Source: Acidobacteriota bacterium (GTDB lineage: Bacteria > Acidobacteriota > UBA6911). From it: a stretch of DNA of 64,000 nt. The stretch is from assembly GCA_963664705.1 (NCBI GenBank), contig OY761556.1, forward strand, positions 6,400,001 through 6,464,000, read 5' to 3'. A program made the translations under genes and the position numbers. Shown piece after piece: positions 1-64,000 of this stretch. How positions within the stretch are numbered: position 1 is the stretch's first letter; every line of letters starts with the position of its first letter. The notes under the pieces were generated by a model. The model saw only the letters and a program-made list of their open reading frames with translations, was not told where the DNA came from and ran no database searches.

Positions 1-1
1 G

Positions 2-262
2 GCGAGCGGGCCGCTGGAAAAAGTGCTGAAAGAGTTTAAGCCACGCCTGCGACATTGGTTTCGAGAAACGATCAGTACTTTGAAGGACAGCTACCACGTA
101 CAAACGGATCCCTTAAGGTATCGACATCAAGGTCAAGAATTCGGTGTTGCCGACGATGTAGTCAGATCTGACATCGTGTTATTGAAGCATGGCGGAAACG
201 GGAACATGATCGATTCAAATGAAGCCGTTCTGAAGGCAAACCCTGCATACCATCTGGACTGA
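2..262 (+). CDS. C-terminal part of a protein truncated by the window edge, function unknown
   Basis: Frame is open from the window start to TGA at 260-262; the next ATG starts at 266. Confidence 0.55.
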   Translation, partial: ASGPLEKVLKEFKPRLRHWFRETISTLKDSYHVQTDPLRYRHQGQEFGVADDVVRSDIVLLKHGGNGNMIDSNEAVLKANPAYHLD

Positions 263-265
263 CAA

Positions 266-955
266 ATGCTCTTTGGCAGGAAAAGGGAAGTCTGCAAACT
301 GGTCCTCAATCTACGCAACGGAATAGGTACGCTCGTCTTTGGCGCTCAAGGTGTCGGGAAATCTGCCATTTTGCTGGAAGCAGCAGCCATGCTTGCTTCG
401 GAAGGCGTTGAGGTTGTCTACGTAAATGACTGCAGATCCCGGAGGACGCTTCTTGAAGAGGCGATAAAAAACCGATGCCTCAGCAATTCGCAAATTCGGG
501 AAATGTCCGTAAAGGACCTGCGAAATGCGTTGCTGCGGTCAGGAAAAAAACAACGCCTTTGCCTCATTCTGGATCATTTGCCAAGGCTGCATCATCCGCT
601 GCAACATCTGATTGAGATCATGGAAGAGCATTGTGTCCTGGCATTCGGGGTGACCAGTGTCCCCGGCTCGTACGATCTTTATTTCTGGAAATTTAAGTCT
701 CTCGAGATCAACAACCTTACCAGAAAGGCCTCTCTGGATTGGATCAATGAGGAACTCCGGAATATGAACTATTCCGAGGCGCTGAGAAAGAACATTGCCT
801 CCGAAATCTTCCGATTAACCCGCGGGAATCCGGGCGCAATTTCCCGAACCATGTCTGCCATTAGCAAACAACCCAGGCTTGTGGACGATCCGATTCGAAT
901 CCGGCGCATATTTGTGGATGGCAAAATAAGTCAGCTCAGTTCGAGACAACTGTGA
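266..955 (+). CDS. P-loop NTPase (AAA-like)
   Basis: Walker A GAQGVGKS, Walker B-like LCLILD, and C-terminal TRGNP typical of STAND/AAA domains. Confidence 0.75.
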   Translation: MLFGRKREVCKLVLNLRNGIGTLVFGAQGVGKSAILLEAAAMLASEGVEVVYVNDCRSRRTLLEEAIKNRCLSNSQIREMSVKDLRNALLRSGKKQRLCLILDHLPRLHHPLQHLIEIMEEHCVLAFGVTSVPGSYDLYFWKFKSLEINNLTRKASLDWINEELRNMNYSEALRKNIASEIFRLTRGNPGAISRTMSAISKQPRLVDDPIRIRRIFVDGKISQLSSRQL

Positions 956-1473
956 TGCATCACCTGCGTCAGGGTTTGATTCTGGAGAGCCTTCTCGGCT
1001 GGTTAGCCGTTGACACTCACCTTCTCCGCATTGACCAGGCCGACTCATACATCAGCATAAAACACCAATAAATGGATATAGGATATTAGATTGTGTAGAC
1101 AAGTATTCCACATAACAATAGAAAAACCCGCCACACTGCCGTTGCACTCCAATTAGGTATTATCACTGACCTCCGGAAGCCTTCATCTGACAAGGGTTTA
1201 CGCAGGTTGGGAATAATCCACTTTAGACCGTTTGGGATTTTATGGGATTATTAGCAATTCACTTCTCTAAGACATATGATATCAAATAGAGATTACCTGG
1301 AAGTGCAATAACCACAGGACGATCGGAGCCTGGCAAAGTTACGAATAATCGAATTATTCTGACTTCGACCATGGGATTTTGCATACACAAGTGGGCGAAG
1401 AAAGCGCAAATTCCTCTCAAAATATTTTGGGTGTCATCTCTGTATGTTGTTGATTTTGTGTAACTTGGAGAGT

Positions 1474-1522
1474 TGGTAGCGACGGGTGGATTTGAACCAC
1501 CGACCTCGGGGTTATGAATCCC
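1474..1522 (-). mobile_element. att site: 3' fragment of a CAT-anticodon tRNA (Met-type)
   Basis: Minus strand reads GGGATTCATAACCCCGAGGTCGGTGGTTCAAATCCACCCGTCGCTACCA: anticodon loop, T-arm, acceptor 3' strand and CCA. No 5' half or D-arm lies upstream. Confidence 0.85.
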
Positions 1523-1539
1523 TAACCTGCCTGAACGTC

Positions 1540-1644
1540 GTACTAAACGGTACTAAAACCTCCTATAAATCCTGGATTCGGCGGAATTCTTTTAGGACGG
1601 TTTCGGCTCCAGTAGGATCCAGAACCGCCACACAACCGTCACAC
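1540..1644. repeat. Short direct repeats next to att (candidate integrase arm or accessory sites)
   Basis: GTACTAAA twice at 1540 and 1550; AACCG(C/T)CACAC twice at 1623 and 1634. Confidence 0.55.
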
Positions 1645-1716
1645 TCGCTGCTTTTGGATCAAAAAGCCATCGGCGGCGCCTGTGACAAGTTTGTTCCGAC
1701 GAATCGAGGATACAAA

Positions 1717-2523
1717 ATGGCATATACATTCACGCTCACTAATGCAAAAGGCGGCTGCGGTAAAACCACAACAGCTCTAAACCTAGCAATTTGCTTTGCA
1801 AAGGCAGGATATCGTACCCTTGCCATCGATTTGGATCAACAAGGAAATTTGAGTTCCGGCCTGGGCGTTGATCTCAACCAACTAAACATGACGGCGCATC
1901 GTTTGCTGATTAACGAAGTGCCGGAGATTGGTAAGTATCTCGTTGAGGTCCGTCCTCAACTGAAGCTGTTGCCTAATTCCATCGATATCGAAGCCGACGA
2001 TCTGCTGGAAGCCAAGAAGGTCAACCGAGAGGTTCTCCTTCGCCGACAACTTAAACCGATCAAGACTGAGTTCGATGTCATCCTGATCGACACTCCGCCG
2101 GCAATGCGGGCAGCCACAGTCAACGCTCTGGTTGTTGCCGACTCAGTCATTGTCCCAATCGACAGCAGTTCATTTGCTCTCCTGGGCATGACTCAGCTGC
2201 TTAAAACCATCGCGGCCATCAGCGAGACTCATAACCCCAATCTGAAAATCCATGTTCTGACAACGATGTTCAACAAGCGACAGAACCTGGACAAAGTCAT
2301 CCGCCAGCAGGTCGAAGAATTCTTCGGTCAGAGCCTGGTTCTGGAATCAATCATTCATCGTTATGTCGGTGTTGCTGAAGCAACCGCCATGAAGAAAGGA
2401 GTAGTGGAAAACACTGCTGCTACGTCCGCCACGTTCGACTTTACGAAGCTCTTCAACGAACTCAAAGAGGAAATGGATCATGAACAAGAGAGACATGCAG
2501 CAGCTGAAAGCATCAATCGCTAG
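1717..2523 (+). CDS. parA: ParA/Soj family partition ATPase
   Basis: Deviant Walker A KGGCGKTTT, DLDQQGN and LIDTPP; ATG 1717 follows GAGGA. Confidence 0.93.
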   Translation: MAYTFTLTNAKGGCGKTTTALNLAICFAKAGYRTLAIDLDQQGNLSSGLGVDLNQLNMTAHRLLINEVPEIGKYLVEVRPQLKLLPNSIDIEADDLLEAKKVNREVLLRRQLKPIKTEFDVILIDTPPAMRAATVNALVVADSVIVPIDSSSFALLGMTQLLKTIAAISETHNPNLKIHVLTTMFNKRQNLDKVIRQQVEEFFGQSLVLESIIHRYVGVAEATAMKKGVVENTAATSATFDFTKLFNELKEEMDHEQERHAAAESINR

Positions 2524-3703
2524 AGATTTGGTACAAGGCCAGGGGGACAATTCAGCGACCAGAGATTTGCTAAAGCAGTACGTTCCGCTTAATGGGGTCG
2601 TTAGCAAGTCGGAGCCGGAAATTCGACACGAAATGCCTGTGGAAAACTGCCTGGCACCACGTGCCACCGTGGCACAGAACGACATTCCTGCATGGCACGG
2701 TGCCACCGTGGCACCTCATGCTACCCTGGCACCACATGCCACGGTAGCACGATATGCTAGGGTGGAAGGCGAATTGCGCGTTCCAAATACCATCAGTTTC
2801 CGCCTATTTCCTACGCTCGATCCGTTCGCAAAAGCGGTTTATTACCAACTCTTCTTAAAGTCATATGGTTTCCGGAGCAATACATGCCTGGTTAGCCTTC
2901 CGACATTGGCAAAATCGGTGCTGATGTCCCAGCGAAAGGTTCAAAACACAATCAGTTATCTCGAATCGCGCGGATTGGTTAAAAGGCTTGGATCCAGGCT
3001 CGGTGGAAAAGATCGCGGCAATTATTATCAGGTGTTTGTTCCGGAAGATGCTCCTTCAAACAACCCCAATATTCCGCCAGATGAATACGATGAAACAGAG
3101 ACCGGCTGCATGGCACCTGATGCCACCCTGGCACCACGTGCCAGCCTAGCACCAGATGCTACGGTGGCACGAGGTGCCACCAATCAAAATGATGATGATG
3201 ATGATATAAAAATAAAAAACAAATCATCATCATCAAAAGGCGAAGAAACCAAAATTGGCGGCAAGCTTGTGGAAAACCACACCCCCGCGGCGGCGCCGCG
3301 AGAGAAAGAAACTGCCGAACAAAACTTTCTGCTCGTGCGCGAAGCGTATGAAAAAGCAACCGGGAATCGGTGGAATCAATCCGATTCCGATGCCTACAAG
3401 CAAAACAGCATCGGAAATTTTCCGGCAAACAAAATCGCCTCGGTCATAGAAACAGTAGTTCGTCGAACGCCGACAAAGATCAACAGCTTCAAATATTTCG
3501 TAAAGGAAATCACCGTCCAGCCGGATCCACGCAATCGCGCCTGGCAGAAAAAGCGGCTTGAGAAAATCGTTCACAAAATCCGGGATATTTCGGTTGGCCG
3601 TGGCAACTATTCGATGGCCGATTTTGTGGAGGACGTCAAATGCAGCTGCGCTCGGGAGGGAGTTGTGTTCGAGAACGATCTGTTTAACGAACTGGTGAGC
3701 TGA
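2480..3703 (+). CDS. Winged-HTH replication-initiator-like protein with internal iterons
   Basis: wHTH-like segment SLPTLAKSVLMSQRKVQNTISYLESRGLVKR; APxAT(V/L)A repeats are encoded by 18-bp DNA repeats; overlaps parA. Confidence 0.65.
   Translation: MNKRDMQQLKASIARDLVQGQGDNSATRDLLKQYVPLNGVVSKSEPEIRHEMPVENCLAPRATVAQNDIPAWHGATVAPHATLAPHATVARYARVEGELRVPNTISFRLFPTLDPFAKAVYYQLFLKSYGFRSNTCLVSLPTLAKSVLMSQRKVQNTISYLESRGLVKRLGSRLGGKDRGNYYQVFVPEDAPSNNPNIPPDEYDETETGCMAPDATLAPRASLAPDATVARGATNQNDDDDDIKIKNKSSSSKGEETKIGGKLVENHTPAAAPREKETAEQNFLLVREAYEKATGNRWNQSDSDAYKQNSIGNFPANKIASVIETVVRRTPTKINSFKYFVKEITVQPDPRNRAWQKKRLEKIVHKIRDISVGRGNYSMADFVEDVKCSCAREGVVFENDLFNELVS
2652..2762. repeat. Iteron cluster 1 (18-bp quasi-palindrome TRGCAC-N3-RTGCYA-N3)
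   Basis: Units at 2652, 2709, 2727 and 2745, plus partial copies at 2670 and 2693. Confidence 0.8.
3111..3235. repeat. Iteron cluster 2 plus A-rich segment and inverted repeat (candidate origin)
   Basis: Four units with exact 18-bp period (3111, 3129, 3147, 3165), then TGATGATGATGAT, an A-rich spacer and ATCATCATCATCA. Confidence 0.75.
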
Positions 3704-3774
3704 TTTTTGCCGGCGGATATTGTCTGGGAAAGATGGTTCATCAATTCTTGTGCGAAGGAGGTTTGTAAAAACCT

Positions 3775-3966
3775 ATGCTAACGGGAATACGAATAATTGG
3801 TCTGGGAATATGGGTTGCGATTCTCAGTATGGCGATCTCAGCGTTGTTCTTCCGACATAGCACGGAGGAAAATGCCACGCTTATTTTCGTGGCTATCATG
3901 GACTTCATTGTGATTGCGCTCGCTGCGAAAGCCGTGCTGATAATGTGCCACAAAAAGCGAAGTTGA
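3775..3966 (+). CDS. Small two-TM membrane protein (putative)
   Basis: 63 aa with two hydrophobic stretches and a basic C-terminus. Confidence 0.4.
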   Translation: MLTGIRIIGLGIWVAILSMAISALFFRHSTEENATLIFVAIMDFIVIALAAKAVLIMCHKKRS

Positions 3967-4025
3967 GAGTCCTTTTATCCATTTGGCTTCCCATGGCTCT
4001 GAAAGCAGAAAAAATCCGCTTGCTC

Positions 4026-4057
4026 TTGTCACGAAAAATACCTATTATTCGTGACAA
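4026..4057. promoter_or_regulatory. Inverted-repeat operator upstream of the AbiE-type operon
   Basis: TTGTCACGAA-N12-TTCGTGACAA ends 16 bp before the ATG; AbiEi-type antitoxins autoregulate through inverted repeats. Confidence 0.7.
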
Positions 4058-4073
4058 ATCACTCGGATCGCAT

Positions 4074-4697
4074 ATGGAACAAAACATTGCAAATAAGATA
4101 CTTTCACGGATATATGGTCTTGGTAGGGGTAAGGTGTTTACCCCAAAAGACTTCTTGGATCTGGGCAGCCACGAAATAGTGCGACAATCCTTGTCTCGAT
4201 TGGCCAAAGAAGGCAAAATCCGCCGCTTACTGAGAGGTGTTTATGAATATCCGGCATTTAGCAGGCTACTAAATGCACCGGCAAATCCGGATCCGGACAC
4301 AATCGCTCAGGCCATCGCGCGGGCACACGGGTGGACGCTCATTCCTTCTGGAGAAACGGCGCTGAATATTTTGGGTTTGTCGACGCAAGTGACAGCTCAA
4401 TGGCAGTACTACAGCGACGGACCATCCAAAAAGTTCAACTGGCAAGGCGGAACTCTGATTTTGAAGCATCGGACGAATAAGGAAACATCGAAGCTTTCTC
4501 CAATGACAGCTTTGGTGGTCCAGGCGCTCAAGGCATTGGGCGAAGATAATGTCGATAAATCTGTGCCGGCGACACTCCGGAAAAAACTAGATTCGGCCGA
4601 GCGCAATCGCGCTGTTCGAGAAGCCCGATACGTCACTTCCTGGATTTATGAAATCATCAAGAAATTAGCGGCGGAGGATAAATCACTCAATGCGTGA
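4074..4697 (+). CDS. AbiEi-like (DUF6088-type) type IV antitoxin, wHTH
   Basis: VFTPKDFLDLGS...LSRLAKEGKIRRLLRGVY and PSGETALNILGLSTQV; overlaps the toxin gene. Confidence 0.8.
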   Translation: MEQNIANKILSRIYGLGRGKVFTPKDFLDLGSHEIVRQSLSRLAKEGKIRRLLRGVYEYPAFSRLLNAPANPDPDTIAQAIARAHGWTLIPSGETALNILGLSTQVTAQWQYYSDGPSKKFNWQGGTLILKHRTNKETSKLSPMTALVVQALKALGEDNVDKSVPATLRKKLDSAERNRAVREARYVTSWIYEIIKKLAAEDKSLNA

Positions 4698-5676
4698 CGT
4701 TGCACGATTGCCGGAAAATGATCGGCGGGATCTGTTCAGGGCGGCAGCACAGAAAATGCGCATTCATGAAGCCATTGTCGAGAAAGATTTCTGGGTTTGC
4801 TGGATCTTGGATTACCTCTTTCACGACTACCCATCGAAAGATCATTTTGTTTTCAAAGGTGGAACCAGTCTTTCCAAAGCCTTTGGCGCAATCGAGAGAT
4901 TTTCAGAAGATATCGATCTTATCCTGGATTGGAAACTCCTTGGATATTCGCCGGAAGAACCGTGGCAGAAACGTAGTGCGACAAAGCAGGATGCCTTTGG
5001 CAAGGAATCCAACCGACGAACAGCCGATTTTCTCACACGAGAGTTTGTACCGGCAATTCATCAAGGTTTGTCCGAACTGATTGGACGCACCATAGGAGTA
5101 GAGGCGCGAGAACAGGATGTTCTCATAACATATCCCGCCGCATTTTCGCTTGCAGCTATTCAACCCCAGATCAGGCTTGAAATTGGTCCAATGGCGGCAT
5201 GGGTTCCCAATGAGCAGCGGGCAATTCATCCATATGCATCGGATCATTTTCCGCAATTATTCAAACAGGCTGAAACCTCGATTTGTACCATTGTGGCGGA
5301 ACGGACCTTCTGGGAAAAAGCGACAATCCTGCACCAGGAAGCACATCGCGGACCGGACAAGCCATTGCCTCGACACTATTCGCGTCACTACTACGATCTG
5401 TATAGGCTAAGCCTCCTTCCGATCCGTGATAATGCCTTCAAGAAGATCGATCTGCTGCAGGATGTGGTTCAATTCAAGATGCGGTTTTACCGTTGTCCAT
5501 GGGCTAGGTATGAAGATGCAAAGCCCGGAAGCTTGAAATTGCTGCCACCCGAGCATCACCTCGCGGAACTGAAGAGAGATTACCAGTCAATGCAGGACAT
5601 GCTTTTCGGAAAAATACCAGGTTTCGATGAAATCATGGCGCAGATTGAATCTTTGGAGAAGATGATTAACGCGTAG
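4690..5676 (+). CDS. abiEii: AbiEii/AbiGii family nucleotidyltransferase toxin
   Basis: VEKDFWV, FKGGTSLSK, RFSEDIDL, RTFWEK and RHYYD motifs. Confidence 0.9.
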   Translation: MRDVARLPENDRRDLFRAAAQKMRIHEAIVEKDFWVCWILDYLFHDYPSKDHFVFKGGTSLSKAFGAIERFSEDIDLILDWKLLGYSPEEPWQKRSATKQDAFGKESNRRTADFLTREFVPAIHQGLSELIGRTIGVEAREQDVLITYPAAFSLAAIQPQIRLEIGPMAAWVPNEQRAIHPYASDHFPQLFKQAETSICTIVAERTFWEKATILHQEAHRGPDKPLPRHYSRHYYDLYRLSLLPIRDNAFKKIDLLQDVVQFKMRFYRCPWARYEDAKPGSLKLLPPEHHLAELKRDYQSMQDMLFGKIPGFDEIMAQIESLEKMINA

Positions 5677-5695
5677 ATTGCGTCAGAAAATAGCC

Positions 5696-6349
5696 ATGCG
5701 AATCCGATCAGACGAACTTGTTGCAGGTTTTCCTGCCAAACAGATTAGAGAGCTTCTGCGCCAAAACGATCAGTACCTATCTGTCATTCATGTTGCCAAG
5801 GTTTTAGGACTCAGAGGGAAAAAGGCTCTGAAGCTTTTGGAGACTCTCGAAAGGCAGGAATTCATTGAGAAGAGTGACACAGATTCTGATGGTACGCAGT
5901 ATTGGAAACTCACGCTCCGAGGAAGTGCGCTTAGTAAAGCACTATTCTCCGCTCCTGTCTCCCGGAGGAATGCGGAGAAGAAACTGAGTGAATTCATCGA
6001 CCGTGTTCACAGCGTAAACGAGGATAGCCGGTTTCTATATAGGGTTCGCAAAGTGATTGTATTTGGCAGTTTCCTAACTGAGTCGCCTACCGTTGGAGAC
6101 GTGGATATCGCAATCGATCTGGAACCCAAAGAGCCTGACACGAAAAGGCACTCAGATTTGGTTCAAGACCGTGCGGACAAAGCTGCTCGAAATGGCAAAC
6201 GCTTTCAGAATTTCGTCGAGAGGCTCTATTTTGCTGACCGCGAAGTGAGATCATTTCTAAAAGCCCGTTCAAGAATCATTCAGCTAACGGATTGCGGCGA
6301 TGGTGTCCTGAAGATTGCTGAACATAGGGTCATTTACGAATACCAATAA
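5696..6349 (+). CDS. wHTH plus Pol-beta-like nucleotidyltransferase domain protein
   Basis: N-terminal HTH; VIVFGSFL...GDVDIAID (GS...DxD motif). Confidence 0.7.
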   Translation: MRIRSDELVAGFPAKQIRELLRQNDQYLSVIHVAKVLGLRGKKALKLLETLERQEFIEKSDTDSDGTQYWKLTLRGSALSKALFSAPVSRRNAEKKLSEFIDRVHSVNEDSRFLYRVRKVIVFGSFLTESPTVGDVDIAIDLEPKEPDTKRHSDLVQDRADKAARNGKRFQNFVERLYFADREVRSFLKARSRIIQLTDCGDGVLKIAEHRVIYEYQ

Positions 6350-6457
6350 ATTCAGGCTAGGATGCGCACTTAATGAGCATTCTGAAGGAAACTGCAATAG
6401 AATCCACCGCCTGTCTAAAAATCGATTGAGGATCAACCTCGCTGGACAGGCACAAGA

Positions 6458-7828
6458 TCACGCCTCTGAACTTGACTGAGCCATATATTGAACAAAATGA
6501 TTCACGGCTTCCGGACATGAAGCAAAGTGAAGATGAATATAGCTGGCCAGGATATTCTTGTTTGTGAATCCTTCCCGAAATGTCTCTCCGGACCGCGTCA
6601 GCCTGACTGTGTAGGCGGTTACCCAGTTTGGAGGGTAAATCAGTTCGGAATAGTGATATTCATGGCCGCGCAGGATTTCCCCTTCCAATCCCCAAAACGT
6701 TAATGCGGCGAGTTGCACTTCAACATATCGGAGCGTTTTCAGTCTATTTCCTATGCGCACCCAGCTTGGCAGCAATCCGACCTGCGGATAGCGACTGCCG
6801 TCTTGCCGCTCTATTCCTTCGACGAGATACATTAGACCACCGCACTCCGCATAGATCGTGCCGGAGAAATTTCGAATCTGTTCCAATATCGGACCATTGG
6901 CAGAAAGCTCAGCGGCATGTTCCTCTGGATAGCCACCTCCAATGTAAAGCCCGTTCAGTCCATTGGGAAGTCGGGAATCGTGAATAGGCGAAAACTCCAC
7001 TAACTCGCAGCCAGCCTGCTCCAAGGCATCGAGATTGTCCGGATAATAGAAATGGAATGCTTCATCCCTGGCGATTCCTAATCTGCATCGTTTCGGCACA
7101 GGATGGATGTCCGGAAAAAGATCCGGTTGCGGAGGCACTGCTTGCGCCGCTTTCACAATGCTCTCTATATCCACCGTCGGGGCCAGGACATCCGCCAATC
7201 TCTCGATCAAATGGCTGGGGCTGCTATTTAAATTGGCGTTTACCAAACCAAGATGGCGACTCGATAATTCGGGAAGGCTTTCGCGCATCACAAAGCCCAG
7301 CATCTTTGTACGAGACTTTGATTCCACAGCTTCACGTAACCCGCGCGCATGGCTTTCCGAACCGCAACGATTGGCGATAACACCGACAATCTGAACACCA
7401 TGTTCGAAGGTCGAGTATCCATGCATGATTGCTGCAAGGCTACCCGCCAATCCGGATACATCCGTAACCAGGATTATGGGCGCATCCAGCCATTGTGCGA
7501 TTTGCGCAGTGCTTCCATCTAAGGAAACAGGATCGGCTCCATCAAATAGCCCCATGACTCCCTCAATAACGGCGATATCCGAATCTGCCGTTGCGCGGGA
7601 GAACAGGCGTTCTATGTATCTCCTGCCGGTCATCCAACTATCAAGGTTATAGCAGGGCCGGCCGGAGGCCATTGCGAGATAGGTTGGATCCAAATAGTCC
7701 GGCCCAACCTTGAAAGTTTGCACGCGCAATCCATTGCGCCGAAGCAGCGCCACAATTCCAAGCGTCAGTGACGTTTTGCCAACACCACTGTGAGTCCCCG
7801 CTATGACTATTCTGGGGATGTGCCGCAT
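6458..7828 (-). CDS. cbiA: Cobyrinate a,c-diamide synthase
   Basis: SGVGKT, FKVGPDYLDP, IEGVMGLFDG; GATase AECGGLMYL and GHEYHYS. Confidence 0.95.
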   Translation of the reverse strand: MRHIPRIVIAGTHSGVGKTSLTLGIVALLRRNGLRVQTFKVGPDYLDPTYLAMASGRPCYNLDSWMTGRRYIERLFSRATADSDIAVIEGVMGLFDGADPVSLDGSTAQIAQWLDAPIILVTDVSGLAGSLAAIMHGYSTFEHGVQIVGVIANRCGSESHARGLREAVESKSRTKMLGFVMRESLPELSSRHLGLVNANLNSSPSHLIERLADVLAPTVDIESIVKAAQAVPPQPDLFPDIHPVPKRCRLGIARDEAFHFYYPDNLDALEQAGCELVEFSPIHDSRLPNGLNGLYIGGGYPEEHAAELSANGPILEQIRNFSGTIYAECGGLMYLVEGIERQDGSRYPQVGLLPSWVRIGNRLKTLRYVEVQLAALTFWGLEGEILRGHEYHYSELIYPPNWVTAYTVRLTRSGETFREGFTNKNILASYIHLHFASCPEAVNHFVQYMAQSSSEA

Positions 7829-8346
7829 CAATATTCAACTCCGCGCTGAGCCGTGTTCCCCTGCTGCAATGCATGCTTTACACAATGCATTTCGGTAACC
7901 GTGTCCGCTGCCTCAATCAAGCCTGGGCTCGCATGCCTGCCGGTCAGGATGATGCATGAAACCGTTGTTTCTTTTTTCAGAAGCTCCAATACTCGATCTT
8001 CTTCAATGAGCTTTTTGTGAACGGCAATACAAACTTCATCCAACACAATAAGGTCGTGTAATCCCGCACTCAGCGCTTTTTCAGCAAAGGTCATGGCATC
8101 GCTGGCCGTCTGGCAATGATCCTTGAATTGCGAATGGTTTGGGTTCGGAACGAAACCGCGCCCCATCTGTACAATCTCGACCCCGGCAAGAACCCTGCCG
8201 GCACCGGCTTCTCCAGTCTCGCCATCCGACTTGACAAACTGAATGACCAGGCACTTCTGGCCATGGCCGGCAGCGCGCAAAACGACTCCGAGCGCCGCCG
8301 TGGTTTTTCCTTTCCCATCACCGGTGAACAACAAAATGCGTTTCAT
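7828..8346 (-). CDS. cobO: Corrinoid adenosyltransferase (CobO/BtuR/CobA type)
   Basis: TGDGKGKTTAALG, QFVK, LDEV, ILTGR and ADTVTEM. Confidence 0.95.
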   Translation of the reverse strand: MKRILLFTGDGKGKTTAALGVVLRAAGHGQKCLVIQFVKSDGETGEAGAGRVLAGVEIVQMGRGFVPNPNHSQFKDHCQTASDAMTFAEKALSAGLHDLIVLDEVCIAVHKKLIEEDRVLELLKKETTVSCIILTGRHASPGLIEAADTVTEMHCVKHALQQGNTAQRGVEY

Positions 8347-8372
8347 GCCGATTCCTCCAGAATAAGGCAAGT

Positions 8373-9317
8373 CTAGACGATTGCTGCGCGAACGCCGGCA
8401 AACAGCAGCAAGAACAGGATCGCGGTACCAAGCATTAATTGGTTGGCCGAGAGAATATCGCGTGTGTCGAGTGATCGCAGCGGATCGCCGAAATAATTTC
8501 CCTCATACCGCTCGCCGCCATAATAATTCACGCCTCCAAGTTGTACGCCCAATGCTCCGGCCACAGCTGCTTCCGATAATCCGGCATTGGGGCTGGCGTG
8601 CTTGCGCCCATCCCGCAAACAAATACGCAGACAATTCAGCGGCCGGAATCCCAGGATTGCGGCTGCTGCTGCAATCAAGGGAGCCGTTACCCTGGCCGGC
8701 AGATAATTCGCAACGTCATCCAATCTCGCGGAGGCCCATCCGAAATACAGGTATCGTTCGTCTTTGTAGCCGAATGTGGAGTCCAATGTGCTGACAGCCT
8801 TATACATCATTGCAGCAAGCGGGCCTCCCAGGATGGCAAAAAACAGCGGCGCAGTAATTCCATCCACAAGATTTTCCGCCACGCTCTCTACTGCGGCCCG
8901 TGAGACATCCCGCTCATTTAGTTGATCCGTGTCTCGTCCCACGAGCATGGAAACGCAGCGTCGCGCCTCCCCCAGATCTTTCTGCCTAAGAGCCCGATAG
9001 ACACGATAGCTGTGTTTCGCAAGATCCCTGGAAGCAAAGGTGGTATAAAGCAAAACGATGGACACGGCATTGCCGGCATAAGGATGCATCCGTGACGATC
9101 CCGAAATCAGGGCATATGTGATTAGGCCTGTAAGTCCGACAACCAGAGATGCCGCAGTAATTCCGGCTATACGCTCGTTTGGAATCATGCGTCGCAACGG
9201 CTTTTCCAATGTCACAGCGAACCTGCCGATCCATCTGACCGGATGAGGAAACCATCGCGGATCCCCGAGCAGAAGGTCTAATCCAAACGCCGCCAGTATC
9301 TGAATCTCGAGTCTCAT
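8373..9317 (-). CDS. cbiB: Adenosylcobinamide-phosphate synthase
   Basis: [25 protein letters not shown] and SPNAG. Confidence 0.95.
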
Positions 9318-11848
9318 CGCAATCCCATCAGCCGATAGATTTCATCTACGCGAATGCTTTTGCGCACCACTTCGGCCAATCGGTCAAGCGCCGGCTCCAG
9401 GTTATAGGGAGCGCATATTTTTCCCAAAGGCGCAAGTCGCCGGCGCTTTCGTAACCGATCGATGAACCAGCGGCGAAACCCATCTGCATCGAAGATGCCG
9501 TGGAGATACGTTCCCCAGATGAGATCTGTTCCGCTACCGATAATCGCGCCATCAGGACGGACTACAACAGACGGAAGACTGTCTCCATTACTTAGGCCGT
9601 GATGAATCTCATAGCCATGTACGCTGTGCCCAGAGCAGTGTGTGGCAGCAGAGCGCACCAGCGTTTTTTCTGCAGCCATGGTCGTCGTAAGTTCCAACAG
9701 TCTCAGTCCCTGAGTCTCTTTGCGAGTTGATTCAATGCCGGCAGGATCGCTAATTCTTGTCCCCATCATCTGATATCCGCCGCAAATTCCTACAATTTCC
9801 ACAGTCTGCGCCTGTCGCAGTATTGCCTTATCTATGCCGCTTTGCCGCAGGCACGCCAGATCTTCGAGAACATTCTTGCTTCCAGGCAGAATAATGGCAT
9901 CCGGAGATCCAAGATCGCACGGAGACCGCACTACTCGAACGGTTACGTCCGGTTCATTTCGCAGAGCATCAAAATCGGTAAAGTTTGAAATATGCGGAAG
10001 ATCAATTAGGGCGATGTCGACACCTTCCGTCAGATCTCGTTCCTGAGCTGTCGACGTGCCTTTGAATGTTACGGAGTCCTCCTCAGGCAAACCGAGCTGA
10101 GAAATAAAGGGAACAACTCCATACACCATCTTCCCGGTATGACGTTCGGTATATTCGTGAGCCTCCCGAAGCAGGGATTCTCTGCCTCGAAAGCGATTCA
10201 CGACAAATCCTGCAACCAGAGCTCGTTCCCATTCCTCCAGCACTTCCATCGTACCTACAAATGATGCATATACGCCGCCGCGATCGATGTCGCCGACCAG
10301 GAGCACCGGTGCTTGGGCATAGCGCGCCATGCTCATGTTCACAATATCGTGGCTCTTGAGATTGACTTCCGCCGGGCTGCCCGCACCTTCCAGAACTATT
10401 GCATCATATTCTTCCGACAGACTGTCGTAGGCCTCCTGGGCGGCACGGAATGCCTCCGGTTTGAAACGGATATATTCTTCCACACTCATATGGTCCACAG
10501 GCTTGCCGCAGACAATCACCTGGCATCCAACATCGGAACTGGGCTTCAATAGAACCGGATTCATTTGGGCTTCAGGCTCGATATGGCAGGCCTGAGCCTG
10601 AACAACCTGCGCACGGCCCATTTCTCCTCCATCCTGCGTTACATAGGAGTTGAGCGACATGTTCTGCGATTTGAATGGAGCCACGCGGTATCCATCCTGC
10701 AGCAAAATCCGGCATAGGGCGGTGGTCAGGATGCTCTTACCGGCATTCGAACTTGTTCCTTGAAACATGACCGCCGGCCTTTTCGCCATTTTCCGTCTGG
10801 TCTTGCGACTTCCCAGGCACTCACACAGCCGCACATTTTCCGACTCGGTCCGGACCGCAATTCTGAAAAAGCGGTCATCCAGCCCCTTGAAATCACTGCA
10901 GGTCCGGATTGCAATGCCTTGATCCAATAGTTGCTGAGCAAGCGTGGAGGCATCCAGCCCCGGACGGTCAATGCGTATCAGCAGGAAATTTGCATGTCCC
11001 GGAAAGACTGTGAAGCCTCCCAAGGTTTTTATTCCCCGCATAAGGAGATCCCGCTGCCGGGTCACATACTCTCGCGTCCTGCGCAAATACTCGGAATCGT
11101 TTAGCGCGGCCACTCCTACTGCTTGCGCCAGGGAGTTCACCGACCATGGAGCCTGGACTTCACGAAGTCGGCCAATAACGGAGGCATCAGCGATCGCGCA
11201 TCCCAATCGAAGACCGGGAATGGCGAAGATTTTGGTCAGTGAAAGAAGAACAATAATATTGTTAGGACGATTCCGGGTTAGCCGGTCCATACCATCAACA
11301 AAATCAGCAAAAGCCTCATCGACAACAAAGATCGTGGAGGGATTGCGCTCAGCCAATCGCCGAATTGTTTCGGCATCACAGATCGTGCCTGTCGGATTGT
11401 TCGGTTGCCCTAAAAAAACAAGATCCTCGCCTTGCAGCACGGAACCAAGCTCTTCCACATCGAGTGCAAAATCATTGACCTCCGCGAGCGGAAAATGATC
11501 CACCTGCTTGCCCGATATCGTGCAGGCACGTACGTAATCGGTGTAGGAAGGGACAGGCACGACGCACCGCCTGCCGTACAAACGGGGAATCAAATAAAGA
11601 ATTTCGCTCGAACCATTCCCAATGATAATTTCATTCAATCCGGCGCCATAGCGCTTTGCCACAGCATCAAGAAGAATCAGGCACTCAGGATCAGGATAAT
11701 GCACCAGTGTGCTGATCTTGGAACTGATTAGAGGCCGCAACCATTCCGGTGGTCCCAAAGGATTCAAGTTAGCGGAAAAATCGAGTATTTCTTTTTCCGA
11801 CTTTCCTGTAGATTGAGCCAACAAGCGCAGATTCCCGCCGTGCATCAT
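9314..11848 (-). CDS. cbiP: Fused L-threonine-O-3-phosphate decarboxylase (CobD) and cobyric acid synthase (CbiP/CobQ)
   Basis: N-half [32 protein letters not shown]; C-half [39 protein letters not shown]. Start at MMHGG (11848) overlaps the cobS stop. Confidence 0.92.
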
Positions 11849-12588
11849 GCTCTCCACCCCCAGGATGCACAAATCAACGCTGGCAGGATTTCGGTTATCT
11901 CGCAGACAGCTCCGAGCGTGTCTCCTGTAAATCCGCCTATTTTTTTGCGGCACCAAAGTGAAAAAACAATTGTCATCAGGAAAACTATTCCAGCAATCAC
12001 TAGTCCAGGAATATTCATTACAAACCATGCAGCGACTGACAGAATCGATAATGCAGCAATCAGAGCCGGCCAACCCGGCCGCCCAAACACTGTGACTAAT
12101 CCTCCTTGAGTGCGGGCATAGGGAACGGCCTTCATGCCAAGCACCAAGGCGCATCGTCCGGCCAAAGGCATCAACAGAACCGCGCGCCAATGCAATAGTC
12201 CGGGCACTGAGGCCAAAGCGGAAATTTTCAGCGCCAGTACGCAGACGATGGCAATAACACCCATCGGCCCCACATGGCTGTCTCTCATAATCTCCAGAAT
12301 TCGTTCTCTGGGTCTGGAACTTAAAAAACCGTCTGCGGTATCCGCCAGCCCATCCATGTGAAAACAACCCGACACAGCCAGCATCAGGATAACCATGACG
12401 ACGTTTGCCGGAAGCGGCGGGAATAATCGGCAAACTCCGCAATCCAGGACAGCCAGCACTCCCCCGAGAATCAAGCCTACGACAGGAAAGAAAAGAACGC
12501 TCTGCCGCAGTTCTTTCTCACCGACTTGAAAACGAGAAGAGACGGGGAAAATGGTCAAAAATTGAATGGCGGCAAGCAGAGGTTTCAT
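11845..12588 (-). CDS. cobS: Cobalamin 5'-phosphate synthase
   Basis: [25 protein letters not shown] and [10 protein letters not shown]. Confidence 0.95.
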
Positions 12589-13649
12589 TTGTTCTCCTTC
12601 GAAACAGCAGCCTCTTCAAAGGAAGCTACTTCGGTGAGAACGTGCACTGCCGCTTCCACAATGTGCATGGCGAGCGCTGCGCCGGTTCCTTCGCCAAGAC
12701 GCAGGTTCAGATCAAGGAGCGGTTCTTTGTTTATATGCTGCAGAGCCCGGCGATGTCCTTGCTCAACGCTTCGATGGGCGGCAATGGCATATTCCATGCA
12801 ATTGGGCTGCAGGGTGTGCGCGATCAATGCCCCTGCGGTGGAAATCAAGCCATCTACCAAAACAGGTTTCTTCATGGAGGCAACTCCGAGAATTAGGCCC
12901 GCAATGCCGCCGATTTCGTAGCCTCCCACTTTTGAAAGCAGATCAATGGCATCGGAGGGATCTGGCCGATTTACCTGCAGAGCCTTTTCGATGATGGCTA
13001 CCTTATGTTTAAACTGCGCTTCGTCAATGCCGGTTCCATGCCCGGTAGCTTCGGCCACACTGCATCCGGTAATGGAGGCGATGATAGCGCTGCTGGACGT
13101 GGTATTGCCGATCCCCATATCTCCGGTTGCGTAGAGGTCGGTGCTTGAAGAAAGCTCGCGCGCCACAGCAATGCCGGCTTCGAGAGATTGTATTGCCTCT
13201 TCCCTGGACATCGCGGGCCCCTGCGCCATATTCCTGGTGCCGGCGCCAATCCGATGAGAAAGAATCTTGCCCGACGCCACGAGAGAGCGCAGGTCTCCTG
13301 CCACACCCATATCTACCACCACAACGCGTGCATTCGCCTGGCGCGCCAGCGCATTAATGCCTGCCCCCCCAGCTACAAAGTTTTGAACCATCTGCGTGGT
13401 AACTTCCTGCGGATATTTGCTGACGCCTTCGGTCGCTACCCCATGATCACCCGCCATTGTCACAATGGTCCGCCGCGAGACAGAAGGGTGTATAGAGCGC
13501 GTCATGCCCGCCAAATCCTCTGCAAGGTCCATAAGCCGGCCCAGCGCCCAGTATGGTATTGCCAGCTGTTCTAGTCGCGCATGGGCGGCCGCGCGCGTGG
13601 CAGAATCCTGTGGCTCAATTTGATCAAGAGTCGAAGAAAGAAGTTTCAT
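12585..13649 (-). CDS. cobT: Nicotinate-nucleotide:benzimidazole phosphoribosyltransferase
   Basis: AGDHGV, GDMGIGNTT and LRLGEGTGA. Confidence 0.95.
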   Translation of the reverse strand: MKLLSSTLDQIEPQDSATRAAAHARLEQLAIPYWALGRLMDLAEDLAGMTRSIHPSVSRRTIVTMAGDHGVATEGVSKYPQEVTTQMVQNFVAGGAGINALARQANARVVVVDMGVAGDLRSLVASGKILSHRIGAGTRNMAQGPAMSREEAIQSLEAGIAVARELSSSTDLYATGDMGIGNTTSSSAIIASITGCSVAEATGHGTGIDEAQFKHKVAIIEKALQVNRPDPSDAIDLLSKVGGYEIGGIAGLILGVASMKKPVLVDGLISTAGALIAHTLQPNCMEYAIAAHRSVEQGHRRALQHINKEPLLDLNLRLGEGTGAALAMHIVEAAVHVLTEVASFEEAAVSKENK

Positions 13650-13659
13650 TGCACAACTC

Positions 13660-14214
13660 CTATAAAGAATCTGTAAGCTGCTTGATTTCGATCGGCTGCC
13701 CGGACACCAGGAGAACTACGCGCATGCTCGCTTCAGCGATTATCTGATTGCATCTGCCGACGAGATCGCGATAAAGACGCGACAACGCGTTTTCAGGAAT
13801 GAGTCCCATCCCTATTTCGTTGGTTACAAAAATGACTGTACCCGGATGCGCTTTACATGCGGTCACGAGGCTATTGCACTCTTCGGCGATATCAGTTTCG
13901 GATATTCCCCTGCCGTTTTGTTCTGCCTGATACAAAAGGTTGTTAACCCAGAGCGTAAGGCAATCGACCAGGATTGTCGGAAACTCATGGTTATTATCAA
14001 TAACCTTTGCAGCATCCAGCGACTCCTCGATGGTATGCCATCGCTTCTGACACCGGGCATCCTGATGTTTCCGGATGCGCTCGCGCATCTCTTCATCAAT
14101 TGGCGGACATGTTGCCAGAAAGGCACGAGGTTCCGGCAGTGTCTCCGCCAACTTCTGGGCATAGGTGCTTTTGCCGCTTCGACCACCGCCGGTTATGAGA
14201 ATAATGTGTCCCAT
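13660..14214 (-). CDS. cobU: Adenosylcobinamide kinase / phosphate guanylyltransferase
   Basis: ITGGGRSGKS, RIRKHQ, LVDCLTLW and VTNEIGMG. Confidence 0.95.
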   Translation of the reverse strand: MGHIILITGGGRSGKSTYAQKLAETLPEPRAFLATCPPIDEEMRERIRKHQDARCQKRWHTIEESLDAAKVIDNNHEFPTILVDCLTLWVNNLLYQAEQNGRGISETDIAEECNSLVTACKAHPGTVIFVTNEIGMGLIPENALSRLYRDLVGRCNQIIAEASMRVVLLVSGQPIEIKQLTDSL

Positions 14215-14819
14215 GACGTTGTGTCCTCGCTGAAACATGAATGGTTGAGACCGGTCAAGACGCCTTTGCCGCCGAAGAGATCCAGAATGGTCAGCGATGC
14301 GTAGTCCACATTGAAAAGGACGTATTGCCGGGGATGAAGCCCGAGAAAATGACAGAGCAGTGCGCGGATAACGCCCGCGTGTGTAACGGCAAGAATCGTC
14401 TCTTCGGGACAGGAAACGAATGTGGATGCGGCCCGTTGAATGCGGATCAAAAAATCTTCAAGCCGCTCGCCACCGGGAAATGAAAATGCCGGACTAAAGT
14501 CCGCCCATTGATTTACGGTCTCCGGATCTGATTGCTGAATTTCGTCAAACGTTTTCCTCTCCCAAGAGCCGAAATCCACTTCTCTCAGGTCCGCATTAAT
14601 TTCGGTCGATATTCCCTGCAATGGCTGAATGGTTTCAAGGCAACGCTTAAGCGGGCTGCATAAGCAGCGACCCGGCCGATACCTTCTGATAAGAGAGATA
14701 AGAGATGCAGCTTGCCTGCGTCCATGTTCCGAGAGGCCTATATCAGTAGAACCGATGAATTGATGAAGATGCGCCGCTTCGTGTTCGGCATGCCGCAGAA
14801 GCAAGAGTTTCTTTTTCAT
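14193..14819 (-). CDS. cobC: Alpha-ribazole/adenosylcobalamin phosphatase (histidine phosphatase)
   Basis: LLRHA, SPLKRC, LREVDFGSWE and VTHAGVIR; cob operon context. Confidence 0.85.
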   Translation of the reverse strand: MKKKLLLLRHAEHEAAHLHQFIGSTDIGLSEHGRRQAASLISLIRRYRPGRCLCSPLKRCLETIQPLQGISTEINADLREVDFGSWERKTFDEIQQSDPETVNQWADFSPAFSFPGGERLEDFLIRIQRAASTFVSCPEETILAVTHAGVIRALLCHFLGLHPRQYVLFNVDYASLTILDLFGGKGVLTGLNHSCFSEDTTSWDTLFS

Positions 14820-14844
14820 TTCTTTATTCAAGGATGAAAACACG

Positions 14845-15573
14845 TCAATCCTGCGCGCGCCGGATAACAAATAAGGATAGGGTTACGAACATAACAGTAA
14901 GAATCACAAGGTAAATAAGAGCAACCCAAGGCATCGGCTGGCCTGCGGCCGCAGCCCGAATCACCTGGGATGCCGGCGTCAGTGGCAAGATCTTAATGAA
15001 CCACCGCAGCCAGGAAGGATAGGTGTCCACGGGGAAAAAAGTGCCGCAGAGAAAAGCCATAGGTGTAATAACAAAACTGGTCAGCATTCCTTGATCCGCA
15101 TGGGATCGAGCAAGCATTGCAGTACTGATCGCAAGAGCCGAAAAAACCGTTGTTGTCATAATGATCCCCAATAGCAGCACAGGAGATGGCGAGATAGGCA
15201 CGCGAAACAGAAGACCTATCAGGACAACGATAGACGCGGCAATAAATCCCCGTACAATTCCACTAACAATCTCCCCCACCACGTAAGCCCAATCGGCCAC
15301 CGGAGCCGTGCGAATCTCATCGAAGGTTTTCCAGTAGAAACGAGCAATATTGATCTCAGTTGAAAGGCCATAGCTGTTGATCATGGCGCTCATGGCGATG
15401 AGGCCGGGAAGAATAAAAAGGCTGTAATCAGTCCTTTCCGCCGAGCCCTTTCCGCCCCATCCAAAGGTGATGAAATAAAGCAGGGGCGATATGGTGAAGG
15501 AGAAGAAGTATCGCCAAAACTTCCGCTTAAGAATGATGAGTTCGCGCAACATGACTGCCAGCACCTGATGCAT
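14845..15573 (-). CDS. ABC-2 type exporter permease
   Basis: Six hydrophobic segments; FILPGL and PMAFLCGTFFP. Confidence 0.85.
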   Translation of the reverse strand: MHQVLAVMLRELIILKRKFWRYFFSFTISPLLYFITFGWGGKGSAERTDYSLFILPGLIAMSAMINSYGLSTEINIARFYWKTFDEIRTAPVADWAYVVGEIVSGIVRGFIAASIVVLIGLLFRVPISPSPVLLLGIIMTTTVFSALAISTAMLARSHADQGMLTSFVITPMAFLCGTFFPVDTYPSWLRWFIKILPLTPASQVIRAAAAGQPMPWVALIYLVILTVMFVTLSLFVIRRAQD

Positions 15574-16434
15574 GTGCGATATCTCCTTCCTGTTGGTTCG
15601 GATTGACACGACGTCCGGTAAGCTTAATGAAAATATCTTCCAGATTTGCGTGACGGATTGTCGCCCGCACATCATGTTTTGACAGGAATTCTGCGGCTGC
15701 ATCCCGGTTATCAAAGAACAGAGTCTTCGTTCCTGTTGAGTTCAAGTAATCAACGACCACTGTTCCCACGGATGCGATCAAGGTCTGCGGGCTTCCCTGG
15801 GCAATTACGTGTCCCCGATCAATGATGACCACGTGGTCAGCCAACATTTCTGCCTCTTCAATATAGTGAGTGGTGAGAACGATCGTGCATCCTTCAACTC
15901 GCAGACGCCGGATCAAGTCCAGACTCTACGGCGCGCATGCGCATCGAGGCCTACGGTCGGTTCATCCAGAAGCAGAACGCGGGGACGGTGCATCATGGCG
16001 CGGGCAATCGAGAGGCGCCTCTTCATCCCGCCAGAATAGGTCGACACTCTTCTGCCGGCTTGTTCGACAAGCTCGGAGAACTCCAGCATTTCTTTAATCC
16101 GGACGGTCAGGTCGCTTCGCTCCATGCCATAGAGCATGCCGTGAATCCGGAGGCTCTCTTCGCCTGTCAGCTCCGGATCAAAATTGAGTGTTTGATGTAC
16201 GACTCCAATCTGTTGCTTCACTTTCAACGGCTGGATGGCTACGTTGTGCCCGTCAACAGTAACCGAGCCCCTGGTTGGCTTTGTCAATGTTGACAGTATG
16301 CGAACGGTGGTTGTTTTGCCGGCTCCATTGGGGCCGAGCAAGCCGTGAACTTTGCCTGCGGAGAGATGCAGCGACAAATTATCCACCGCGATCAAACTTC
16401 CATATTGTTTGGTTAATCCGTCAAAATGAATCAT
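15527..16434 (-). pseudogene. ABC exporter ATP-binding protein (NodI/DrrA-like), frameshifted near 15918
   Basis: GPNGAGKTT, YSGGM and LDEPT lie in 15913-16434; TTHYIEEAE lies in 15527-15916. One extra G (TGGAC to TGGGAC) gives RRVWDLIRRL. Confidence 0.8.
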
Positions 16435-16470
16435 AGGATGTGCACGCTTTCTTCCTCTGCGGTCAGATTT

Positions 16471-17781
16471 TCATGTCCAGAGAACCCATCGGACTTCCCG
16501 AAGTATGGACTCAACAAGCCATGCGCCGCCCAGAGTCCCCAGCATTGATTTCGGCACAATATCGATTACTCGTCCTGAGGGGAACGCGACCTCGATCCCT
16601 CCGCATTTGTTACCGAATCGGGCTTGGAGTACTTCCTGACCGTCTGCAAACAGAATCTCCGGATCCGCCATGCGCCAGGGCTTTTGCCAGACATCCCCAC
16701 ATCCTATGCCTTCGAGCCACGTTTTGAGTTTTGCTGCCGCATCCGTAGAATAGAAATCAGGCGTTTCCACAGAAACAGGCAGCATTCCAAGATATTGGAA
16801 TAACCATTGAGCAAGAGGCAGCGCGAATGAAGGATCCGACTGTACCGCAAACGTTGTTCCTTTGAGAGCCTCCGTGTAACTCGAAGCTCGATCGATCATT
16901 CTCGAAACCTGACGCCTGCGATCCTGAATGTCGCTAATTGCAGGTGTTGGATCTGAGTGTACTGCATGAGCAACAGCGGTGATCCATTCCATCGTTGCGG
17001 AAAAGCCGACAGGAGCTCCTGAATTGCTTGCTGCTATCATGCCGCCATATTGGCGCTCCAGCCATGGCACCACACAATCGGCATATTCATCGTGTATGAC
17101 TGCATAGCAGGAGGCTTGCGGGATCCGCTGATATTCATCTGTGGCGCTTCCCGCTCCAATGGCACAGAGGACTTCAATCCCGCATAATTCAAGAAGACGC
17201 CGCAATTCTTCAATGCTTCCAGACCAGTATTGGTGGGCAATCGATAAGCCGACCAGCACGACAGTTTTAGGAATGTGCGGTTGAGGTTTCGGGGACAGGG
17301 CCTCAAGAATTGAAATCACCCCCTGCTGATAACCTGCGGCAAAAGGATGGGAGAGCATCGGCATCTCGATTGTCGCGCAGGGGGTGAAAGGCGCTGCTTC
17401 AGTGGCACATCTTTTGAGATCATCTCCTATGAGGGCAGCTCCTGGAGAGTTTATTACTGTAACCAAAGCGGCATTATGTTTCGCAACCAATGCAATTGCC
17501 TGGGTCAGTTTTTCTCTTCCTCCAAAAACATAGTCGTCTCCATCCAGATATGTTGTGGGGATACGCGATTGACTGAAGTAGAAACGTTCTGCGTAATTCA
17601 GTTGTTTGCCGGCATCAAGCCGGGGAAAAAAACGATCAGACATCGCACCGTGGAGCCCCCGGCATCCTGTGGGGCCATGGAGAATCACAGCGCCGTCCCG
17701 CACGCTCTCGCAGGCTAGCAGTGCGCCGCTGAATCCGTCAGGTATGCGTGAATTCCCGCCATGTTTAGGACAAATCATCAC
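16471..17781 (-). CDS. Nitrogenase component-1-like subunit (NifK/BchB-like)
   Basis: DGFSGA...ILHGPTGC, DYVFGGREKL, LIGDDL and PVGFSAT. Confidence 0.85.
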   Translation of the reverse strand: MMICPKHGGNSRIPDGFSGALLACESVRDGAVILHGPTGCRGLHGAMSDRFFPRLDAGKQLNYAERFYFSQSRIPTTYLDGDDYVFGGREKLTQAIALVAKHNAALVTVINSPGAALIGDDLKRCATEAAPFTPCATIEMPMLSHPFAAGYQQGVISILEALSPKPQPHIPKTVVLVGLSIAHQYWSGSIEELRRLLELCGIEVLCAIGAGSATDEYQRIPQASCYAVIHDEYADCVVPWLERQYGGMIAASNSGAPVGFSATMEWITAVAHAVHSDPTPAISDIQDRRRQVSRMIDRASSYTEALKGTTFAVQSDPSFALPLAQWLFQYLGMLPVSVETPDFYSTDAAAKLKTWLEGIGCGDVWQKPWRMADPEILFADGQEVLQARFGNKCGGIEVAFPSGRVIDIVPKSMLGTLGGAWLVESILREVRWVLWT

Positions 17782-19972
17782 GCCACCCTTCCTTCTCCGG
17801 CAGTTGCATCAGTCGCCCCCAGCGTTCCGCCCTGGTCAGACCACTGAAAAAACCCACATCCGGCACCAGCGGAATTGCATCGATCCGCACGCTCGCCGGA
17901 CGGTCCTCCCAGAATCCATTTGTCAACATCAGGTCCGGTGCAAGGGTGTGAACCTCTTCATCCCGTTTTTGTTGTGTATAGGAAAGCTCTATCGGGAAGT
18001 GCCCTTCGTAGCGGGTGGCGAACGCATCGTCCCATACGGAATTGAGCACGCCTAACTTGACGATTTCCATATCGAGATCGGCAATCAGGCTGAGAAGCCA
18101 ATCGATTTGGTAATTAGGCGTGACCACAAACACTCGCTTTCCTGCAAGGGAAGGTCGAAGAGCTGAGAGTGCAGTCTCATACAGCTTTCGATTATGCTCG
18201 ATGATAGCGTCGGCATCGTTTTGTTTTTCAAAAACATCGGCAATGCGCTTTAGCCAATCTGCTGTGGCCTCAAACCCAACGGGGAACGGATCATCGAGGA
18301 AGCTCGCCTGATAACGGTCAATTAGAAAATCCCGGATGGATCTGCCGCATCGGTCCGCGGAGGCAAGCAAATTCAAGCGGCCGCGCTTAAATTGTTTTAG
18401 TTGAATACCGGTGCAATTACGCAGGAAACGGCAGTTGATGCCGAGCCCAAGTTCATGAAGCAGGTCTCTCACAGTATTAAAATTTGCATCAGTATTGCCG
18501 GCGAGGTTTTTTTCTCCGACGATGTTTACAGCATCCGGATCGAAAGGCATTTCGGGATCGATAAAATGGTCTGCGACAGCCATCATGGCATTGATAATGC
18601 CCTGCATATAATCACCGGCGATGTCCCCGTCTGTTTGAATCGGAATAACCGGAATCTCTGTCCGCATGCGCGCGCGTGCAGCTTCTACGGATTTTGTGAT
18701 GTCATCGCCGATTATTCCGGATGCGCAAGTAGTAACAACAAAGAGCGCCTCGGGATTTGATCCCAGGGAATTCAAAATCCCCTTCTCCAGGCTCTCACCG
18801 CCTCCGAAGATAGAGATGGTTTCATCCATCTCAGAGCTTTGGATGGACGCCAGGCTCGAAACCTCAAAAGAATTTCCATTTCGGCGTTCGACGCGAAGGG
18901 CAGATGATGCCATCCCAATGTACGAAATATGGGCACAGCTGCGCGGTCCATGCGCGAGAATTGCAGTGTTTCCAATTTGCATTAATGTGTGGATAGCGCC
19001 ATTGAAGGCGCATCCGTGCAAAGCTTCATGGGCACGAACACTTTTTGAGTGATATTGCTTTGGCGGCAACGGTGCAGGAATCGGAAGGGCCGCTTCATGC
19101 CTGGCGGATGCGGGAATCCGGCTCTCGTGCAGAGCTGATTCGGAGATCGTCCCTGCTGTTACCATTTCATTCCCCAGGATTATCGCTTCCAGGTTATCAG
19201 GCGAAAGGGGCTGCGCAGCGTAGGGCGGGGGGAACTGCAGAATCTCCTTGGCAAGATCACGGAAGCAAACAGCCAAAAAGCTGTCAGGAAAAGCCTCCGT
19301 GAGGGATTGTCCCAGGCGTTCGGCTTCAGTGATTTCCGGACTTCTGGGAAAGGAGGCAATGACGGGCAGTCGAACGGCATCGGCAAAGCGTTGAATACGA
19401 TCCTTTTCGTGTGGCAGACCGCGTTCATTGAAAATCAGTCCTGCCATTCGAGCGCCATTCTTCTCATAATTCCGGACGCCGCGGAGAATGTTGTTGGCGG
19501 CATACAAAGACATGAACTCGCCCGAAGTCACAACGTAGACAATGTCGGCGTACTTGTCCCGCAGCGGCATCGCAAAACCGCCACAAACCACATCGCCCAG
19601 AATGTCGTAGATTGCGACATCAAAATCGCACCCGGCAATATTGAGAGACTGCATCAACTCGAACGCAGTGAGGATGCCACGGCCGGCACAACCAACTCCC
19701 GGCTCAGGGCCGCCGGCTTCCACGCAAGCCACACCCGCAAATCCCGAGTGCAGAATGGCGTTCAACCCTCTTTCCTCCGGTTTTGTTTTTCTGATGTACT
19801 CAAGAACCGGAAGCGCTTTCCGTCCCTGCAAAAGAAGTCGGGTTGAATCCTGCTTCGGGTCACAGCCTACTTGTAGAATTCGCATTCCCGACATAGCCAT
19901 TGCCGCCGAGAGATTCGCCGCAATGGTTGATTTGCCTATGCCGCCTTTTCCATAAATAGCAATCTGTTTCAC
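17765..19972 (-). CDS. Fusion of a NifH-like Fe-protein and a nitrogenase component-1-like (NifD/CfbD/BchN-like) domain
   Basis: YGKGGIGKST, GCDPK, GGPEPGVGCAGRG, LGDVVCGGFAMP; after a Pro/Ala-rich linker, GCAFNGA, HGPRSC and TTCASGIIGDDI. Confidence 0.9.
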   Translation of the reverse strand: MKQIAIYGKGGIGKSTIAANLSAAMAMSGMRILQVGCDPKQDSTRLLLQGRKALPVLEYIRKTKPEERGLNAILHSGFAGVACVEAGGPEPGVGCAGRGILTAFELMQSLNIAGCDFDVAIYDILGDVVCGGFAMPLRDKYADIVYVVTSGEFMSLYAANNILRGVRNYEKNGARMAGLIFNERGLPHEKDRIQRFADAVRLPVIASFPRSPEITEAERLGQSLTEAFPDSFLAVCFRDLAKEILQFPPPYAAQPLSPDNLEAIILGNEMVTAGTISESALHESRIPASARHEAALPIPAPLPPKQYHSKSVRAHEALHGCAFNGAIHTLMQIGNTAILAHGPRSCAHISYIGMASSALRVERRNGNSFEVSSLASIQSSEMDETISIFGGGESLEKGILNSLGSNPEALFVVTTCASGIIGDDITKSVEAARARMRTEIPVIPIQTDGDIAGDYMQGIINAMMAVADHFIDPEMPFDPDAVNIVGEKNLAGNTDANFNTVRDLLHELGLGINCRFLRNCTGIQLKQFKRGRLNLLASADRCGRSIRDFLIDRYQASFLDDPFPVGFEATADWLKRIADVFEKQNDADAIIEHNRKLYETALSALRPSLAGKRVFVVTPNYQIDWLLSLIADLDMEIVKLGVLNSVWDDAFATRYEGHFPIELSYTQQKRDEEVHTLAPDLMLTNGFWEDRPASVRIDAIPLVPDVGFFSGLTRAERWGRLMQLPEKEGWRDDLS

Positions 19973-20025
19973 TGTGCCTCTTACCTTCTTTTTTGTCTGT
20001 TTGCTCCAATCGGTCTCATAGAAAG

Positions 20026-20859
20026 TCAGTCACTGAAAGCAAAGCGTATAGGCAAAATGGCTTTGACCGTTATTGGCGTACCGTTTCGAATGGCAGGAAG
20101 AAAAGACGATTTCTTCAGCGCCGCAATTGATGGCGGCACGAAAAGCGGATCGGAGGCTTCAATAACCTCCACATGCTTTAGGCACCCATTCGCATCAATA
20201 GTGATGGCAAGAACAACCTTCCCTTCTTTTTTCTGCCTTCGTGCTGCAAACGGGTATTCAGGCATCTTTCTTTGAAGAAATCGCGGACCGGTGGGAGATC
20301 CAAAGCTGACAAGATTTGAGCTATCCCCATTACCTTGCCCTGTGCCACCGTTTCCGAATCCGCCACTCCCATCCAAGCCGCCTCCGCCACCAATGCCCTT
20401 GCCCGAATTGCCGCCTCTGCCAACTCCGGTGATACTCCCGCCGGGAAATCCTTGAGCCACCGGTTCAGTCATTGTTAACGGCGCGATTTCTTCATTTGTT
20501 GAAAGCAAGCTTTCTCCCAGGATTTCAGTGCGAGTTTGTTGACTATTTCCATTTTCAACTGCCACAGCTATTGGGCTAGGCCGCGTGCCTTCATCCTGGG
20601 TTGCGGTGTTGTTTCGCTCCGTTGAAACCTCGGCTGCTTTTTGCTTAATAGGCTGCACTGGCCGTCCCGGTTTTACTGAAATCTCCGCGATCTCTTCCAT
20701 GGGAAGAGTGAGAGAGTTTTCATCTATCGGGACTACTTCGACAACATCAACGTCTCGAGGCGTATTCCTGACAGAGGATAGGATTGCCGCCAGAATAATC
20801 GCGTGCATCAACACCGATACCGCTATGCTCTTCAAGCGCCTGCCCCGATTTGTTGCCAT
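20026..20859 (-). CDS. tonB: Energy transducer TonB
   Basis: N-terminal TM with SVLMH, Gly-rich linker, and C-domain PEYPFAARRQKKEGKV...FLPA. Confidence 0.88.
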   Translation of the reverse strand: MATNRGRRLKSIAVSVLMHAIILAAILSSVRNTPRDVDVVEVVPIDENSLTLPMEEIAEISVKPGRPVQPIKQKAAEVSTERNNTATQDEGTRPSPIAVAVENGNSQQTRTEILGESLLSTNEEIAPLTMTEPVAQGFPGGSITGVGRGGNSGKGIGGGGGLDGSGGFGNGGTGQGNGDSSNLVSFGSPTGPRFLQRKMPEYPFAARRQKKEGKVVLAITIDANGCLKHVEVIEASDPLFVPPSIAALKKSSFLPAIRNGTPITVKAILPIRFAFSD

Positions 20860-20880
20860 CGAATAATCCCCGAATCGGGC

Positions 20881-20924
20881 AAAAAAAATCCCCGGATCCG
20901 GCCAATAGGGCCAAATCCGGGGAT
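20881..20924 (-). terminator. Intrinsic terminator (riboswitch 1 expression platform)
   Basis: Minus strand ATCCCCGGAT...ATCCGGGGAT followed by a T run. Confidence 0.8.
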
Positions 20925-20989
20925 GCCGTTTTTCATCCTCGATGTTTTGCCAGAGCACCCAATCCACGAGGTGCAGCGCAAATTTTTCT

Positions 20990-21135
20990 GTTCAGGTCTT
21001 CCGGCTTCCGGATCGTTCTACTTGCCGCGCCTTCCCATCCCATCGGACAGTGGCAATCTGCGGTTTTCGTCCCCGGTTACGGCGGCGGGTCCGCGACGGA
21101 TTTCAACCGTCTTCCCTATCGAATTTTCAAAATAG
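20990..21135 (-). ncRNA. Cobalamin riboswitch 1 (controls the tonB / nif-like / cob operon)
   Basis: Minus strand AGGGAA-GACGGTTGAAATCCGTC-GCGGACCCGCCGCCGTAA...GCCACTG...GGGAAGGC...AGCCGGAAGACCTG (B12 box). Boundaries approximate. Confidence 0.9.
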
Positions 21136-21224
21136 AACTTTTACAGACAATGCGTGATGCAAGTCAAGCTAATTTCAATGTTGTTGACCCGCACCGTTGA
21201 TCGCTATATATTGGCGCCGCTTTT

Positions 21225-21393
21225 CGGTTCTTCGCGAATACGAAGAAAAAAGGGAACCTGGTGCGAATCCAGGACTGCCCCGCAGCGGTAAGCAGGAACG
21301 AAAGCCATCACCAAGCACTGATCCTCTCCGGGATTGGGAAGCGATGGCCAGTAGAGATTAAGTTTTATTGCCTGCAAGTCCGAAAACCTGCCG
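21225..21393 (+). ncRNA. Cobalamin riboswitch 2 (upstream of the short cbiZ)
   Basis: AAGGGAACCTGGTGCGAATCCAGGACTGCCCCGCAGCGGTAA...GCACTG...GGGAAGC...AGTCCGAAAACCTGCC. Confidence 0.9.
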
Positions 21394-21529
21394 ATAGCTG
21401 ACGCGATCCTCGCGTTGAAATTCACGAGTCGCCGAGGGGCGGGCTGGTACCTCCCATTATTGATATATGGGCATATGTTTTTCCCCTTTTGGCTAAAACC
21501 TTGAGCGATAGCAGAAAGGGTGATCAAGC

Positions 21530-22267
21530 GTGATGGAAATTGTCGAAGAAGTGATTCCGCTACCGCGAGATAAATCTTTTGTTTGCCGGAAGTGTGATAA
21601 GACGCTCGTAGTTTCATTCGCGTTGCCGCGTCCCGTTCTCAGTTGGGCCGCCTATAACGGCGGATTTCGCACGAATGTCTCCCACGTCATCATTCATGCC
21701 GTGGACTCAATTCCGGTACAAAGCGCGCGCCAAGCGGCAAGTAGACTGGACCTGCGCGGTACCGTCGTCGGCATGATGACGCGACACGAGTTGGATTTCC
21801 AGACAGTTACGGTGGCCGAGGGAGATCTGCAGGTTTCCGCCATAGCGGTTGCAGATTGTTCAATGATGGCAACAGTCGGAGAACATCCGGTGCATCCAAT
21901 CGAAAGACCAGGACCGAATATTCACCTTACTTTATTCAATCTCATTCTGGTTACAAATTACCGCTTCACGCAAGAAGCTATGCTGGAAGCCATTTCCATA
22001 GCAACTGAAGCAAAATCCCGCGCAATCTGCGAACTGGGTCTCCATACGCGAAGCGGAGAGCTCGCCACTGGCGGCACCGCCGATTGTGTGGCTATGGTTT
22101 CGGGTCTTGATCGGCGCTATGAATGCTGCTCCAAAGAGGAGGCGTGGGGAATGCTGATTGGACGGGCCTCGCTCGAATGCATGCGAAGGGCGCTGGCCGG
22201 CAGTGCTGCTGTTTCACATTCGATCCAGCGAGCCCAATTTTGTCATCGAACCACAAAAGCCCTCTAA
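21530..22267 (+). CDS. cbiZ: Adenosylcobinamide amidohydrolase-like protein (short CbiZ)
   Basis: VLSWAAYNGG, VGMMT, EAISIATEAK and ATGGTAD; lies downstream of a B12 riboswitch. Confidence 0.75.
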   Translation: MMEIVEEVIPLPRDKSFVCRKCDKTLVVSFALPRPVLSWAAYNGGFRTNVSHVIIHAVDSIPVQSARQAASRLDLRGTVVGMMTRHELDFQTVTVAEGDLQVSAIAVADCSMMATVGEHPVHPIERPGPNIHLTLFNLILVTNYRFTQEAMLEAISIATEAKSRAICELGLHTRSGELATGGTADCVAMVSGLDRRYECCSKEEAWGMLIGRASLECMRRALAGSAAVSHSIQRAQFCHRTTKAL

Positions 22268-22945
22268 CGCTATGCTTGATGTGACAATGGCACAAGTTGC
22301 CGGACCGGCGCTTTCCCACAGGACAGAAATATCAAACCCAGATATCAGTCTGGTGTGTAATCCGGTTTCTTCCTCCAATACGTGCAACTCCCAGCCAATC
22401 CCCCGCGAGCCGCAAGGGATCACATCTCCTATACCTGTATTCTCGCGCAATTGACGAATCTGCCTGGGAGTCGGCAATACAGCCAGGTTCACAAGCACTT
22501 CTTCTCCAACATAAGGTTTCCCGAGCAAATACACATCGTCTCCCGCTTGAGCAAGCCGCCACGAAAGCTGCTTGCATTCGCCGAGAAGCGTGATTCCTAT
22601 CGCTGTAATATTGGTTGGTACATTATCTTCAGTGCTTCCTCCCCATGAAAGGTCCGGATATCCGGAATCGGCAAGCTCAGCTTGTATTCCGGATAATAAT
22701 CGGGTGCCTGTCGGTTCACGCTCATTGCATGTCAATGCCATCAGTGAGAAAGGAACAGCACCTACCGACAGTGTCTCCATCAGACAGACGCGCGCTGTCA
22801 TACGACCGCATAATTCGGGCGCTACTTGGATTGCATCGCCCGGTTTCATCCCGAGGCCACCCAAGCTATCGGCGGCAATGGTGAGGAAGCCCTCCTTTTG
22901 CTGGTATACCAGAATATCGCGCGATGTCTGCACCAATGGGATCAT
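22214..22945 (-). CDS. cblS: Alpha-ribazole kinase (CblS-like, PurM/AIR-synthase fold)
   Basis: RD...IAADSLGGLGMKPGD, TARVCLME, GSTEDN, PCGSRGI and SAGPATC. Confidence 0.75.
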   Translation of the reverse strand: MIPLVQTSRDILVYQQKEGFLTIAADSLGGLGMKPGDAIQVAPELCGRMTARVCLMETLSVGAVPFSLMALTCNEREPTGTRLLSGIQAELADSGYPDLSWGGSTEDNVPTNITAIGITLLGECKQLSWRLAQAGDDVYLLGKPYVGEEVLVNLAVLPTPRQIRQLRENTGIGDVIPCGSRGIGWELHVLEEETGLHTRLISGFDISVLWESAGPATCAIVTSSIALEGFCGSMTKLGSLDRM

Positions 22946-23946
22946 TATTCGTCCTTCACATTGGGATGAACTCCGGCCATGGCATTTCGCTGGAGGCAGA
23001 TTTTGCCCAACCATTCTTCGCGCGACCTGTACGAAAATTCGTAGGTCACATAGGCGGGATCAATTACGTCAAAAAGGCCAGCAATGGCCGGATCCTCAAA
23101 AGGATCATGATGATCAATCCGGTTTACGTGATCGATTGCCTGATGGTATCGATCCCAGAAAGTCCCGGTTGCTACTGGAGGTGACGGTAGCACGAGGGTT
23201 TTCGCCACATATTCCGCCGAAAGACTTCGCGTCAGATGAACTCCGCGGATAGTTCGGCGAGCCTCTCCCAAGGAACGCACAGACCGAATAAGGAATTCGA
23301 TACCCGCTGCTTCCGTAAAAATGCTCTGGTTGGTATTCAGCATATGCCCTGTGTCAAAAACAACTCCGGTATGTGGGTAAGTGATGCGTTCCATCGCATA
23401 CTCGATTTCTTCCGGGTGTAGCGCTCGGAAACTTCCCGGCCACCATAAATTTTCAAGGAGCAAGTCGCCGCGAAACGGAGAATCGGCAAGGACTGCATTC
23501 AGCAGTTCCGCACACATATCTACCGTATCGCGCCAATCCCAGGGAAACTGCCAGTTGTATATGTAATCGAATTCGCTTTGTGCCAGATGAAAAACGGCAT
23601 ACGCACATCCAAGCTGATGTGCAAGTGTCAATTGGCGCCGGTAGTTCGCTATCAGCGACTCGCGCGTTGGTCCTCCATAAAATGTTGAAACCGTCTCCGA
23701 GTCACCGAATATTTCCAGCAGGCGCCGGTTGTCCTCAGTCCAGAATGGCCTGAGAATCGGGTAGAAGCGCAGATGCATCCCGATGATCAATCCTTTGGGA
23801 ATAGTCTCCCATGCATGTTCACCTACTGGATATAATTCAAATCCGTCAAACCCTTCGGCTTCCAGAATTCCTCGAGCATTGTTCCAGTCGTGGCCAATAA
23901 TCGCCTGGTCACCGGGATGAGTGCTGATATTCAACGCGAACTTCAT
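22945..23946 (-). CDS. Xylose-isomerase/AP-endonuclease-2-like TIM-barrel protein
   Basis: Metal-ligand motifs GMHL, AVFH, LENLWWPG, FDTGH, GVHL, DHHDP and YE. Confidence 0.8.
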   Translation of the reverse strand: MKFALNISTHPGDQAIIGHDWNNARGILEAEGFDGFELYPVGEHAWETIPKGLIIGMHLRFYPILRPFWTEDNRRLLEIFGDSETVSTFYGGPTRESLIANYRRQLTLAHQLGCAYAVFHLAQSEFDYIYNWQFPWDWRDTVDMCAELLNAVLADSPFRGDLLLENLWWPGSFRALHPEEIEYAMERITYPHTGVVFDTGHMLNTNQSIFTEAAGIEFLIRSVRSLGEARRTIRGVHLTRSLSAEYVAKTLVLPSPPVATGTFWDRYHQAIDHVNRIDHHDPFEDPAIAGLFDVIDPAYVTYEFSYRSREEWLGKICLQRNAMAGVHPNVKDE

Positions 23947-23982
23947 TCAGGAGAGTTCCTTTCTCTTAAGGCGGCACTTGTT

Positions 23983-25533
23983 TTATTTCGTCGGTTTTAA
24001 ATCCAAGGTGTCTCGGCGGAGAAGAAGATTGTAGTCAAAGCGATCGTAAAACCGTTTATTCCTGCTCTTCGAAGCATCCAGCCTCATTGAACACGCGCCC
24101 TTGCCGTAAGCAGCGGCCTCATCCCATCGATGGTGGCTGTCCGTGGGAGCACAGACTATGGCTTTGTTGCTGCTGGCCGCTGCGATATAGAGTTGTTCGA
24201 TGCTCCTGGTTGCCAGAGCTCGGCTCATCTGCTCGCTAAGCTCTTTCCCAGTTGATGCCACTGCTATATCACAGCCAAGCTTTGCTCCCGCCAAAGCAAG
24301 TTCGGGATGCATCAGCTCTTCAGCACAGGCAAGCAGAACTCTCGCCCCGGCGATATCCGCAATGCAGAGCTTGTCTGTGGCGTTCTTTCCCATTGGCTGA
24401 TGGTGTCGGATGATGCGGCCTGAGGCTTCGGCGAGAATCATGGTACAGTTGTCCGGATTTGAATTGTCCAGAAATCCAGCGCACACATCTACGCCACGGC
24501 GTGTTGCAACCGCGGCGAGAATATTCTCCGCTTCAGCGATCGAAGAAGCTTTGCCGGCGGGCAATACCAGAAGGCGCGCATCCGGTCCTGAAGTTGCGCT
24601 GTTAAGAATGTTCTCAATCGCCAAAGAAGAAAAAACCTGCTCGGGAGGCAGCACTGCAGAAATCAGGATGCGTTCTACGGGTTTTGGAAGCTCATAATAT
24701 GATGTTAGATCGGCAGCGTAGCGCATATCCAGGTACATCGGCGTATAGAGATGCGGAGTTCTTGATTGGAGTCGCTCCAAGGAAAGGCTCGCGAGTCTTC
24801 CGTTGTACAACGGCAGGCATGCATAAAATATTTTAGAGTCCGTACTGCTCTCCTGCACAAGAGTCTCTCCATACGGTGTGTAGCAGCATGATTTTGCATT
24901 AAGAAATTCCATAGTGCGGTCGGTCCCGCACCGATTGCAGGCGGCGATATAAACCCCATTTTCAAAGGCCCTGGATTGCCAGAGTTCTGCCGGGTCGAGA
25001 GGATCCGACGGCCAATTGGCTGGAACCAAAATGATGTCCGCTCCTCTCAGAGCCGTGGTACGCGGGATGGCCCCGAAATAGGTGTCGGAACAAATAAGGA
25101 TTCCCGCCCGTCCCCATGGAGTCTCAAATGTATTCTGCTGTTGAGGATCTCCCGGGCAAGCCCACCGCACCTCCGCTGATGTTTTCCGATAATGGCAAAC
25201 AATATTGCCTCCGGGCGAAAGAGCCGATGCTGCATTATAAAAAATGCCGGTTGCATCATCGCGTTCCGCATAACCCACAACGATATAGGCTCCATGCTCG
25301 GACGCAATGCCTGCGAGCGCATGGATTAGTGGCCCGTCCATTGTTTGAGCCGCGCCCGCGATATCGTCACATGATCGAAAACTGTAGCCGGAAATGCAAA
25401 GTTCGGTATTAACAATGATCTTTGCACCAGCCTCCGCAGCCTTGCGATTGAGCGATATCAGTTCTCTTAGGTTATGCTCCGGCTGATTGTAGCGAACGTT
25501 TAGATGAACCAGCCCGATCTTCAGTAGTTCCAT
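23983..25533 (-). CDS. Carbon-nitrogen hydrolase (nitrilase superfamily) with a degenerate second domain
   Basis: Catalytic triad motifs NTELCISGY, YRK and ICSD; C-terminal half retains only remnants (LACAEELMHPE...KLGCD). Confidence 0.82.
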   Translation of the reverse strand: MELLKIGLVHLNVRYNQPEHNLRELISLNRKAAEAGAKIIVNTELCISGYSFRSCDDIAGAAQTMDGPLIHALAGIASEHGAYIVVGYAERDDATGIFYNAASALSPGGNIVCHYRKTSAEVRWACPGDPQQQNTFETPWGRAGILICSDTYFGAIPRTTALRGADIILVPANWPSDPLDPAELWQSRAFENGVYIAACNRCGTDRTMEFLNAKSCCYTPYGETLVQESSTDSKIFYACLPLYNGRLASLSLERLQSRTPHLYTPMYLDMRYAADLTSYYELPKPVERILISAVLPPEQVFSSLAIENILNSATSGPDARLLVLPAGKASSIAEAENILAAVATRRGVDVCAGFLDNSNPDNCTMILAEASGRIIRHHQPMGKNATDKLCIADIAGARVLLACAEELMHPELALAGAKLGCDIAVASTGKELSEQMSRALATRSIEQLYIAAASSNKAIVCAPTDSHHRWDEAAAYGKGACSMRLDASKSRNKRFYDRFDYNLLLRRDTLDLKPTK

Positions 25534-25659
25534 ACATGACTCCAAGGGATGCTGAACAGGAGATGCACGCATCTCTGACAAAATATCATCGCGGGTTTAA
25601 GGTTGAGCCTTGTGCGGACTTAAGAAGACCGTCTGGCACCCCTGATCCCGGAGGCATTC

Positions 25660-25745
25660 GTCCTCTGACTGATAGATCGTCCGATAGGGCGTCTAAACAC
25701 AGTTACGGGTATAGTCTCGGATTCTCACCGAATTCCCTGCCAAAA
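25660..25745 (-). ncRNA. Cobalamin riboswitch 3, short (class II-like) form
   Basis: Minus strand AGGGAATTCGGTGAGAATCCGAGACTATACCCGTAACTGT...short hairpin...AGTCAGAGGAC; lacks the GCCACTG/GGGAAG peripheral extension. Confidence 0.72.
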
Positions 25746-25877
25746 ATCCGTAATCAAATATCATTGCCGTTTCAGAAATGTCAACGAATTTGATTTTTGT
25801 GAAAACCCGAACGTGGATTCAAAAAGCGCTTGACTTCAAAGCGACTTGTTTGTAATTTCGCATTTCGATCGCTCTTT

Positions 25878-26013
25878 TAAATATGATCAGGGAAGACGGT
25901 AGAAGCCGTCGCGGACCCGCCGCCGTAACCGGGGACGAAAGCTGCAGAATGCCACTGTCTGATTGGATGGGAAGGCGCAGCAAGTAGAACGATCCGGGAG
26001 CCGGAAGACCTGA
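25878..26013 (+). ncRNA. Cobalamin riboswitch 4 (first of a tandem pair before btuB)
   Basis: AGGGAAGACGGTAGAAGCCGTCGCGGACCCGCCGCCGTAA...GCCACTG...GGGAAGGC...AGCCGGAAGACCTG; TTGACT-N17-TAATTT promoter at about 25830. Confidence 0.9.
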
Positions 26014-26073
26014 ATGCTTTGCGCCTCGCGGAATGGGCGTTGCACCTGATGTATAACGAGGATGAAAAACGGC

Positions 26074-26117
26074 ATCCCCGGATTTGGCCGAACTGGCCGG
26101 ATTCGGGGATTTTTTTT
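26074..26117 (+). terminator. Intrinsic terminator after riboswitch 4
   Basis: ATCCCCG...CGGGGAT followed by a T run. Confidence 0.8.
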
Positions 26118-26164
26118 GGCTTGTCAATATTCTTAATGAGGTGATGCACAAAAATTGACCATGT

Positions 26165-26305
26165 AGCTCCGGATCCAGGGAAGGGAGTGAAACGCTCCCA
26201 CCGCCCCGCGACTGTAATCGGGACGAAAGCCGCAGGATGCCACTGTCCTAAGGGATGGGAAGGCGCGGCAAGTAGGCAGAACGAAAGTCAGGAAACCTGT
26301 TCCGG
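26165..26305 (+). ncRNA. Cobalamin riboswitch 5 (second of the tandem pair)
   Basis: AGGGAAGGGAGTGAAACGCTCCCACCGCCCCGCGACTGTAA...GCCACTG...GGGAAGGC...AGTCAGGAAACCTG. Confidence 0.88.
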
Positions 26306-26355
26306 CGGCATTTAAAAACTCTATTTCCTTCGCGGGAAGTTAAGGAGATTATCCA

Positions 26356-28320
26356 ATGAGAAGATTTCGTTTCGTTTTGCCCTTAGTGGCATTGCTGTTG
26401 ATTTTTCACTTCGTGCCTGCCCTGATCGCTCAGGATTCAAGCAATTCCAAGCCGTCGACGAGCGATAAATCCAATGAACACCAATACCAGCTTGAGGAGC
26501 TTGTAGTAACCGCAACCAAAGTGGAGACCCCCACAAAGGAAATTGGAAGTTCCATAACTGTTATTACAAGCCAAGAGATTGCGGAAAAGCAGCAGTCAAG
26601 CGTCCTCGATGTCCTGCGCTCCGTACCATCGCTGGATGTTGCTCGAAGTGGCGGTATGGGTCAGACAACTTCAGTATTCATGCGCGGCGCCGATTCCGAA
26701 CACACGCTGGTTCTCATAGACGGAGTCGAGATGAATGACCCCATTTCAGCCGGGCGTTCCTTTGATTTCGCAAACCTCACTACCGACAACATTGAGCGCA
26801 TTGAAATATTGCGCGGCCCGCAAAGCACTCTTTATGGATCCGACGCCATCGGCGGTGTAATCAACATCATCACAAAAACCGGAGAGGGCAAACCAAACGG
26901 GTTCTTTTCAGTTGAAGGTGGATCTTTTAAATCATTTAGGGAAGCTGGTGGGCTTAATGGAGGCAATCAACGAATCAAGTATTCCGTAGGCTTTTCTAGA
27001 CAGGATACTGATGGAATTTCCGCTGCCGGAGAAAAATACGGGAACTCCGAAAAGGATGGGTATGGAAACACTTCCGTTTCGGCGAAACTCGGTATAACGC
27101 CAGTTCATAATCTCAATGTTGACATAATTTTCAGGCGGATAGACGCCAAGGCAGACATAGATTCTATCGGAGGGCCTGGAGGTGACGACCCAAATGACAC
27201 CACCAGTTCCACTGAACACTATGTCAGAGCACAAACGAGACTTTCACTGTTTCACAATATCTGGGATCAGAAAATCGGGTTTTCGCTAACCAACAATAGC
27301 CGAACCTATAAAAATGAAACTGATGCAGCACATCCGTATGATAGCGATCACTCTTCCTACGATGGAAACATTTATAAGTTCGACTGGCAAAATAATTTCA
27401 ATATTCACCGGACGAATGTGCTGACAGCCGGATTGGAGACTGAACAGGAAAAAGGCAAATCGGATTATTATTCGACGAGTGCCTATGGACCCTACTCCAG
27501 TATCTTCCCGGAAAAAACAGCCCGCACCAACGGCTACTATCTTCAGGATCAGGTAAAATTGTGGGGATCGTGGTTTACCACTCTTGGAGTTCGGCTGGAT
27601 GACCATAGCAGGTTCGGTACAAAATCGACATACCACTTTGCATCCGCCTATGTTTTTGAGAAAACCGGAACAAAAATCAAGGGCAGCTATGGAACCGGAT
27701 TCAAAGCACCTTCGCTCTATCAGCTTTATTCCACCTACGGCGATGAAAATCTGAAGCCGGAAGAAAGCACAGGATGGGATCTTGGATTGGAGCAGTCGCT
27801 CGTTGGCCAAAGAGTAACAATCGATGCCACTTATTTTCACAACGATTTCGAAAACCTGGTGGATTTCAACAGCGCGACCTACAGGTACACGAACATCGCC
27901 AAAGCCAAGACGCAGGGAGTCGAATTATCTGCATCTATCCATGCAAGTGAATCACTGGTCCTCCGTGGAAGTTACACATATACGGATACGGAGGATAAGG
28001 ATACAGGGCTTGCGCTTCTTCGAAGGGCAAGAAATAAGGCCGGGCTCGACGCAAATTATCGGCTGTCGACAAAAGCAAATCTCAATTTGGGGGTTCACTA
28101 TGTGGGGAAAAGATCGGACGTTGATTATTCCGCCTATCCCTACCCGCGTGTAGAAATGCCGGGGTATGTGCTGGCAAACATAGCGGCTTCATATAATTTA
28201 ACAAGGAATTTTCAGGTTTTTTGTCGCATAGACAATCTTTTGAACCGCGACTATGAAGAGGTAAAGGGTTACGGGACGCCTGGAATTTCTGCGTTTGGCG
28301 GAATAAGGATCCCCTTTTAG
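26356..28320 (+). CDS. btuB: TonB-dependent cobalamin receptor
   Basis: Signal peptide, TonB box ELVVTAT, plug motifs LIDGV and IERIEILRGPQSTLYGSDAIGGVINI, C-terminal Phe; B12 riboswitches upstream. Confidence 0.9.
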   Translation: MRRFRFVLPLVALLLIFHFVPALIAQDSSNSKPSTSDKSNEHQYQLEELVVTATKVETPTKEIGSSITVITSQEIAEKQQSSVLDVLRSVPSLDVARSGGMGQTTSVFMRGADSEHTLVLIDGVEMNDPISAGRSFDFANLTTDNIERIEILRGPQSTLYGSDAIGGVINIITKTGEGKPNGFFSVEGGSFKSFREAGGLNGGNQRIKYSVGFSRQDTDGISAAGEKYGNSEKDGYGNTSVSAKLGITPVHNLNVDIIFRRIDAKADIDSIGGPGGDDPNDTTSSTEHYVRAQTRLSLFHNIWDQKIGFSLTNNSRTYKNETDAAHPYDSDHSSYDGNIYKFDWQNNFNIHRTNVLTAGLETEQEKGKSDYYSTSAYGPYSSIFPEKTARTNGYYLQDQVKLWGSWFTTLGVRLDDHSRFGTKSTYHFASAYVFEKTGTKIKGSYGTGFKAPSLYQLYSTYGDENLKPEESTGWDLGLEQSLVGQRVTIDATYFHNDFENLVDFNSATYRYTNIAKAKTQGVELSASIHASESLVLRGSYTYTDTEDKDTGLALLRRARNKAGLDANYRLSTKANLNLGVHYVGKRSDVDYSAYPYPRVEMPGYVLANIAASYNLTRNFQVFCRIDNLLNRDYEEVKGYGTPGISAFGGIRIPF

Positions 28321-28423
28321 CCGCAGAGATGGCCCCGCATTGCTATTCGCATTTGGCCGTGATTCACGGGCTTGGCGAGGCGGGAAGCAATGCGGGGCCA
28401 TCGTATCCCGGCATTTGTCGAAT

Positions 28424-29662
28424 ATGATGAAACAACCAAAACGCATGTGGTGCTTGTTGGCCGGTCTCTGGATGTTCGCAGCATGCGGAGGCTGCAGCAT
28501 CGTGAAGCATGGAGATTCTGAAGCCGAGGCGCCTCAATCCACCGCTTTAACTATTCCCCATCCAACTCTCGACCAGCATGCAAGTACCACCTCGATTCGA
28601 TACGCCAAGGGATTCACTCTGGAACAACGGCAGGGATACAGATTAATGCGGGTGCTTACTCCCTGGCGTGATGCGAAAACAACATTTTCCTATGCGCTTG
28701 TACGGCGCGGCGAAAAAATTCCTCAAATAGAGCCTGGTGCCGTCGTGGTAGAAACTCCGGTGCGCCATATTGTTTTGGCAAGCACAACCTTCATTGTTTA
28801 TTTCGCCATGCTTGGCTTGGAGGATTCCGTTGTCGGAATATCGGGATGCAAGATGGTCAACACGCCTTCAATTGCCGCCCGCATTCATGATGGACGAATT
28901 CTGGAGGTCGGCGACGGCAGCATGAGCGCAAAGAGTTTCAACATGGAGAGGTTGTTCAACCTTCAGCCCGATCTCCTCATGATTTATGGAACAGGCAATC
29001 CGGAATACGATCAACAGAACAAGCTTCAGGAAGCAGGCTTTCATGTAGCCGTCAATTCCGAATATATGGAGACAACGCCTCTCGGTCGAACGGAGTGGAT
29101 CAAGTTTATTGCGGCCTTTTTCAATAAGGATGCTGAGGCGGATCTCCTGTTCACAGATATCGTCGCACGATACGAGAAACTGGCTGAAAAGTCTCGCAAC
29201 GTTACAATGAGGCCGACGGTATTCTGCGGATCAAACTGGCGGGGTTCTTGGCATATGCCGGGGGGAAATAGTTATGTCGCAATGTTTCTCCGCGACGCCG
29301 GAGCAAGGTATCTCTGGAGCGATGATCAAAGCACGGGCAGCATGCCGCTGAATGTTGAATCCGTTATTGCGCGGGCGAAAGATGCTGATTTCTGGCTCAA
29401 TCCCGGCGTTCACCGCTCCAAAGAGGAGATAGCGGGAGAAGATGACCGTTATCCGGTATTTCGTGCTTTCCGAACCGGCCGTGTATTCAACAACAATGCA
29501 ATTGTGGATGCCGGAGGAGGCAACGACATCTGGGAAACAGGAATCGCGAATCCGGACAAAGTACTGGCGGACCTGATCAGCATATTTCACCCGGAGCTTC
29601 TGCCTGGCCATCAACGCACGTGGTTTTGGCAGCTTCCAGAAAAAGCAATCGAGCAGAAATGA
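28424..29662 (+). CDS. btuF: Cobalamin ABC transporter substrate-binding protein (likely lipoprotein)
   Basis: IRYAKGF, EYMETTPLGRTEWIKF and DLISIFHPE; operon context. Confidence 0.82.
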   Translation: MMKQPKRMWCLLAGLWMFAACGGCSIVKHGDSEAEAPQSTALTIPHPTLDQHASTTSIRYAKGFTLEQRQGYRLMRVLTPWRDAKTTFSYALVRRGEKIPQIEPGAVVVETPVRHIVLASTTFIVYFAMLGLEDSVVGISGCKMVNTPSIAARIHDGRILEVGDGSMSAKSFNMERLFNLQPDLLMIYGTGNPEYDQQNKLQEAGFHVAVNSEYMETTPLGRTEWIKFIAAFFNKDAEADLLFTDIVARYEKLAEKSRNVTMRPTVFCGSNWRGSWHMPGGNSYVAMFLRDAGARYLWSDDQSTGSMPLNVESVIARAKDADFWLNPGVHRSKEEIAGEDDRYPVFRAFRTGRVFNNNAIVDAGGGNDIWETGIANPDKVLADLISIFHPELLPGHQRTWFWQLPEKAIEQK

Positions 29663-30738
29663 CAGCTACAAAGCATTCGGCAACACAGATCACACTATTT
29701 CCCCGTGTCCGTCCTGCCATATGGTTTGGCCTTATTTTATTGTTTGTGGCTGCTTTGGCATTGGAACTTGCGCTTGGGTCTCTCATGATCCCAATTAAAA
29801 GTGTAATTTCCATTTTGCTCGGAAGAAATGATGTTCCGGAGGGATGGCGGCAGATTGTTTTGCTTTTCCGCCTTCCGCGGGCTTTTACCGCTGCATTGGC
29901 GGGAGCAGCTTTGGGAATTGCCGGTTTGAAAATGCAAACTCTCTTTCGCAACCCTCTGGCCGATCCTTTTGTATTGGGCATAAGTTCCGGGGCCGGATTG
30001 GGTGTTGCATTAGTCGTTTTGGCAGCTGGAGGAATTGGATGGAAATCCATAGTGGCCAAGACAGGGCTTTTGGGAAATGCTTCCATAATCATTGCCGCAA
30101 TCGTGGGTGCCGCTATTGTGATGGGAATTGTGCTCGGAGTTGCGCGCAAGGTTGAAAACTCTCTGACATTGCTGATCGTCGGTTTGATGTTTGGCTACAT
30201 CTCCAGTTCTCTCGTCAATGTGCTCATGCAATTTTCTATGGAACATCAGATGCAAAGCTACATCACATGGACTTTCGGATCCTTTGCCGGTGTAACCTGG
30301 CGACAATTGGCCGTGTTTGCTCCTGTAGTGATTGTCGGAATTCTTCTGGCGTGGCTGCTGGCGAAACCGCTAAATGCTCTATTGTTGGGAGACAGCTACG
30401 CCCGCAGCATGGGAGTGCACGTCCAATACGTTCGCAATTTCATCATTATAGGAACTGCTTTGCTGGCCGGTTCGGTTACGGCATTTTGCGGCCCGATCGG
30501 ATTCCTGGGAATTGCTGTGCCGCACTTGAGCCGCATGCTTTTAAAAACCGGAGATCACCACACACTGGTCCCGGCAGTGATGTTACTGGGATCGGTACTG
30601 GCAATGCTGGCCGATATTATTTCGCAAGTGCCCGGCACGCAAATCTCCTTGCCTTTAAATTCCGTCACGGCTCTGATCGGCGCTCCCGTTGTTGTCGGAG
30701 TCATTCTCAGGCGACGCCACGTTATGGAGGCGGCATAA
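29659..30738 (+). CDS. btuC: FecCD/BtuC permease
   Basis: RLPR, QTLFRNPLADPFVLGISSGA and GPIGFLG. Confidence 0.9.
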   Translation: MTATKHSATQITLFPRVRPAIWFGLILLFVAALALELALGSLMIPIKSVISILLGRNDVPEGWRQIVLLFRLPRAFTAALAGAALGIAGLKMQTLFRNPLADPFVLGISSGAGLGVALVVLAAGGIGWKSIVAKTGLLGNASIIIAAIVGAAIVMGIVLGVARKVENSLTLLIVGLMFGYISSSLVNVLMQFSMEHQMQSYITWTFGSFAGVTWRQLAVFAPVVIVGILLAWLLAKPLNALLLGDSYARSMGVHVQYVRNFIIIGTALLAGSVTAFCGPIGFLGIAVPHLSRMLLKTGDHHTLVPAVMLLGSVLAMLADIISQVPGTQISLPLNSVTALIGAPVVVGVILRRRHVMEAA

Positions 30739-31787
30739 TGACGGAATCCGCAGTTATTCATCTTGAAAATGTGACAATCGGATATCGGCAGCATAGGCAT
30801 CCGCAACGGATAGTGGCGAAGAATATTTCGGTCGCCTTAAACGCAGGAGAATTTGTTTGCCTTCTTGGGCCCAACGGTGCAGGAAAATCCACGCTGATTC
30901 GAACGATCTCAGGTATGCAACCGCCCCTGACTGGAGTGGTTAGACTCGATGGGAAACATCTATCATCCTATTCATCCCGAGAACTAGCTCAGCGCATGAG
31001 CCTTGTCCTGACTCAGCGCGCCGCTGTGGGAATGATGTCCGCGTCCACATTGGTATCTCTCGGTCGGCATCCCTATACCAGTTGGACTGGGAAACTCGGT
31101 GCCCATGATGTGGAAGCCGTTCAAGCAGCAATGGCTGCAGTTGGAATCGAAACACTGGCGCACCGTCCTGTTTGTGAACTGAGCGATGGAGAGCGACAAA
31201 AAGTGATGATCGCCCGCGCTCGGGCTCAGGATCCTCAGGTGATGATTCTAGATGAAGCAACAGCATTTCTTGATTTGCCGCGCCGCGTCGAATTCATGCA
31301 TTTGCTTCGTCGTCTTGCTCCTGCCGGTAAGCGGGCAATTCTTCTTTCGACGCATGATCTCGATCTGGCATTACGATGCGCAGATCGACTCTGGCTGCTT
31401 CCACCTGGCGGTCCCCTGCAACAAGGTGCGCCGGAAGATCTGGTGCTGACCGATGCTCTTGCATCTGCTTTCCGGGACGCTGAGGTGAAGTTTAATAAAG
31501 AGTCCGGTGCATTCCAGCATCGGCGCGGCGATCGGGGAAGTATTGCCCTGCATGGCGAAGATGTTCCGGCGATGTGGACCTATCGAGCACTGGAAAGAGC
31601 AGGCTATAGGGTTGTTGCTCCCGGTGAAGCACAAACCTGTGTTGAGGTCCGGCACGAAGGCGATTCGATTGTCTGGAATATCCGGGAGATAGACAGGTCC
31701 CGCTGCAATTCAGTTGAGGCATTGCTGGCGCAGCTGCGACTGATCGAGGTGAAAGGAACGGCGAATGCGTCTGGGCACCTACTATGA
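30738..31787 (+). CDS. btuD: ABC ATPase of the cobalamin importer
   Basis: GPNGAGKST, LSDGERQK, ILDE and STHD. Confidence 0.9.
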   Translation: MTESAVIHLENVTIGYRQHRHPQRIVAKNISVALNAGEFVCLLGPNGAGKSTLIRTISGMQPPLTGVVRLDGKHLSSYSSRELAQRMSLVLTQRAAVGMMSASTLVSLGRHPYTSWTGKLGAHDVEAVQAAMAAVGIETLAHRPVCELSDGERQKVMIARARAQDPQVMILDEATAFLDLPRRVEFMHLLRRLAPAGKRAILLSTHDLDLALRCADRLWLLPPGGPLQQGAPEDLVLTDALASAFRDAEVKFNKESGAFQHRRGDRGSIALHGEDVPAMWTYRALERAGYRVVAPGEAQTCVEVRHEGDSIVWNIREIDRSRCNSVEALLAQLRLIEVKGTANASGHLL

Positions 31788-32943
31788 CGGTGTGGAATTA
31801 CATCGCGAAGATAAGATAGTTTATGCGCGGTTTTTGCTTCCGCACCGGGTGATATCTACTTGCCCGGCTGCAGGCGGACTGAGGGACAATCTCGTATACC
31901 TATACAATCATCAATCTTGCGAGCCGGCAGGACACAATCCGTCCATCCATCGCCTTGTTTCCCACGATCCTCAAACCTATCGGCGCCTGATTTGTCGTCA
32001 GCATGCACTGACGGATCAGGATTGCGCCACGTTGGGTACCGCAGCCAATATGCGCTACGCCGCAATCAAGGTAGCTGGTTTCTGTGATCTCACGGTTGTT
32101 GCCGTTTGCACCGGCGGAGTCGAAACCAATGCCGGACGCGCAGGCGATCCTGCGTCTGTGTATGAATGCAATGGATCTTATGAAAAGGTCTCGGTGGAAG
32201 AACCTGTATTGCACGGCACCATCAATACCATGCTGTTCATTAGTCATGAATTGACGGAAGGAGCCATGGTGCGTGCCGTTATTACGGCAACCGAAGCAAA
32301 AACGGCTGTCTTGCAGGAACTCGCTGTTGGTTCACGCTATTCCACAGGATTAGCGACAGGCACAGAAACAGATCAAATCGGGGTTGCCGCACGGCTGAAC
32401 ACTGATTCAATCCTGACCGGTGCTGGGAATCACTGTGTTTTAGGCGAGTTCATCGGAAAGACCGTACATGATGCTGTTCTGGAAACGTTGAAGCTCCAGA
32501 ACTCCTTGACTTCGGAAAGCTGTCGTTCGACTGTTTATCATTTGCAAAGATTTGGTGTTACGCGCGAATCCTTGATTCACGATGTAAATTTACATCTTTC
32601 CGGCGACAAAGCAGCTCTTTTTGAGAACAATTTTGTGGTAGTGGAACGAGATCCACTGGTTGTCGCCGCTATTGCAGCTCTTGTGCACATCCATGATGAA
32701 ATCACATGGGGCATTCTTCCTTCCGGATGTGTGCCCGAGCTATGGGCAACCTATGGCGCACAGATAGCCGCTGCAATATCGGGAGATTATACTCGCTTGC
32801 CCGGCTATCGGGATGTCCTCGCTGCTGCCCAGAGCTCGGCATTAGCCAGGGATTTTTTACAGCTGGTCGCGCGTGCCATAGCAATTGGATTTTCAGAAAA
32901 ATGGGAGGATACAGACATAGAAGCCGCAGCAATTATGGAATAG
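31765..32943 (+). CDS. cbiZ: Adenosylcobinamide amidohydrolase (long CbiZ)
   Basis: NHQSCEP, LGTAANM, TGGVETNAGRAGDPA, GTINTML, TATEAK and ATGTETD. Confidence 0.88.
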   Translation: MRLGTYYDGVELHREDKIVYARFLLPHRVISTCPAAGGLRDNLVYLYNHQSCEPAGHNPSIHRLVSHDPQTYRRLICRQHALTDQDCATLGTAANMRYAAIKVAGFCDLTVVAVCTGGVETNAGRAGDPASVYECNGSYEKVSVEEPVLHGTINTMLFISHELTEGAMVRAVITATEAKTAVLQELAVGSRYSTGLATGTETDQIGVAARLNTDSILTGAGNHCVLGEFIGKTVHDAVLETLKLQNSLTSESCRSTVYHLQRFGVTRESLIHDVNLHLSGDKAALFENNFVVVERDPLVVAAIAALVHIHDEITWGILPSGCVPELWATYGAQIAAAISGDYTRLPGYRDVLAAAQSSALARDFLQLVARAIAIGFSEKWEDTDIEAAAIME

Positions 32944-33018
32944 CGTCAGCGCATAGCCGGCTGTGAAGCTGGAAATTGTTTTTTGGAGGAAAATGCGAAC
33001 TCATACTTTGAATTCTTC

Positions 33019-33047
33019 TTGACACTGATTGTTTGCATTTCTAGTAT
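33019..33047 (+). promoter_or_regulatory. Sigma70-type promoter for the bza leader
   Basis: TTGACA-N17-TAGTAT. Confidence 0.6.
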
Positions 33048-33071
33048 GAGCCGCGAAAATTGAGTTGAGTA

Positions 33072-33240
33072 TCCGGATATCGGCCCATTGGGCCGTTTGA
33101 AGGGAAACCGGTGAAAATCCGGTACGGACCCGCCGCTGTGATCGGGGACGAAACCCGCACAAAGCCACTGTTCCATCATCAAATGGGACGGGAAGGCGCG
33201 GGAAGTAGGTCGATCCGAAAGTCAGAAGACCTGGTATCCG
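33072..33240 (+). ncRNA. Cobalamin riboswitch 6 (upstream of the bza operon)
   Basis: AAGGGAAACCGGTGAAAATCCGGTACGGACCCGCCGCTGTGA...GCCACTG...GGGAAGGC...AGTCAGAAGACCTG. Confidence 0.92.
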
Positions 33241-33263
33241 GTGTACGCTCCAGAGGAGATGGT

Positions 33264-33302
33264 AAATCCTCAGGCGCTAATCGTGCGCTTGGGGATTTTT
33301 TT
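33264..33302 (+). terminator. Attenuator terminator after riboswitch 6
   Basis: AAATCCTCAGGCGC-loop-GCGCTTGGGGATTT followed by a T run. Confidence 0.75.
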
Positions 33303-33373
33303 ATTCCCGGCGCCATATTCAAGCGCTCTCACACCATCGATGGAAGAGACGCGGAACCGTCGGGAGGTATACC

Positions 33374-34684
33374 ATGTCTACTCAGGTTGAACTGGCATCA
33401 CAAGGAATCATCACACCAGCAATCCAGGAAATCGCAGCACAGGAAGGTCACGAGCCTGAAACCATCCGTCAACGCATTGCGGACGGCCAGATCGTGGCTC
33501 CGCTCAATTCAAGCAGGCCATGCCGCGTTGTCGGCATCGGTATGGGGCTTCGCTCCAAGGTCAATGCAAGCATCGGAACATCAACCGACATCATCGATAT
33601 TGATGCCGAAGTCCGAAAAGCAAAGGCTGCCGAAGCGGCCGGCGCGGATACTTTGATGGAGCTTTCCGTGGGAGGTGATCTCAACGCCGTCCGTCGTGAA
33701 GTCCTTGCTGCCGTAAATCTGCCGGTTGGAAATGTTCCGCTGTACCAGGCATTCTGCGAAGCAACTCGCCGGCATGGCGACCCGAATAAACTTGATGAAG
33801 AGCTGTTGTTTGATCTCATCGAGCAACAATGCGCGGATGGGATTGCCTTCATGGCCGTTCACTGTGGGATCAACCTGTACACGATCGAGCGGCTCGAACG
33901 CCAGGGCTATCGCTATGGCGGGCTTGTCAGCAAGGGCGGCACATCCATGGTTTCATGGATGAAGGCGAATAAACGGGAAAATCCGCTCTATGAGAAGTTC
34001 GACCGCGTGGTGGGAATCCTCAAAAAATACGACACAGTGCTTTCTCTTGGGAACGGTCTTCGCTCGGGAGCTATTTGGGATTCCTTCGATCGCGCGATGG
34101 TACAGGAGCTGCTCATCAACTGCGAGCTTGCCGAACTCGGGCGCAAGATGGGTTGCCAGATGATGGTGGAAGGGCCGGGACACGTTCCCATTGACGAGAT
34201 CGAGGCAAATATCATTTTGCAGAAGCGCATGAGCAACAACGCACCCTACTACATGCTGGGGCCGATTCCGACCGATGTCGCCGCCGGGTATGATCATGTA
34301 GCGGCCGCAATCGGCGCAGCTCACAGCGCCCGATACGGAGCAGACCTCATCTGCTATATTACTCCTTCCGAGCACCTCGCTTTGCCGAACGAGGCGGATG
34401 TCGTCGAAGGCGTTCGCGTCGCCCGTGTGGGCGCATATATCGGCGACATGGCCAAGTACCCGGAAAAAACTAAATCAAGAGATAGAGCCATGAGCAAAGC
34501 GCGACGCGATCTGGACTGGAACGGGCAGTATACCAATGCCCTGTTTCCTAAGGAAGCCAAGGCGATCCGCGACAGCCGCGTGCCCAACAATAAGGAAGTG
34601 TGCACGATGTGCGGCGATCTTTGCGCCAACAAAGCCTCTTTCAATCTGTTCCGACATCTGCTCGACGGGACGGAGAAAGCCTGA
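33374..34684 (+). CDS. bzaF: 5-hydroxybenzimidazole synthase (ThiC paralogue)
   Basis: ThiC fold KVNASIGTS, VEGPGHVP and CTMCGDLC; B12 riboswitch upstream and bzaCDE-like genes downstream. Confidence 0.85.
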   Translation: MSTQVELASQGIITPAIQEIAAQEGHEPETIRQRIADGQIVAPLNSSRPCRVVGIGMGLRSKVNASIGTSTDIIDIDAEVRKAKAAEAAGADTLMELSVGGDLNAVRREVLAAVNLPVGNVPLYQAFCEATRRHGDPNKLDEELLFDLIEQQCADGIAFMAVHCGINLYTIERLERQGYRYGGLVSKGGTSMVSWMKANKRENPLYEKFDRVVGILKKYDTVLSLGNGLRSGAIWDSFDRAMVQELLINCELAELGRKMGCQMMVEGPGHVPIDEIEANIILQKRMSNNAPYYMLGPIPTDVAAGYDHVAAAIGAAHSARYGADLICYITPSEHLALPNEADVVEGVRVARVGAYIGDMAKYPEKTKSRDRAMSKARRDLDWNGQYTNALFPKEAKAIRDSRVPNNKEVCTMCGDLCANKASFNLFRHLLDGTEKA

Positions 34685-34691
34685 ATCAGCA

Positions 34692-36260
34692 ATGAGCATT
34701 CCTTACCTGCATACAGATATTGCTTCCGAGGATTTCCAGATTCTTGAAGATCTCGCTACTGCGAGCTGGTATTCGGAGGTTCTTTTCGCTGCCATCGAGC
34801 TCGGCATATTCGAAGCGCTATCGGAGAATCCACGGTCATCGGAGGATCTCGCAACAAAGCTGGACTATGATCGTGACAGCATGGCCCGCTTCCTGGAAGT
34901 GCTGGGTTCTTTAGGGCTCATCGTGGTTCGCGACGGGAATTACGAAAACGGCCCGCTCGCTGCAAGATTTCTGGTGCGTGGCAGCGAATGGTATGCAGGG
35001 CATTTCCTCGATTACAGAAAATTCCTCGCTCCTGGCTGGAAACGGCTTCCGGCCAGGATTCGCTCAGGCGTATCCGCCAACAACAGACCAGAGACCGAAG
35101 CGCCCGAAGTCTACCAGGAAAGAGTTTTTGCTTATGTTCGTGCTATGGATTTCCAGGCCCGGATCAAGGCAGAGAGTGTTTTGCGGAATCCATCTCTTCT
35201 TGCTGAGACAAGCGTGCAGAGTCTGCTCGATATCGGTGGAGGAGCCGGCGCATGGTGTAGGGCGCTGCTCGTGAAATGGCCTGAGGCTCGCGCGCTGCTG
35301 CTGGATCTTCCGGAAACTCTTGCGGCTGCCCAAAGACTATATCCCAATACAACCAGCTGGAAAGGAATCGAAATGATTGCCGGCGATGGACTCGCTCTGG
35401 ATATCGGGAGCCGGAAATTCGACCTCGTAATCCTTTCAAATATCCTTCATGCATACGGGAAAGCCGAGGCAGCTCAACTGCTGAACGAAGCTGTACAAGC
35501 CCTTGCGCCGGGCGGACAGATTCTGATTCATGACTATTTGGCGGATGGACACAGGTCCAGCCCTTTGAAGGGCAGACTCTACGATCTGCACATGCTGCTC
35601 AACACATACAATGGACGAATCTATTCTCTTGAGGAACTCCAGAAAATGCTTTCTGCTGCAGGCATCGAAAATAGCCGCCTCTTTCATCTTGAAACCGACA
35701 CATCAATTCTACTGGCTTCGAAGGATGGATCAAGCAAGCACCAGTCGTTGGATGACGGCGACATGGCCGAGGCGCATGCCAAAGCGGTCGGCTTCAACTA
35801 TGCGCGAGTTATCGAAGCTCGTGAGATCGTTACGGAACCCTGGGTCAGGATCAAGTGCGAACAGGGATGTGCTCACTTCGGCAATTCATTGAGCTGTCCT
35901 CCCCATTCGCTCAGCCTTGAGAAAATGCGGGAAGTATTATCAACATACACCCATGCTCTGCTGGTCCAGGCAACTCCGCCCCCTCAATCATTCCACGAAC
36001 GGCTTCTGGCTCTCGAGCGCGATTTGTTTCTTAATGGCCATCCCGAAGCGCTTGCATTCGGCGCCGGTCCATGCCCGGTTTGCCCAACTTGTTCAACCGA
36101 CGGCAAGTGTCGATACCCCGACCTCGCAAGACCATCGCTTGAAGCGTGTTGTGTGGATGTTTATGAGACCGCCCACCGTGCAGGGCTTGCACTGGAACCC
36201 CTTCGTCACCCAATGAGCTACGTGAAGTATGTTGGGCTCGTGCTTTTTAGGAAGAGGTGA
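34692..36260 (+). CDS. bzaC: O-methyltransferase fused to a Cys-rich DUF2284-like domain
   Basis: Dimerisation domain, LLDIGGGAG and ILSNILH; C-terminal KCEQGC, SCPP, GPCPVCPTC and RPSLEACCVD. Confidence 0.82.
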   Translation: MSIPYLHTDIASEDFQILEDLATASWYSEVLFAAIELGIFEALSENPRSSEDLATKLDYDRDSMARFLEVLGSLGLIVVRDGNYENGPLAARFLVRGSEWYAGHFLDYRKFLAPGWKRLPARIRSGVSANNRPETEAPEVYQERVFAYVRAMDFQARIKAESVLRNPSLLAETSVQSLLDIGGGAGAWCRALLVKWPEARALLLDLPETLAAAQRLYPNTTSWKGIEMIAGDGLALDIGSRKFDLVILSNILHAYGKAEAAQLLNEAVQALAPGGQILIHDYLADGHRSSPLKGRLYDLHMLLNTYNGRIYSLEELQKMLSAAGIENSRLFHLETDTSILLASKDGSSKHQSLDDGDMAEAHAKAVGFNYARVIEAREIVTEPWVRIKCEQGCAHFGNSLSCPPHSLSLEKMREVLSTYTHALLVQATPPPQSFHERLLALERDLFLNGHPEALAFGAGPCPVCPTCSTDGKCRYPDLARPSLEACCVDVYETAHRAGLALEPLRHPMSYVKYVGLVLFRKR

Positions 36261-36263
36261 GCA

Positions 36264-37601
36264 ATGCGTATTTTGCTGGTCCAGGCAGTTTCAACCCAGG
36301 ATTGCAGGGAACTCGTCTTCCCTCTGGGCCTCGCAAGGATATCCGCATCGCTCCGCGGCCGTCACGAAGTTCGAGGGTTGGATTTGAACACTGATCCCTT
36401 TCCCTGGCCGGGCCTGATCGACGTGCTTCATGAATTCAAACCACAGACGATTGCTATTTCCTTCAGAAATCTTGATCCCCTGGCAGGCAGTCTCGTTTCC
36501 TTTGTGCCACATTTAAAGACTCTCGCCGCTATCATCCATAAACACTCAGTAGATTCCACCATCATGCTCGGAGGAGCAGCTTTCACGCTTTTCCCCAAAC
36601 GTTTGATGGAGGAAATTCCGGAAGTTCACCTTGGCTTTTGCGGAGAAGCAGATACCGGCTTCGCTGTGCTTCTTGACAATATCACCTCTCCTAGCAAAAG
36701 CCCCGGTGTACTGTGGCGAAATGGATCTGAAATCAGGGGAGACGGTGACATTGCACGCTGCGAATGCACCATGGACGAACTACCTCTTCCGGACTGGCAG
36801 TTGTTTGGTCCGGACCGGTATCAGAATCTGAACCACTATGTGTCATTCATGGGCGTTGAAACGAAACGTGGTTGCCCTAACCGATGCCGCTATTGCCTAT
36901 ATCCAAAACTCCAGGGAAGCCGTCTCAGGTTACGCTCTTCGGAAAAGGTCGTTGATGAAATAGAAGCCATGCAGCGGGATTTTCAAATTAAGCTTGTGCA
37001 CTTTACAGATCCTGTCCTCAATCAGCCGGCCGAACACCTGAAGTCAATTTGCAGGGAGATTTTGAGGAGGCGCCTCGATGTTGGGTGGACCGGCTTTTTC
37101 CGTGAGGACATGCTGTCGGCAGAAGACATGGATCTCTATCTGAAAGCCGGATTAGCGGCCTGCTATTTTTCAGGCGACGGAACTACGGATCGGGCGCTCA
37201 AGCTTCTCGGCAAGGGGTATGACTTGGACATGATGATGCGGGGCGCTAAGATCGCAGCGGCCAGCGGTGTCCTCACCGTTTATCATTTTCTCGTCAATCT
37301 CCCAGGGGAGACAAAAAGGACCGTTGATGACACGCGTTCTTTGATTGAGCATCTCTTTGCAATCCATGCGGCCAGAGGGAATCTAGGAGCCGTGGTCATC
37401 AATAATCTCCGCCTCTATCCCGGAGCATCTCTTACCGAAACAATCATCCGCCGGAAGCTGATAGATCCCAGACAAGACTTGCTTTACCCGACATACTTTA
37501 ATCCTCCGCCCTGGGACTCCCTACGTCATGAACTGAACGCACTCTGCATGGAGCAAAGTACGCTGCGTTACCTTGAAACCCAACGAACTTCGGTCACATA
37601 A
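36264..37601 (+). CDS. bzaD: B12-binding radical SAM methylase
   Basis: FPLGL, SFRNLD and ETKRGCPNRCRYC; follows bzaC. Confidence 0.78.
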   Translation: MRILLVQAVSTQDCRELVFPLGLARISASLRGRHEVRGLDLNTDPFPWPGLIDVLHEFKPQTIAISFRNLDPLAGSLVSFVPHLKTLAAIIHKHSVDSTIMLGGAAFTLFPKRLMEEIPEVHLGFCGEADTGFAVLLDNITSPSKSPGVLWRNGSEIRGDGDIARCECTMDELPLPDWQLFGPDRYQNLNHYVSFMGVETKRGCPNRCRYCLYPKLQGSRLRLRSSEKVVDEIEAMQRDFQIKLVHFTDPVLNQPAEHLKSICREILRRRLDVGWTGFFREDMLSAEDMDLYLKAGLAACYFSGDGTTDRALKLLGKGYDLDMMMRGAKIAAASGVLTVYHFLVNLPGETKRTVDDTRSLIEHLFAIHAARGNLGAVVINNLRLYPGASLTETIIRRKLIDPRQDLLYPTYFNPPPWDSLRHELNALCMEQSTLRYLETQRTSVT

Positions 37602-37605
37602 GCAT

Positions 37606-39105
37606 ATGGTGAATTCATCGAATATAGTTCTGCTCGAACACCCACGCGTTCCTTCCGCAGATCACTTCAATGACATTGCGAATACTCCGCTATGGTCTTG
37701 TCTGATGACCGGCTATGCGGCATCCGCGCTTGTCAATTCAGGCCACAACGTAAGGATAATGGACGCAGCCGAAGTCTCATTTGAAAAAACTGCCGAAATG
37801 CTGATGGAAGCCGCCCCGGATATTCTTGCGGTTCACGCGGTTTATTTCTGGGAAAATACTGGAAAACTTTTCGACATGCTCGGCGAATTGAGACGGAAGG
37901 CGTACCGCGGAACGATCTGTCTTTTCGGTTTTTTCCCGACGCTGGTCTGGCAGGACATTCTTCAGGAGGTGGAAGCGGTCGATTGCGTCGTTGTCGGCGA
38001 GCCGGAGGATGTGCTGGTCGAACTCGCAGCAGGCATCGCTTCCTCTGGAGAACCGCAGCCATCGCCCGGGCTGGCGGTAAGGCGCCAAGGCAGGCCAGTG
38101 CTTGCCTGTCTCCATGAATCTATAGCGCCACTCGACAGGCTTCCGTTCCCCGCAAGGCCCAACCTCGAAAATGACCAAACTATCAGCATTCTTGCAAGTC
38201 GTGGCTGCTACAACGGGTGTTCTTTCTGCCTTGTCCCGACTATCGATGGAGGCAGGCCCGTCTGGCGAGGTCGCTCAGTCGCCAGCATTACGGCAGAGAT
38301 CAATGATCTCGTGATGCGCGGGAAAAATGATTTCTATTTTGTGGATCCAAACTTTGTCGGGCCCGGTGAGATGGGGCAAACGAGCGCTATCACGCTCGCC
38401 GATGCACTTTCAGAGTTATGCATTACCTTCGGACTGGAGACCAGGGCGAACGATGTTACGAAACCTCTTCTTAGATCCTTGCGCAACGCAGGTCTCACAA
38501 GCATGCTTCTCGGCATAGAAAGCGCCAGCCAACAGGTCCTCCATAGACTATTTAAGCGGACCAATGTTGATGAGAACGAAAGGGCAATTGTCGAAGTTCG
38601 TGATGCAGGAATAGATCCGGAAATTGGATTCATTATGTTCGATCCGATGAGCACTATTGAGGATATCCAAAAGAACCTGGATTTCCTCGAACGTAATCGT
38701 CTCCTCAGCCGTTTGGGCCGGACTGTAAACCTCTTGTGTCATGAACAAATAGCGTTCAAAGGAACACCCGGTTATCGGATTGCAGAAAAGCAGGGCACAA
38801 TGGCCGCGGAAGGTCTTTTCGGATTTGAGGGAAGGTTAAGATATGAAGACTGGCGTGTTGGATGGTTAGCCGGGATGATGAAGTTAATATGTGGAAGGAT
38901 CCTGACTCAAATGGGAAAACAAGATTCACAGATCCACTGGCGGATTGAGAGTTCCGGTGCAGGTCCTTTCCAGACAGTTAACGATAATCTGGTGGACTCA
39001 TTCAGGAAGCTGCATGACACGGCCGCACATCTGGCAAGCCAGCCGGAAGAAGCCTGGACTCGAAGCCAGCTGGCCGGCGCGCTGAACAAAATTTATAAAG
39101 CATAA
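37606..39105 (+). CDS. bzaE: B12-binding radical SAM methylase
   Basis: HFNDIANTPL, ASRGCYNGCSFC, GIES and GFIMFDP; follows bzaD. Confidence 0.75.
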   Translation: MVNSSNIVLLEHPRVPSADHFNDIANTPLWSCLMTGYAASALVNSGHNVRIMDAAEVSFEKTAEMLMEAAPDILAVHAVYFWENTGKLFDMLGELRRKAYRGTICLFGFFPTLVWQDILQEVEAVDCVVVGEPEDVLVELAAGIASSGEPQPSPGLAVRRQGRPVLACLHESIAPLDRLPFPARPNLENDQTISILASRGCYNGCSFCLVPTIDGGRPVWRGRSVASITAEINDLVMRGKNDFYFVDPNFVGPGEMGQTSAITLADALSELCITFGLETRANDVTKPLLRSLRNAGLTSMLLGIESASQQVLHRLFKRTNVDENERAIVEVRDAGIDPEIGFIMFDPMSTIEDIQKNLDFLERNRLLSRLGRTVNLLCHEQIAFKGTPGYRIAEKQGTMAAEGLFGFEGRLRYEDWRVGWLAGMMKLICGRILTQMGKQDSQIHWRIESSGAGPFQTVNDNLVDSFRKLHDTAAHLASQPEEAWTRSQLAGALNKIYKA

Positions 39106-39150
39106 AAGAAGGCGGACGCGAGAACGCAGCATCAGCTGTCGCCACTCAAG

Positions 39151-39765
39151 TCAGGCATCTTGGATTCGGGCAGCTAACGGCGGCTTTATCTGTTCCTGGA
39201 CACGGAGAATGGCCCCGGATGGCAGTATAGCTTTGATACCTTCAATATCCTGATGGCTGAGTAAGCCGCGAGCAAAAGTGGTCCGAAACTCATGGTTCAC
39301 GTCGCTTTCGGTCAACAGCCGGATGCTGGCTTTCAGGTTGTCGACTTCAGCTCTTGTTCCGGATAATAAATCATATTTTCCCCAGGGAGCTTTGATGTCC
39401 ATCGCGACATAACTCAAGGTCCCCACAGCCAGCAATTTTTCGATCGTGTGTGGGCGACTGCCGTTCGTGTCTAACTTTATGGCGAATCCCATTCGATGTA
39501 TCTCTTCAATAAATTCAGGCAGATCCGCTTGCAACGTAGGTTCTCCTCCACATAAAACAACTCCATTAAGGACACCCTTGCGATAATGAAGCTTCTCCAG
39601 AATACCTGAAGGAGGAATCAGCCGATCAGCGGACACAATTGATGAAAGCAGGCTTTGGTTGTGACAATAGGGACAGCGGAAGTTGCATCCTTGTAAAAAG
39701 ACCACGGCTGCCACCTTTCCCGGGAAATCACACAAGCTGCAGGATTGGAATCCGCCGATATTCAT
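39151..39765 (-). CDS. nrdG: Anaerobic ribonucleotide reductase activating radical SAM protein
   Basis: GCNFRCPYCHN, GGEPT and KLDTNGS. Confidence 0.9.
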   Translation of the reverse strand: MNIGGFQSCSLCDFPGKVAAVVFLQGCNFRCPYCHNQSLLSSIVSADRLIPPSGILEKLHYRKGVLNGVVLCGGEPTLQADLPEFIEEIHRMGFAIKLDTNGSRPHTIEKLLAVGTLSYVAMDIKAPWGKYDLLSGTRAEVDNLKASIRLLTESDVNHEFRTTFARGLLSHQDIEGIKAILPSGAILRVQEQIKPPLAARIQDA

Positions 39766-41903
39766 CTTGTTGCCTCAATATGAAAAGATTGACGTATGGT
39801 AAATTCCGCCTGCTTGCCCGCATTCCATTGATTTACCGGCCGCAGATAACCGACAACGCGTGAGTAGACTTCGGTGTCCTTCTGACACTGAGGACACTGA
39901 GGAATTGCTCCTTTGATATAACCGTGCTCCGCGCAGATTGAAAATGAAGGAGTGAGGGTGAAGTAGGGAAGGCGGTAATTTGCGCAGATTGCGCGCACGA
40001 ATTGCTTTACAGCTTCGGGATCGGGAACGGCCTCTCCAAGAAAAATATGCTGAACGGTCCCTCCCGTATATCTTGATTGAAGCTCATCCTGCAGATCCAT
40101 AACCTGAAATATGTCGTTAGAATAATTGACCGGCAGTTGAGTTGAATTCGTGTAGAAGGGTTCAATGTCCGCCGACGGGCGAGCAGATTGAATATCGGGA
40201 TATAGTTTAGCATCCATGCGAGCCAGGCGATAGCTCGTTCCTTCTGCGGGAGTGGCCTCCAGGTTATAGAGATTTCCCGTTTCATCCTGAAATTTTCCGA
40301 GCTGCTCGCGCATAGAATCCAGCACGCGACAGGCAAATGCGCGTCCTTCCGGAGATCCAATATCCTTTCCCAACAGGTTGAGACAAGCTTCATTCATGCC
40401 CACCAGGCCGATTGTAGAGAAATGATTCTTCCAATAGCAACCGAATCGCTTGCGAATATCGCGCAGATAAAAGCGCGTATAAGGATACAAATCCTGATCG
40501 GTAAACTGCTCGAGCACCTTGCGCTTGATTTCCAGGCTTGTCTTGGCAATTTCCATGAGCAAACTCAGTTGCTGCATAAATTCGGATTCGCTTTTCGACA
40601 AATAGCCAAGCCGGGGCATATTGATTGTTACGACTCCAATAGAACCCGTAAGAGGATTTGCACCAAAGAGTCCGCCGCCGCGGCGTTCCAGCACTCTCGT
40701 GTCCAGGCGCAAGCGGCAACACATGGATCGCGCATCATCCGGCGACATGTCGGAATTGACAAAATTGGCAAAATAGGGAATTCCGTATTTTGCCGTGGCT
40801 TCCCATAGCGGATTCAATCCCGGATTCTCCCAGTCGAATTCCGCCGTAATGTTGTATGTGGGAATTGGGAAAGTGAATACGCGCCCATTAGCATCGCCTT
40901 CAGTCAGAATTTCCAAAAAAGCGCGGTTGAAGACATTCATTTCATGCTGAAATTCGCCGTAACACTCCTGCTGCGGCTCGCCGCCGATTATCACAGGGTG
41001 ATTCGCCAGATGGCGCGGCGGCTGCAGATCCAGCGTCACATTTGAAAATGGAGTCTGAAATCCAACGCGCGTGGGCACATTGACATTGAACAGAAACTCC
41101 TGAAGCGCCTGTTTGACTTCGCGCTCATCAAGTTCATCCGCACGGATAAATGGGGCCAAAAGCGTATCGAAGTTTGAAAAAGCCTGCGCTCCGGCAGCTT
41201 CTCCCTGCAGCGTGTAGAAGAAATTGACGATCTGCCCGAGGATTGAACGGAAATGGCGAGCGGGGCGGCTGGCGGCCTTGCCCGGCACTCCCATGAATCC
41301 TGACCGCAGCAAATCCTGCAAATCCCATCCCACACAATAAACGGAAAGAAGTCCGAGATCGTGCAAATGCAAGCTGCCGCTCACATGCGCTTCGCGCACT
41401 TCGGCAGGATAAATTTTATTGAGCCAATAGATCTCGCTGACGTGCCCGGCAATGTAATTATTCAAGCCCTGTAGTGAATAGGCCATATTGCTGTTTTCCT
41501 TGATCTTCCAATCCGATCGTTTCAGATATTGGTCGATCAAGTCCAGATCCGCCTGTTGCACCATTTCGCGGATACGGGCGTGCTGATCGCGATAGAGGAT
41601 GTAAGCCTTCGCTGTCTTCTTAAAAGGAGAAGCTAGTAGAGTCTCTTCGACCAGGTCCTGAATCCTCTCAACGGTTGGGATTGATGGCTGGAGCATACAA
41701 TGCGCAACGGCAAGGACTCTGCAGGTGAGAGATAGCGCCATTTCCTCTGAGAACTCACCTGTGGCATGGCCTGCCTTCAAAATCGCCCGAGCAATTTTCT
41801 GACTGTCAAATGGAACAAGTCGCCCATCGCGCTTGCGAATTTGCTCGAACCGGACAGTTGGCTGCTCGATAGCATTTGGGATTGCCATTGTGCTATTGGA
41901 CAT
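39762..41903 (-). CDS. nrdD: Class III anaerobic ribonucleoside-triphosphate reductase with ATP cone
   Basis: IRKRDGR ATP cone, SMCCRL, EATPAE, Zn site C..H...CPQC and glycyl-radical motif RVVGYL. Confidence 0.95.
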   Translation of the reverse strand: MSNSTMAIPNAIEQPTVRFEQIRKRDGRLVPFDSQKIARAILKAGHATGEFSEEMALSLTCRVLAVAHCMLQPSIPTVERIQDLVEETLLASPFKKTAKAYILYRDQHARIREMVQQADLDLIDQYLKRSDWKIKENSNMAYSLQGLNNYIAGHVSEIYWLNKIYPAEVREAHVSGSLHLHDLGLLSVYCVGWDLQDLLRSGFMGVPGKAASRPARHFRSILGQIVNFFYTLQGEAAGAQAFSNFDTLLAPFIRADELDEREVKQALQEFLFNVNVPTRVGFQTPFSNVTLDLQPPRHLANHPVIIGGEPQQECYGEFQHEMNVFNRAFLEILTEGDANGRVFTFPIPTYNITAEFDWENPGLNPLWEATAKYGIPYFANFVNSDMSPDDARSMCCRLRLDTRVLERRGGGLFGANPLTGSIGVVTINMPRLGYLSKSESEFMQQLSLLMEIAKTSLEIKRKVLEQFTDQDLYPYTRFYLRDIRKRFGCYWKNHFSTIGLVGMNEACLNLLGKDIGSPEGRAFACRVLDSMREQLGKFQDETGNLYNLEATPAEGTSYRLARMDAKLYPDIQSARPSADIEPFYTNSTQLPVNYSNDIFQVMDLQDELQSRYTGGTVQHIFLGEAVPDPEAVKQFVRAICANYRLPYFTLTPSFSICAEHGYIKGAIPQCPQCQKDTEVYSRVVGYLRPVNQWNAGKQAEFTIRQSFHIEATR

Positions 41904-42102
41904 TTGAGTCTTTCCTCCTAAGCGCCGCGAGCAGATACGCTCCGTTCGGGTGTCTGAGAACTTGTCTGTAGGGGCAGAAGAAAATCCGTTTCGCAGCTTC
42001 AGCTGAACAATGTGATTTTCAATCTGGGAGAGAATACGACATGCAGGCTCCCAAGCCGCCCCTCGGCAACTGGTTATTGTTGATAAAGCTTCTTTGCTAT
42101 CG

Positions 42103-42262
42103 GCAGGTTTTCGGACTTACAGGCATGCTGCCTAACCCTAATTGCCGTCGCTTCCCAGTTCCAAAAAACCAGTGCTTATTTGACGGCGTTCGTTCCTGCT
42201 TACCGCTGCGGGGCAGTCCCAGACTTTCACCGGGTTCCCTTTTGGTCAATGTGATAACCGAT
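42103..42262 (-). ncRNA. Cobalamin riboswitch 7 (upstream of nrdD)
   Basis: Minus strand AAGGGAACCCGGTGAAAGTCTGGGACTGCCCCGCAGCGGTAA...GCACTG...GGGAAGC...AGTCCGAAAACCTG. Confidence 0.9.
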
Positions 42263-42267
42263 AACCT

Positions 42268-42314
42268 ACACAATATATTGGGGTGGCGACGGCATTGTCA
42301 ACAACTTATTGTGG
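42268..42314. promoter_or_regulatory. Tandem NrdR boxes overlapping the nrdD promoter
   Basis: ACACAATATATTGGGG (42268) and CAACAACTTATTGTGG (42299), 31 bp apart, over minus-strand TTGACA-N18-TATATT. Confidence 0.75.
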
Positions 42315-42340
42315 CTGTATCGCTTCTATTTCGGTAGCTA

Positions 42341-43506
42341 GTGTAGTGCGTCATACAGATGAGCTCTTATCCAAGGTAACGCGAGCTCGTTTTACTTTTT
42401 CCAAAACATCGGTCGCTTTTGCCGTCCAGATATAGGGCTTAGGATCAGCATTATGTTGCTCGATGGCGCGATCAATCTCCGCGCGCAATTGCGAAAGGCT
42501 GGTAAATATGCCGCGCCGTATTTGTTTGTCAGTCAACTCGCGGAAAAATCGCTCGATCATGTTAAGCCAGGATGCACTCGTCGGAGTAAAGTGAACATGG
42601 AACCGAGAGTGGTGTTTCATCCAACTTTGAACCCTCGGGTGTTTGTGTGTGCTGTAGTTATCAGCAATCAAGTGAATGGTGGTCTCTCCTGGAATCCCCT
42701 TGTCAATTTGTCTCAGGAACTCAAGCCACTCTTGGTGGCGATGCCTATCCATGCAGCTTCCAATCACTTTTCCATCCAACGTGTTCAGAGCAGCAAACAG
42801 CGTGGTCGTACCATTGCGCTTGTAATCATGAGTCATCGTTCCACAGCGTCCCTTTTTCAGCGGGAGGCCCGGCTGCGTGCGATCCAAAGCTTGTATTTGA
42901 GACTTTTCGTCAACCGACAAAACGATGGCGTGTTCAGGGGGATTGAGATACAGCCCAATGACATCTTCCAGTTTCTCTGCGAAATGCGGGTCATTACTCA
43001 GTTTGAAGGTGCGCGTGAGATGCGGCTTCAACCCATGCTGCTTCCATATACGCCGCACAGTAGCTTCGCTCACTCCAACAGCATTGGCCATGCTTCGCGT
43101 ACTCCAATGAGTAGCATCGTCGGGTTTTTCCTGCGTTGTTTTCCTGACAATATTGAGAACAACACGGTTCGAATATTTACGCTTGCGTCCAGGCCGAAAG
43201 GCATCTTTCTCAATGCCCGCGATTCTATTGATGGCAAATCGGCTTCGCCAGCGAGCAACAGTCCGACGCATAATGCCAAGTTGTGCCGCAATATCGATAT
43301 TTTGAAGATTTTCGGCAGACATAAGAATTATTTTCGCTCGCTGTACAAGACGAACAGGAACGCTTCGGCCGCGAGAGTATTTATCAAGTTGCGCTCTCTC
43401 TTCGTCCGTAAGTATCACAACAGGGGCGGTTCGCATCGCTTTCTCCTTCCAAGAGTATATACGATGCAAATCGCTTATATGTTCCCTTATTTATGACGCA
43501 CTACAC
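42341..43506 (-). mobile_element. IS630-family insertion sequence
   Basis: Terminal IRs GTGTAGTGCGTCATA / TATGACGCACTACAC, flanked by TA on each side (CTAG context). Confidence 0.92.
42351..43436 (-). CDS. IS630 transposase
   Basis: HTH region and DDE motifs [18 protein letters not shown] and [10 protein letters not shown]. Confidence 0.95.
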
Positions 43507-43759
43507 TAGGCATAATCTAACAACACCTGTCTTTGGTGTAAGATAACCGGCATGGGCGTGATTTCTATTCATTTCCAACGAGAAGATGCCCAATTGCGGA
43601 GATCGCCAGGATCCTGGGATCTTCCAAGCTGATTTTTTCAAGTAGATTAAAGAGCTTTGCCTTTACTTGCAGTAACCGCCCGCCACGCTATTTGGTTATA
43701 ACATTTGTCTCTTAAAAGAGCTTGACCCTGAGTTTAAGCAAAGATACCATCCTTCCATT

Positions 43760-43786
43760 GTATTACGAATATAATATGTGTGTTAC
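43760..43786. promoter_or_regulatory. Predicted NikR box 1
   Basis: GTATTAC-N13-GTGTTAC just before the Gate-domain gene; overlaps TATAAT. Confidence 0.7.
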
Positions 43787-44772
43787 GACACAGAGGAATC
43801 GGGGAGGATGGGTTGAACTTGCCGGCAATTCTTGGAGCATCCCTTGTGTCGACGGGCAAGTTCCTGCTTACCGTTATTCCTCTTTTTATATTGGGCGTAA
43901 TACTTGCTCAGCTACTTGTTGAGCTTCGATGGATTGATAAGCTGTCCTGGCTTGCCCGTCCTCTGATGCGGCTTGGCCATCTTCACCCCGAATGTGCCGG
44001 AAGTTTTTTAGTCGCCATTATCTCTCCCACAGCAGGACATTCAATGCTCGCCCGCTATCATAGTGAGAAGCGCATAAGCAGATCCGAATTGATTATCTCT
44101 GCCATCATGAATGCGCTTCCGGGCTACATCGCCCAAGGGCGCAGCATCCTGCCGGTGACGATGCCTCTGCTGGGCGTTTTCGGCCTAATCTACTATGGCC
44201 TGGTTTTGCTGGCAGATCTGATAAAGACGCTGGTCCTGCTGACAATCGGCCGGTTCATTCTTCCTCGACCTGATGCCACCGAACTGAAGTCGGAGGAAGC
44301 CTCAAAAGCAAAGCGGCCAAGCATTAAGGACGCTCTTCTAAATTCGGTGAGGGATTCCCGAAAGATTATCCCCAAAACCCTTAAGACGCTGATTCCGTTT
44401 GCATGGGCAGCCTTCCTATTGATCGGGTTTGGTGTGTTTGACTATGCGGCCAAGCATCTTGGCGTTGTTGCCCGCTATTTCCCCGTGCCGCAAGCGTCTT
44501 TGCCAATCATTGCAGCTCGATTGATCAGCCCTATCGGCGCCTACACAATGGCCGGAGGATTGCTGTCTAAGGGAGTGCTGGCAGGCAATGACGTTGTAGT
44601 TGCCCTGCTGGTTGGCACACTGCTGTCGACGTTGCCCAATATCCGATACTTGGTCCCGTATTACTTCGGGATTTTCGGCGCAGTGATTGGAACCCAGTTG
44701 GTAATCGTGTCCACTGTCATGCGGATTCTTGTGTTCGCCGCAATGGTAGGAGTCGTATCGCTGCTGCGTTGA
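43780..44772 (+). CDS. Nucleoside-recognition (Gate) domain membrane protein
   Basis: Two repeats of a hydrophobic Gate-like unit (LARPLMRLGHLHPEC...); true start probably TTG at about 43813 after GGAGG. Confidence 0.65.
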   Translation: MLRHRGIGEDGLNLPAILGASLVSTGKFLLTVIPLFILGVILAQLLVELRWIDKLSWLARPLMRLGHLHPECAGSFLVAIISPTAGHSMLARYHSEKRISRSELIISAIMNALPGYIAQGRSILPVTMPLLGVFGLIYYGLVLLADLIKTLVLLTIGRFILPRPDATELKSEEASKAKRPSIKDALLNSVRDSRKIIPKTLKTLIPFAWAAFLLIGFGVFDYAAKHLGVVARYFPVPQASLPIIAARLISPIGAYTMAGGLLSKGVLAGNDVVVALLVGTLLSTLPNIRYLVPYYFGIFGAVIGTQLVIVSTVMRILVFAAMVGVVSLLR

Positions 44773-44812
44773 AGCACTTCGATAGCGCTTCGGAAAGGAT
44801 GACTGGAGGTTT

Positions 44813-45388
44813 GTGATGGTGGATTGGACTCAGGCGAAAGAAGACACTTACTATCGAGCACGCCAGCTTGAGGAAGAGGCTCGAAGGACCGGGACTGTGG
44901 AAGCATGGCAGCAATACGCCACCCTCAAAGCTGCTAAGGGAAGCTATGTCCTGGCTTGCCATGGATTCTTCAGCGGAGCCCTGATTTGTGAACAGGCGAG
45001 TAACATTGATCAAGCATTCAGTCTATATGCTCAGGCATTTCAAAATGCCCGGCGCGCAAAAAGCAAAGAACTCGCCGTAATGGTCGCCTATCGTCACGCT
45101 CTTCTTGCGGAACGAGCAGAACAGTTGAAAGCCTGCATAGAGATCTACGAAGCACTCGGAGTATTCGCCGAAGAACTCAAAAACTATTTTATCGCCGCCG
45201 ATGCCTATGAGCACGCGGCAGAGATGAGAATTAGGGCAGGACAATCAATTGGGGATTATAGGAAGCCGATCGAGCAGTGGGAAAAGAATGCCGCTTACTG
45301 GCGCGAGCAAGGCCATGAGGATGATGCATCCTGGAGCGAATGGCACGTCGCACTCTATAAAAAGGTTTTCGGAGTTCATGCGAAATGA
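44813..45388 (+). CDS. Helical-repeat (TPR/SNAP-like) hypothetical protein
   Basis: Ala-rich amphipathic helices (ADAYEHAAE); RBS GGAGG; overlaps the next gene. Confidence 0.65.
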   Translation: MMVDWTQAKEDTYYRARQLEEEARRTGTVEAWQQYATLKAAKGSYVLACHGFFSGALICEQASNIDQAFSLYAQAFQNARRAKSKELAVMVAYRHALLAERAEQLKACIEIYEALGVFAEELKNYFIAADAYEHAAEMRIRAGQSIGDYRKPIEQWEKNAAYWREQGHEDDASWSEWHVALYKKVFGVHAK

Positions 45389-46449
45389 TTGGAATACTCT
45401 TCCACGGACCCGAAGTGTTTGATTCAGGATGGGCAAAGAAAATTGTCCAGGTTCTCAGCACGCTGGGTTCATTGCATTGTGTTCTTGCCGGCACTATGGG
45501 GAGAACGGCCGCAATTGACAGCGGACTGCCGGATATTCAATGCCCTGGCATGCAGCCCAGTCAGATCCTGAAAGATCTCAAAAATAGAGTCAGCCAAGTG
45601 ATTTTTGCCAACTACGGCAAATCTCCGGATTCCGGCTTGCTGCACGGAGCGATGATTGCCGCAAAGGCCGATGTTGATTTCCCCCTGGTCCAAATTGAAT
45701 GCTCGGCCGGCTGGTTGGTCGAGCTATATGTGGGCTGCTCAACCGAGGTTATTGAAGCTCTTGAGAATCAGCTTGGGCTCAAAAAACATGCGTCCGTCGA
45801 GACGGCGCCTACGGTTTGGGAACGGAATGGCAGAATCTGCCGAAAGCTCACGACTGCGGTCGCCGAAGACTTTGTGCTTGCAGATGGAATAGTGATCGGC
45901 AAAGCGCTGGGAGGAGAGATTGTCATTGAGTGCAATGGCCGCCACATTGCGAAAACCAGCGGCATTGAGATCAAGACGCATGGACTTGAAAAACTCGATC
46001 GTCGCGGCGGCATTGATTTGAAATCCGTCAAATTGGCCACAACCCGCACGCTGCGGCGAATGGAGCACACGCCTCGCATTACGAAACAGGCGGGCAAAGG
46101 CATGGCATTCGTGGATCATTCTGCCATCCGGGTTTATGACCAGGTTCGAAATGTGGAAGGCGCTGTGACAGTGGGAGACGACACAACTGCAATCGTTGGC
46201 GACATCCTCTATAGGTTCGGCATCCCTGTAATCGGGATCACCGATGGGGACCGTGACGTCATTCTTGAAAATGCCCGAATGACTCCTGGCTCCGTGGTTT
46301 TCACAGTACGCCAGGATGATGTTTTTGGCCTTAGCGTTTTTTCGAAGGTGTTCCAGGATCAGCCAATTATCAAAGAATCATTCAAAACCGTACGGCAGCG
46401 AATCTCGGCCATAATCGGAGATCAGCTTGTCCGCGAGCAGGAATTCTAA
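45385..46449 (+). CDS. DUF2117-like protein (family typical of methanogenic archaea)
   Basis: GILFHGPEVFDSG, GTMGRTAAID, NYGK, DGIVIG and VTVGDDTT...GDILYRFGIPVIGITDGD. Confidence 0.72.
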   Translation: MIGILFHGPEVFDSGWAKKIVQVLSTLGSLHCVLAGTMGRTAAIDSGLPDIQCPGMQPSQILKDLKNRVSQVIFANYGKSPDSGLLHGAMIAAKADVDFPLVQIECSAGWLVELYVGCSTEVIEALENQLGLKKHASVETAPTVWERNGRICRKLTTAVAEDFVLADGIVIGKALGGEIVIECNGRHIAKTSGIEIKTHGLEKLDRRGGIDLKSVKLATTRTLRRMEHTPRITKQAGKGMAFVDHSAIRVYDQVRNVEGAVTVGDDTTAIVGDILYRFGIPVIGITDGDRDVILENARMTPGSVVFTVRQDDVFGLSVFSKVFQDQPIIKESFKTVRQRISAIIGDQLVREQEF

Positions 46450-46469
46450 GCACAACGAGAGGTATATGA

Positions 46470-48764
46470 ATGAAGCAGGCAATGATGCTCCATAATCCCG
46501 ACAACAAGCGCCTCCGCACAGCGTCTGCAGTTTTTCTTCAAATGATCACCTTTATAAGCCTGTTCCTGGCCTTCGGTTTGAATGCCATCGCTCAGGAGAC
46601 GCCTGCCAAGACTCCGGTAAAAAGTAAGCTCAGTGAAGTTGTTGTCGTTACCGCTACGCGCTCAGACAAGAAACTGGAGGATTCACCCGGCAGCACGGCA
46701 GTGATCAATCAAAACGACATCATCGGAAGAGATGTCAGCACTATTGATCAGGCTATCAACACAATTCCGGGTGTCTTCAACCGCCGGGGCAAGGGCGTGA
46801 TGGATACTCAGTCCACAATCACATTGCGCGGATTTCCCAGCCAGCAGAGAACGCTGATTATGCTCGATGGGATTCCTCTGAATGACAGTTATTTGGGGGC
46901 TGTTCAATTTGGCGGGTTGGCAACAGCGAATGTCGACAGAATAGAGGTCGTCAAAGGACCCTTCTCGAGCCTCTACGGTGGCAATGCAATGGGGGGCGTA
47001 GTCAACGTTATTACGAGGATGCCGGAAAACAGAGAATTCATAATGAGTGGAGGATTCGGCAGCGGATTTCAGAATCGAGAGGCGATGAATGATCTGACTC
47101 GCGGCTACTTTTCCTATGGCGAAACATTCAAGGGTAAATTCGGCATTCTTGTGAGCTACGGGCAGAATCGGACCAACGGCTTTGCTAATGATTTTAATGC
47201 CCAAAGCGCACAACCTCCTGCTGGCATCACCGGTTATAGTGCAACCACGGACACACAGGGGAATAGGCGCTATGTGTTAGGTGATCGAGGAGACAATACC
47301 TGGCAGGATCACGACTTCAGCATCAAGACGACCTACCGGATCACCGACGCCTCAAGATTGGGCTTCTCATTTATTACCTCCGCATACCAATATGGAACAG
47401 ACTCTCCTCATAGCTATTTGCGAGATGCCGGCGAGAATCCCGTCTACTCCTTCGCTTCGGGCAAAAGCACGATCGGCGAAGCCACCTTCTTGAGCGGTTC
47501 CGGCAATCGAAGACAGGACATCTACAGCTTGTCCTTCGACACGATGATCGGGCACGTCCAGATGAAATCAATGGTGAGCTATTTGAACATCAACAATAAT
47601 TGGTATACGACTCCAGGTTCCACTGCAGCCACGACAATCAACGGTGGTCCTGGCAGTGTCGCTGATACGCCTGTCAGCAAAACCACCGGCAGTATCCAAT
47701 TTATGCTGCCCATATCCAGCTATCATATCCTGTCATTCGGCGGAGACGTGACGGGCAGTTCCGCAAAAACTCGCGAATACGGATTATCAAATTGGCGCGA
47801 TGAAAACTCCAGAGCTTCTATGACATACAGCGCCGGCGGAAAATCCATCACGAGCGGCATATTCCTGCAGGATGAAGTGGTGATCCGGAAAGATTTAACC
47901 GCCTATCTTGGGGTGAGGGGAGACTATTGGAGAACCTTTGATGGCTATGCCAATCAGGTGGGCACCGTGGGATATCCTGCATCTTACGCAAAGAAAAATG
48001 CCTTCAGTGCCAGTCCCAAGGCCGCCATCGTTTATCGTCTATCATCTGCAACAACCCTGAGAAGCTCAATTGGCCGGGTTTTCCGTCCCCCTACGGTGTA
48101 TGAGCTGTACCGAACATGGTCCTATTCATCGGGGACGGTTTATAAAGGGAATCCGAATCTGAAACCGGAGACTGCAGTGTCATGGGACGCTGCAATTGAC
48201 CAGAGGCTATGGAAAGGTGCTAGCGCTTCTTTCGCCTATTTCGAAAATCGCATGTCTGATTTGGTGTATCGTCGGACCGATCCGGCAAATTCGAAAATCA
48301 ACGAATATGTGAATGCAGGCAAGGCCAAAGGCAGAGGCGTGGAGATGGAATTGAGCCAGCGCGTGACGCCGGAACTGAAGCTCTTTGCCAATGCAACATT
48401 CAATAGCGCCAAAATAACTGAGAATTCATCAAAACCCACAACAGAAGGAAAATTTCTAACCTATCTCCCGCGCTGGACTGGAAATGGCGGAGCTGAATTT
48501 GATAAGGGCCGCATCAAAGCAACAATGACCGGCAGATATGTCGCGAAGGTTTTCACTCAGGATGAAAATAAGGATGTTGTCAGCAACGCACCCGGATCGT
48601 TTGATCCCTACTTTACAGCGGATGCGAAAGTGACCTGCCGAATCAACCGTCTGTTTGCGTTGTCTCTGTCGATGGACAATATCTTCGACCGCAAGTATTT
48701 CTATTCGTATCTAGCTCCAAGGCGTTCCGCTTTTGCGGAAATACTCGTAACCTGGAAAGAGTAG
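46470..48764 (+). CDS. TonB-dependent receptor 1
   Basis: VVVVTATR and VDRIEVVKGPFSSLYGGNAMGGVVN; beta-barrel-like C-terminus. Confidence 0.92.
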   Translation: MKQAMMLHNPDNKRLRTASAVFLQMITFISLFLAFGLNAIAQETPAKTPVKSKLSEVVVVTATRSDKKLEDSPGSTAVINQNDIIGRDVSTIDQAINTIPGVFNRRGKGVMDTQSTITLRGFPSQQRTLIMLDGIPLNDSYLGAVQFGGLATANVDRIEVVKGPFSSLYGGNAMGGVVNVITRMPENREFIMSGGFGSGFQNREAMNDLTRGYFSYGETFKGKFGILVSYGQNRTNGFANDFNAQSAQPPAGITGYSATTDTQGNRRYVLGDRGDNTWQDHDFSIKTTYRITDASRLGFSFITSAYQYGTDSPHSYLRDAGENPVYSFASGKSTIGEATFLSGSGNRRQDIYSLSFDTMIGHVQMKSMVSYLNINNNWYTTPGSTAATTINGGPGSVADTPVSKTTGSIQFMLPISSYHILSFGGDVTGSSAKTREYGLSNWRDENSRASMTYSAGGKSITSGIFLQDEVVIRKDLTAYLGVRGDYWRTFDGYANQVGTVGYPASYAKKNAFSASPKAAIVYRLSSATTLRSSIGRVFRPPTVYELYRTWSYSSGTVYKGNPNLKPETAVSWDAAIDQRLWKGASASFAYFENRMSDLVYRRTDPANSKINEYVNAGKAKGRGVEMELSQRVTPELKLFANATFNSAKITENSSKPTTEGKFLTYLPRWTGNGGAEFDKGRIKATMTGRYVAKVFTQDENKDVVSNAPGSFDPYFTADAKVTCRINRLFALSLSMDNIFDRKYFYSYLAPRRSAFAEILVTWKE

Positions 48765-48811
48765 CCAAGATACCAAATCGCATAAATCAGCATTTAAGCC
48801 TGCCGCCAGAG

Positions 48812-48901
48812 GTGTCACGAATATCATAAATGTGCCATTTCCAGCGAAATTATCCTTGCGCTGACATTGCCATGGTGTTACGTTTGGCCCATTCGTAATA
48901 C
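48812..48901. promoter_or_regulatory. Predicted NikR boxes 2 and 3
   Basis: GTGTCAC-N13-GTGCCAT (48812) and GTGTTAC-N13-GTAATAC (48875), upstream of receptor 2. Confidence 0.68.
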
Positions 48902-48931
48902 TTATGGTTCTTTTTGCGAAGGAGGCTTTGA

Positions 48932-51094
48932 ATGCACCAGCGTCTAGTGATGGCACTCTTGTTCCTCTTGATCGGAGCTTTCCCTGCACCAAGTCAGCAG
49001 AAACCGGCCGATGAAAAGACGGACGAACAAAAAAGCAGCAAGGATATTCCAACGCGGCACGATGTCGTCGTTGTTACTGCGACAAAAACTGAAACCAAGA
49101 TTGATGATTTGCCCGTCAGCATTCAGCTCGTGCCGGAGGAAGAAATTGACCACAAGCAATTCAATAATCCAAACATCGGAGAAATAGTTCGGGATGCTCC
49201 GGGCGTCTCGGTAGGGCATGGGAACCGGAACATACCGGCATGGATTCATCTGCGCGGCACAGGATATTTCATCGGAAGAACCCTTTATATGGTAGATGAG
49301 CTTCCGCTGGCAGAGCCGATGGTCAGCATCGCAGTTAATCCGGCCAATGTGGGTTCAGCCGAAGTTTTGCTTGGACCGTCATCGTCATTATATGGAGCCA
49401 ATGCCAGTGGAGGCGTAGTTAACGTGCGTTCGCTTAGCGGACGTGATCGAGCGGGTATGACACTGGGACTCGGCTATGGAACATTCGATACCTATCGGCC
49501 TCAATTTTCTATCGGGAAAACGATAGGCAACTGGGATCTTTTTACATCCTATAACGTGGATACATCCAATGGGTACAAAAACACGGACCAGGCAACCGGC
49601 GTATATCTGATGCAGCACGGATACCCCTCCTACCTCAATTCCGTAGCTATCGAGAATCAGTACTATACGAACCATTACGGCTACGGCCGAATCGGATATC
49701 ACAATCCCAAGAATGGGATCGGCTTCACCGTTGGTACCCATCTATTCAACGAGGATCTATATGGCGGCAGGCAGAATTCTTACAGTACAGGCACTCGTGT
49801 TATTACAACAGGTTCGTTTTTTACTCCGATCCCGCATGTGGGGCTTTTCACATTCCGGTTTGGGTATCAAAGTCGGCTTTCGGATTCAGTAAGCACCAAG
49901 GGCGTTTTAAAGGTGGCCAACTCTGCCATCAATGGCCGCTATGTTTATACGGCAATTGATGCAAACAACAGCTATGTCTATGATCCAACCATTACGCAAC
50001 AGCCTCATGCAACCTACACAAGAATCCCTTTGGACTTTCAAATGGATTTCCGATCATTTGTCGGCAATAGCATAACCGTTGGATTTACAGATTTGATCGA
50101 TCAGAGCCGTTCCTTTACATTCAACGCCGATCGATCCACAACTCTTGCACAAACAAGATATGGCGTTGGGCAAACCGCTGTGTATTTGCAGGATCAGTAT
50201 CGCTTCCTGAACAACAAGGCAACATTGATTGTCGGTATGCGGCATGACATGTGGAATTACCACGATGTGTACGACACGGGATCCACAAACCGAACGCCTC
50301 CGGATGTGGACAAGTCGGCAACGACATACCGTGGCGGGTTGAAATATCGGCTCAATGATTCCTGGGGATTTCGAGCATCGATTGGAAACGCCTTCTGGCC
50401 AGGCAATGCCACATGGTTTTTCCAGAACCTTTCAACCGGCAACACATGGCGCGAAGCCAATCCGAATCTGAAGCCGGAAAAAACCGTGATGGGAGATTTC
50501 GGAATCGATTTTATCAGTCCCAGCGGACATACCCAGGCGTCAGTGACCCCCTATTTGGGGCGCATTCGCGACGCAATGAGCTATGTTTACGACCAGCACC
50601 CGACACTGCCCGGCGTTCAGATAATCCGGACTTCCAATTCAGATGCAGTTTCCATCAAGGGTCTGGAATTATCATTGCGCCAGCAAATCATCCCGGACCT
50701 AAGCGGATATGCTCATTTCACTCTAAATAGGTCGGAAATAACCAAATCCGCAAAAAATCTGGGACATCAATTACGAAATGCTCCCGATTACCTGGGCGGC
50801 TTCGGGCTTGAGTATGCCAATCGAAGAAAAGGCTTTGGTGCCAATTTCTACGGCCGCTTCTCCGACAGCCGCTATTACGATGACGAAAACACAGAGCTTA
50901 ATTACTTCCACATGAAGAAATATCTGACGTTGGGAGCAAAGCTTTGGAAGAGCGTGACGTTGACCGACAGCAATAGCATTACCTTCTTCGTTGGCCTCGA
51001 CAATCTGAAGGACTCCAAGTACGACGGCGAATTCATTTACAACGCTCCGGGACGCTTTGTCGAAGCACGAGCGACCTACAATTATAAATTTTAG
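48932..51094 (+). CDS. TonB-dependent receptor 2
   Basis: Signal peptide, VVVVTATK, GPSSSLYGANASGGVVN, NPNLKPE and C-terminal YKF. Confidence 0.92.
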   Translation: MHQRLVMALLFLLIGAFPAPSQQKPADEKTDEQKSSKDIPTRHDVVVVTATKTETKIDDLPVSIQLVPEEEIDHKQFNNPNIGEIVRDAPGVSVGHGNRNIPAWIHLRGTGYFIGRTLYMVDELPLAEPMVSIAVNPANVGSAEVLLGPSSSLYGANASGGVVNVRSLSGRDRAGMTLGLGYGTFDTYRPQFSIGKTIGNWDLFTSYNVDTSNGYKNTDQATGVYLMQHGYPSYLNSVAIENQYYTNHYGYGRIGYHNPKNGIGFTVGTHLFNEDLYGGRQNSYSTGTRVITTGSFFTPIPHVGLFTFRFGYQSRLSDSVSTKGVLKVANSAINGRYVYTAIDANNSYVYDPTITQQPHATYTRIPLDFQMDFRSFVGNSITVGFTDLIDQSRSFTFNADRSTTLAQTRYGVGQTAVYLQDQYRFLNNKATLIVGMRHDMWNYHDVYDTGSTNRTPPDVDKSATTYRGGLKYRLNDSWGFRASIGNAFWPGNATWFFQNLSTGNTWREANPNLKPEKTVMGDFGIDFISPSGHTQASVTPYLGRIRDAMSYVYDQHPTLPGVQIIRTSNSDAVSIKGLELSLRQQIIPDLSGYAHFTLNRSEITKSAKNLGHQLRNAPDYLGGFGLEYANRRKGFGANFYGRFSDSRYYDDENTELNYFHMKKYLTLGAKLWKSVTLTDSNSITFFVGLDNLKDSKYDGEFIYNAPGRFVEARATYNYKF

Positions 51095-51111
51095 TCGACT
51101 GTTCCTGATAC

Positions 51112-52038
51112 ATGGCGCAGCGAATCGTCTCATCCTTTTTGACGTTGGTAATCGTCAGTTTTGTTTCCTTTTGTGCAGTCAAACTGGCTCCAGGCGATCC
51201 TACCAGGTTGATTTTAGGCAGTACGGCTCAGGATATAGCTCCTGAAGCGCTAGCCAGGATCCGGAGTGCCCAGGGTTTTGATGCTCCCTTTCTGGAACGC
51301 TATCTGGGGTGGTTGAAGAGTCTTCTATGCGGCAATCTGGGTGTGTCGCTGAAGACCAACCGCCCCATCACGGCAGAGTTTGGGGCGCGGCTGCCTGTTA
51401 CAGCCGTTATCGCTATTGCATCCCTTGTTCTTGCCTCGGCCATTGGGTTTGTCCTGGGAGTCCTTTGTGTTTTATATGAAGGTGGAATCATCGATCATGC
51501 TGTAAGGATTGCAGCCTCGCTATTTCATTCTGTCCCCGCATTTTTGATCGGGCTTTTTGCTCTTTACCTGTTTTCATTCAGATTGGCATTGATGCCGCTT
51601 TATGGTGTGGATGGCGGCGGCGGACTCATCCTGCCCGCCCTAACTCTTGGTGGCATCATGGGGCTTTCGCTTGCACGTGTATTGAGGAATACCCTCCTGG
51701 AGATAGTGCACGAAGAGCATTTTCTGGCTGCACTAGGCAAGGGTTTAAGCTATCCGCAGGCTGTTCTCAGACACGGATTGCGCAATTCTCTCCCCCTCAT
51801 GGTGACATATCTGGGGATGAGGTTTGCAGGGCTCCTGGGCGGTATCGTTCTGGTTGAATCCATGTTTTCTCTGCCCGGCATGGGGAGTTACATACTGGAA
51901 GCTATCTCAAGCCGGGATCTGCCTGTAATCCAGGCATACATACTTTTCTTCGGCACTGTAGTGCTGGCATCCAACCTTTCAGCGGACCTGATAGTGCGCC
52001 GGCTGGATCCCCGCGTCGCAAAAGAAAGGGTCCGCTGA
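51112..52038 (+). CDS. nikB: Nickel/peptide ABC permease (NikB/OppB family)
   Basis: APGDP, GNLGVS, KGLS...HGLRN, VESMFSLPGMG and LDPR. Confidence 0.72.
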   Translation: MAQRIVSSFLTLVIVSFVSFCAVKLAPGDPTRLILGSTAQDIAPEALARIRSAQGFDAPFLERYLGWLKSLLCGNLGVSLKTNRPITAEFGARLPVTAVIAIASLVLASAIGFVLGVLCVLYEGGIIDHAVRIAASLFHSVPAFLIGLFALYLFSFRLALMPLYGVDGGGGLILPALTLGGIMGLSLARVLRNTLLEIVHEEHFLAALGKGLSYPQAVLRHGLRNSLPLMVTYLGMRFAGLLGGIVLVESMFSLPGMGSYILEAISSRDLPVIQAYILFFGTVVLASNLSADLIVRRLDPRVAKERVR

Positions 52039-52039
52039 T

Positions 52040-52903
52040 ATGCCTCGAATTGCTTGCATCGGTGGAACCATTGTCTTTCTATTTCTCCTGACGGCATTGG
52101 TCGGAGACTCCTGCGCGCCCTACTCCTCGGCGCTATCGGATTACAAAAGCCTGTTGGAACCTCCTTCGGTCCGGCATTGGATGGGAACGGATCATCTCGG
52201 CAGGGATCTTTTTAGTCGTTTGATGGCAGGAACGCGAACAACGCTCAGCCTGGCGTTTCTTGTCGCAGTCATCGATGCAATTCTGGCTTTGGTTATCGGC
52301 GCTCTCTGCGGCTATCTGGGCGGATGGATCGATGTGTGTGTGATGCGTGTCGTCGATGCATTGCTCGCTCTTCCCGGCTTCCTGCTTGCGATCTGCCTTC
52401 TTGGGATATTCGGCGGTGGCGCGCTGCAGCTTGTTCTCTTCCTTGCGTTGACGGGATGGGCGCAATTGTCCCGCATTGTTCGCAACGAAATCGCGGCCGC
52501 AAAGCATCTGGATTTTATAACCGTCAATACAGCTCTGGGTTATACAGTTGCACGTAATCTATTCATGCATGCGTTGCCGGCCGTCATTCCTTCGTTGCTG
52601 GTCCTTATGCTGAATTCACTTGTCGGCGATGTCTTCGCAATTGTGTCTTTGAGCTTTCTTGGCCTTGGCGTTTCTCCCCAGACTCCGGAATGGGGCATGG
52701 TTCTGTATGATGCGCGCAGCTATTTCCTGAACAGCCCGTGGTTGTTCCTATTTCCCTGCGCTCTTATTGCGACATTCACTCTCGGATTACATCTGCTTGC
52801 GGATGGGGTCCGCGAATTCCTCGATAAGAAGCGTTTTCTTTTTCCCATCGAAGAGATCCGAATGCTTGCCGGCGCAGCATCTACTTGCGGGAGCGACACC
52901 TAA
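52040..52903 (+). CDS. nikC: Nickel/peptide ABC permease (NikC/OppC family)
   Basis: HWMGTDHLGRD, LSFLGLG and PEWG. Confidence 0.72.
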   Translation: MPRIACIGGTIVFLFLLTALVGDSCAPYSSALSDYKSLLEPPSVRHWMGTDHLGRDLFSRLMAGTRTTLSLAFLVAVIDAILALVIGALCGYLGGWIDVCVMRVVDALLALPGFLLAICLLGIFGGGALQLVLFLALTGWAQLSRIVRNEIAAAKHLDFITVNTALGYTVARNLFMHALPAVIPSLLVLMLNSLVGDVFAIVSLSFLGLGVSPQTPEWGMVLYDARSYFLNSPWLFLFPCALIATFTLGLHLLADGVREFLDKKRFLFPIEEIRMLAGAASTCGSDT

Positions 52904-54429
52904 TGAAATCTTTGCGTTTGGGCATAGTCTTGATAACGGTTTTGTTTTGGGGAACCGGCTGTTCGAACAATCCATCCATCCCCAATAAACTGGTCATTGG
53001 TGTGGGCTCGACTCTTAATCTTGGAAACAATAATCCGGTGTTCATCCAGCGCAATTCCAATGTTTGGGAAACACTGGCGGAGTTGGATGATAATCTGACG
53101 GCTCAACCAAAACTGGCGCAATCATGGGAAGTCTCTTCGGATGGTATGCAATGGACCTTTCATCTGAAAAAGGGAGTGAGGTTTCATAACGGAGATCTGC
53201 TTAATAGCAATCTTGTGGCTGCAAACATACTTAGATTGAAAGAGCATCCTGAGCTTGATTACTACAATACATTCGCATCCCTTGTTTCGGCCACCCCTGA
53301 AGATGGATTGACGGTCAGTCTGGTTTTTTCGAAGCCCGTAGTCGATCTTCCCAACAGACTTGGCCACTATTTCGCGGGAATCTTCAGTCCCGCTGCATTT
53401 GGTCAGGACGGCAAGCTCACCCGCCCGATAGGTTCCGGCCCCTACGTTTTTGCTCAAAGCAGCATTGGGCAATTCGATCGAGTTACGGAATTTGCTCAAT
53501 ACCATGGAGGGAAGCCCAGCTTCAGCGAAATCGAATTCAGAATTATTAATGATCCTGCGGTTCGAGTCATGTCGCTGATTCGAGGAGATATCGATATGAT
53601 TGCCCATCTCGGAGGAGTGCCCTCGTCCTATGTGGCTATGCTCAAGGACAAAAAGGATATCGTGGTTGCGGCACAAGACGTCGCCATCACACATTATCTT
53701 TTATTCAACTGTGCCCGGTCTCCTTTTTCCAATCCGCTATGCCGGGATGCTTTCTCCCGGTCATTAAATCGGCAGGAATTGGCCAGGCTCATTCTTCAGG
53801 GATCCGGCAGCGCTGCCCATGACTTTCTGATTGAAAAAGCTTCTCGATGGGACCGGAAACGATTCTCTCTTATACCGGAATCCGGCGAACAGATAAGGAA
53901 ACAGCTGCTTGCATGCGGCAAGGGAGCTTCATTGAAGCTTCTCTTGAGCCAGAGCGATGCTTCTTCCTGGAGTTATCGCCACATCGCCGATTATTTATGC
54001 GATTACTTTGCCAAACTGGGCGTTTCCATTCGCGTCGAGATTTTGGAAAGCGGAGCATGGCAGAAAGCGACACAAGCCGGGGATTACGACATCACAATGT
54101 ATCCGTTATCGACACCGACAGGAATCCCTGATCTGCTGATCAGAAGATTGGCCTATTCCAAGGGGATGCAGGTGCGAAGTATCGGCAACACGACCCATTA
54201 TTCGTCCGCTCAGGTTGACAATCTGTTCCGGGCTGCCATCAATGCCCCCAACGCGTCCGTGCATGAAGAAACCTATAATTCTCTGCTCGACCTGCTGGCC
54301 AAGGAAAAGCCCTTTGTACCTCTGTATCACGAACGCTATTACTATGCGTATCGACATAGACTGACGGGGATTCATGTGGATCCTTTCCTGAAAATGGACT
54401 TGGGCAAGGTCCGGATTGTGCGAGAGTGA
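52903..54429 (+). CDS. nikA: Nickel/peptide ABC substrate-binding lipoprotein (family 5)
   Basis: Lipobox GTGC, WTFHLKKGVRFHNG and PIGSGPY. Confidence 0.7.
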   Translation: MKSLRLGIVLITVLFWGTGCSNNPSIPNKLVIGVGSTLNLGNNNPVFIQRNSNVWETLAELDDNLTAQPKLAQSWEVSSDGMQWTFHLKKGVRFHNGDLLNSNLVAANILRLKEHPELDYYNTFASLVSATPEDGLTVSLVFSKPVVDLPNRLGHYFAGIFSPAAFGQDGKLTRPIGSGPYVFAQSSIGQFDRVTEFAQYHGGKPSFSEIEFRIINDPAVRVMSLIRGDIDMIAHLGGVPSSYVAMLKDKKDIVVAAQDVAITHYLLFNCARSPFSNPLCRDAFSRSLNRQELARLILQGSGSAAHDFLIEKASRWDRKRFSLIPESGEQIRKQLLACGKGASLKLLLSQSDASSWSYRHIADYLCDYFAKLGVSIRVEILESGAWQKATQAGDYDITMYPLSTPTGIPDLLIRRLAYSKGMQVRSIGNTTHYSSAQVDNLFRAAINAPNASVHEETYNSLLDLLAKEKPFVPLYHERYYYAYRHRLTGIHVDPFLKMDLGKVRIVRE

Positions 54430-55220
54430 CGATGAGTCTGGATATCCGCGATCTTTCTGTAATTTTCAAGACTCCGATGGGAGAGGTTCGTGCCATCGAT
54501 GGGCTCTCACTGAATATCAAAGACGGTGAGCGTGTGGCGCTTGTTGGAGAAAGCGGGTGCGGCAAAACAGTGTTGGCTTTGTCGCTTGTGGGTCTCTTGC
54601 CTCGAAATGCCCATGTTTCCGGCACGGCGGAATTTGGCGGCATGGATCTTATCCATACAGATGCGGCAATAGGCATTCGCGGACGAAGTATTTCTATTTG
54701 CTGGTCTAATGCTGAGCGCTTCTTCAATCCTGTTGTGCCTGTCGGGAAGCAGATTTGCGAAGCCTATGCGCAACATCATCCCCTGGAAGGAGCTCATGCG
54801 GAACAAAAGGCTGATAGTTTATTGATTGAAATGGGATTTGACGATCCAAGACATGTATGGAATGCCTATCCATTTCAACTTAGCGGCGGGATGAACCAGC
54901 GCGCGATGCTGGCAATGAGCGTGATCAACAATCCTGAGCTGCTCCTGGTCGATGAACCGACGCGAGGTCTTGATGATGATAGCCGAGAGAATATCGTTCA
55001 ATGTCTTCGCAAGATCCACGAAGGTTCAATGTTGATTATCACGCACGACATGAGATTGGTGATGGAATTGGCTCATCGCGTCTATTTCATGAAAGAAGGA
55101 AAAATATTGGCAGAAGGCGCATGCCCACAGGCTCTGACACATCCAGAACATCCATACGCCGAACTGCTGAGCCAATCAGATCTTTATCTTTCCGTCGCTC
55201 GAAAAGAGAGAAGCGTATGA
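54426..55220 (+). CDS. nikD: ABC ATPase (NikD/OppD family)
   Basis: GESGCGKT, YPFQLSGGMNQR, DEPT and ITHD. Confidence 0.72.
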   Translation: MTMSLDIRDLSVIFKTPMGEVRAIDGLSLNIKDGERVALVGESGCGKTVLALSLVGLLPRNAHVSGTAEFGGMDLIHTDAAIGIRGRSISICWSNAERFFNPVVPVGKQICEAYAQHHPLEGAHAEQKADSLLIEMGFDDPRHVWNAYPFQLSGGMNQRAMLAMSVINNPELLLVDEPTRGLDDDSRENIVQCLRKIHEGSMLIITHDMRLVMELAHRVYFMKEGKILAEGACPQALTHPEHPYAELLSQSDLYLSVARKERSV

Positions 55221-55897
55221 GCGAGCATAGCGCCCTGATTGAAGCCCGCAATCTGAGGGTTTTCTATCGCCAGGGTTCTATCTTCTCCAATCCGCGCTGG
55301 GTGGCCGGTCCGATTTCTTTTCATGTTCATGCGGGAGAGTTTGTCGGCCTCGCAGGTTCCAGTGGCTGCGGGAAAACTTCCATTGGCAAGGCTCTATTGA
55401 ATCTTATGCGTACCTGGGAAGGCGATGTCTATTGGAAGGGCTGCAATGTGCGGCGTGCTGCCCTAAGGGAATTACGGCCGCGTTTCGGCTGGATTTCTCA
55501 GGAGCCGATGCTGGCATTTAATCCGCGGCGGCGGATCATAGAGACATTGCGCGAGACCCTTTCGGTAAACCACATGATGGGAAATGCTCAGTATAAAATT
55601 GCCCAAATGTGCGAAATGATGAACCTTCAACAAGGCATGGCCTTGCGTTTCCCTTTTGAACTGAGCGCCGGACAGATACAACGATTTTCACTTATCCGAA
55701 CACTTATGCTGGATCCGGAATTCGTGCTTCTTGATGAACCCACTTCCTCTCTGGATCCCATTAACCAGGCGCAGATTCTTGACCTCATCGGGAATTGGCG
55801 AAGAAATCATGGATTGGCAGCCCTGATTATTGCGCATTCACACCGGATACTTGAAAAAATGTGCGATCGCCTTTTAAGTCTGGATGTGAACCCATGA
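55217..55897 (+). CDS. nikE: ABC ATPase (NikE/OppF family)
   Basis: GSSGCGKT, LSAGQIQR and LDEPTSSLD. Confidence 0.72.
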   Translation: MSEHSALIEARNLRVFYRQGSIFSNPRWVAGPISFHVHAGEFVGLAGSSGCGKTSIGKALLNLMRTWEGDVYWKGCNVRRAALRELRPRFGWISQEPMLAFNPRRRIIETLRETLSVNHMMGNAQYKIAQMCEMMNLQQGMALRFPFELSAGQIQRFSLIRTLMLDPEFVLLDEPTSSLDPINQAQILDLIGNWRRNHGLAALIIAHSHRILEKMCDRLLSLDVNP

Positions 55898-56604
55898 ATC
55901 ATTCTGGCGATCATTCGAATCCGATTATTCAACAAAATCGCCAGGCATATAGCCGTATTGCTGCCGAATGGCTGAGGCGCCAGGATACGGATTTTGACCA
56001 CGATTTTCACGAGCGGTGCCGCAAGCTGTTTTTGAAACATCTGAAAGGCCGGCGAGTGCTGGATGCCGGATGTGGATTGGGATTGGATAGTTTGGCTTTT
56101 GCCTCATGTGGATTAGAGGTAACAGCAGGCGACATCGTTCCTGCGTATCTTGCGGGAATTCAATCGATGGCACATGAAGTCAGGCTCGTTGCTATGGATA
56201 TTGCGGCGCCGTGTTTCCGGCGTGAGAGTTTTGACGGAATCTATTTGTGTGCAAGCTTCCTGCATGTGCCGCGTGATCTGGGAGGTCCAACAATTTCAGC
56301 TTTTGCGAAGATATTAGCGCCAGGCGGCATACTTTTCATTGGACATGTAAGCTCTGACAAAGGGCTCAGTGGGTATCAGGTGGATGATCTGTTAATCAAG
56401 AACAACCCCGCGCTTTGCTTTTGTCATCCACCCCAAGAACTCGGGTTGATGCTCAATGCTGCGGGTCTTGAATTATTGGCTTTGGAGCAATATCGGCCGT
56501 CCAAATACCCTTCTCCCTGTGCGGTTCGGAACAGCCTGATTCCTTACCAGATTGTCTGCGGCAAAAGATTCATCATATCCGAGTCTGAAGAGAATTCGAT
56601 TTAG
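55894..56604 (+). CDS. Class I SAM-dependent methyltransferase
   Basis: VLDAGCGLG, FDGIY...ASFLHVP and LAPGG. Confidence 0.85.
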   Translation: MNHSGDHSNPIIQQNRQAYSRIAAEWLRRQDTDFDHDFHERCRKLFLKHLKGRRVLDAGCGLGLDSLAFASCGLEVTAGDIVPAYLAGIQSMAHEVRLVAMDIAAPCFRRESFDGIYLCASFLHVPRDLGGPTISAFAKILAPGGILFIGHVSSDKGLSGYQVDDLLIKNNPALCFCHPPQELGLMLNAAGLELLALEQYRPSKYPSPCAVRNSLIPYQIVCGKRFIISESEENSI

Positions 56605-57008
56605 CCTCCAACATTGGTAATGACTGTCTTCCCGTGCTTTACTCCTTTTAGGCTTATCAGCTTGTCGGCGAATCTTTTCACGTCGATTCCATGCCCCTTT
56701 AGAATGATCACCTCAAGACAATGGTGATGATCCAAATGCACATGTGTTGTCGCCAGGACTTGTCCCTTGTAGTCATGTTGTGCACTGACGAGCTGTTCGG
56801 AAAGCTTGGGCTGATGGTGATCGTAAACCAACGTGATAGTCCCAACAACGACTTTGTTGGCAACAACATCCTCCTGAACGAAGTGATCCCTCACAAGGTC
56901 ACGGATTGCTTCCGATCGGCTGCCATAGCCCTTTTGAGCAACCACCTGGTCAAACTTCTCCAAGAGATCCTGTTCAAGAGAAATCCCCGTCCTTATCAAT
57001 GTTGACAT
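56601..57008 (-). CDS. nikR: Nickel-responsive regulator
   Basis: RHH segment RTGISL...SRSEAIRDL, VYDHH and HVHLDHHHCLEV. Confidence 0.95.
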   Translation of the reverse strand: MSTLIRTGISLEQDLLEKFDQVVAQKGYGSRSEAIRDLVRDHFVQEDVVANKVVVGTITLVYDHHQPKLSEQLVSAQHDYKGQVLATTHVHLDHHHCLEVIILKGHGIDVKRFADKLISLKGVKHGKTVITNVGG

Positions 57009-57132
57009 AAATGACTTTTCTCCAAGGAATTGTTACAGCCAATCCTCATTTTACATTATCGCTGTCCTGAAAGCATGAATGGTTCACAAGGGGATCATCC
57101 TTTTGCCTTGTGGATGCTACATTTATTTGATA

Positions 57133-57159
57133 GTAATACGAATATAACAAACGTAATAC
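57133..57159. promoter_or_regulatory. Predicted NikR box 4
   Basis: GTAATAC-N13-GTAATAC shares GTA(T/A)TACGAATATAA with box 1 and ends 20 bp before the hldD-like ATG. Confidence 0.68.
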
Positions 57160-57179
57160 GCACGTAAAAGAGCCCAATT

Positions 57180-58160
57180 ATGCAGAAACGGATTGTCGTG
57201 ACAGGTGGAGCGGGCTTTATCGGCAGCAATTTGGTTGCCGCCCTCAACGCACGAGGCATGGACAATATTCTCATTGTCGATCACCTGGCTGATTCCGAAA
57301 AATGGAAGAACCTGGTGGGATTGCGTTATGAGGATTATCTGGACAGAGAAAAGTTTTTGGCAGCCATTCAGCGGAACACTCTGCCTGCAATAGAGACGGC
57401 ATTCCATTTTGGAGCCTGCACATCGACCACTGAAACGAATGCCGACTATCTCATGCGCAATAATTTCGAATATTCGCGAAGCCTCTGTGAATGGGCGCTC
57501 AATAACGATGTGCGCTTTATTATCGCATCCAGCGCCGCCTCCTATGGTGATGGGCAAACGGGATACTCCGATGATGATTCGCACACTGCGAAGCTCTACC
57601 CGCTTAATATGTATGGATATTCGAAGCATCTCTTTGACCTCTGGGCTCTCCGGAATGGCCTGTATAACAAGTTCGCCGGACTCAAATTCTTCAATGTCTA
57701 TGGACCTGGCGAAGACCATAAGGGCGATATGAGTTCTGTTGTCCTGAAGGCCTTCCACCAGATTGTAAATTCCGGCGAGGTCAGTCTTTTCAAATCCCAC
57801 AATCCTGAATATAGCGATGGAGAGCAGCTGCGCGATTTCATCTATGTAAAAGATGCCGTGGCTGTCGCTCTCTTTCTCTTTGATCGGCGTGAGGTTTGTG
57901 GCTTGTTCAACTGCGGGACAGGTGCGGCACGAACATGGCTGGATCTGGTGCATGCAGTATTTCGCGCGATGGACAGAAAGCCGAAAATTCAGTTTGTTGA
58001 TATTCCAGACGGCATTCGGGCGAAATACCAATATTTCACAAAAGCAGAGATGACGAAACTTCGGTCGGCCGGCTTTCTGGAGCCCTTTATGTCGATTGAA
58101 GACGGTGTCCTGCACTATGTGCAGAACTATCTTCAGCGCACCGCAAGAAAGGCAGAATAA
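57180..58160 (+). CDS. hldD: ADP-L-glycero-D-manno-heptose 6-epimerase-like extended SDR
   Basis: TGGAGFIGSN, HFGACTSTTE, ASSAASYG, PLNMYGYSK and FFNVYGP. Confidence 0.85.
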   Translation: MQKRIVVTGGAGFIGSNLVAALNARGMDNILIVDHLADSEKWKNLVGLRYEDYLDREKFLAAIQRNTLPAIETAFHFGACTSTTETNADYLMRNNFEYSRSLCEWALNNDVRFIIASSAASYGDGQTGYSDDDSHTAKLYPLNMYGYSKHLFDLWALRNGLYNKFAGLKFFNVYGPGEDHKGDMSSVVLKAFHQIVNSGEVSLFKSHNPEYSDGEQLRDFIYVKDAVAVALFLFDRREVCGLFNCGTGAARTWLDLVHAVFRAMDRKPKIQFVDIPDGIRAKYQYFTKAEMTKLRSAGFLEPFMSIEDGVLHYVQNYLQRTARKAE

Positions 58161-59284
58161 TGGCTCAGAAATCGAGGCAGCGGAATGCTGTCGGGAATGC
58201 AGAATTGTGTTATCAGCCTTTGGATGCGGATCATTCCAAACTAAAAGATGAACTGCTCTCTGCTCCGGTCAAACCAGTGACGATTTCGCAGAATATGCGA
58301 GTCGGTGACTTAGTCAGAGCAATGGCCGACATGTCCATCCAGGCTCGGAACCTCGGTAACTGCGCTAATGTCTTGGAAAAGTTGTACGAGGATCCCAAGC
58401 GCCCGACCATTATGCTGGGCCTCGCCGGGCCGCTTATTGCAGCAGGATTACGCAACGTGATCCGGGATTTGATCGTTTGCGGCTATGTGGATGTCGTCGT
58501 TTCAACCGGCGCCATTTTGTATCAGGATATCTATCAGGCTCGCGGTTACAGGCATTATCAAGGTTCGCCTGTGGCAGACGACTGCATTCTGCGGGATCTC
58601 TATATTGACCGTATTTACGATACCTACGTGGATGAGGAAAAATTCTGGGAAACCGACAAATGGTGTGGCCAGGTGGCGGATGAACTGGGAGACGTCAGTG
58701 TCTCAAGCCGGCAATTCATGGATCATCTGGGAAGCAAGCTGACGGATGAGAACTCCATGGTTTATCAATGCTATAAGCACGGTATTCCAATCTACTGCCC
58801 GGCTCTTAATGACTCATCCATCGGGATCGGCTTAACACACCATCGTCATCGAGTCCGGAGCGAGCATCGAGCGGGCGTAACCATTGATTCGATACAAGAC
58901 AATTATGAGTTAACTCAGATTGTGGTGAAGAGTCCCGGAACTGCGGCAATCTATGTTGCCGGCGGGATTCCCAAAAACTTCATCAATGATTCCGTAGTCA
59001 TGAGCTACATCTTCGGCCTGAACCGGGGCCATGACTACGCAGTTCAGCTGACAACGGCCGTGGTCCATGATGGAGGGCTTTCTTCGAGCACATTGGGGGA
59101 AGCCCAATCATGGGGCAAGGTGGCAAAAGATGCCACGCATGCTATGGCGTGGATTGAGCCCAGCGTTTCACTTCCCTTGCTCACAGCGTTCTTGTTCTCC
59201 CGATTTAAAATTCCATCGAGGCCAAAGCTAACATACAAATGGCGGGATGGCGTTTTAAAGCAGCTGCGTGCAAGCTGCGGATAG
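58160..59284 (+). CDS. Deoxyhypusine-synthase-like (homospermidine synthase-type) protein
   Basis: VVSTGA, PALNDSSIG, GGIPKNF, DGGLS and EAQSWGK (catalytic Lys). Confidence 0.88.
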   Translation: MAQKSRQRNAVGNAELCYQPLDADHSKLKDELLSAPVKPVTISQNMRVGDLVRAMADMSIQARNLGNCANVLEKLYEDPKRPTIMLGLAGPLIAAGLRNVIRDLIVCGYVDVVVSTGAILYQDIYQARGYRHYQGSPVADDCILRDLYIDRIYDTYVDEEKFWETDKWCGQVADELGDVSVSSRQFMDHLGSKLTDENSMVYQCYKHGIPIYCPALNDSSIGIGLTHHRHRVRSEHRAGVTIDSIQDNYELTQIVVKSPGTAAIYVAGGIPKNFINDSVVMSYIFGLNRGHDYAVQLTTAVVHDGGLSSSTLGEAQSWGKVAKDATHAMAWIEPSVSLPLLTAFLFSRFKIPSRPKLTYKWRDGVLKQLRASCG

Positions 59285-59468
59285 CTCCCTTTCCTGCAGC
59301 TTGCACATCTGAAAATATTTCCGCTATCGCAAATAGTGATGTCTCCCGCTGCCGCCGAATTCACCGTAGCCGAGACAACAGTTCTTGAAATCTGCACCCT
59401 GAACCACACGGGCATCGATCATTGCACCCGAGTTTGTCGGCGAGATCCTTGTTGCAGTGAATAAAACT

Positions 59469-59494
59469 AACCTAAAGTGATCGGGCTTTAGGTT
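59469..59494. terminator. Hairpin between convergent transcription units
   Basis: AACCTAAAG-N8-CTTTAGGTT. Confidence 0.4.
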
Positions 59495-59534
59495 TGATGT
59501 CGAATGCTACTAACAAAGTTCGCCGATGGGGCCG

Positions 59535-61283
59535 TCATGGAACCGTTTCTGTCGAATTAATCGAAGGTATAGCAGCGCGCTCGGAATCGGCCAGGGCAGC
59601 TTCTATAAGTTCACGAACTTCGCCGGCCTGACAGACAAGAATCAAACGGTGACGGGCTCGAGTCCATGCCACATAGAGATCTGTTGGAGTGAATAAGGCG
59701 CCAAATTCAGCAAGGCCATAAGCGATAATGACATCGGCTTCGAGGCCCTTGAAAGCCCGCGCGGTCGTAACGAGGACTCCAGCACCTAGCCGCCAGTCGA
59801 TTGCCTCGTCGACGATTGGTATTCCATTCACCTCATTGTGCTGTGCCAATGAGGACTTACCGTATGCTGCTGGACCAATGATCGCCAATTGCTGTGGTCG
59901 GATGCCTTGTTGAAGCAACTGACGAGTCTCGGCAAGCACGAGCCCTGCCTCAACAGCGGTTGACGCCGCGCGCCTAATCGCAGGTACTTCACCAGAAGGA
60001 GATCCGGGAAGCAGACGAATATCAATATGTGCAAGGGACGCCCCGCTTAGCGCTATAGCCTTAGTGTTTCGGCAGTTTGTTGTAAGTCGGAAACGTGTCG
60101 GGAGAGACACCGGGGGCGGCTTCACAATGCCACGCAGGCTTTGGTTTATGTCGAGAAAAGCGTAGAGGCGGGCAGCCTTCCCGACTCGTGATAGAGACTC
60201 GATGGTTATCCACCAATCAGGAGCAAAGTCCTGAGCCTCGTCCACAACAACGGCATCGAATAAATTGGCTTGTCCTCGCGCACGCAGGACTTCGATCGCC
60301 TGCTCCATAATTAGTGGAACTTCATCGTCCCAGAATGCCTGCTCTCCTGTGCTCGGCACATCAAAGCCGACACCTGCACGACGAGCAAGGCTATGGGCAT
60401 ATGAGTGAAACGTTGAAATTTCCAACAACCCGCATGCACGTTTGGCTCTCGGATCGAACCTAACTTGTTCTTGGAGCCACGCACATAGATGGCGGTTGTA
60501 GCAAAAGAACAAGACATGTTCACCGCGATCGGCGAGAGTGAGTGCAAATTCTATGGCGAGAAGCGTTTTGCCTGACCCAGCAGTGCCCTCGATGAGAACG
60601 CGCTCGTTTTCAATCAGCCCCAGCAATGTTTCGCGTTGGTCAAGCGTGATCTGGACGATCCGCTGATGCTCTGCGCTTACCTCCGCTCCGGTGCAGCGCA
60701 TTAGACGTAGTTTCGGCATTAGAGCATCGAGTAATTCAGAGAACTGATTTGGTGCTAGATGTGTCTTGTTGCGCGCCCAAGCTTTGAATGCCTCTTCGAT
60801 CCGAGTAGGGAACTTCGGGATGTCAGATGCATCAATGAGAATTCGAGGATCACTATTAAGGGGGAGTGTCCCTGTAAATCTGACATGCGGGAATACGACT
60901 ACATCGCCATGGGCGAAGAGTCCTCGATGAATCCGCCCGCGGGTTCGCTCCTCGATCGCCTCTAGAAGGGCGTATCGACTACGACGGGCTTGATCGAACG
61001 GGTCTCGCAGTTCCTTCCCTGCCCGTGACCACTTGCGCTCTATTAACACTGGCATTCCGCCTTTGACCTCAAGGATCAAAAGGCCCCGTTCAGGATGCAG
61101 AATGACGAAGTCGGCCTCACCCTCGCGAAGCGGCTCTCCCGCTAGATCACGCGTGGGGCGAAGCCAAGGAAACGAATGTAAGATAACAAATCCCGTCGGT
61201 AGATCGCGAAGCGCTTCATACACGATTCTCTCTGAGTCGTATATGATGTCCTCTGGTGATACGTCTGGTATTAGCCGAGCCAT
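59535..61283 (-). CDS. NERD nuclease fused to an SF1 (UvrD-like) helicase
   Basis: SE...EADFVILHPERGLLILEVKGG; GTAGSGKT, VVDEAQD, NCRNT, FKGLE and YVAWTRA. Confidence 0.88.
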   Translation of the reverse strand: MARLIPDVSPEDIIYDSERIVYEALRDLPTGFVILHSFPWLRPTRDLAGEPLREGEADFVILHPERGLLILEVKGGMPVLIERKWSRAGKELRDPFDQARRSRYALLEAIEERTRGRIHRGLFAHGDVVVFPHVRFTGTLPLNSDPRILIDASDIPKFPTRIEEAFKAWARNKTHLAPNQFSELLDALMPKLRLMRCTGAEVSAEHQRIVQITLDQRETLLGLIENERVLIEGTAGSGKTLLAIEFALTLADRGEHVLFFCYNRHLCAWLQEQVRFDPRAKRACGLLEISTFHSYAHSLARRAGVGFDVPSTGEQAFWDDEVPLIMEQAIEVLRARGQANLFDAVVVDEAQDFAPDWWITIESLSRVGKAARLYAFLDINQSLRGIVKPPPVSLPTRFRLTTNCRNTKAIALSGASLAHIDIRLLPGSPSGEVPAIRRAASTAVEAGLVLAETRQLLQQGIRPQQLAIIGPAAYGKSSLAQHNEVNGIPIVDEAIDWRLGAGVLVTTARAFKGLEADVIIAYGLAEFGALFTPTDLYVAWTRARHRLILVCQAGEVRELIEAALADSERAAIPSINSTETVP

Positions 61284-64000
61284 CAGGGGGCCTCATCGGC
61301 GTGACATACAATTGTGGCAGCAGGTGTAAGCATCCCGCGATCGATTCTCTCGGGACGAAACTCCTTTCCAGTTGCACTTCCATAGGATATTTGGAGGCGA
61401 GGCGGAGAGTTCTCGTCGCCAGGCAAATCTTTTGCATGAGCGATCGTCCAGTCCGTTTGCGTGACGCCAAATTTCCCCCGCGATCGCAGAATTACTACCC
61501 AGGCATCCGAGCCCAGATCTCCTGCAGAGAATGGACGGACGACAAGCCATCCCCCTGCATTATAGCCGGCATTCTTGAGACCGGGGCTGGGGATGCGAAT
61601 CGCAAAGCTGCCATCAACGCTGTCAACGCTAACTAAAAGCCTCACCTTTCCATGAGTTTCGGTAGCGTTCGCAGCCCTAAGGTCCTTTACAGGTAGCTCA
61701 ACGACACGACTCTTTGACACGGCCTGATTTGCTGGGCTAAATGCGAAAGCACTCGACGCACTACTCATTCCAATGGCTTGTTGGTACGCGGACGGCAGAT
61801 CATGTTCGACAAGATAGTCTGGCAGGATTATGCGCTGCGAATTGCCACGCGACGCGGTTGGATGATTCCTCTCGGCTACATCATTTGCGATGAGCGCGGG
61901 ATAAATGCCGACCGTCATTGAACGCGGGCCGTTGCAGCATAAGGCTCCGCTGGCATCGGTAGCAGTGGCCCAACCTTCAAGCTCAAGAAAGCGCGCTAAG
62001 GGGCGCAAAGATCGAGACTGCTCAGTGGCAGAGGCGAATGGTGGAGTCGTCGCTGTGCGGAAGAACCGAAGCAATTGGAGAGCGAGACGGCGATCCAGCC
62101 GACTGTGGAGGAAGCGATTGCCGTAGTGGCGAAGACATTTTGTACATGATCGCTCGCACTGCCCGGGGCATTCTCTCAGTAGATCCTCCGTCCTGTCGAG
62201 GATCTGCTGCAACTGCCCGCCTGCTTCGGCCGAATAGCCGGCACCGCCCGATGCCGTATCAAATAAATATATCTCTGCGACGCCTTCATCTCCTTCGGCA
62301 AGTGCTGGCAGTAATCGATATCCGGCAGAGAGTTCACCTGGATCGATGTCGAGATGGAGACTGGCTCCGAGAGAGAGAGCCTCTGCAAGGGTCGTAAGAG
62401 CGTCATATATCCAAGGCTGTTCGGGCTGGAAGTCCAGCGGGCGACGGAATGCGCCGCGTAGTAACAACAGGTCGGTTCTGAAGTCATGCACCATGAACAG
62501 GCCGCGTCGCACCTCTCCATTGCATTTATTGCCAGCTCCGTCGCGATCCAGGATATGTTTTGGAATGAGAAATGGACGAACATGAGAACCTTCGGGTTCA
62601 TCTCCATCGATCCAAGCTGCACCACAACTTTCACATACGCTGAAGCCAGCAGCATCTTTCCCTTTGTTGGCAACGACCAATTGGACATCCTCGCCATATG
62701 CGTGGCTTAGGTTGATGCCGGGTCCCTCTCGCCAATCGAATTCTTCACGACCAGCAATTTCGGGAAGCTGCGCCGAAGAAGCGAATGTAATGTCCTGTTC
62801 GCGATCTCCCTCGCGAAGGGGTTGCGCAGCTTCTGGCGAGAAAGCAGGTGGGTCGAGATATTCTCGCACGAAAAGAGGCGTCTTGCACACCGGGCACGGT
62901 GAGCCTTCGATTGTGCGGACAGGAGCACTTCCATCTTCAATTGATATAAAGGAACACCGCGAACACCCGACGTAGCGACTGAGTGGTTTAGAGAAAAGCA
63001 CTGTTGCAGGTGCAGCAGATGGCTGTCCGTCAACAAAAATACCACCGACGCGATATGTCTGTTTGTTTACGACCAGAAGACGACCAGGTGCATACTCACT
63101 CAGAGCTTGTGACTTCCCAAGTTGAGGCCGCTCCGCTATGTTGACTCGCCAACGCGAGTTGCTTTTATCCCACTCCTGAATAACGAAACTGCAGAGGTCT
63201 GTGGGAAAGGCGTAAGATGGGAGGAGTCCATGATCAAAGAAGAGGTCGAGAAGGCCTCGGGCGTCGTCATTGTTCACGCCTGCCTCGCCTGTTTCCGCTT
63301 GAACTGGCAAAGCCTCGCGATATTCATTGCGAATCTCAGTGAGCCTGTAGAGCAGCGTATCGGCTATCTTACGCACGAAAATCTGTCTCTCATCGGCAAG
63401 TCCGGTTTTAAAAATAGCTGCGGGAAGCCAATTTGCCACTTCCTTCACAACGGCACTCTTTGGCGTAAGCACGGTATGCTGCATCCATTGTTCGAATTCT
63501 GAAAATGAGAACTCACTCATTGCTATGAAGAAGTCATCCGCGCTGCCAAATGCACTCATAATATTGGGGCGTTGTTCAGCAATCTTGGCTTGCCCTTCAA
63601 CGGAGAGAGCATCCAGCCGCGAATGGAAGAAAGTCTGGAGCAGATATGAGTTTACGTGTCGCCGTGCAAGTCGGGGGTTATCGGCTTTCAATCGGGGTTC
63701 TCGTGGTGCACCGCTGATTATCGCATCGGGGTGGGCAAAGTAGTGAGCATCATGTGCCCCACCCTGAGCGAACATGAGGACTGACGAGACTGACATGCCG
63801 CGACGTCCAGCTCGCCCGGCTCGTTGTTGGTAATTCTCGCGCTGAGGCGGAACTGTTCGGAGCCCGACTGCTGTGAGTGAACCGATGTCGATGCCGACCT
63901 CCATTGTTGTCGTGCAACTCAGGATATCCACGGGGGGCTGGTCAGCACCCAGTTGCACATCTTGGAAGCGAAGCTCAAACTCCTCAGTCGTTGCATAGAC
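61283..64000 (-). CDS. Large SF2 DEAD/DEAH helicase with DUF1998 Zn-binding domain, 5'-truncated (DruE-like)
   Basis: Frame is open to the window edge; [41 protein letters not shown] and [13 protein letters not shown]. Confidence 0.85.

Follow-up and report, generated by a model that had tools for sequence, protein, structure and literature searches.

Organization of the locus

The window analysed here is a 64,000-nt stretch of Acidobacteriota bacterium contig OY761556.1, and all coordinates below are positions within it. Three ORFs on the minus strand encode, in this order, a C-N hydrolase, a TIM barrel protein and a CblS-like kinase. The first is a two-domain nitrilase-superfamily amidase of 516 aa (23983..25533; PF00795 E 5.5e-37), the second an AP-endonuclease-2 TIM barrel of 333 aa belonging to a B12-linked family (22945..23946; PF01261 E 5.5e-12), and the third a putative alpha-riboside kinase of PurM/AIRS fold, 243 aa long (22214..22945). 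The barrel TAA and the kinase ATG have base 22945 in common (TAATG), a stop/start overlap of 1 nt. The longest C-N hydrolase ORF spans 23983-25581, and the 516-aa protein begins at its Met17; the ATG at 25533 is the likely true start, preferred on sequence grounds because a ribosome-binding site (GGAG) accompanies it and homologues start at the corresponding place.

A short cobalamin riboswitch without the P6 accessory region lies upstream on the same strand (25653..25750), identified with RF00174 and with a covariance model of our own. The RF00174 match (25660-25736, minus strand; 29.4 bits, E 1.1e-5) falls slightly below the gathering score of 31.5, its alignment matching the core P3-P6 and skipping 53 model positions, and our own model scores the element at 26.2 bits. 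The same short riboswitch precedes the same three genes at loci L003 and L120, the L003 and window elements being near-identical in the core and divergent in the flanks. The folding energy of the whole leader is ordinary (z 0.10), so that support for the riboswitch comes from the covariance models and conservation. Just upstream, a motif match places a sigma70-like promoter (TTGACA-16 nt-GATATT; 25757..25784, minus strand), the TTGACA of which is kept in L003; since 4 promoter-like sites were found against 4.5 expected in shuffles, the match alone is no evidence for a promoter.

The architecture given in the original prediction, three co-oriented genes behind a short cobalamin riboswitch (ORFs 22214-25581, riboswitch upstream) with the barrel stop meeting the kinase start at 22945, is thus borne out, and the ENLWWPG and DTGH motifs ascribed to the barrel are both found in its sequence. 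The three-gene operon is not a widely conserved unit: apart from the window, only L003/L112 and L120 have it.

Convergent to the operon lies a cbiZ-like gene (21530..22267, plus strand; PF01955 E 8e-25) with its own cobalamin riboswitch at 21208-21409 (RF00174 109.8 bits). On the other side, tandem riboswitches precede the import genes btuB-btuF-btuC-btuD and a second cbiZ (26356..32943, plus strand; annotation searches), so that the two cbiZ genes of the window flank the operon. Beyond them, preceded by a riboswitch at 33061-33253, a bza-like benzimidazole synthesis operon (33374..39105, plus strand; TIGR04386 and TIGR04385, both under cut-off) is the likely source of a replacement base. Genes for rebuilding the cofactor (cobC, cobU, cobT, cobS, cobD-cobQ, cbiB, cobO and cobB) occupy 6458..14870 on the minus strand (NCBIfam and Pfam). 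The genome retains cobB and cobQ, and neither ring-synthesis genes nor cobN are detectable in it; a separate Nfo-like gene is encoded elsewhere.

The TIM barrel resembles endonuclease IV and is distinct from CbiR

The barrel scores 46.4 bits against PF01261 (cut-off 31.1), and its (beta/alpha)8 fold is borne out by an AF2 model (pLDDT 94) and by fold searches. Endonuclease IV (Nfo; PDB 1qtw, 4hno) provides the top-ranked Foldseek matches, and VIA-align places it level with sugar isomerases (Z 17-19); sequence searches of the PDB returned no significant match for either barrel or kinase. The conserved ligand set comprises H58, H120, E165, D198, H201, H237, D278, H280 and E303. Among 200 close homologues each position is conserved in 194-199, and of 131 full-length distant homologues 128 retain the complete set. 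Direct alignment pairs five of the residues with H109, E145, D179, H182 and H216 of E. coli Nfo, zinc ligands of that enzyme, the other four being matched by their spacing and strand order only. The nine-residue pattern, D-x-H spacing included, appears to be common to the barrel and endonuclease IV, yet the two are only 12-16% identical and differ in context, DNA repair for endonuclease IV and B12 for the barrel. The endonuclease IV model TIGR00587 gave no match to the window barrel at E up to 0.1, and scored 22.8 against a cut-off of 129.65 on its homologue L060. The metal-ligand set is of a phosphodiesterase type, and we consider the protein a likely metal-dependent phosphodiesterase, probably with three metals.

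The family encompasses 224 clusters at 50% identity, from Chlorobi, Desulfobacterota, Ferrimonas, Bacillota, Fusobacterium and Methanococcus maripaludis. Only 1 of 160 sampled Desulfobacterota genomes carried it, making a phylum-wide profile there uninformative. Five long ORFs (L027, L030, L039, L051 and L056) considered as barrel fusions lack a second Pfam domain, and their extra length is likely an artefact of start sites placed too early; a search of proteins of 673-2000 aa found no fusions, which is weak evidence, and P0172, in which part of a barrel follows or precedes a fragment of CobN, was left out of the analysis as a singleton on a 2.4-kb contig.

CbiR of Akkermansia muciniphila is described as a cobamide-remodelling phosphodiesterase with Cbi-P and alpha-ribazole as products (Mok et al., 2020; 10.1101/2020.09.02.280537, PMC7733943). 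Comparison with the CbiR HMM, proposed with the original prediction, sets the barrel apart: it scores 17.6 bits against NF041277 (cut-off 105 bits), hhalign relates it to CbiR (probability 65%) no better than to Nfo (57%), and 17 barrel-family rows fall on a branch apart from 13 CbiR-like rows in a quick tree that carries a long-branch warning. We accordingly rejected the identification of the barrel as CbiR, and no gene of this genome exceeds the NF041277 cut-off. The two families have the PF01261 fold, the strand-by-strand order of His, Glu and Asp residues and a location among cob and btu genes in common. They differ in length (~260 aa for CbiR, ~330 aa for the barrel, which has Trp-rich insertions) and in motif, CbiR having D-H where the barrel has D-x-H and lacks the second strand-7 His; the barrel family forms a separate long branch, and both often occur in one genome. 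By sequence, the barrel appears to belong to an AP-endonuclease-2 branch unrelated to that of CbiR.

The barrel family is linked to cobamide genes

A cobamide gene or riboswitch lies within 9 kb in 64 of 80 barrel loci, which are phylogenetically clustered, against a baseline of 3% when this genome is cut into windows (42 of 1376). The linkage of homologues to B12 genes, on which the original prediction depended, is therefore found at most of these loci. A riboswitch lies ≤450 nt upstream of the barrel gene itself in nine of the 80 loci, six of them from Chlorobi, and such direct control also occurs in Bacillota; in Ferrimonas the gene order is cobS-[barrel]-cbiB. The other 16 loci have no strict B12 marker, two distant members (Fusobacterium and Acetoanaerobium) have no B12 marker, and a riboswitch search upstream of stand-alone Bacillota barrel genes yielded one degenerate element only (L065, E 0.12). 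These stand-alone members, the generic database names borne by homologues and the structural ties with isomerases would suit an ordinary sugar-phosphate isomerase or nuclease in an incidental B12 neighbourhood. We consider this very unlikely given the direct riboswitch control and the 64/80 linkage, the extra His/Asp ligands of endonuclease IV type, and the separate Nfo-like gene of this genome.

Of 49 barrel-carrier genomes 48 encode CobU, compared with 8 of 61 genomes from the relatives search. The expected co-occurrence thus holds for cobU and only occasionally for the kinase, present in 8 of 48 carriers and adjoining the barrel in 2 of 80 loci. In 17 of the 49 carriers CobU is present and CbiZ and CbiR were both not found, while 13 also encode a true CbiR (divergently adjacent in L008), a hint that the barrel differs from CbiR in substrate or specificity.

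The CblS-like kinase and the proposed pathway

Alpha-ribazole salvage by CblS and CblT has been described by Shelton et al. (PMC6461909). The window kinase matches Pfam AIRS at E 0.027 only, with no curated family match, and is called CblS-like because of its context and the NCBI name, alpha-ribazole kinase, of one homologue (60% identity). Distant homologues from the same PurM-like family adjoin ECF S components and cob genes, in the CblT-linked arrangement, whereas the window kinase has no adjacent transporter and lies instead beside a putative intracellular source of riboside. Among 88 CblS-like loci, the kinase has an ECF S component as its only such neighbour in 52, the barrel in 14, CbiR in 7, CbiR plus an ECF S component in 1 and none of these in 14. 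One kinase clade (support 99) unites the CbiR-paired kinases with all but one of the barrel-paired ones, the CblT-type importer being kept within it only by L145/L146, so that barrel-kinase pairing amounts essentially to one clade and one convergent case (L174). Beside this kinase the barrel takes the position that CbiR has beside sister kinases.

Because of its B12 linkage, the CobU co-occurrence and this exchange of places with CbiR, we regard the barrel as probably a second cobamide phosphodiesterase, predicted to release alpha-riboside. From the gene order, riboswitch, fold, conserved residues and genomic linkage observed, we infer every activity in the following scheme. Scarcity of B12 would permit expression of the operon through the riboswitch, and the barrel, like CbiR, would hydrolyse the ribose 3'-O-P bond of cobamides taken up by the cell, giving cobinamide-phosphate and alpha-riboside. 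CobU and CobS would then rebuild the cofactor with a base provided by the bza genes and CobT, while the CblS-like kinase, coupled to the barrel, would re-phosphorylate the released riboside, which would also limit the loss if a usable cobamide were cut. If so, CblS-like kinases without an importer could be explained as recyclers of riboside produced in the cell.

Pairing with CblS is accounted for equally well if the barrel were a phosphoesterase acting on a fragment, either the CbiZ-derived aminopropanol-phospho-riboside or alpha-riboside-3'-phosphate, and not on the intact cofactor. CblS would then receive free riboside, and CbiB aminopropanol-phosphate. Endonuclease IV is active as a 3'-phosphatase, and cbiZ lies within 26 of the 80 loci and in 31 of the 49 carriers; coexistence with CbiR in 13 carriers also fits. 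We nevertheless judge this reading unlikely, as CbiZ is missing from 18 carriers, among them each of the five Ferrimonas searched, whose barrel gene lies in the cob operon.

Predictions of B12-analogue remodelling count CbiZ, CbiR and some CobS proteins. A cobamide phosphodiesterase role for the barrel would add another remodelling enzyme for predicting which microbes remodel B12 analogues, and the published CbiR assays are directly reusable for it.

The C-N hydrolase accompanies CbiZ

Residues E60, K133, E137 and C164 (long-ORF numbering) are invariant in 11/11 C-N hydrolase homologues, and E60, K133 and C164 provide the Glu-Lys-Cys catalytic residues of the nitrilase superfamily. The N-domain is thus likely active, as predicted from its residues, and the second domain, which hhalign relates to the first (N-half vs C-half probability 37%, E 3.7e-4), likely degenerate. 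The protein falls under the cut-off of every named nitrilase subfamily, and its closest structures are amidases. A role as cyanide hydratase for cyano-B12 is disfavoured by scores of 26-32 bits for cyanide (di)hydratases against 140 for archaeal amidases.

The original prediction placed the operon on a route parallel to CbiZ. The amidase instead accompanies CbiZ, in 20 of 20 genomes and often as a neighbour, joining rather than replacing it; CbiZ remodelling has the same purpose as the proposed barrel route and involves a different bond and fold. We tentatively view the protein as a putative accessory amidase that might act beside CbiZ on corrinoid amide bonds, the weakest step of the proposed pathway.

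Among the 80 barrel loci, cobN occurs in 31, chlI in 26 and cobO in 15. Barrel, amidase and CbiZ might take damaged corrinoids, or those without cobalt, back to the a,c-diamide stage; cobalt would then be inserted by the CobN-ChlI-ChlD chelatase, and CobO, CobQ and CbiB would complete the cofactor again. These counts, and cobB and cobQ in a genome where ring synthesis is undetectable, are consistent with such a scheme, but the lack of detectable cobN here and the missing chelatase module at Ferrimonas loci make it highly improbable. More broadly, and decidedly unlikely, barrel and amidase could supply missing steps of a pathway, not described so far and repressed by B12, through which anaerobes dismantle corrinoids and rebuild them. 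Their partners would be CbiZ, CobN-ChlI-ChlD, a nitrogenase-like pair and a SPASM radical SAM enzyme, and the pathway would take the nucleotide loop and peripheral amides off foreign, damaged or cobalt-free corrinoids to make the cell's own cobamide. The amidase gene does stand first in riboswitch-controlled chlD-chlI operons that continue to cobN (L211, L212), an arrangement in keeping with the first of these two readings.

A riboswitch-controlled operon in a B12 salvage island

The operon comprises three minus-strand open reading frames encoding a C-N hydrolase (the amidase; 23983-25533, with 25533 as its most likely start; PF00795, E 5.5e-37), a 333-aa AP-endonuclease-2 TIM barrel (the barrel; 22945-23946; PF01261, E 5.5e-12) and a 243-aa CblS-like predicted alpha-riboside kinase (22214-22945) with only a faint AIRS match. 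The co-orientation of these genes behind a short cobalamin riboswitch and the junction at 22945, where the barrel stop overlaps the ATG of the kinase gene, both agree with the original prediction. The riboswitch scores 29.4 bits (E 1.1e-5) against a gathering threshold of 31.5, six full cobalamin riboswitches lie above the Rfam cut-off in the window, and the short form also precedes the same genes in homologous loci L003, where its core is almost invariant, and L120. As a B12 salvage island, the window carries cobC, cobU, cobT, cobS, cobD-Q, cbiB, cobO, cobB, btuBFCD, two cbiZ copies and bza-like genes.

The barrel defines a family distinct from CbiR

The barrel had been likened to the cobamide phosphodiesterase CbiR as a subfamily of the same superfamily. 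Comparison with the CbiR HMM (NF041277) yields 17.6 bits, below the cut-off of 105, and 17 family members group away from CbiR on a long branch of their own in a quick 44-row tree that carries a long-branch warning, ruling out that the barrel is CbiR itself; no gene of the genome exceeds the CbiR cut-off. Profile comparison gives probabilities of 65% against 11 CbiR proteins and 57% against E. coli endonuclease IV (Nfo). The predicted structure is a (beta/alpha)8 barrel (pLDDT 94) for which Foldseek places endonuclease IV structures in its first ten rows; VIA-align returns a tie between endonuclease IV and sugar isomerases, and the fold therefore does not decide.

Among 200 close homologues, nine residues (H58, H120, E165, D198, H201, H237, D278, H280 and E303) are each conserved in 194-199, the exceptions being mostly gaps, and all nine are present in 128 of 131 distant representatives, selected as full-length with shorter and longer hits excluded. 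Five align with Nfo H109, E145, D179, H182 and H216, and for the remaining four the correspondence to H69, D229, H231 and E261 comes only from strand order and spacing. We take these nine Nfo residues to bind its three metals. CbiR has a parallel set, and its published description reports conversion of AdoCbl to cobinamide-phosphate (Cbi-P) together with alpha-ribazole, with inhibition by EDTA (Mok et al.).

The family spans 224 representatives at 50% identity (E up to 1e-30) and 480 confirmed stretches in GTDB contigs, has members in Methanococcus maripaludis, and bears generic database names where seen, such as 'TIM barrel protein'. No description of it was found in literature on CbiR and remodelling, CblS, C-N hydrolases with B12 riboswitches or salvage, or cobalt-free salvage, a body that takes in few subscription papers; weak members could be among the 282 BLAST hits of the CbiR paper.

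Linkage of the barrel to cobamide genes

Among the best 80 genome loci, a cobamide gene lies within 9 kb of the barrel in 58, a riboswitch in 34 and either in 64, against a weak baseline, drawn from this genome, of 42 in 1376 windows. A riboswitch stands at most 450 nt 5' of the barrel in nine loci (six Chlorobi, three Bacillota; a small ORF intervenes in one), and Ferrimonas has the order cobS-barrel-cbiB. The expected linkage of homologues to B12 genes is borne out in 64 loci, and the barrel is a real, well-linked candidate. Sixteen loci have no strict B12 marker, two of them near B12-dependent aminomutase genes and several truncated, and B12 neighbours are absent at two distant members fetched separately; that the barrel is an unrelated enzyme seems to us quite unlikely. 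In L008 (8056-9972), the barrel and a true CbiR are divergently adjacent beside cobU and cobS.

Genome-wide searches covered 50 of the 80 loci, picked for long contigs and diversity, with two limited genomes dropped and G123 added later; many barrel-bearing genomes (carriers) are drafts, and kin are not independent. The anticipated co-occurrence held for CobU (48/49 carriers vs. 8/61 genomes of the relatives search, both carriers counted in) and failed for the CblS-like kinase, present in 8/48 carriers and adjoining the barrel in only 2/80 loci.

Partner exchange beside the kinase

A kinase-side search gathered 88 loci (the best 80 from 404 metagenome hits, with eight more from genomes), a sample biased to close relatives. 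Within 1 kb, the kinase neighbours an ECF S component only in 52, the barrel in 14, CbiR in seven, CbiR with ECF-S in one and none of these in 14, nine of which had short flanks; after 90% clustering (70 loci) the counts are 42, 9, 6, 1 and 12. All three CbiR neighbours tested lie above the curated cut-off. One FastTree clade (support 99, 21 rows) unites the CbiR-paired kinases with all barrel-paired kinases but one, and within it the importer is kept by the L145/L146 cluster only. CblS with CblT is described by Shelton et al. (PMC6461909) as salvaging external alpha-ribazole. An importer-less kinase clade needs an internal riboside source; CbiR supplies one, and the barrel occupies the same slot. 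This exchange is the strongest functional clue, and amounts to about one partner swap. In L134-L146, the gene after the kinase encodes a short divergent CbiR, scoring 107-155 bits in the three tested, a pairing that goes unmentioned in the accessible part of the CbiR paper.

We lean towards a reading built on predicted activities, in which, under B12 shortage, the barrel would cleave imported cobamides to Cbi-P and riboside, CobU/CobS would rebuild the cofactor using a bza-derived base, and the kinase would recycle the released riboside. CbiZ occurs in 31/49 carriers and CbiR in 13/49, with neither in 17/49; coexistence with CbiR is the main fact left unexplained. A role for the barrel as a phosphoesterase acting on a fragment appears improbable.

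The amidase accompanies CbiZ

The amidase keeps its Glu-Lys-Cys site intact, is closer to amidases than to cyanide hydratases, likely has a degenerate second domain, and is also under riboswitch control in its own right. It occurs in 20/49 carriers vs. 5/160 sampled Desulfobacterota. The route had been envisaged as parallel to CbiZ; because the amidase accompanies CbiZ in 20/20 genomes, adjoining it in many Chlorobi, it probably complements rather than replaces CbiZ. Its recurrent companions are cobN, chlI/chlD and a SPASM radical SAM gene. In the single-contig genome, tblastn found no cbiD, cbiJ, cbiC or cobN; we give little credence to a cobalt-free corrinoid rescue pathway. Loci L007, L014, L025, L038, L060, L210-L212, L217 and L219, from anaerobes, carry cobN-chlI-chlD-radical SAM/SPASM-ABC2-cbiZ as a module associated with riboswitches, to which the amidase may or may not belong, and some of these organisms also have the early-insertion genes cbiD or cbiK.

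Other features of the salvage island

Upstream of the cob salvage genes, a NifH-NifD/E-like fusion and a NifK-like gene (16471-19972, minus strand) lie under a riboswitch at 20974-21150 and are predicted to encode a B12-repressed nitrogenase-like reductase; the same pair occurs near the barrel in L007, L015, L033, L040, L074 and L082. An ABC ATPase gene (15527-16434, minus strand) is apparently split into a 173-aa ORF and a downstream piece. Two tandem cobalamin riboswitches (25845-26319, plus strand) precede btuB, and another site in the genome (G000:C1, about 5863700-5867000) has a second btuB-like receptor gene together with a second cobQ-like gene. A bzaF/B-, bzaC-, bzaD- and bzaE-like operon occupies 33374-39105 (plus strand); the closest barrel-bearing relative of the genome with this operon is labelled Acidobacteria. 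The nrdDG genes (39151-42277, minus strand), for a B12-independent anaerobic ribonucleotide reductase, lie under a cobalamin riboswitch.
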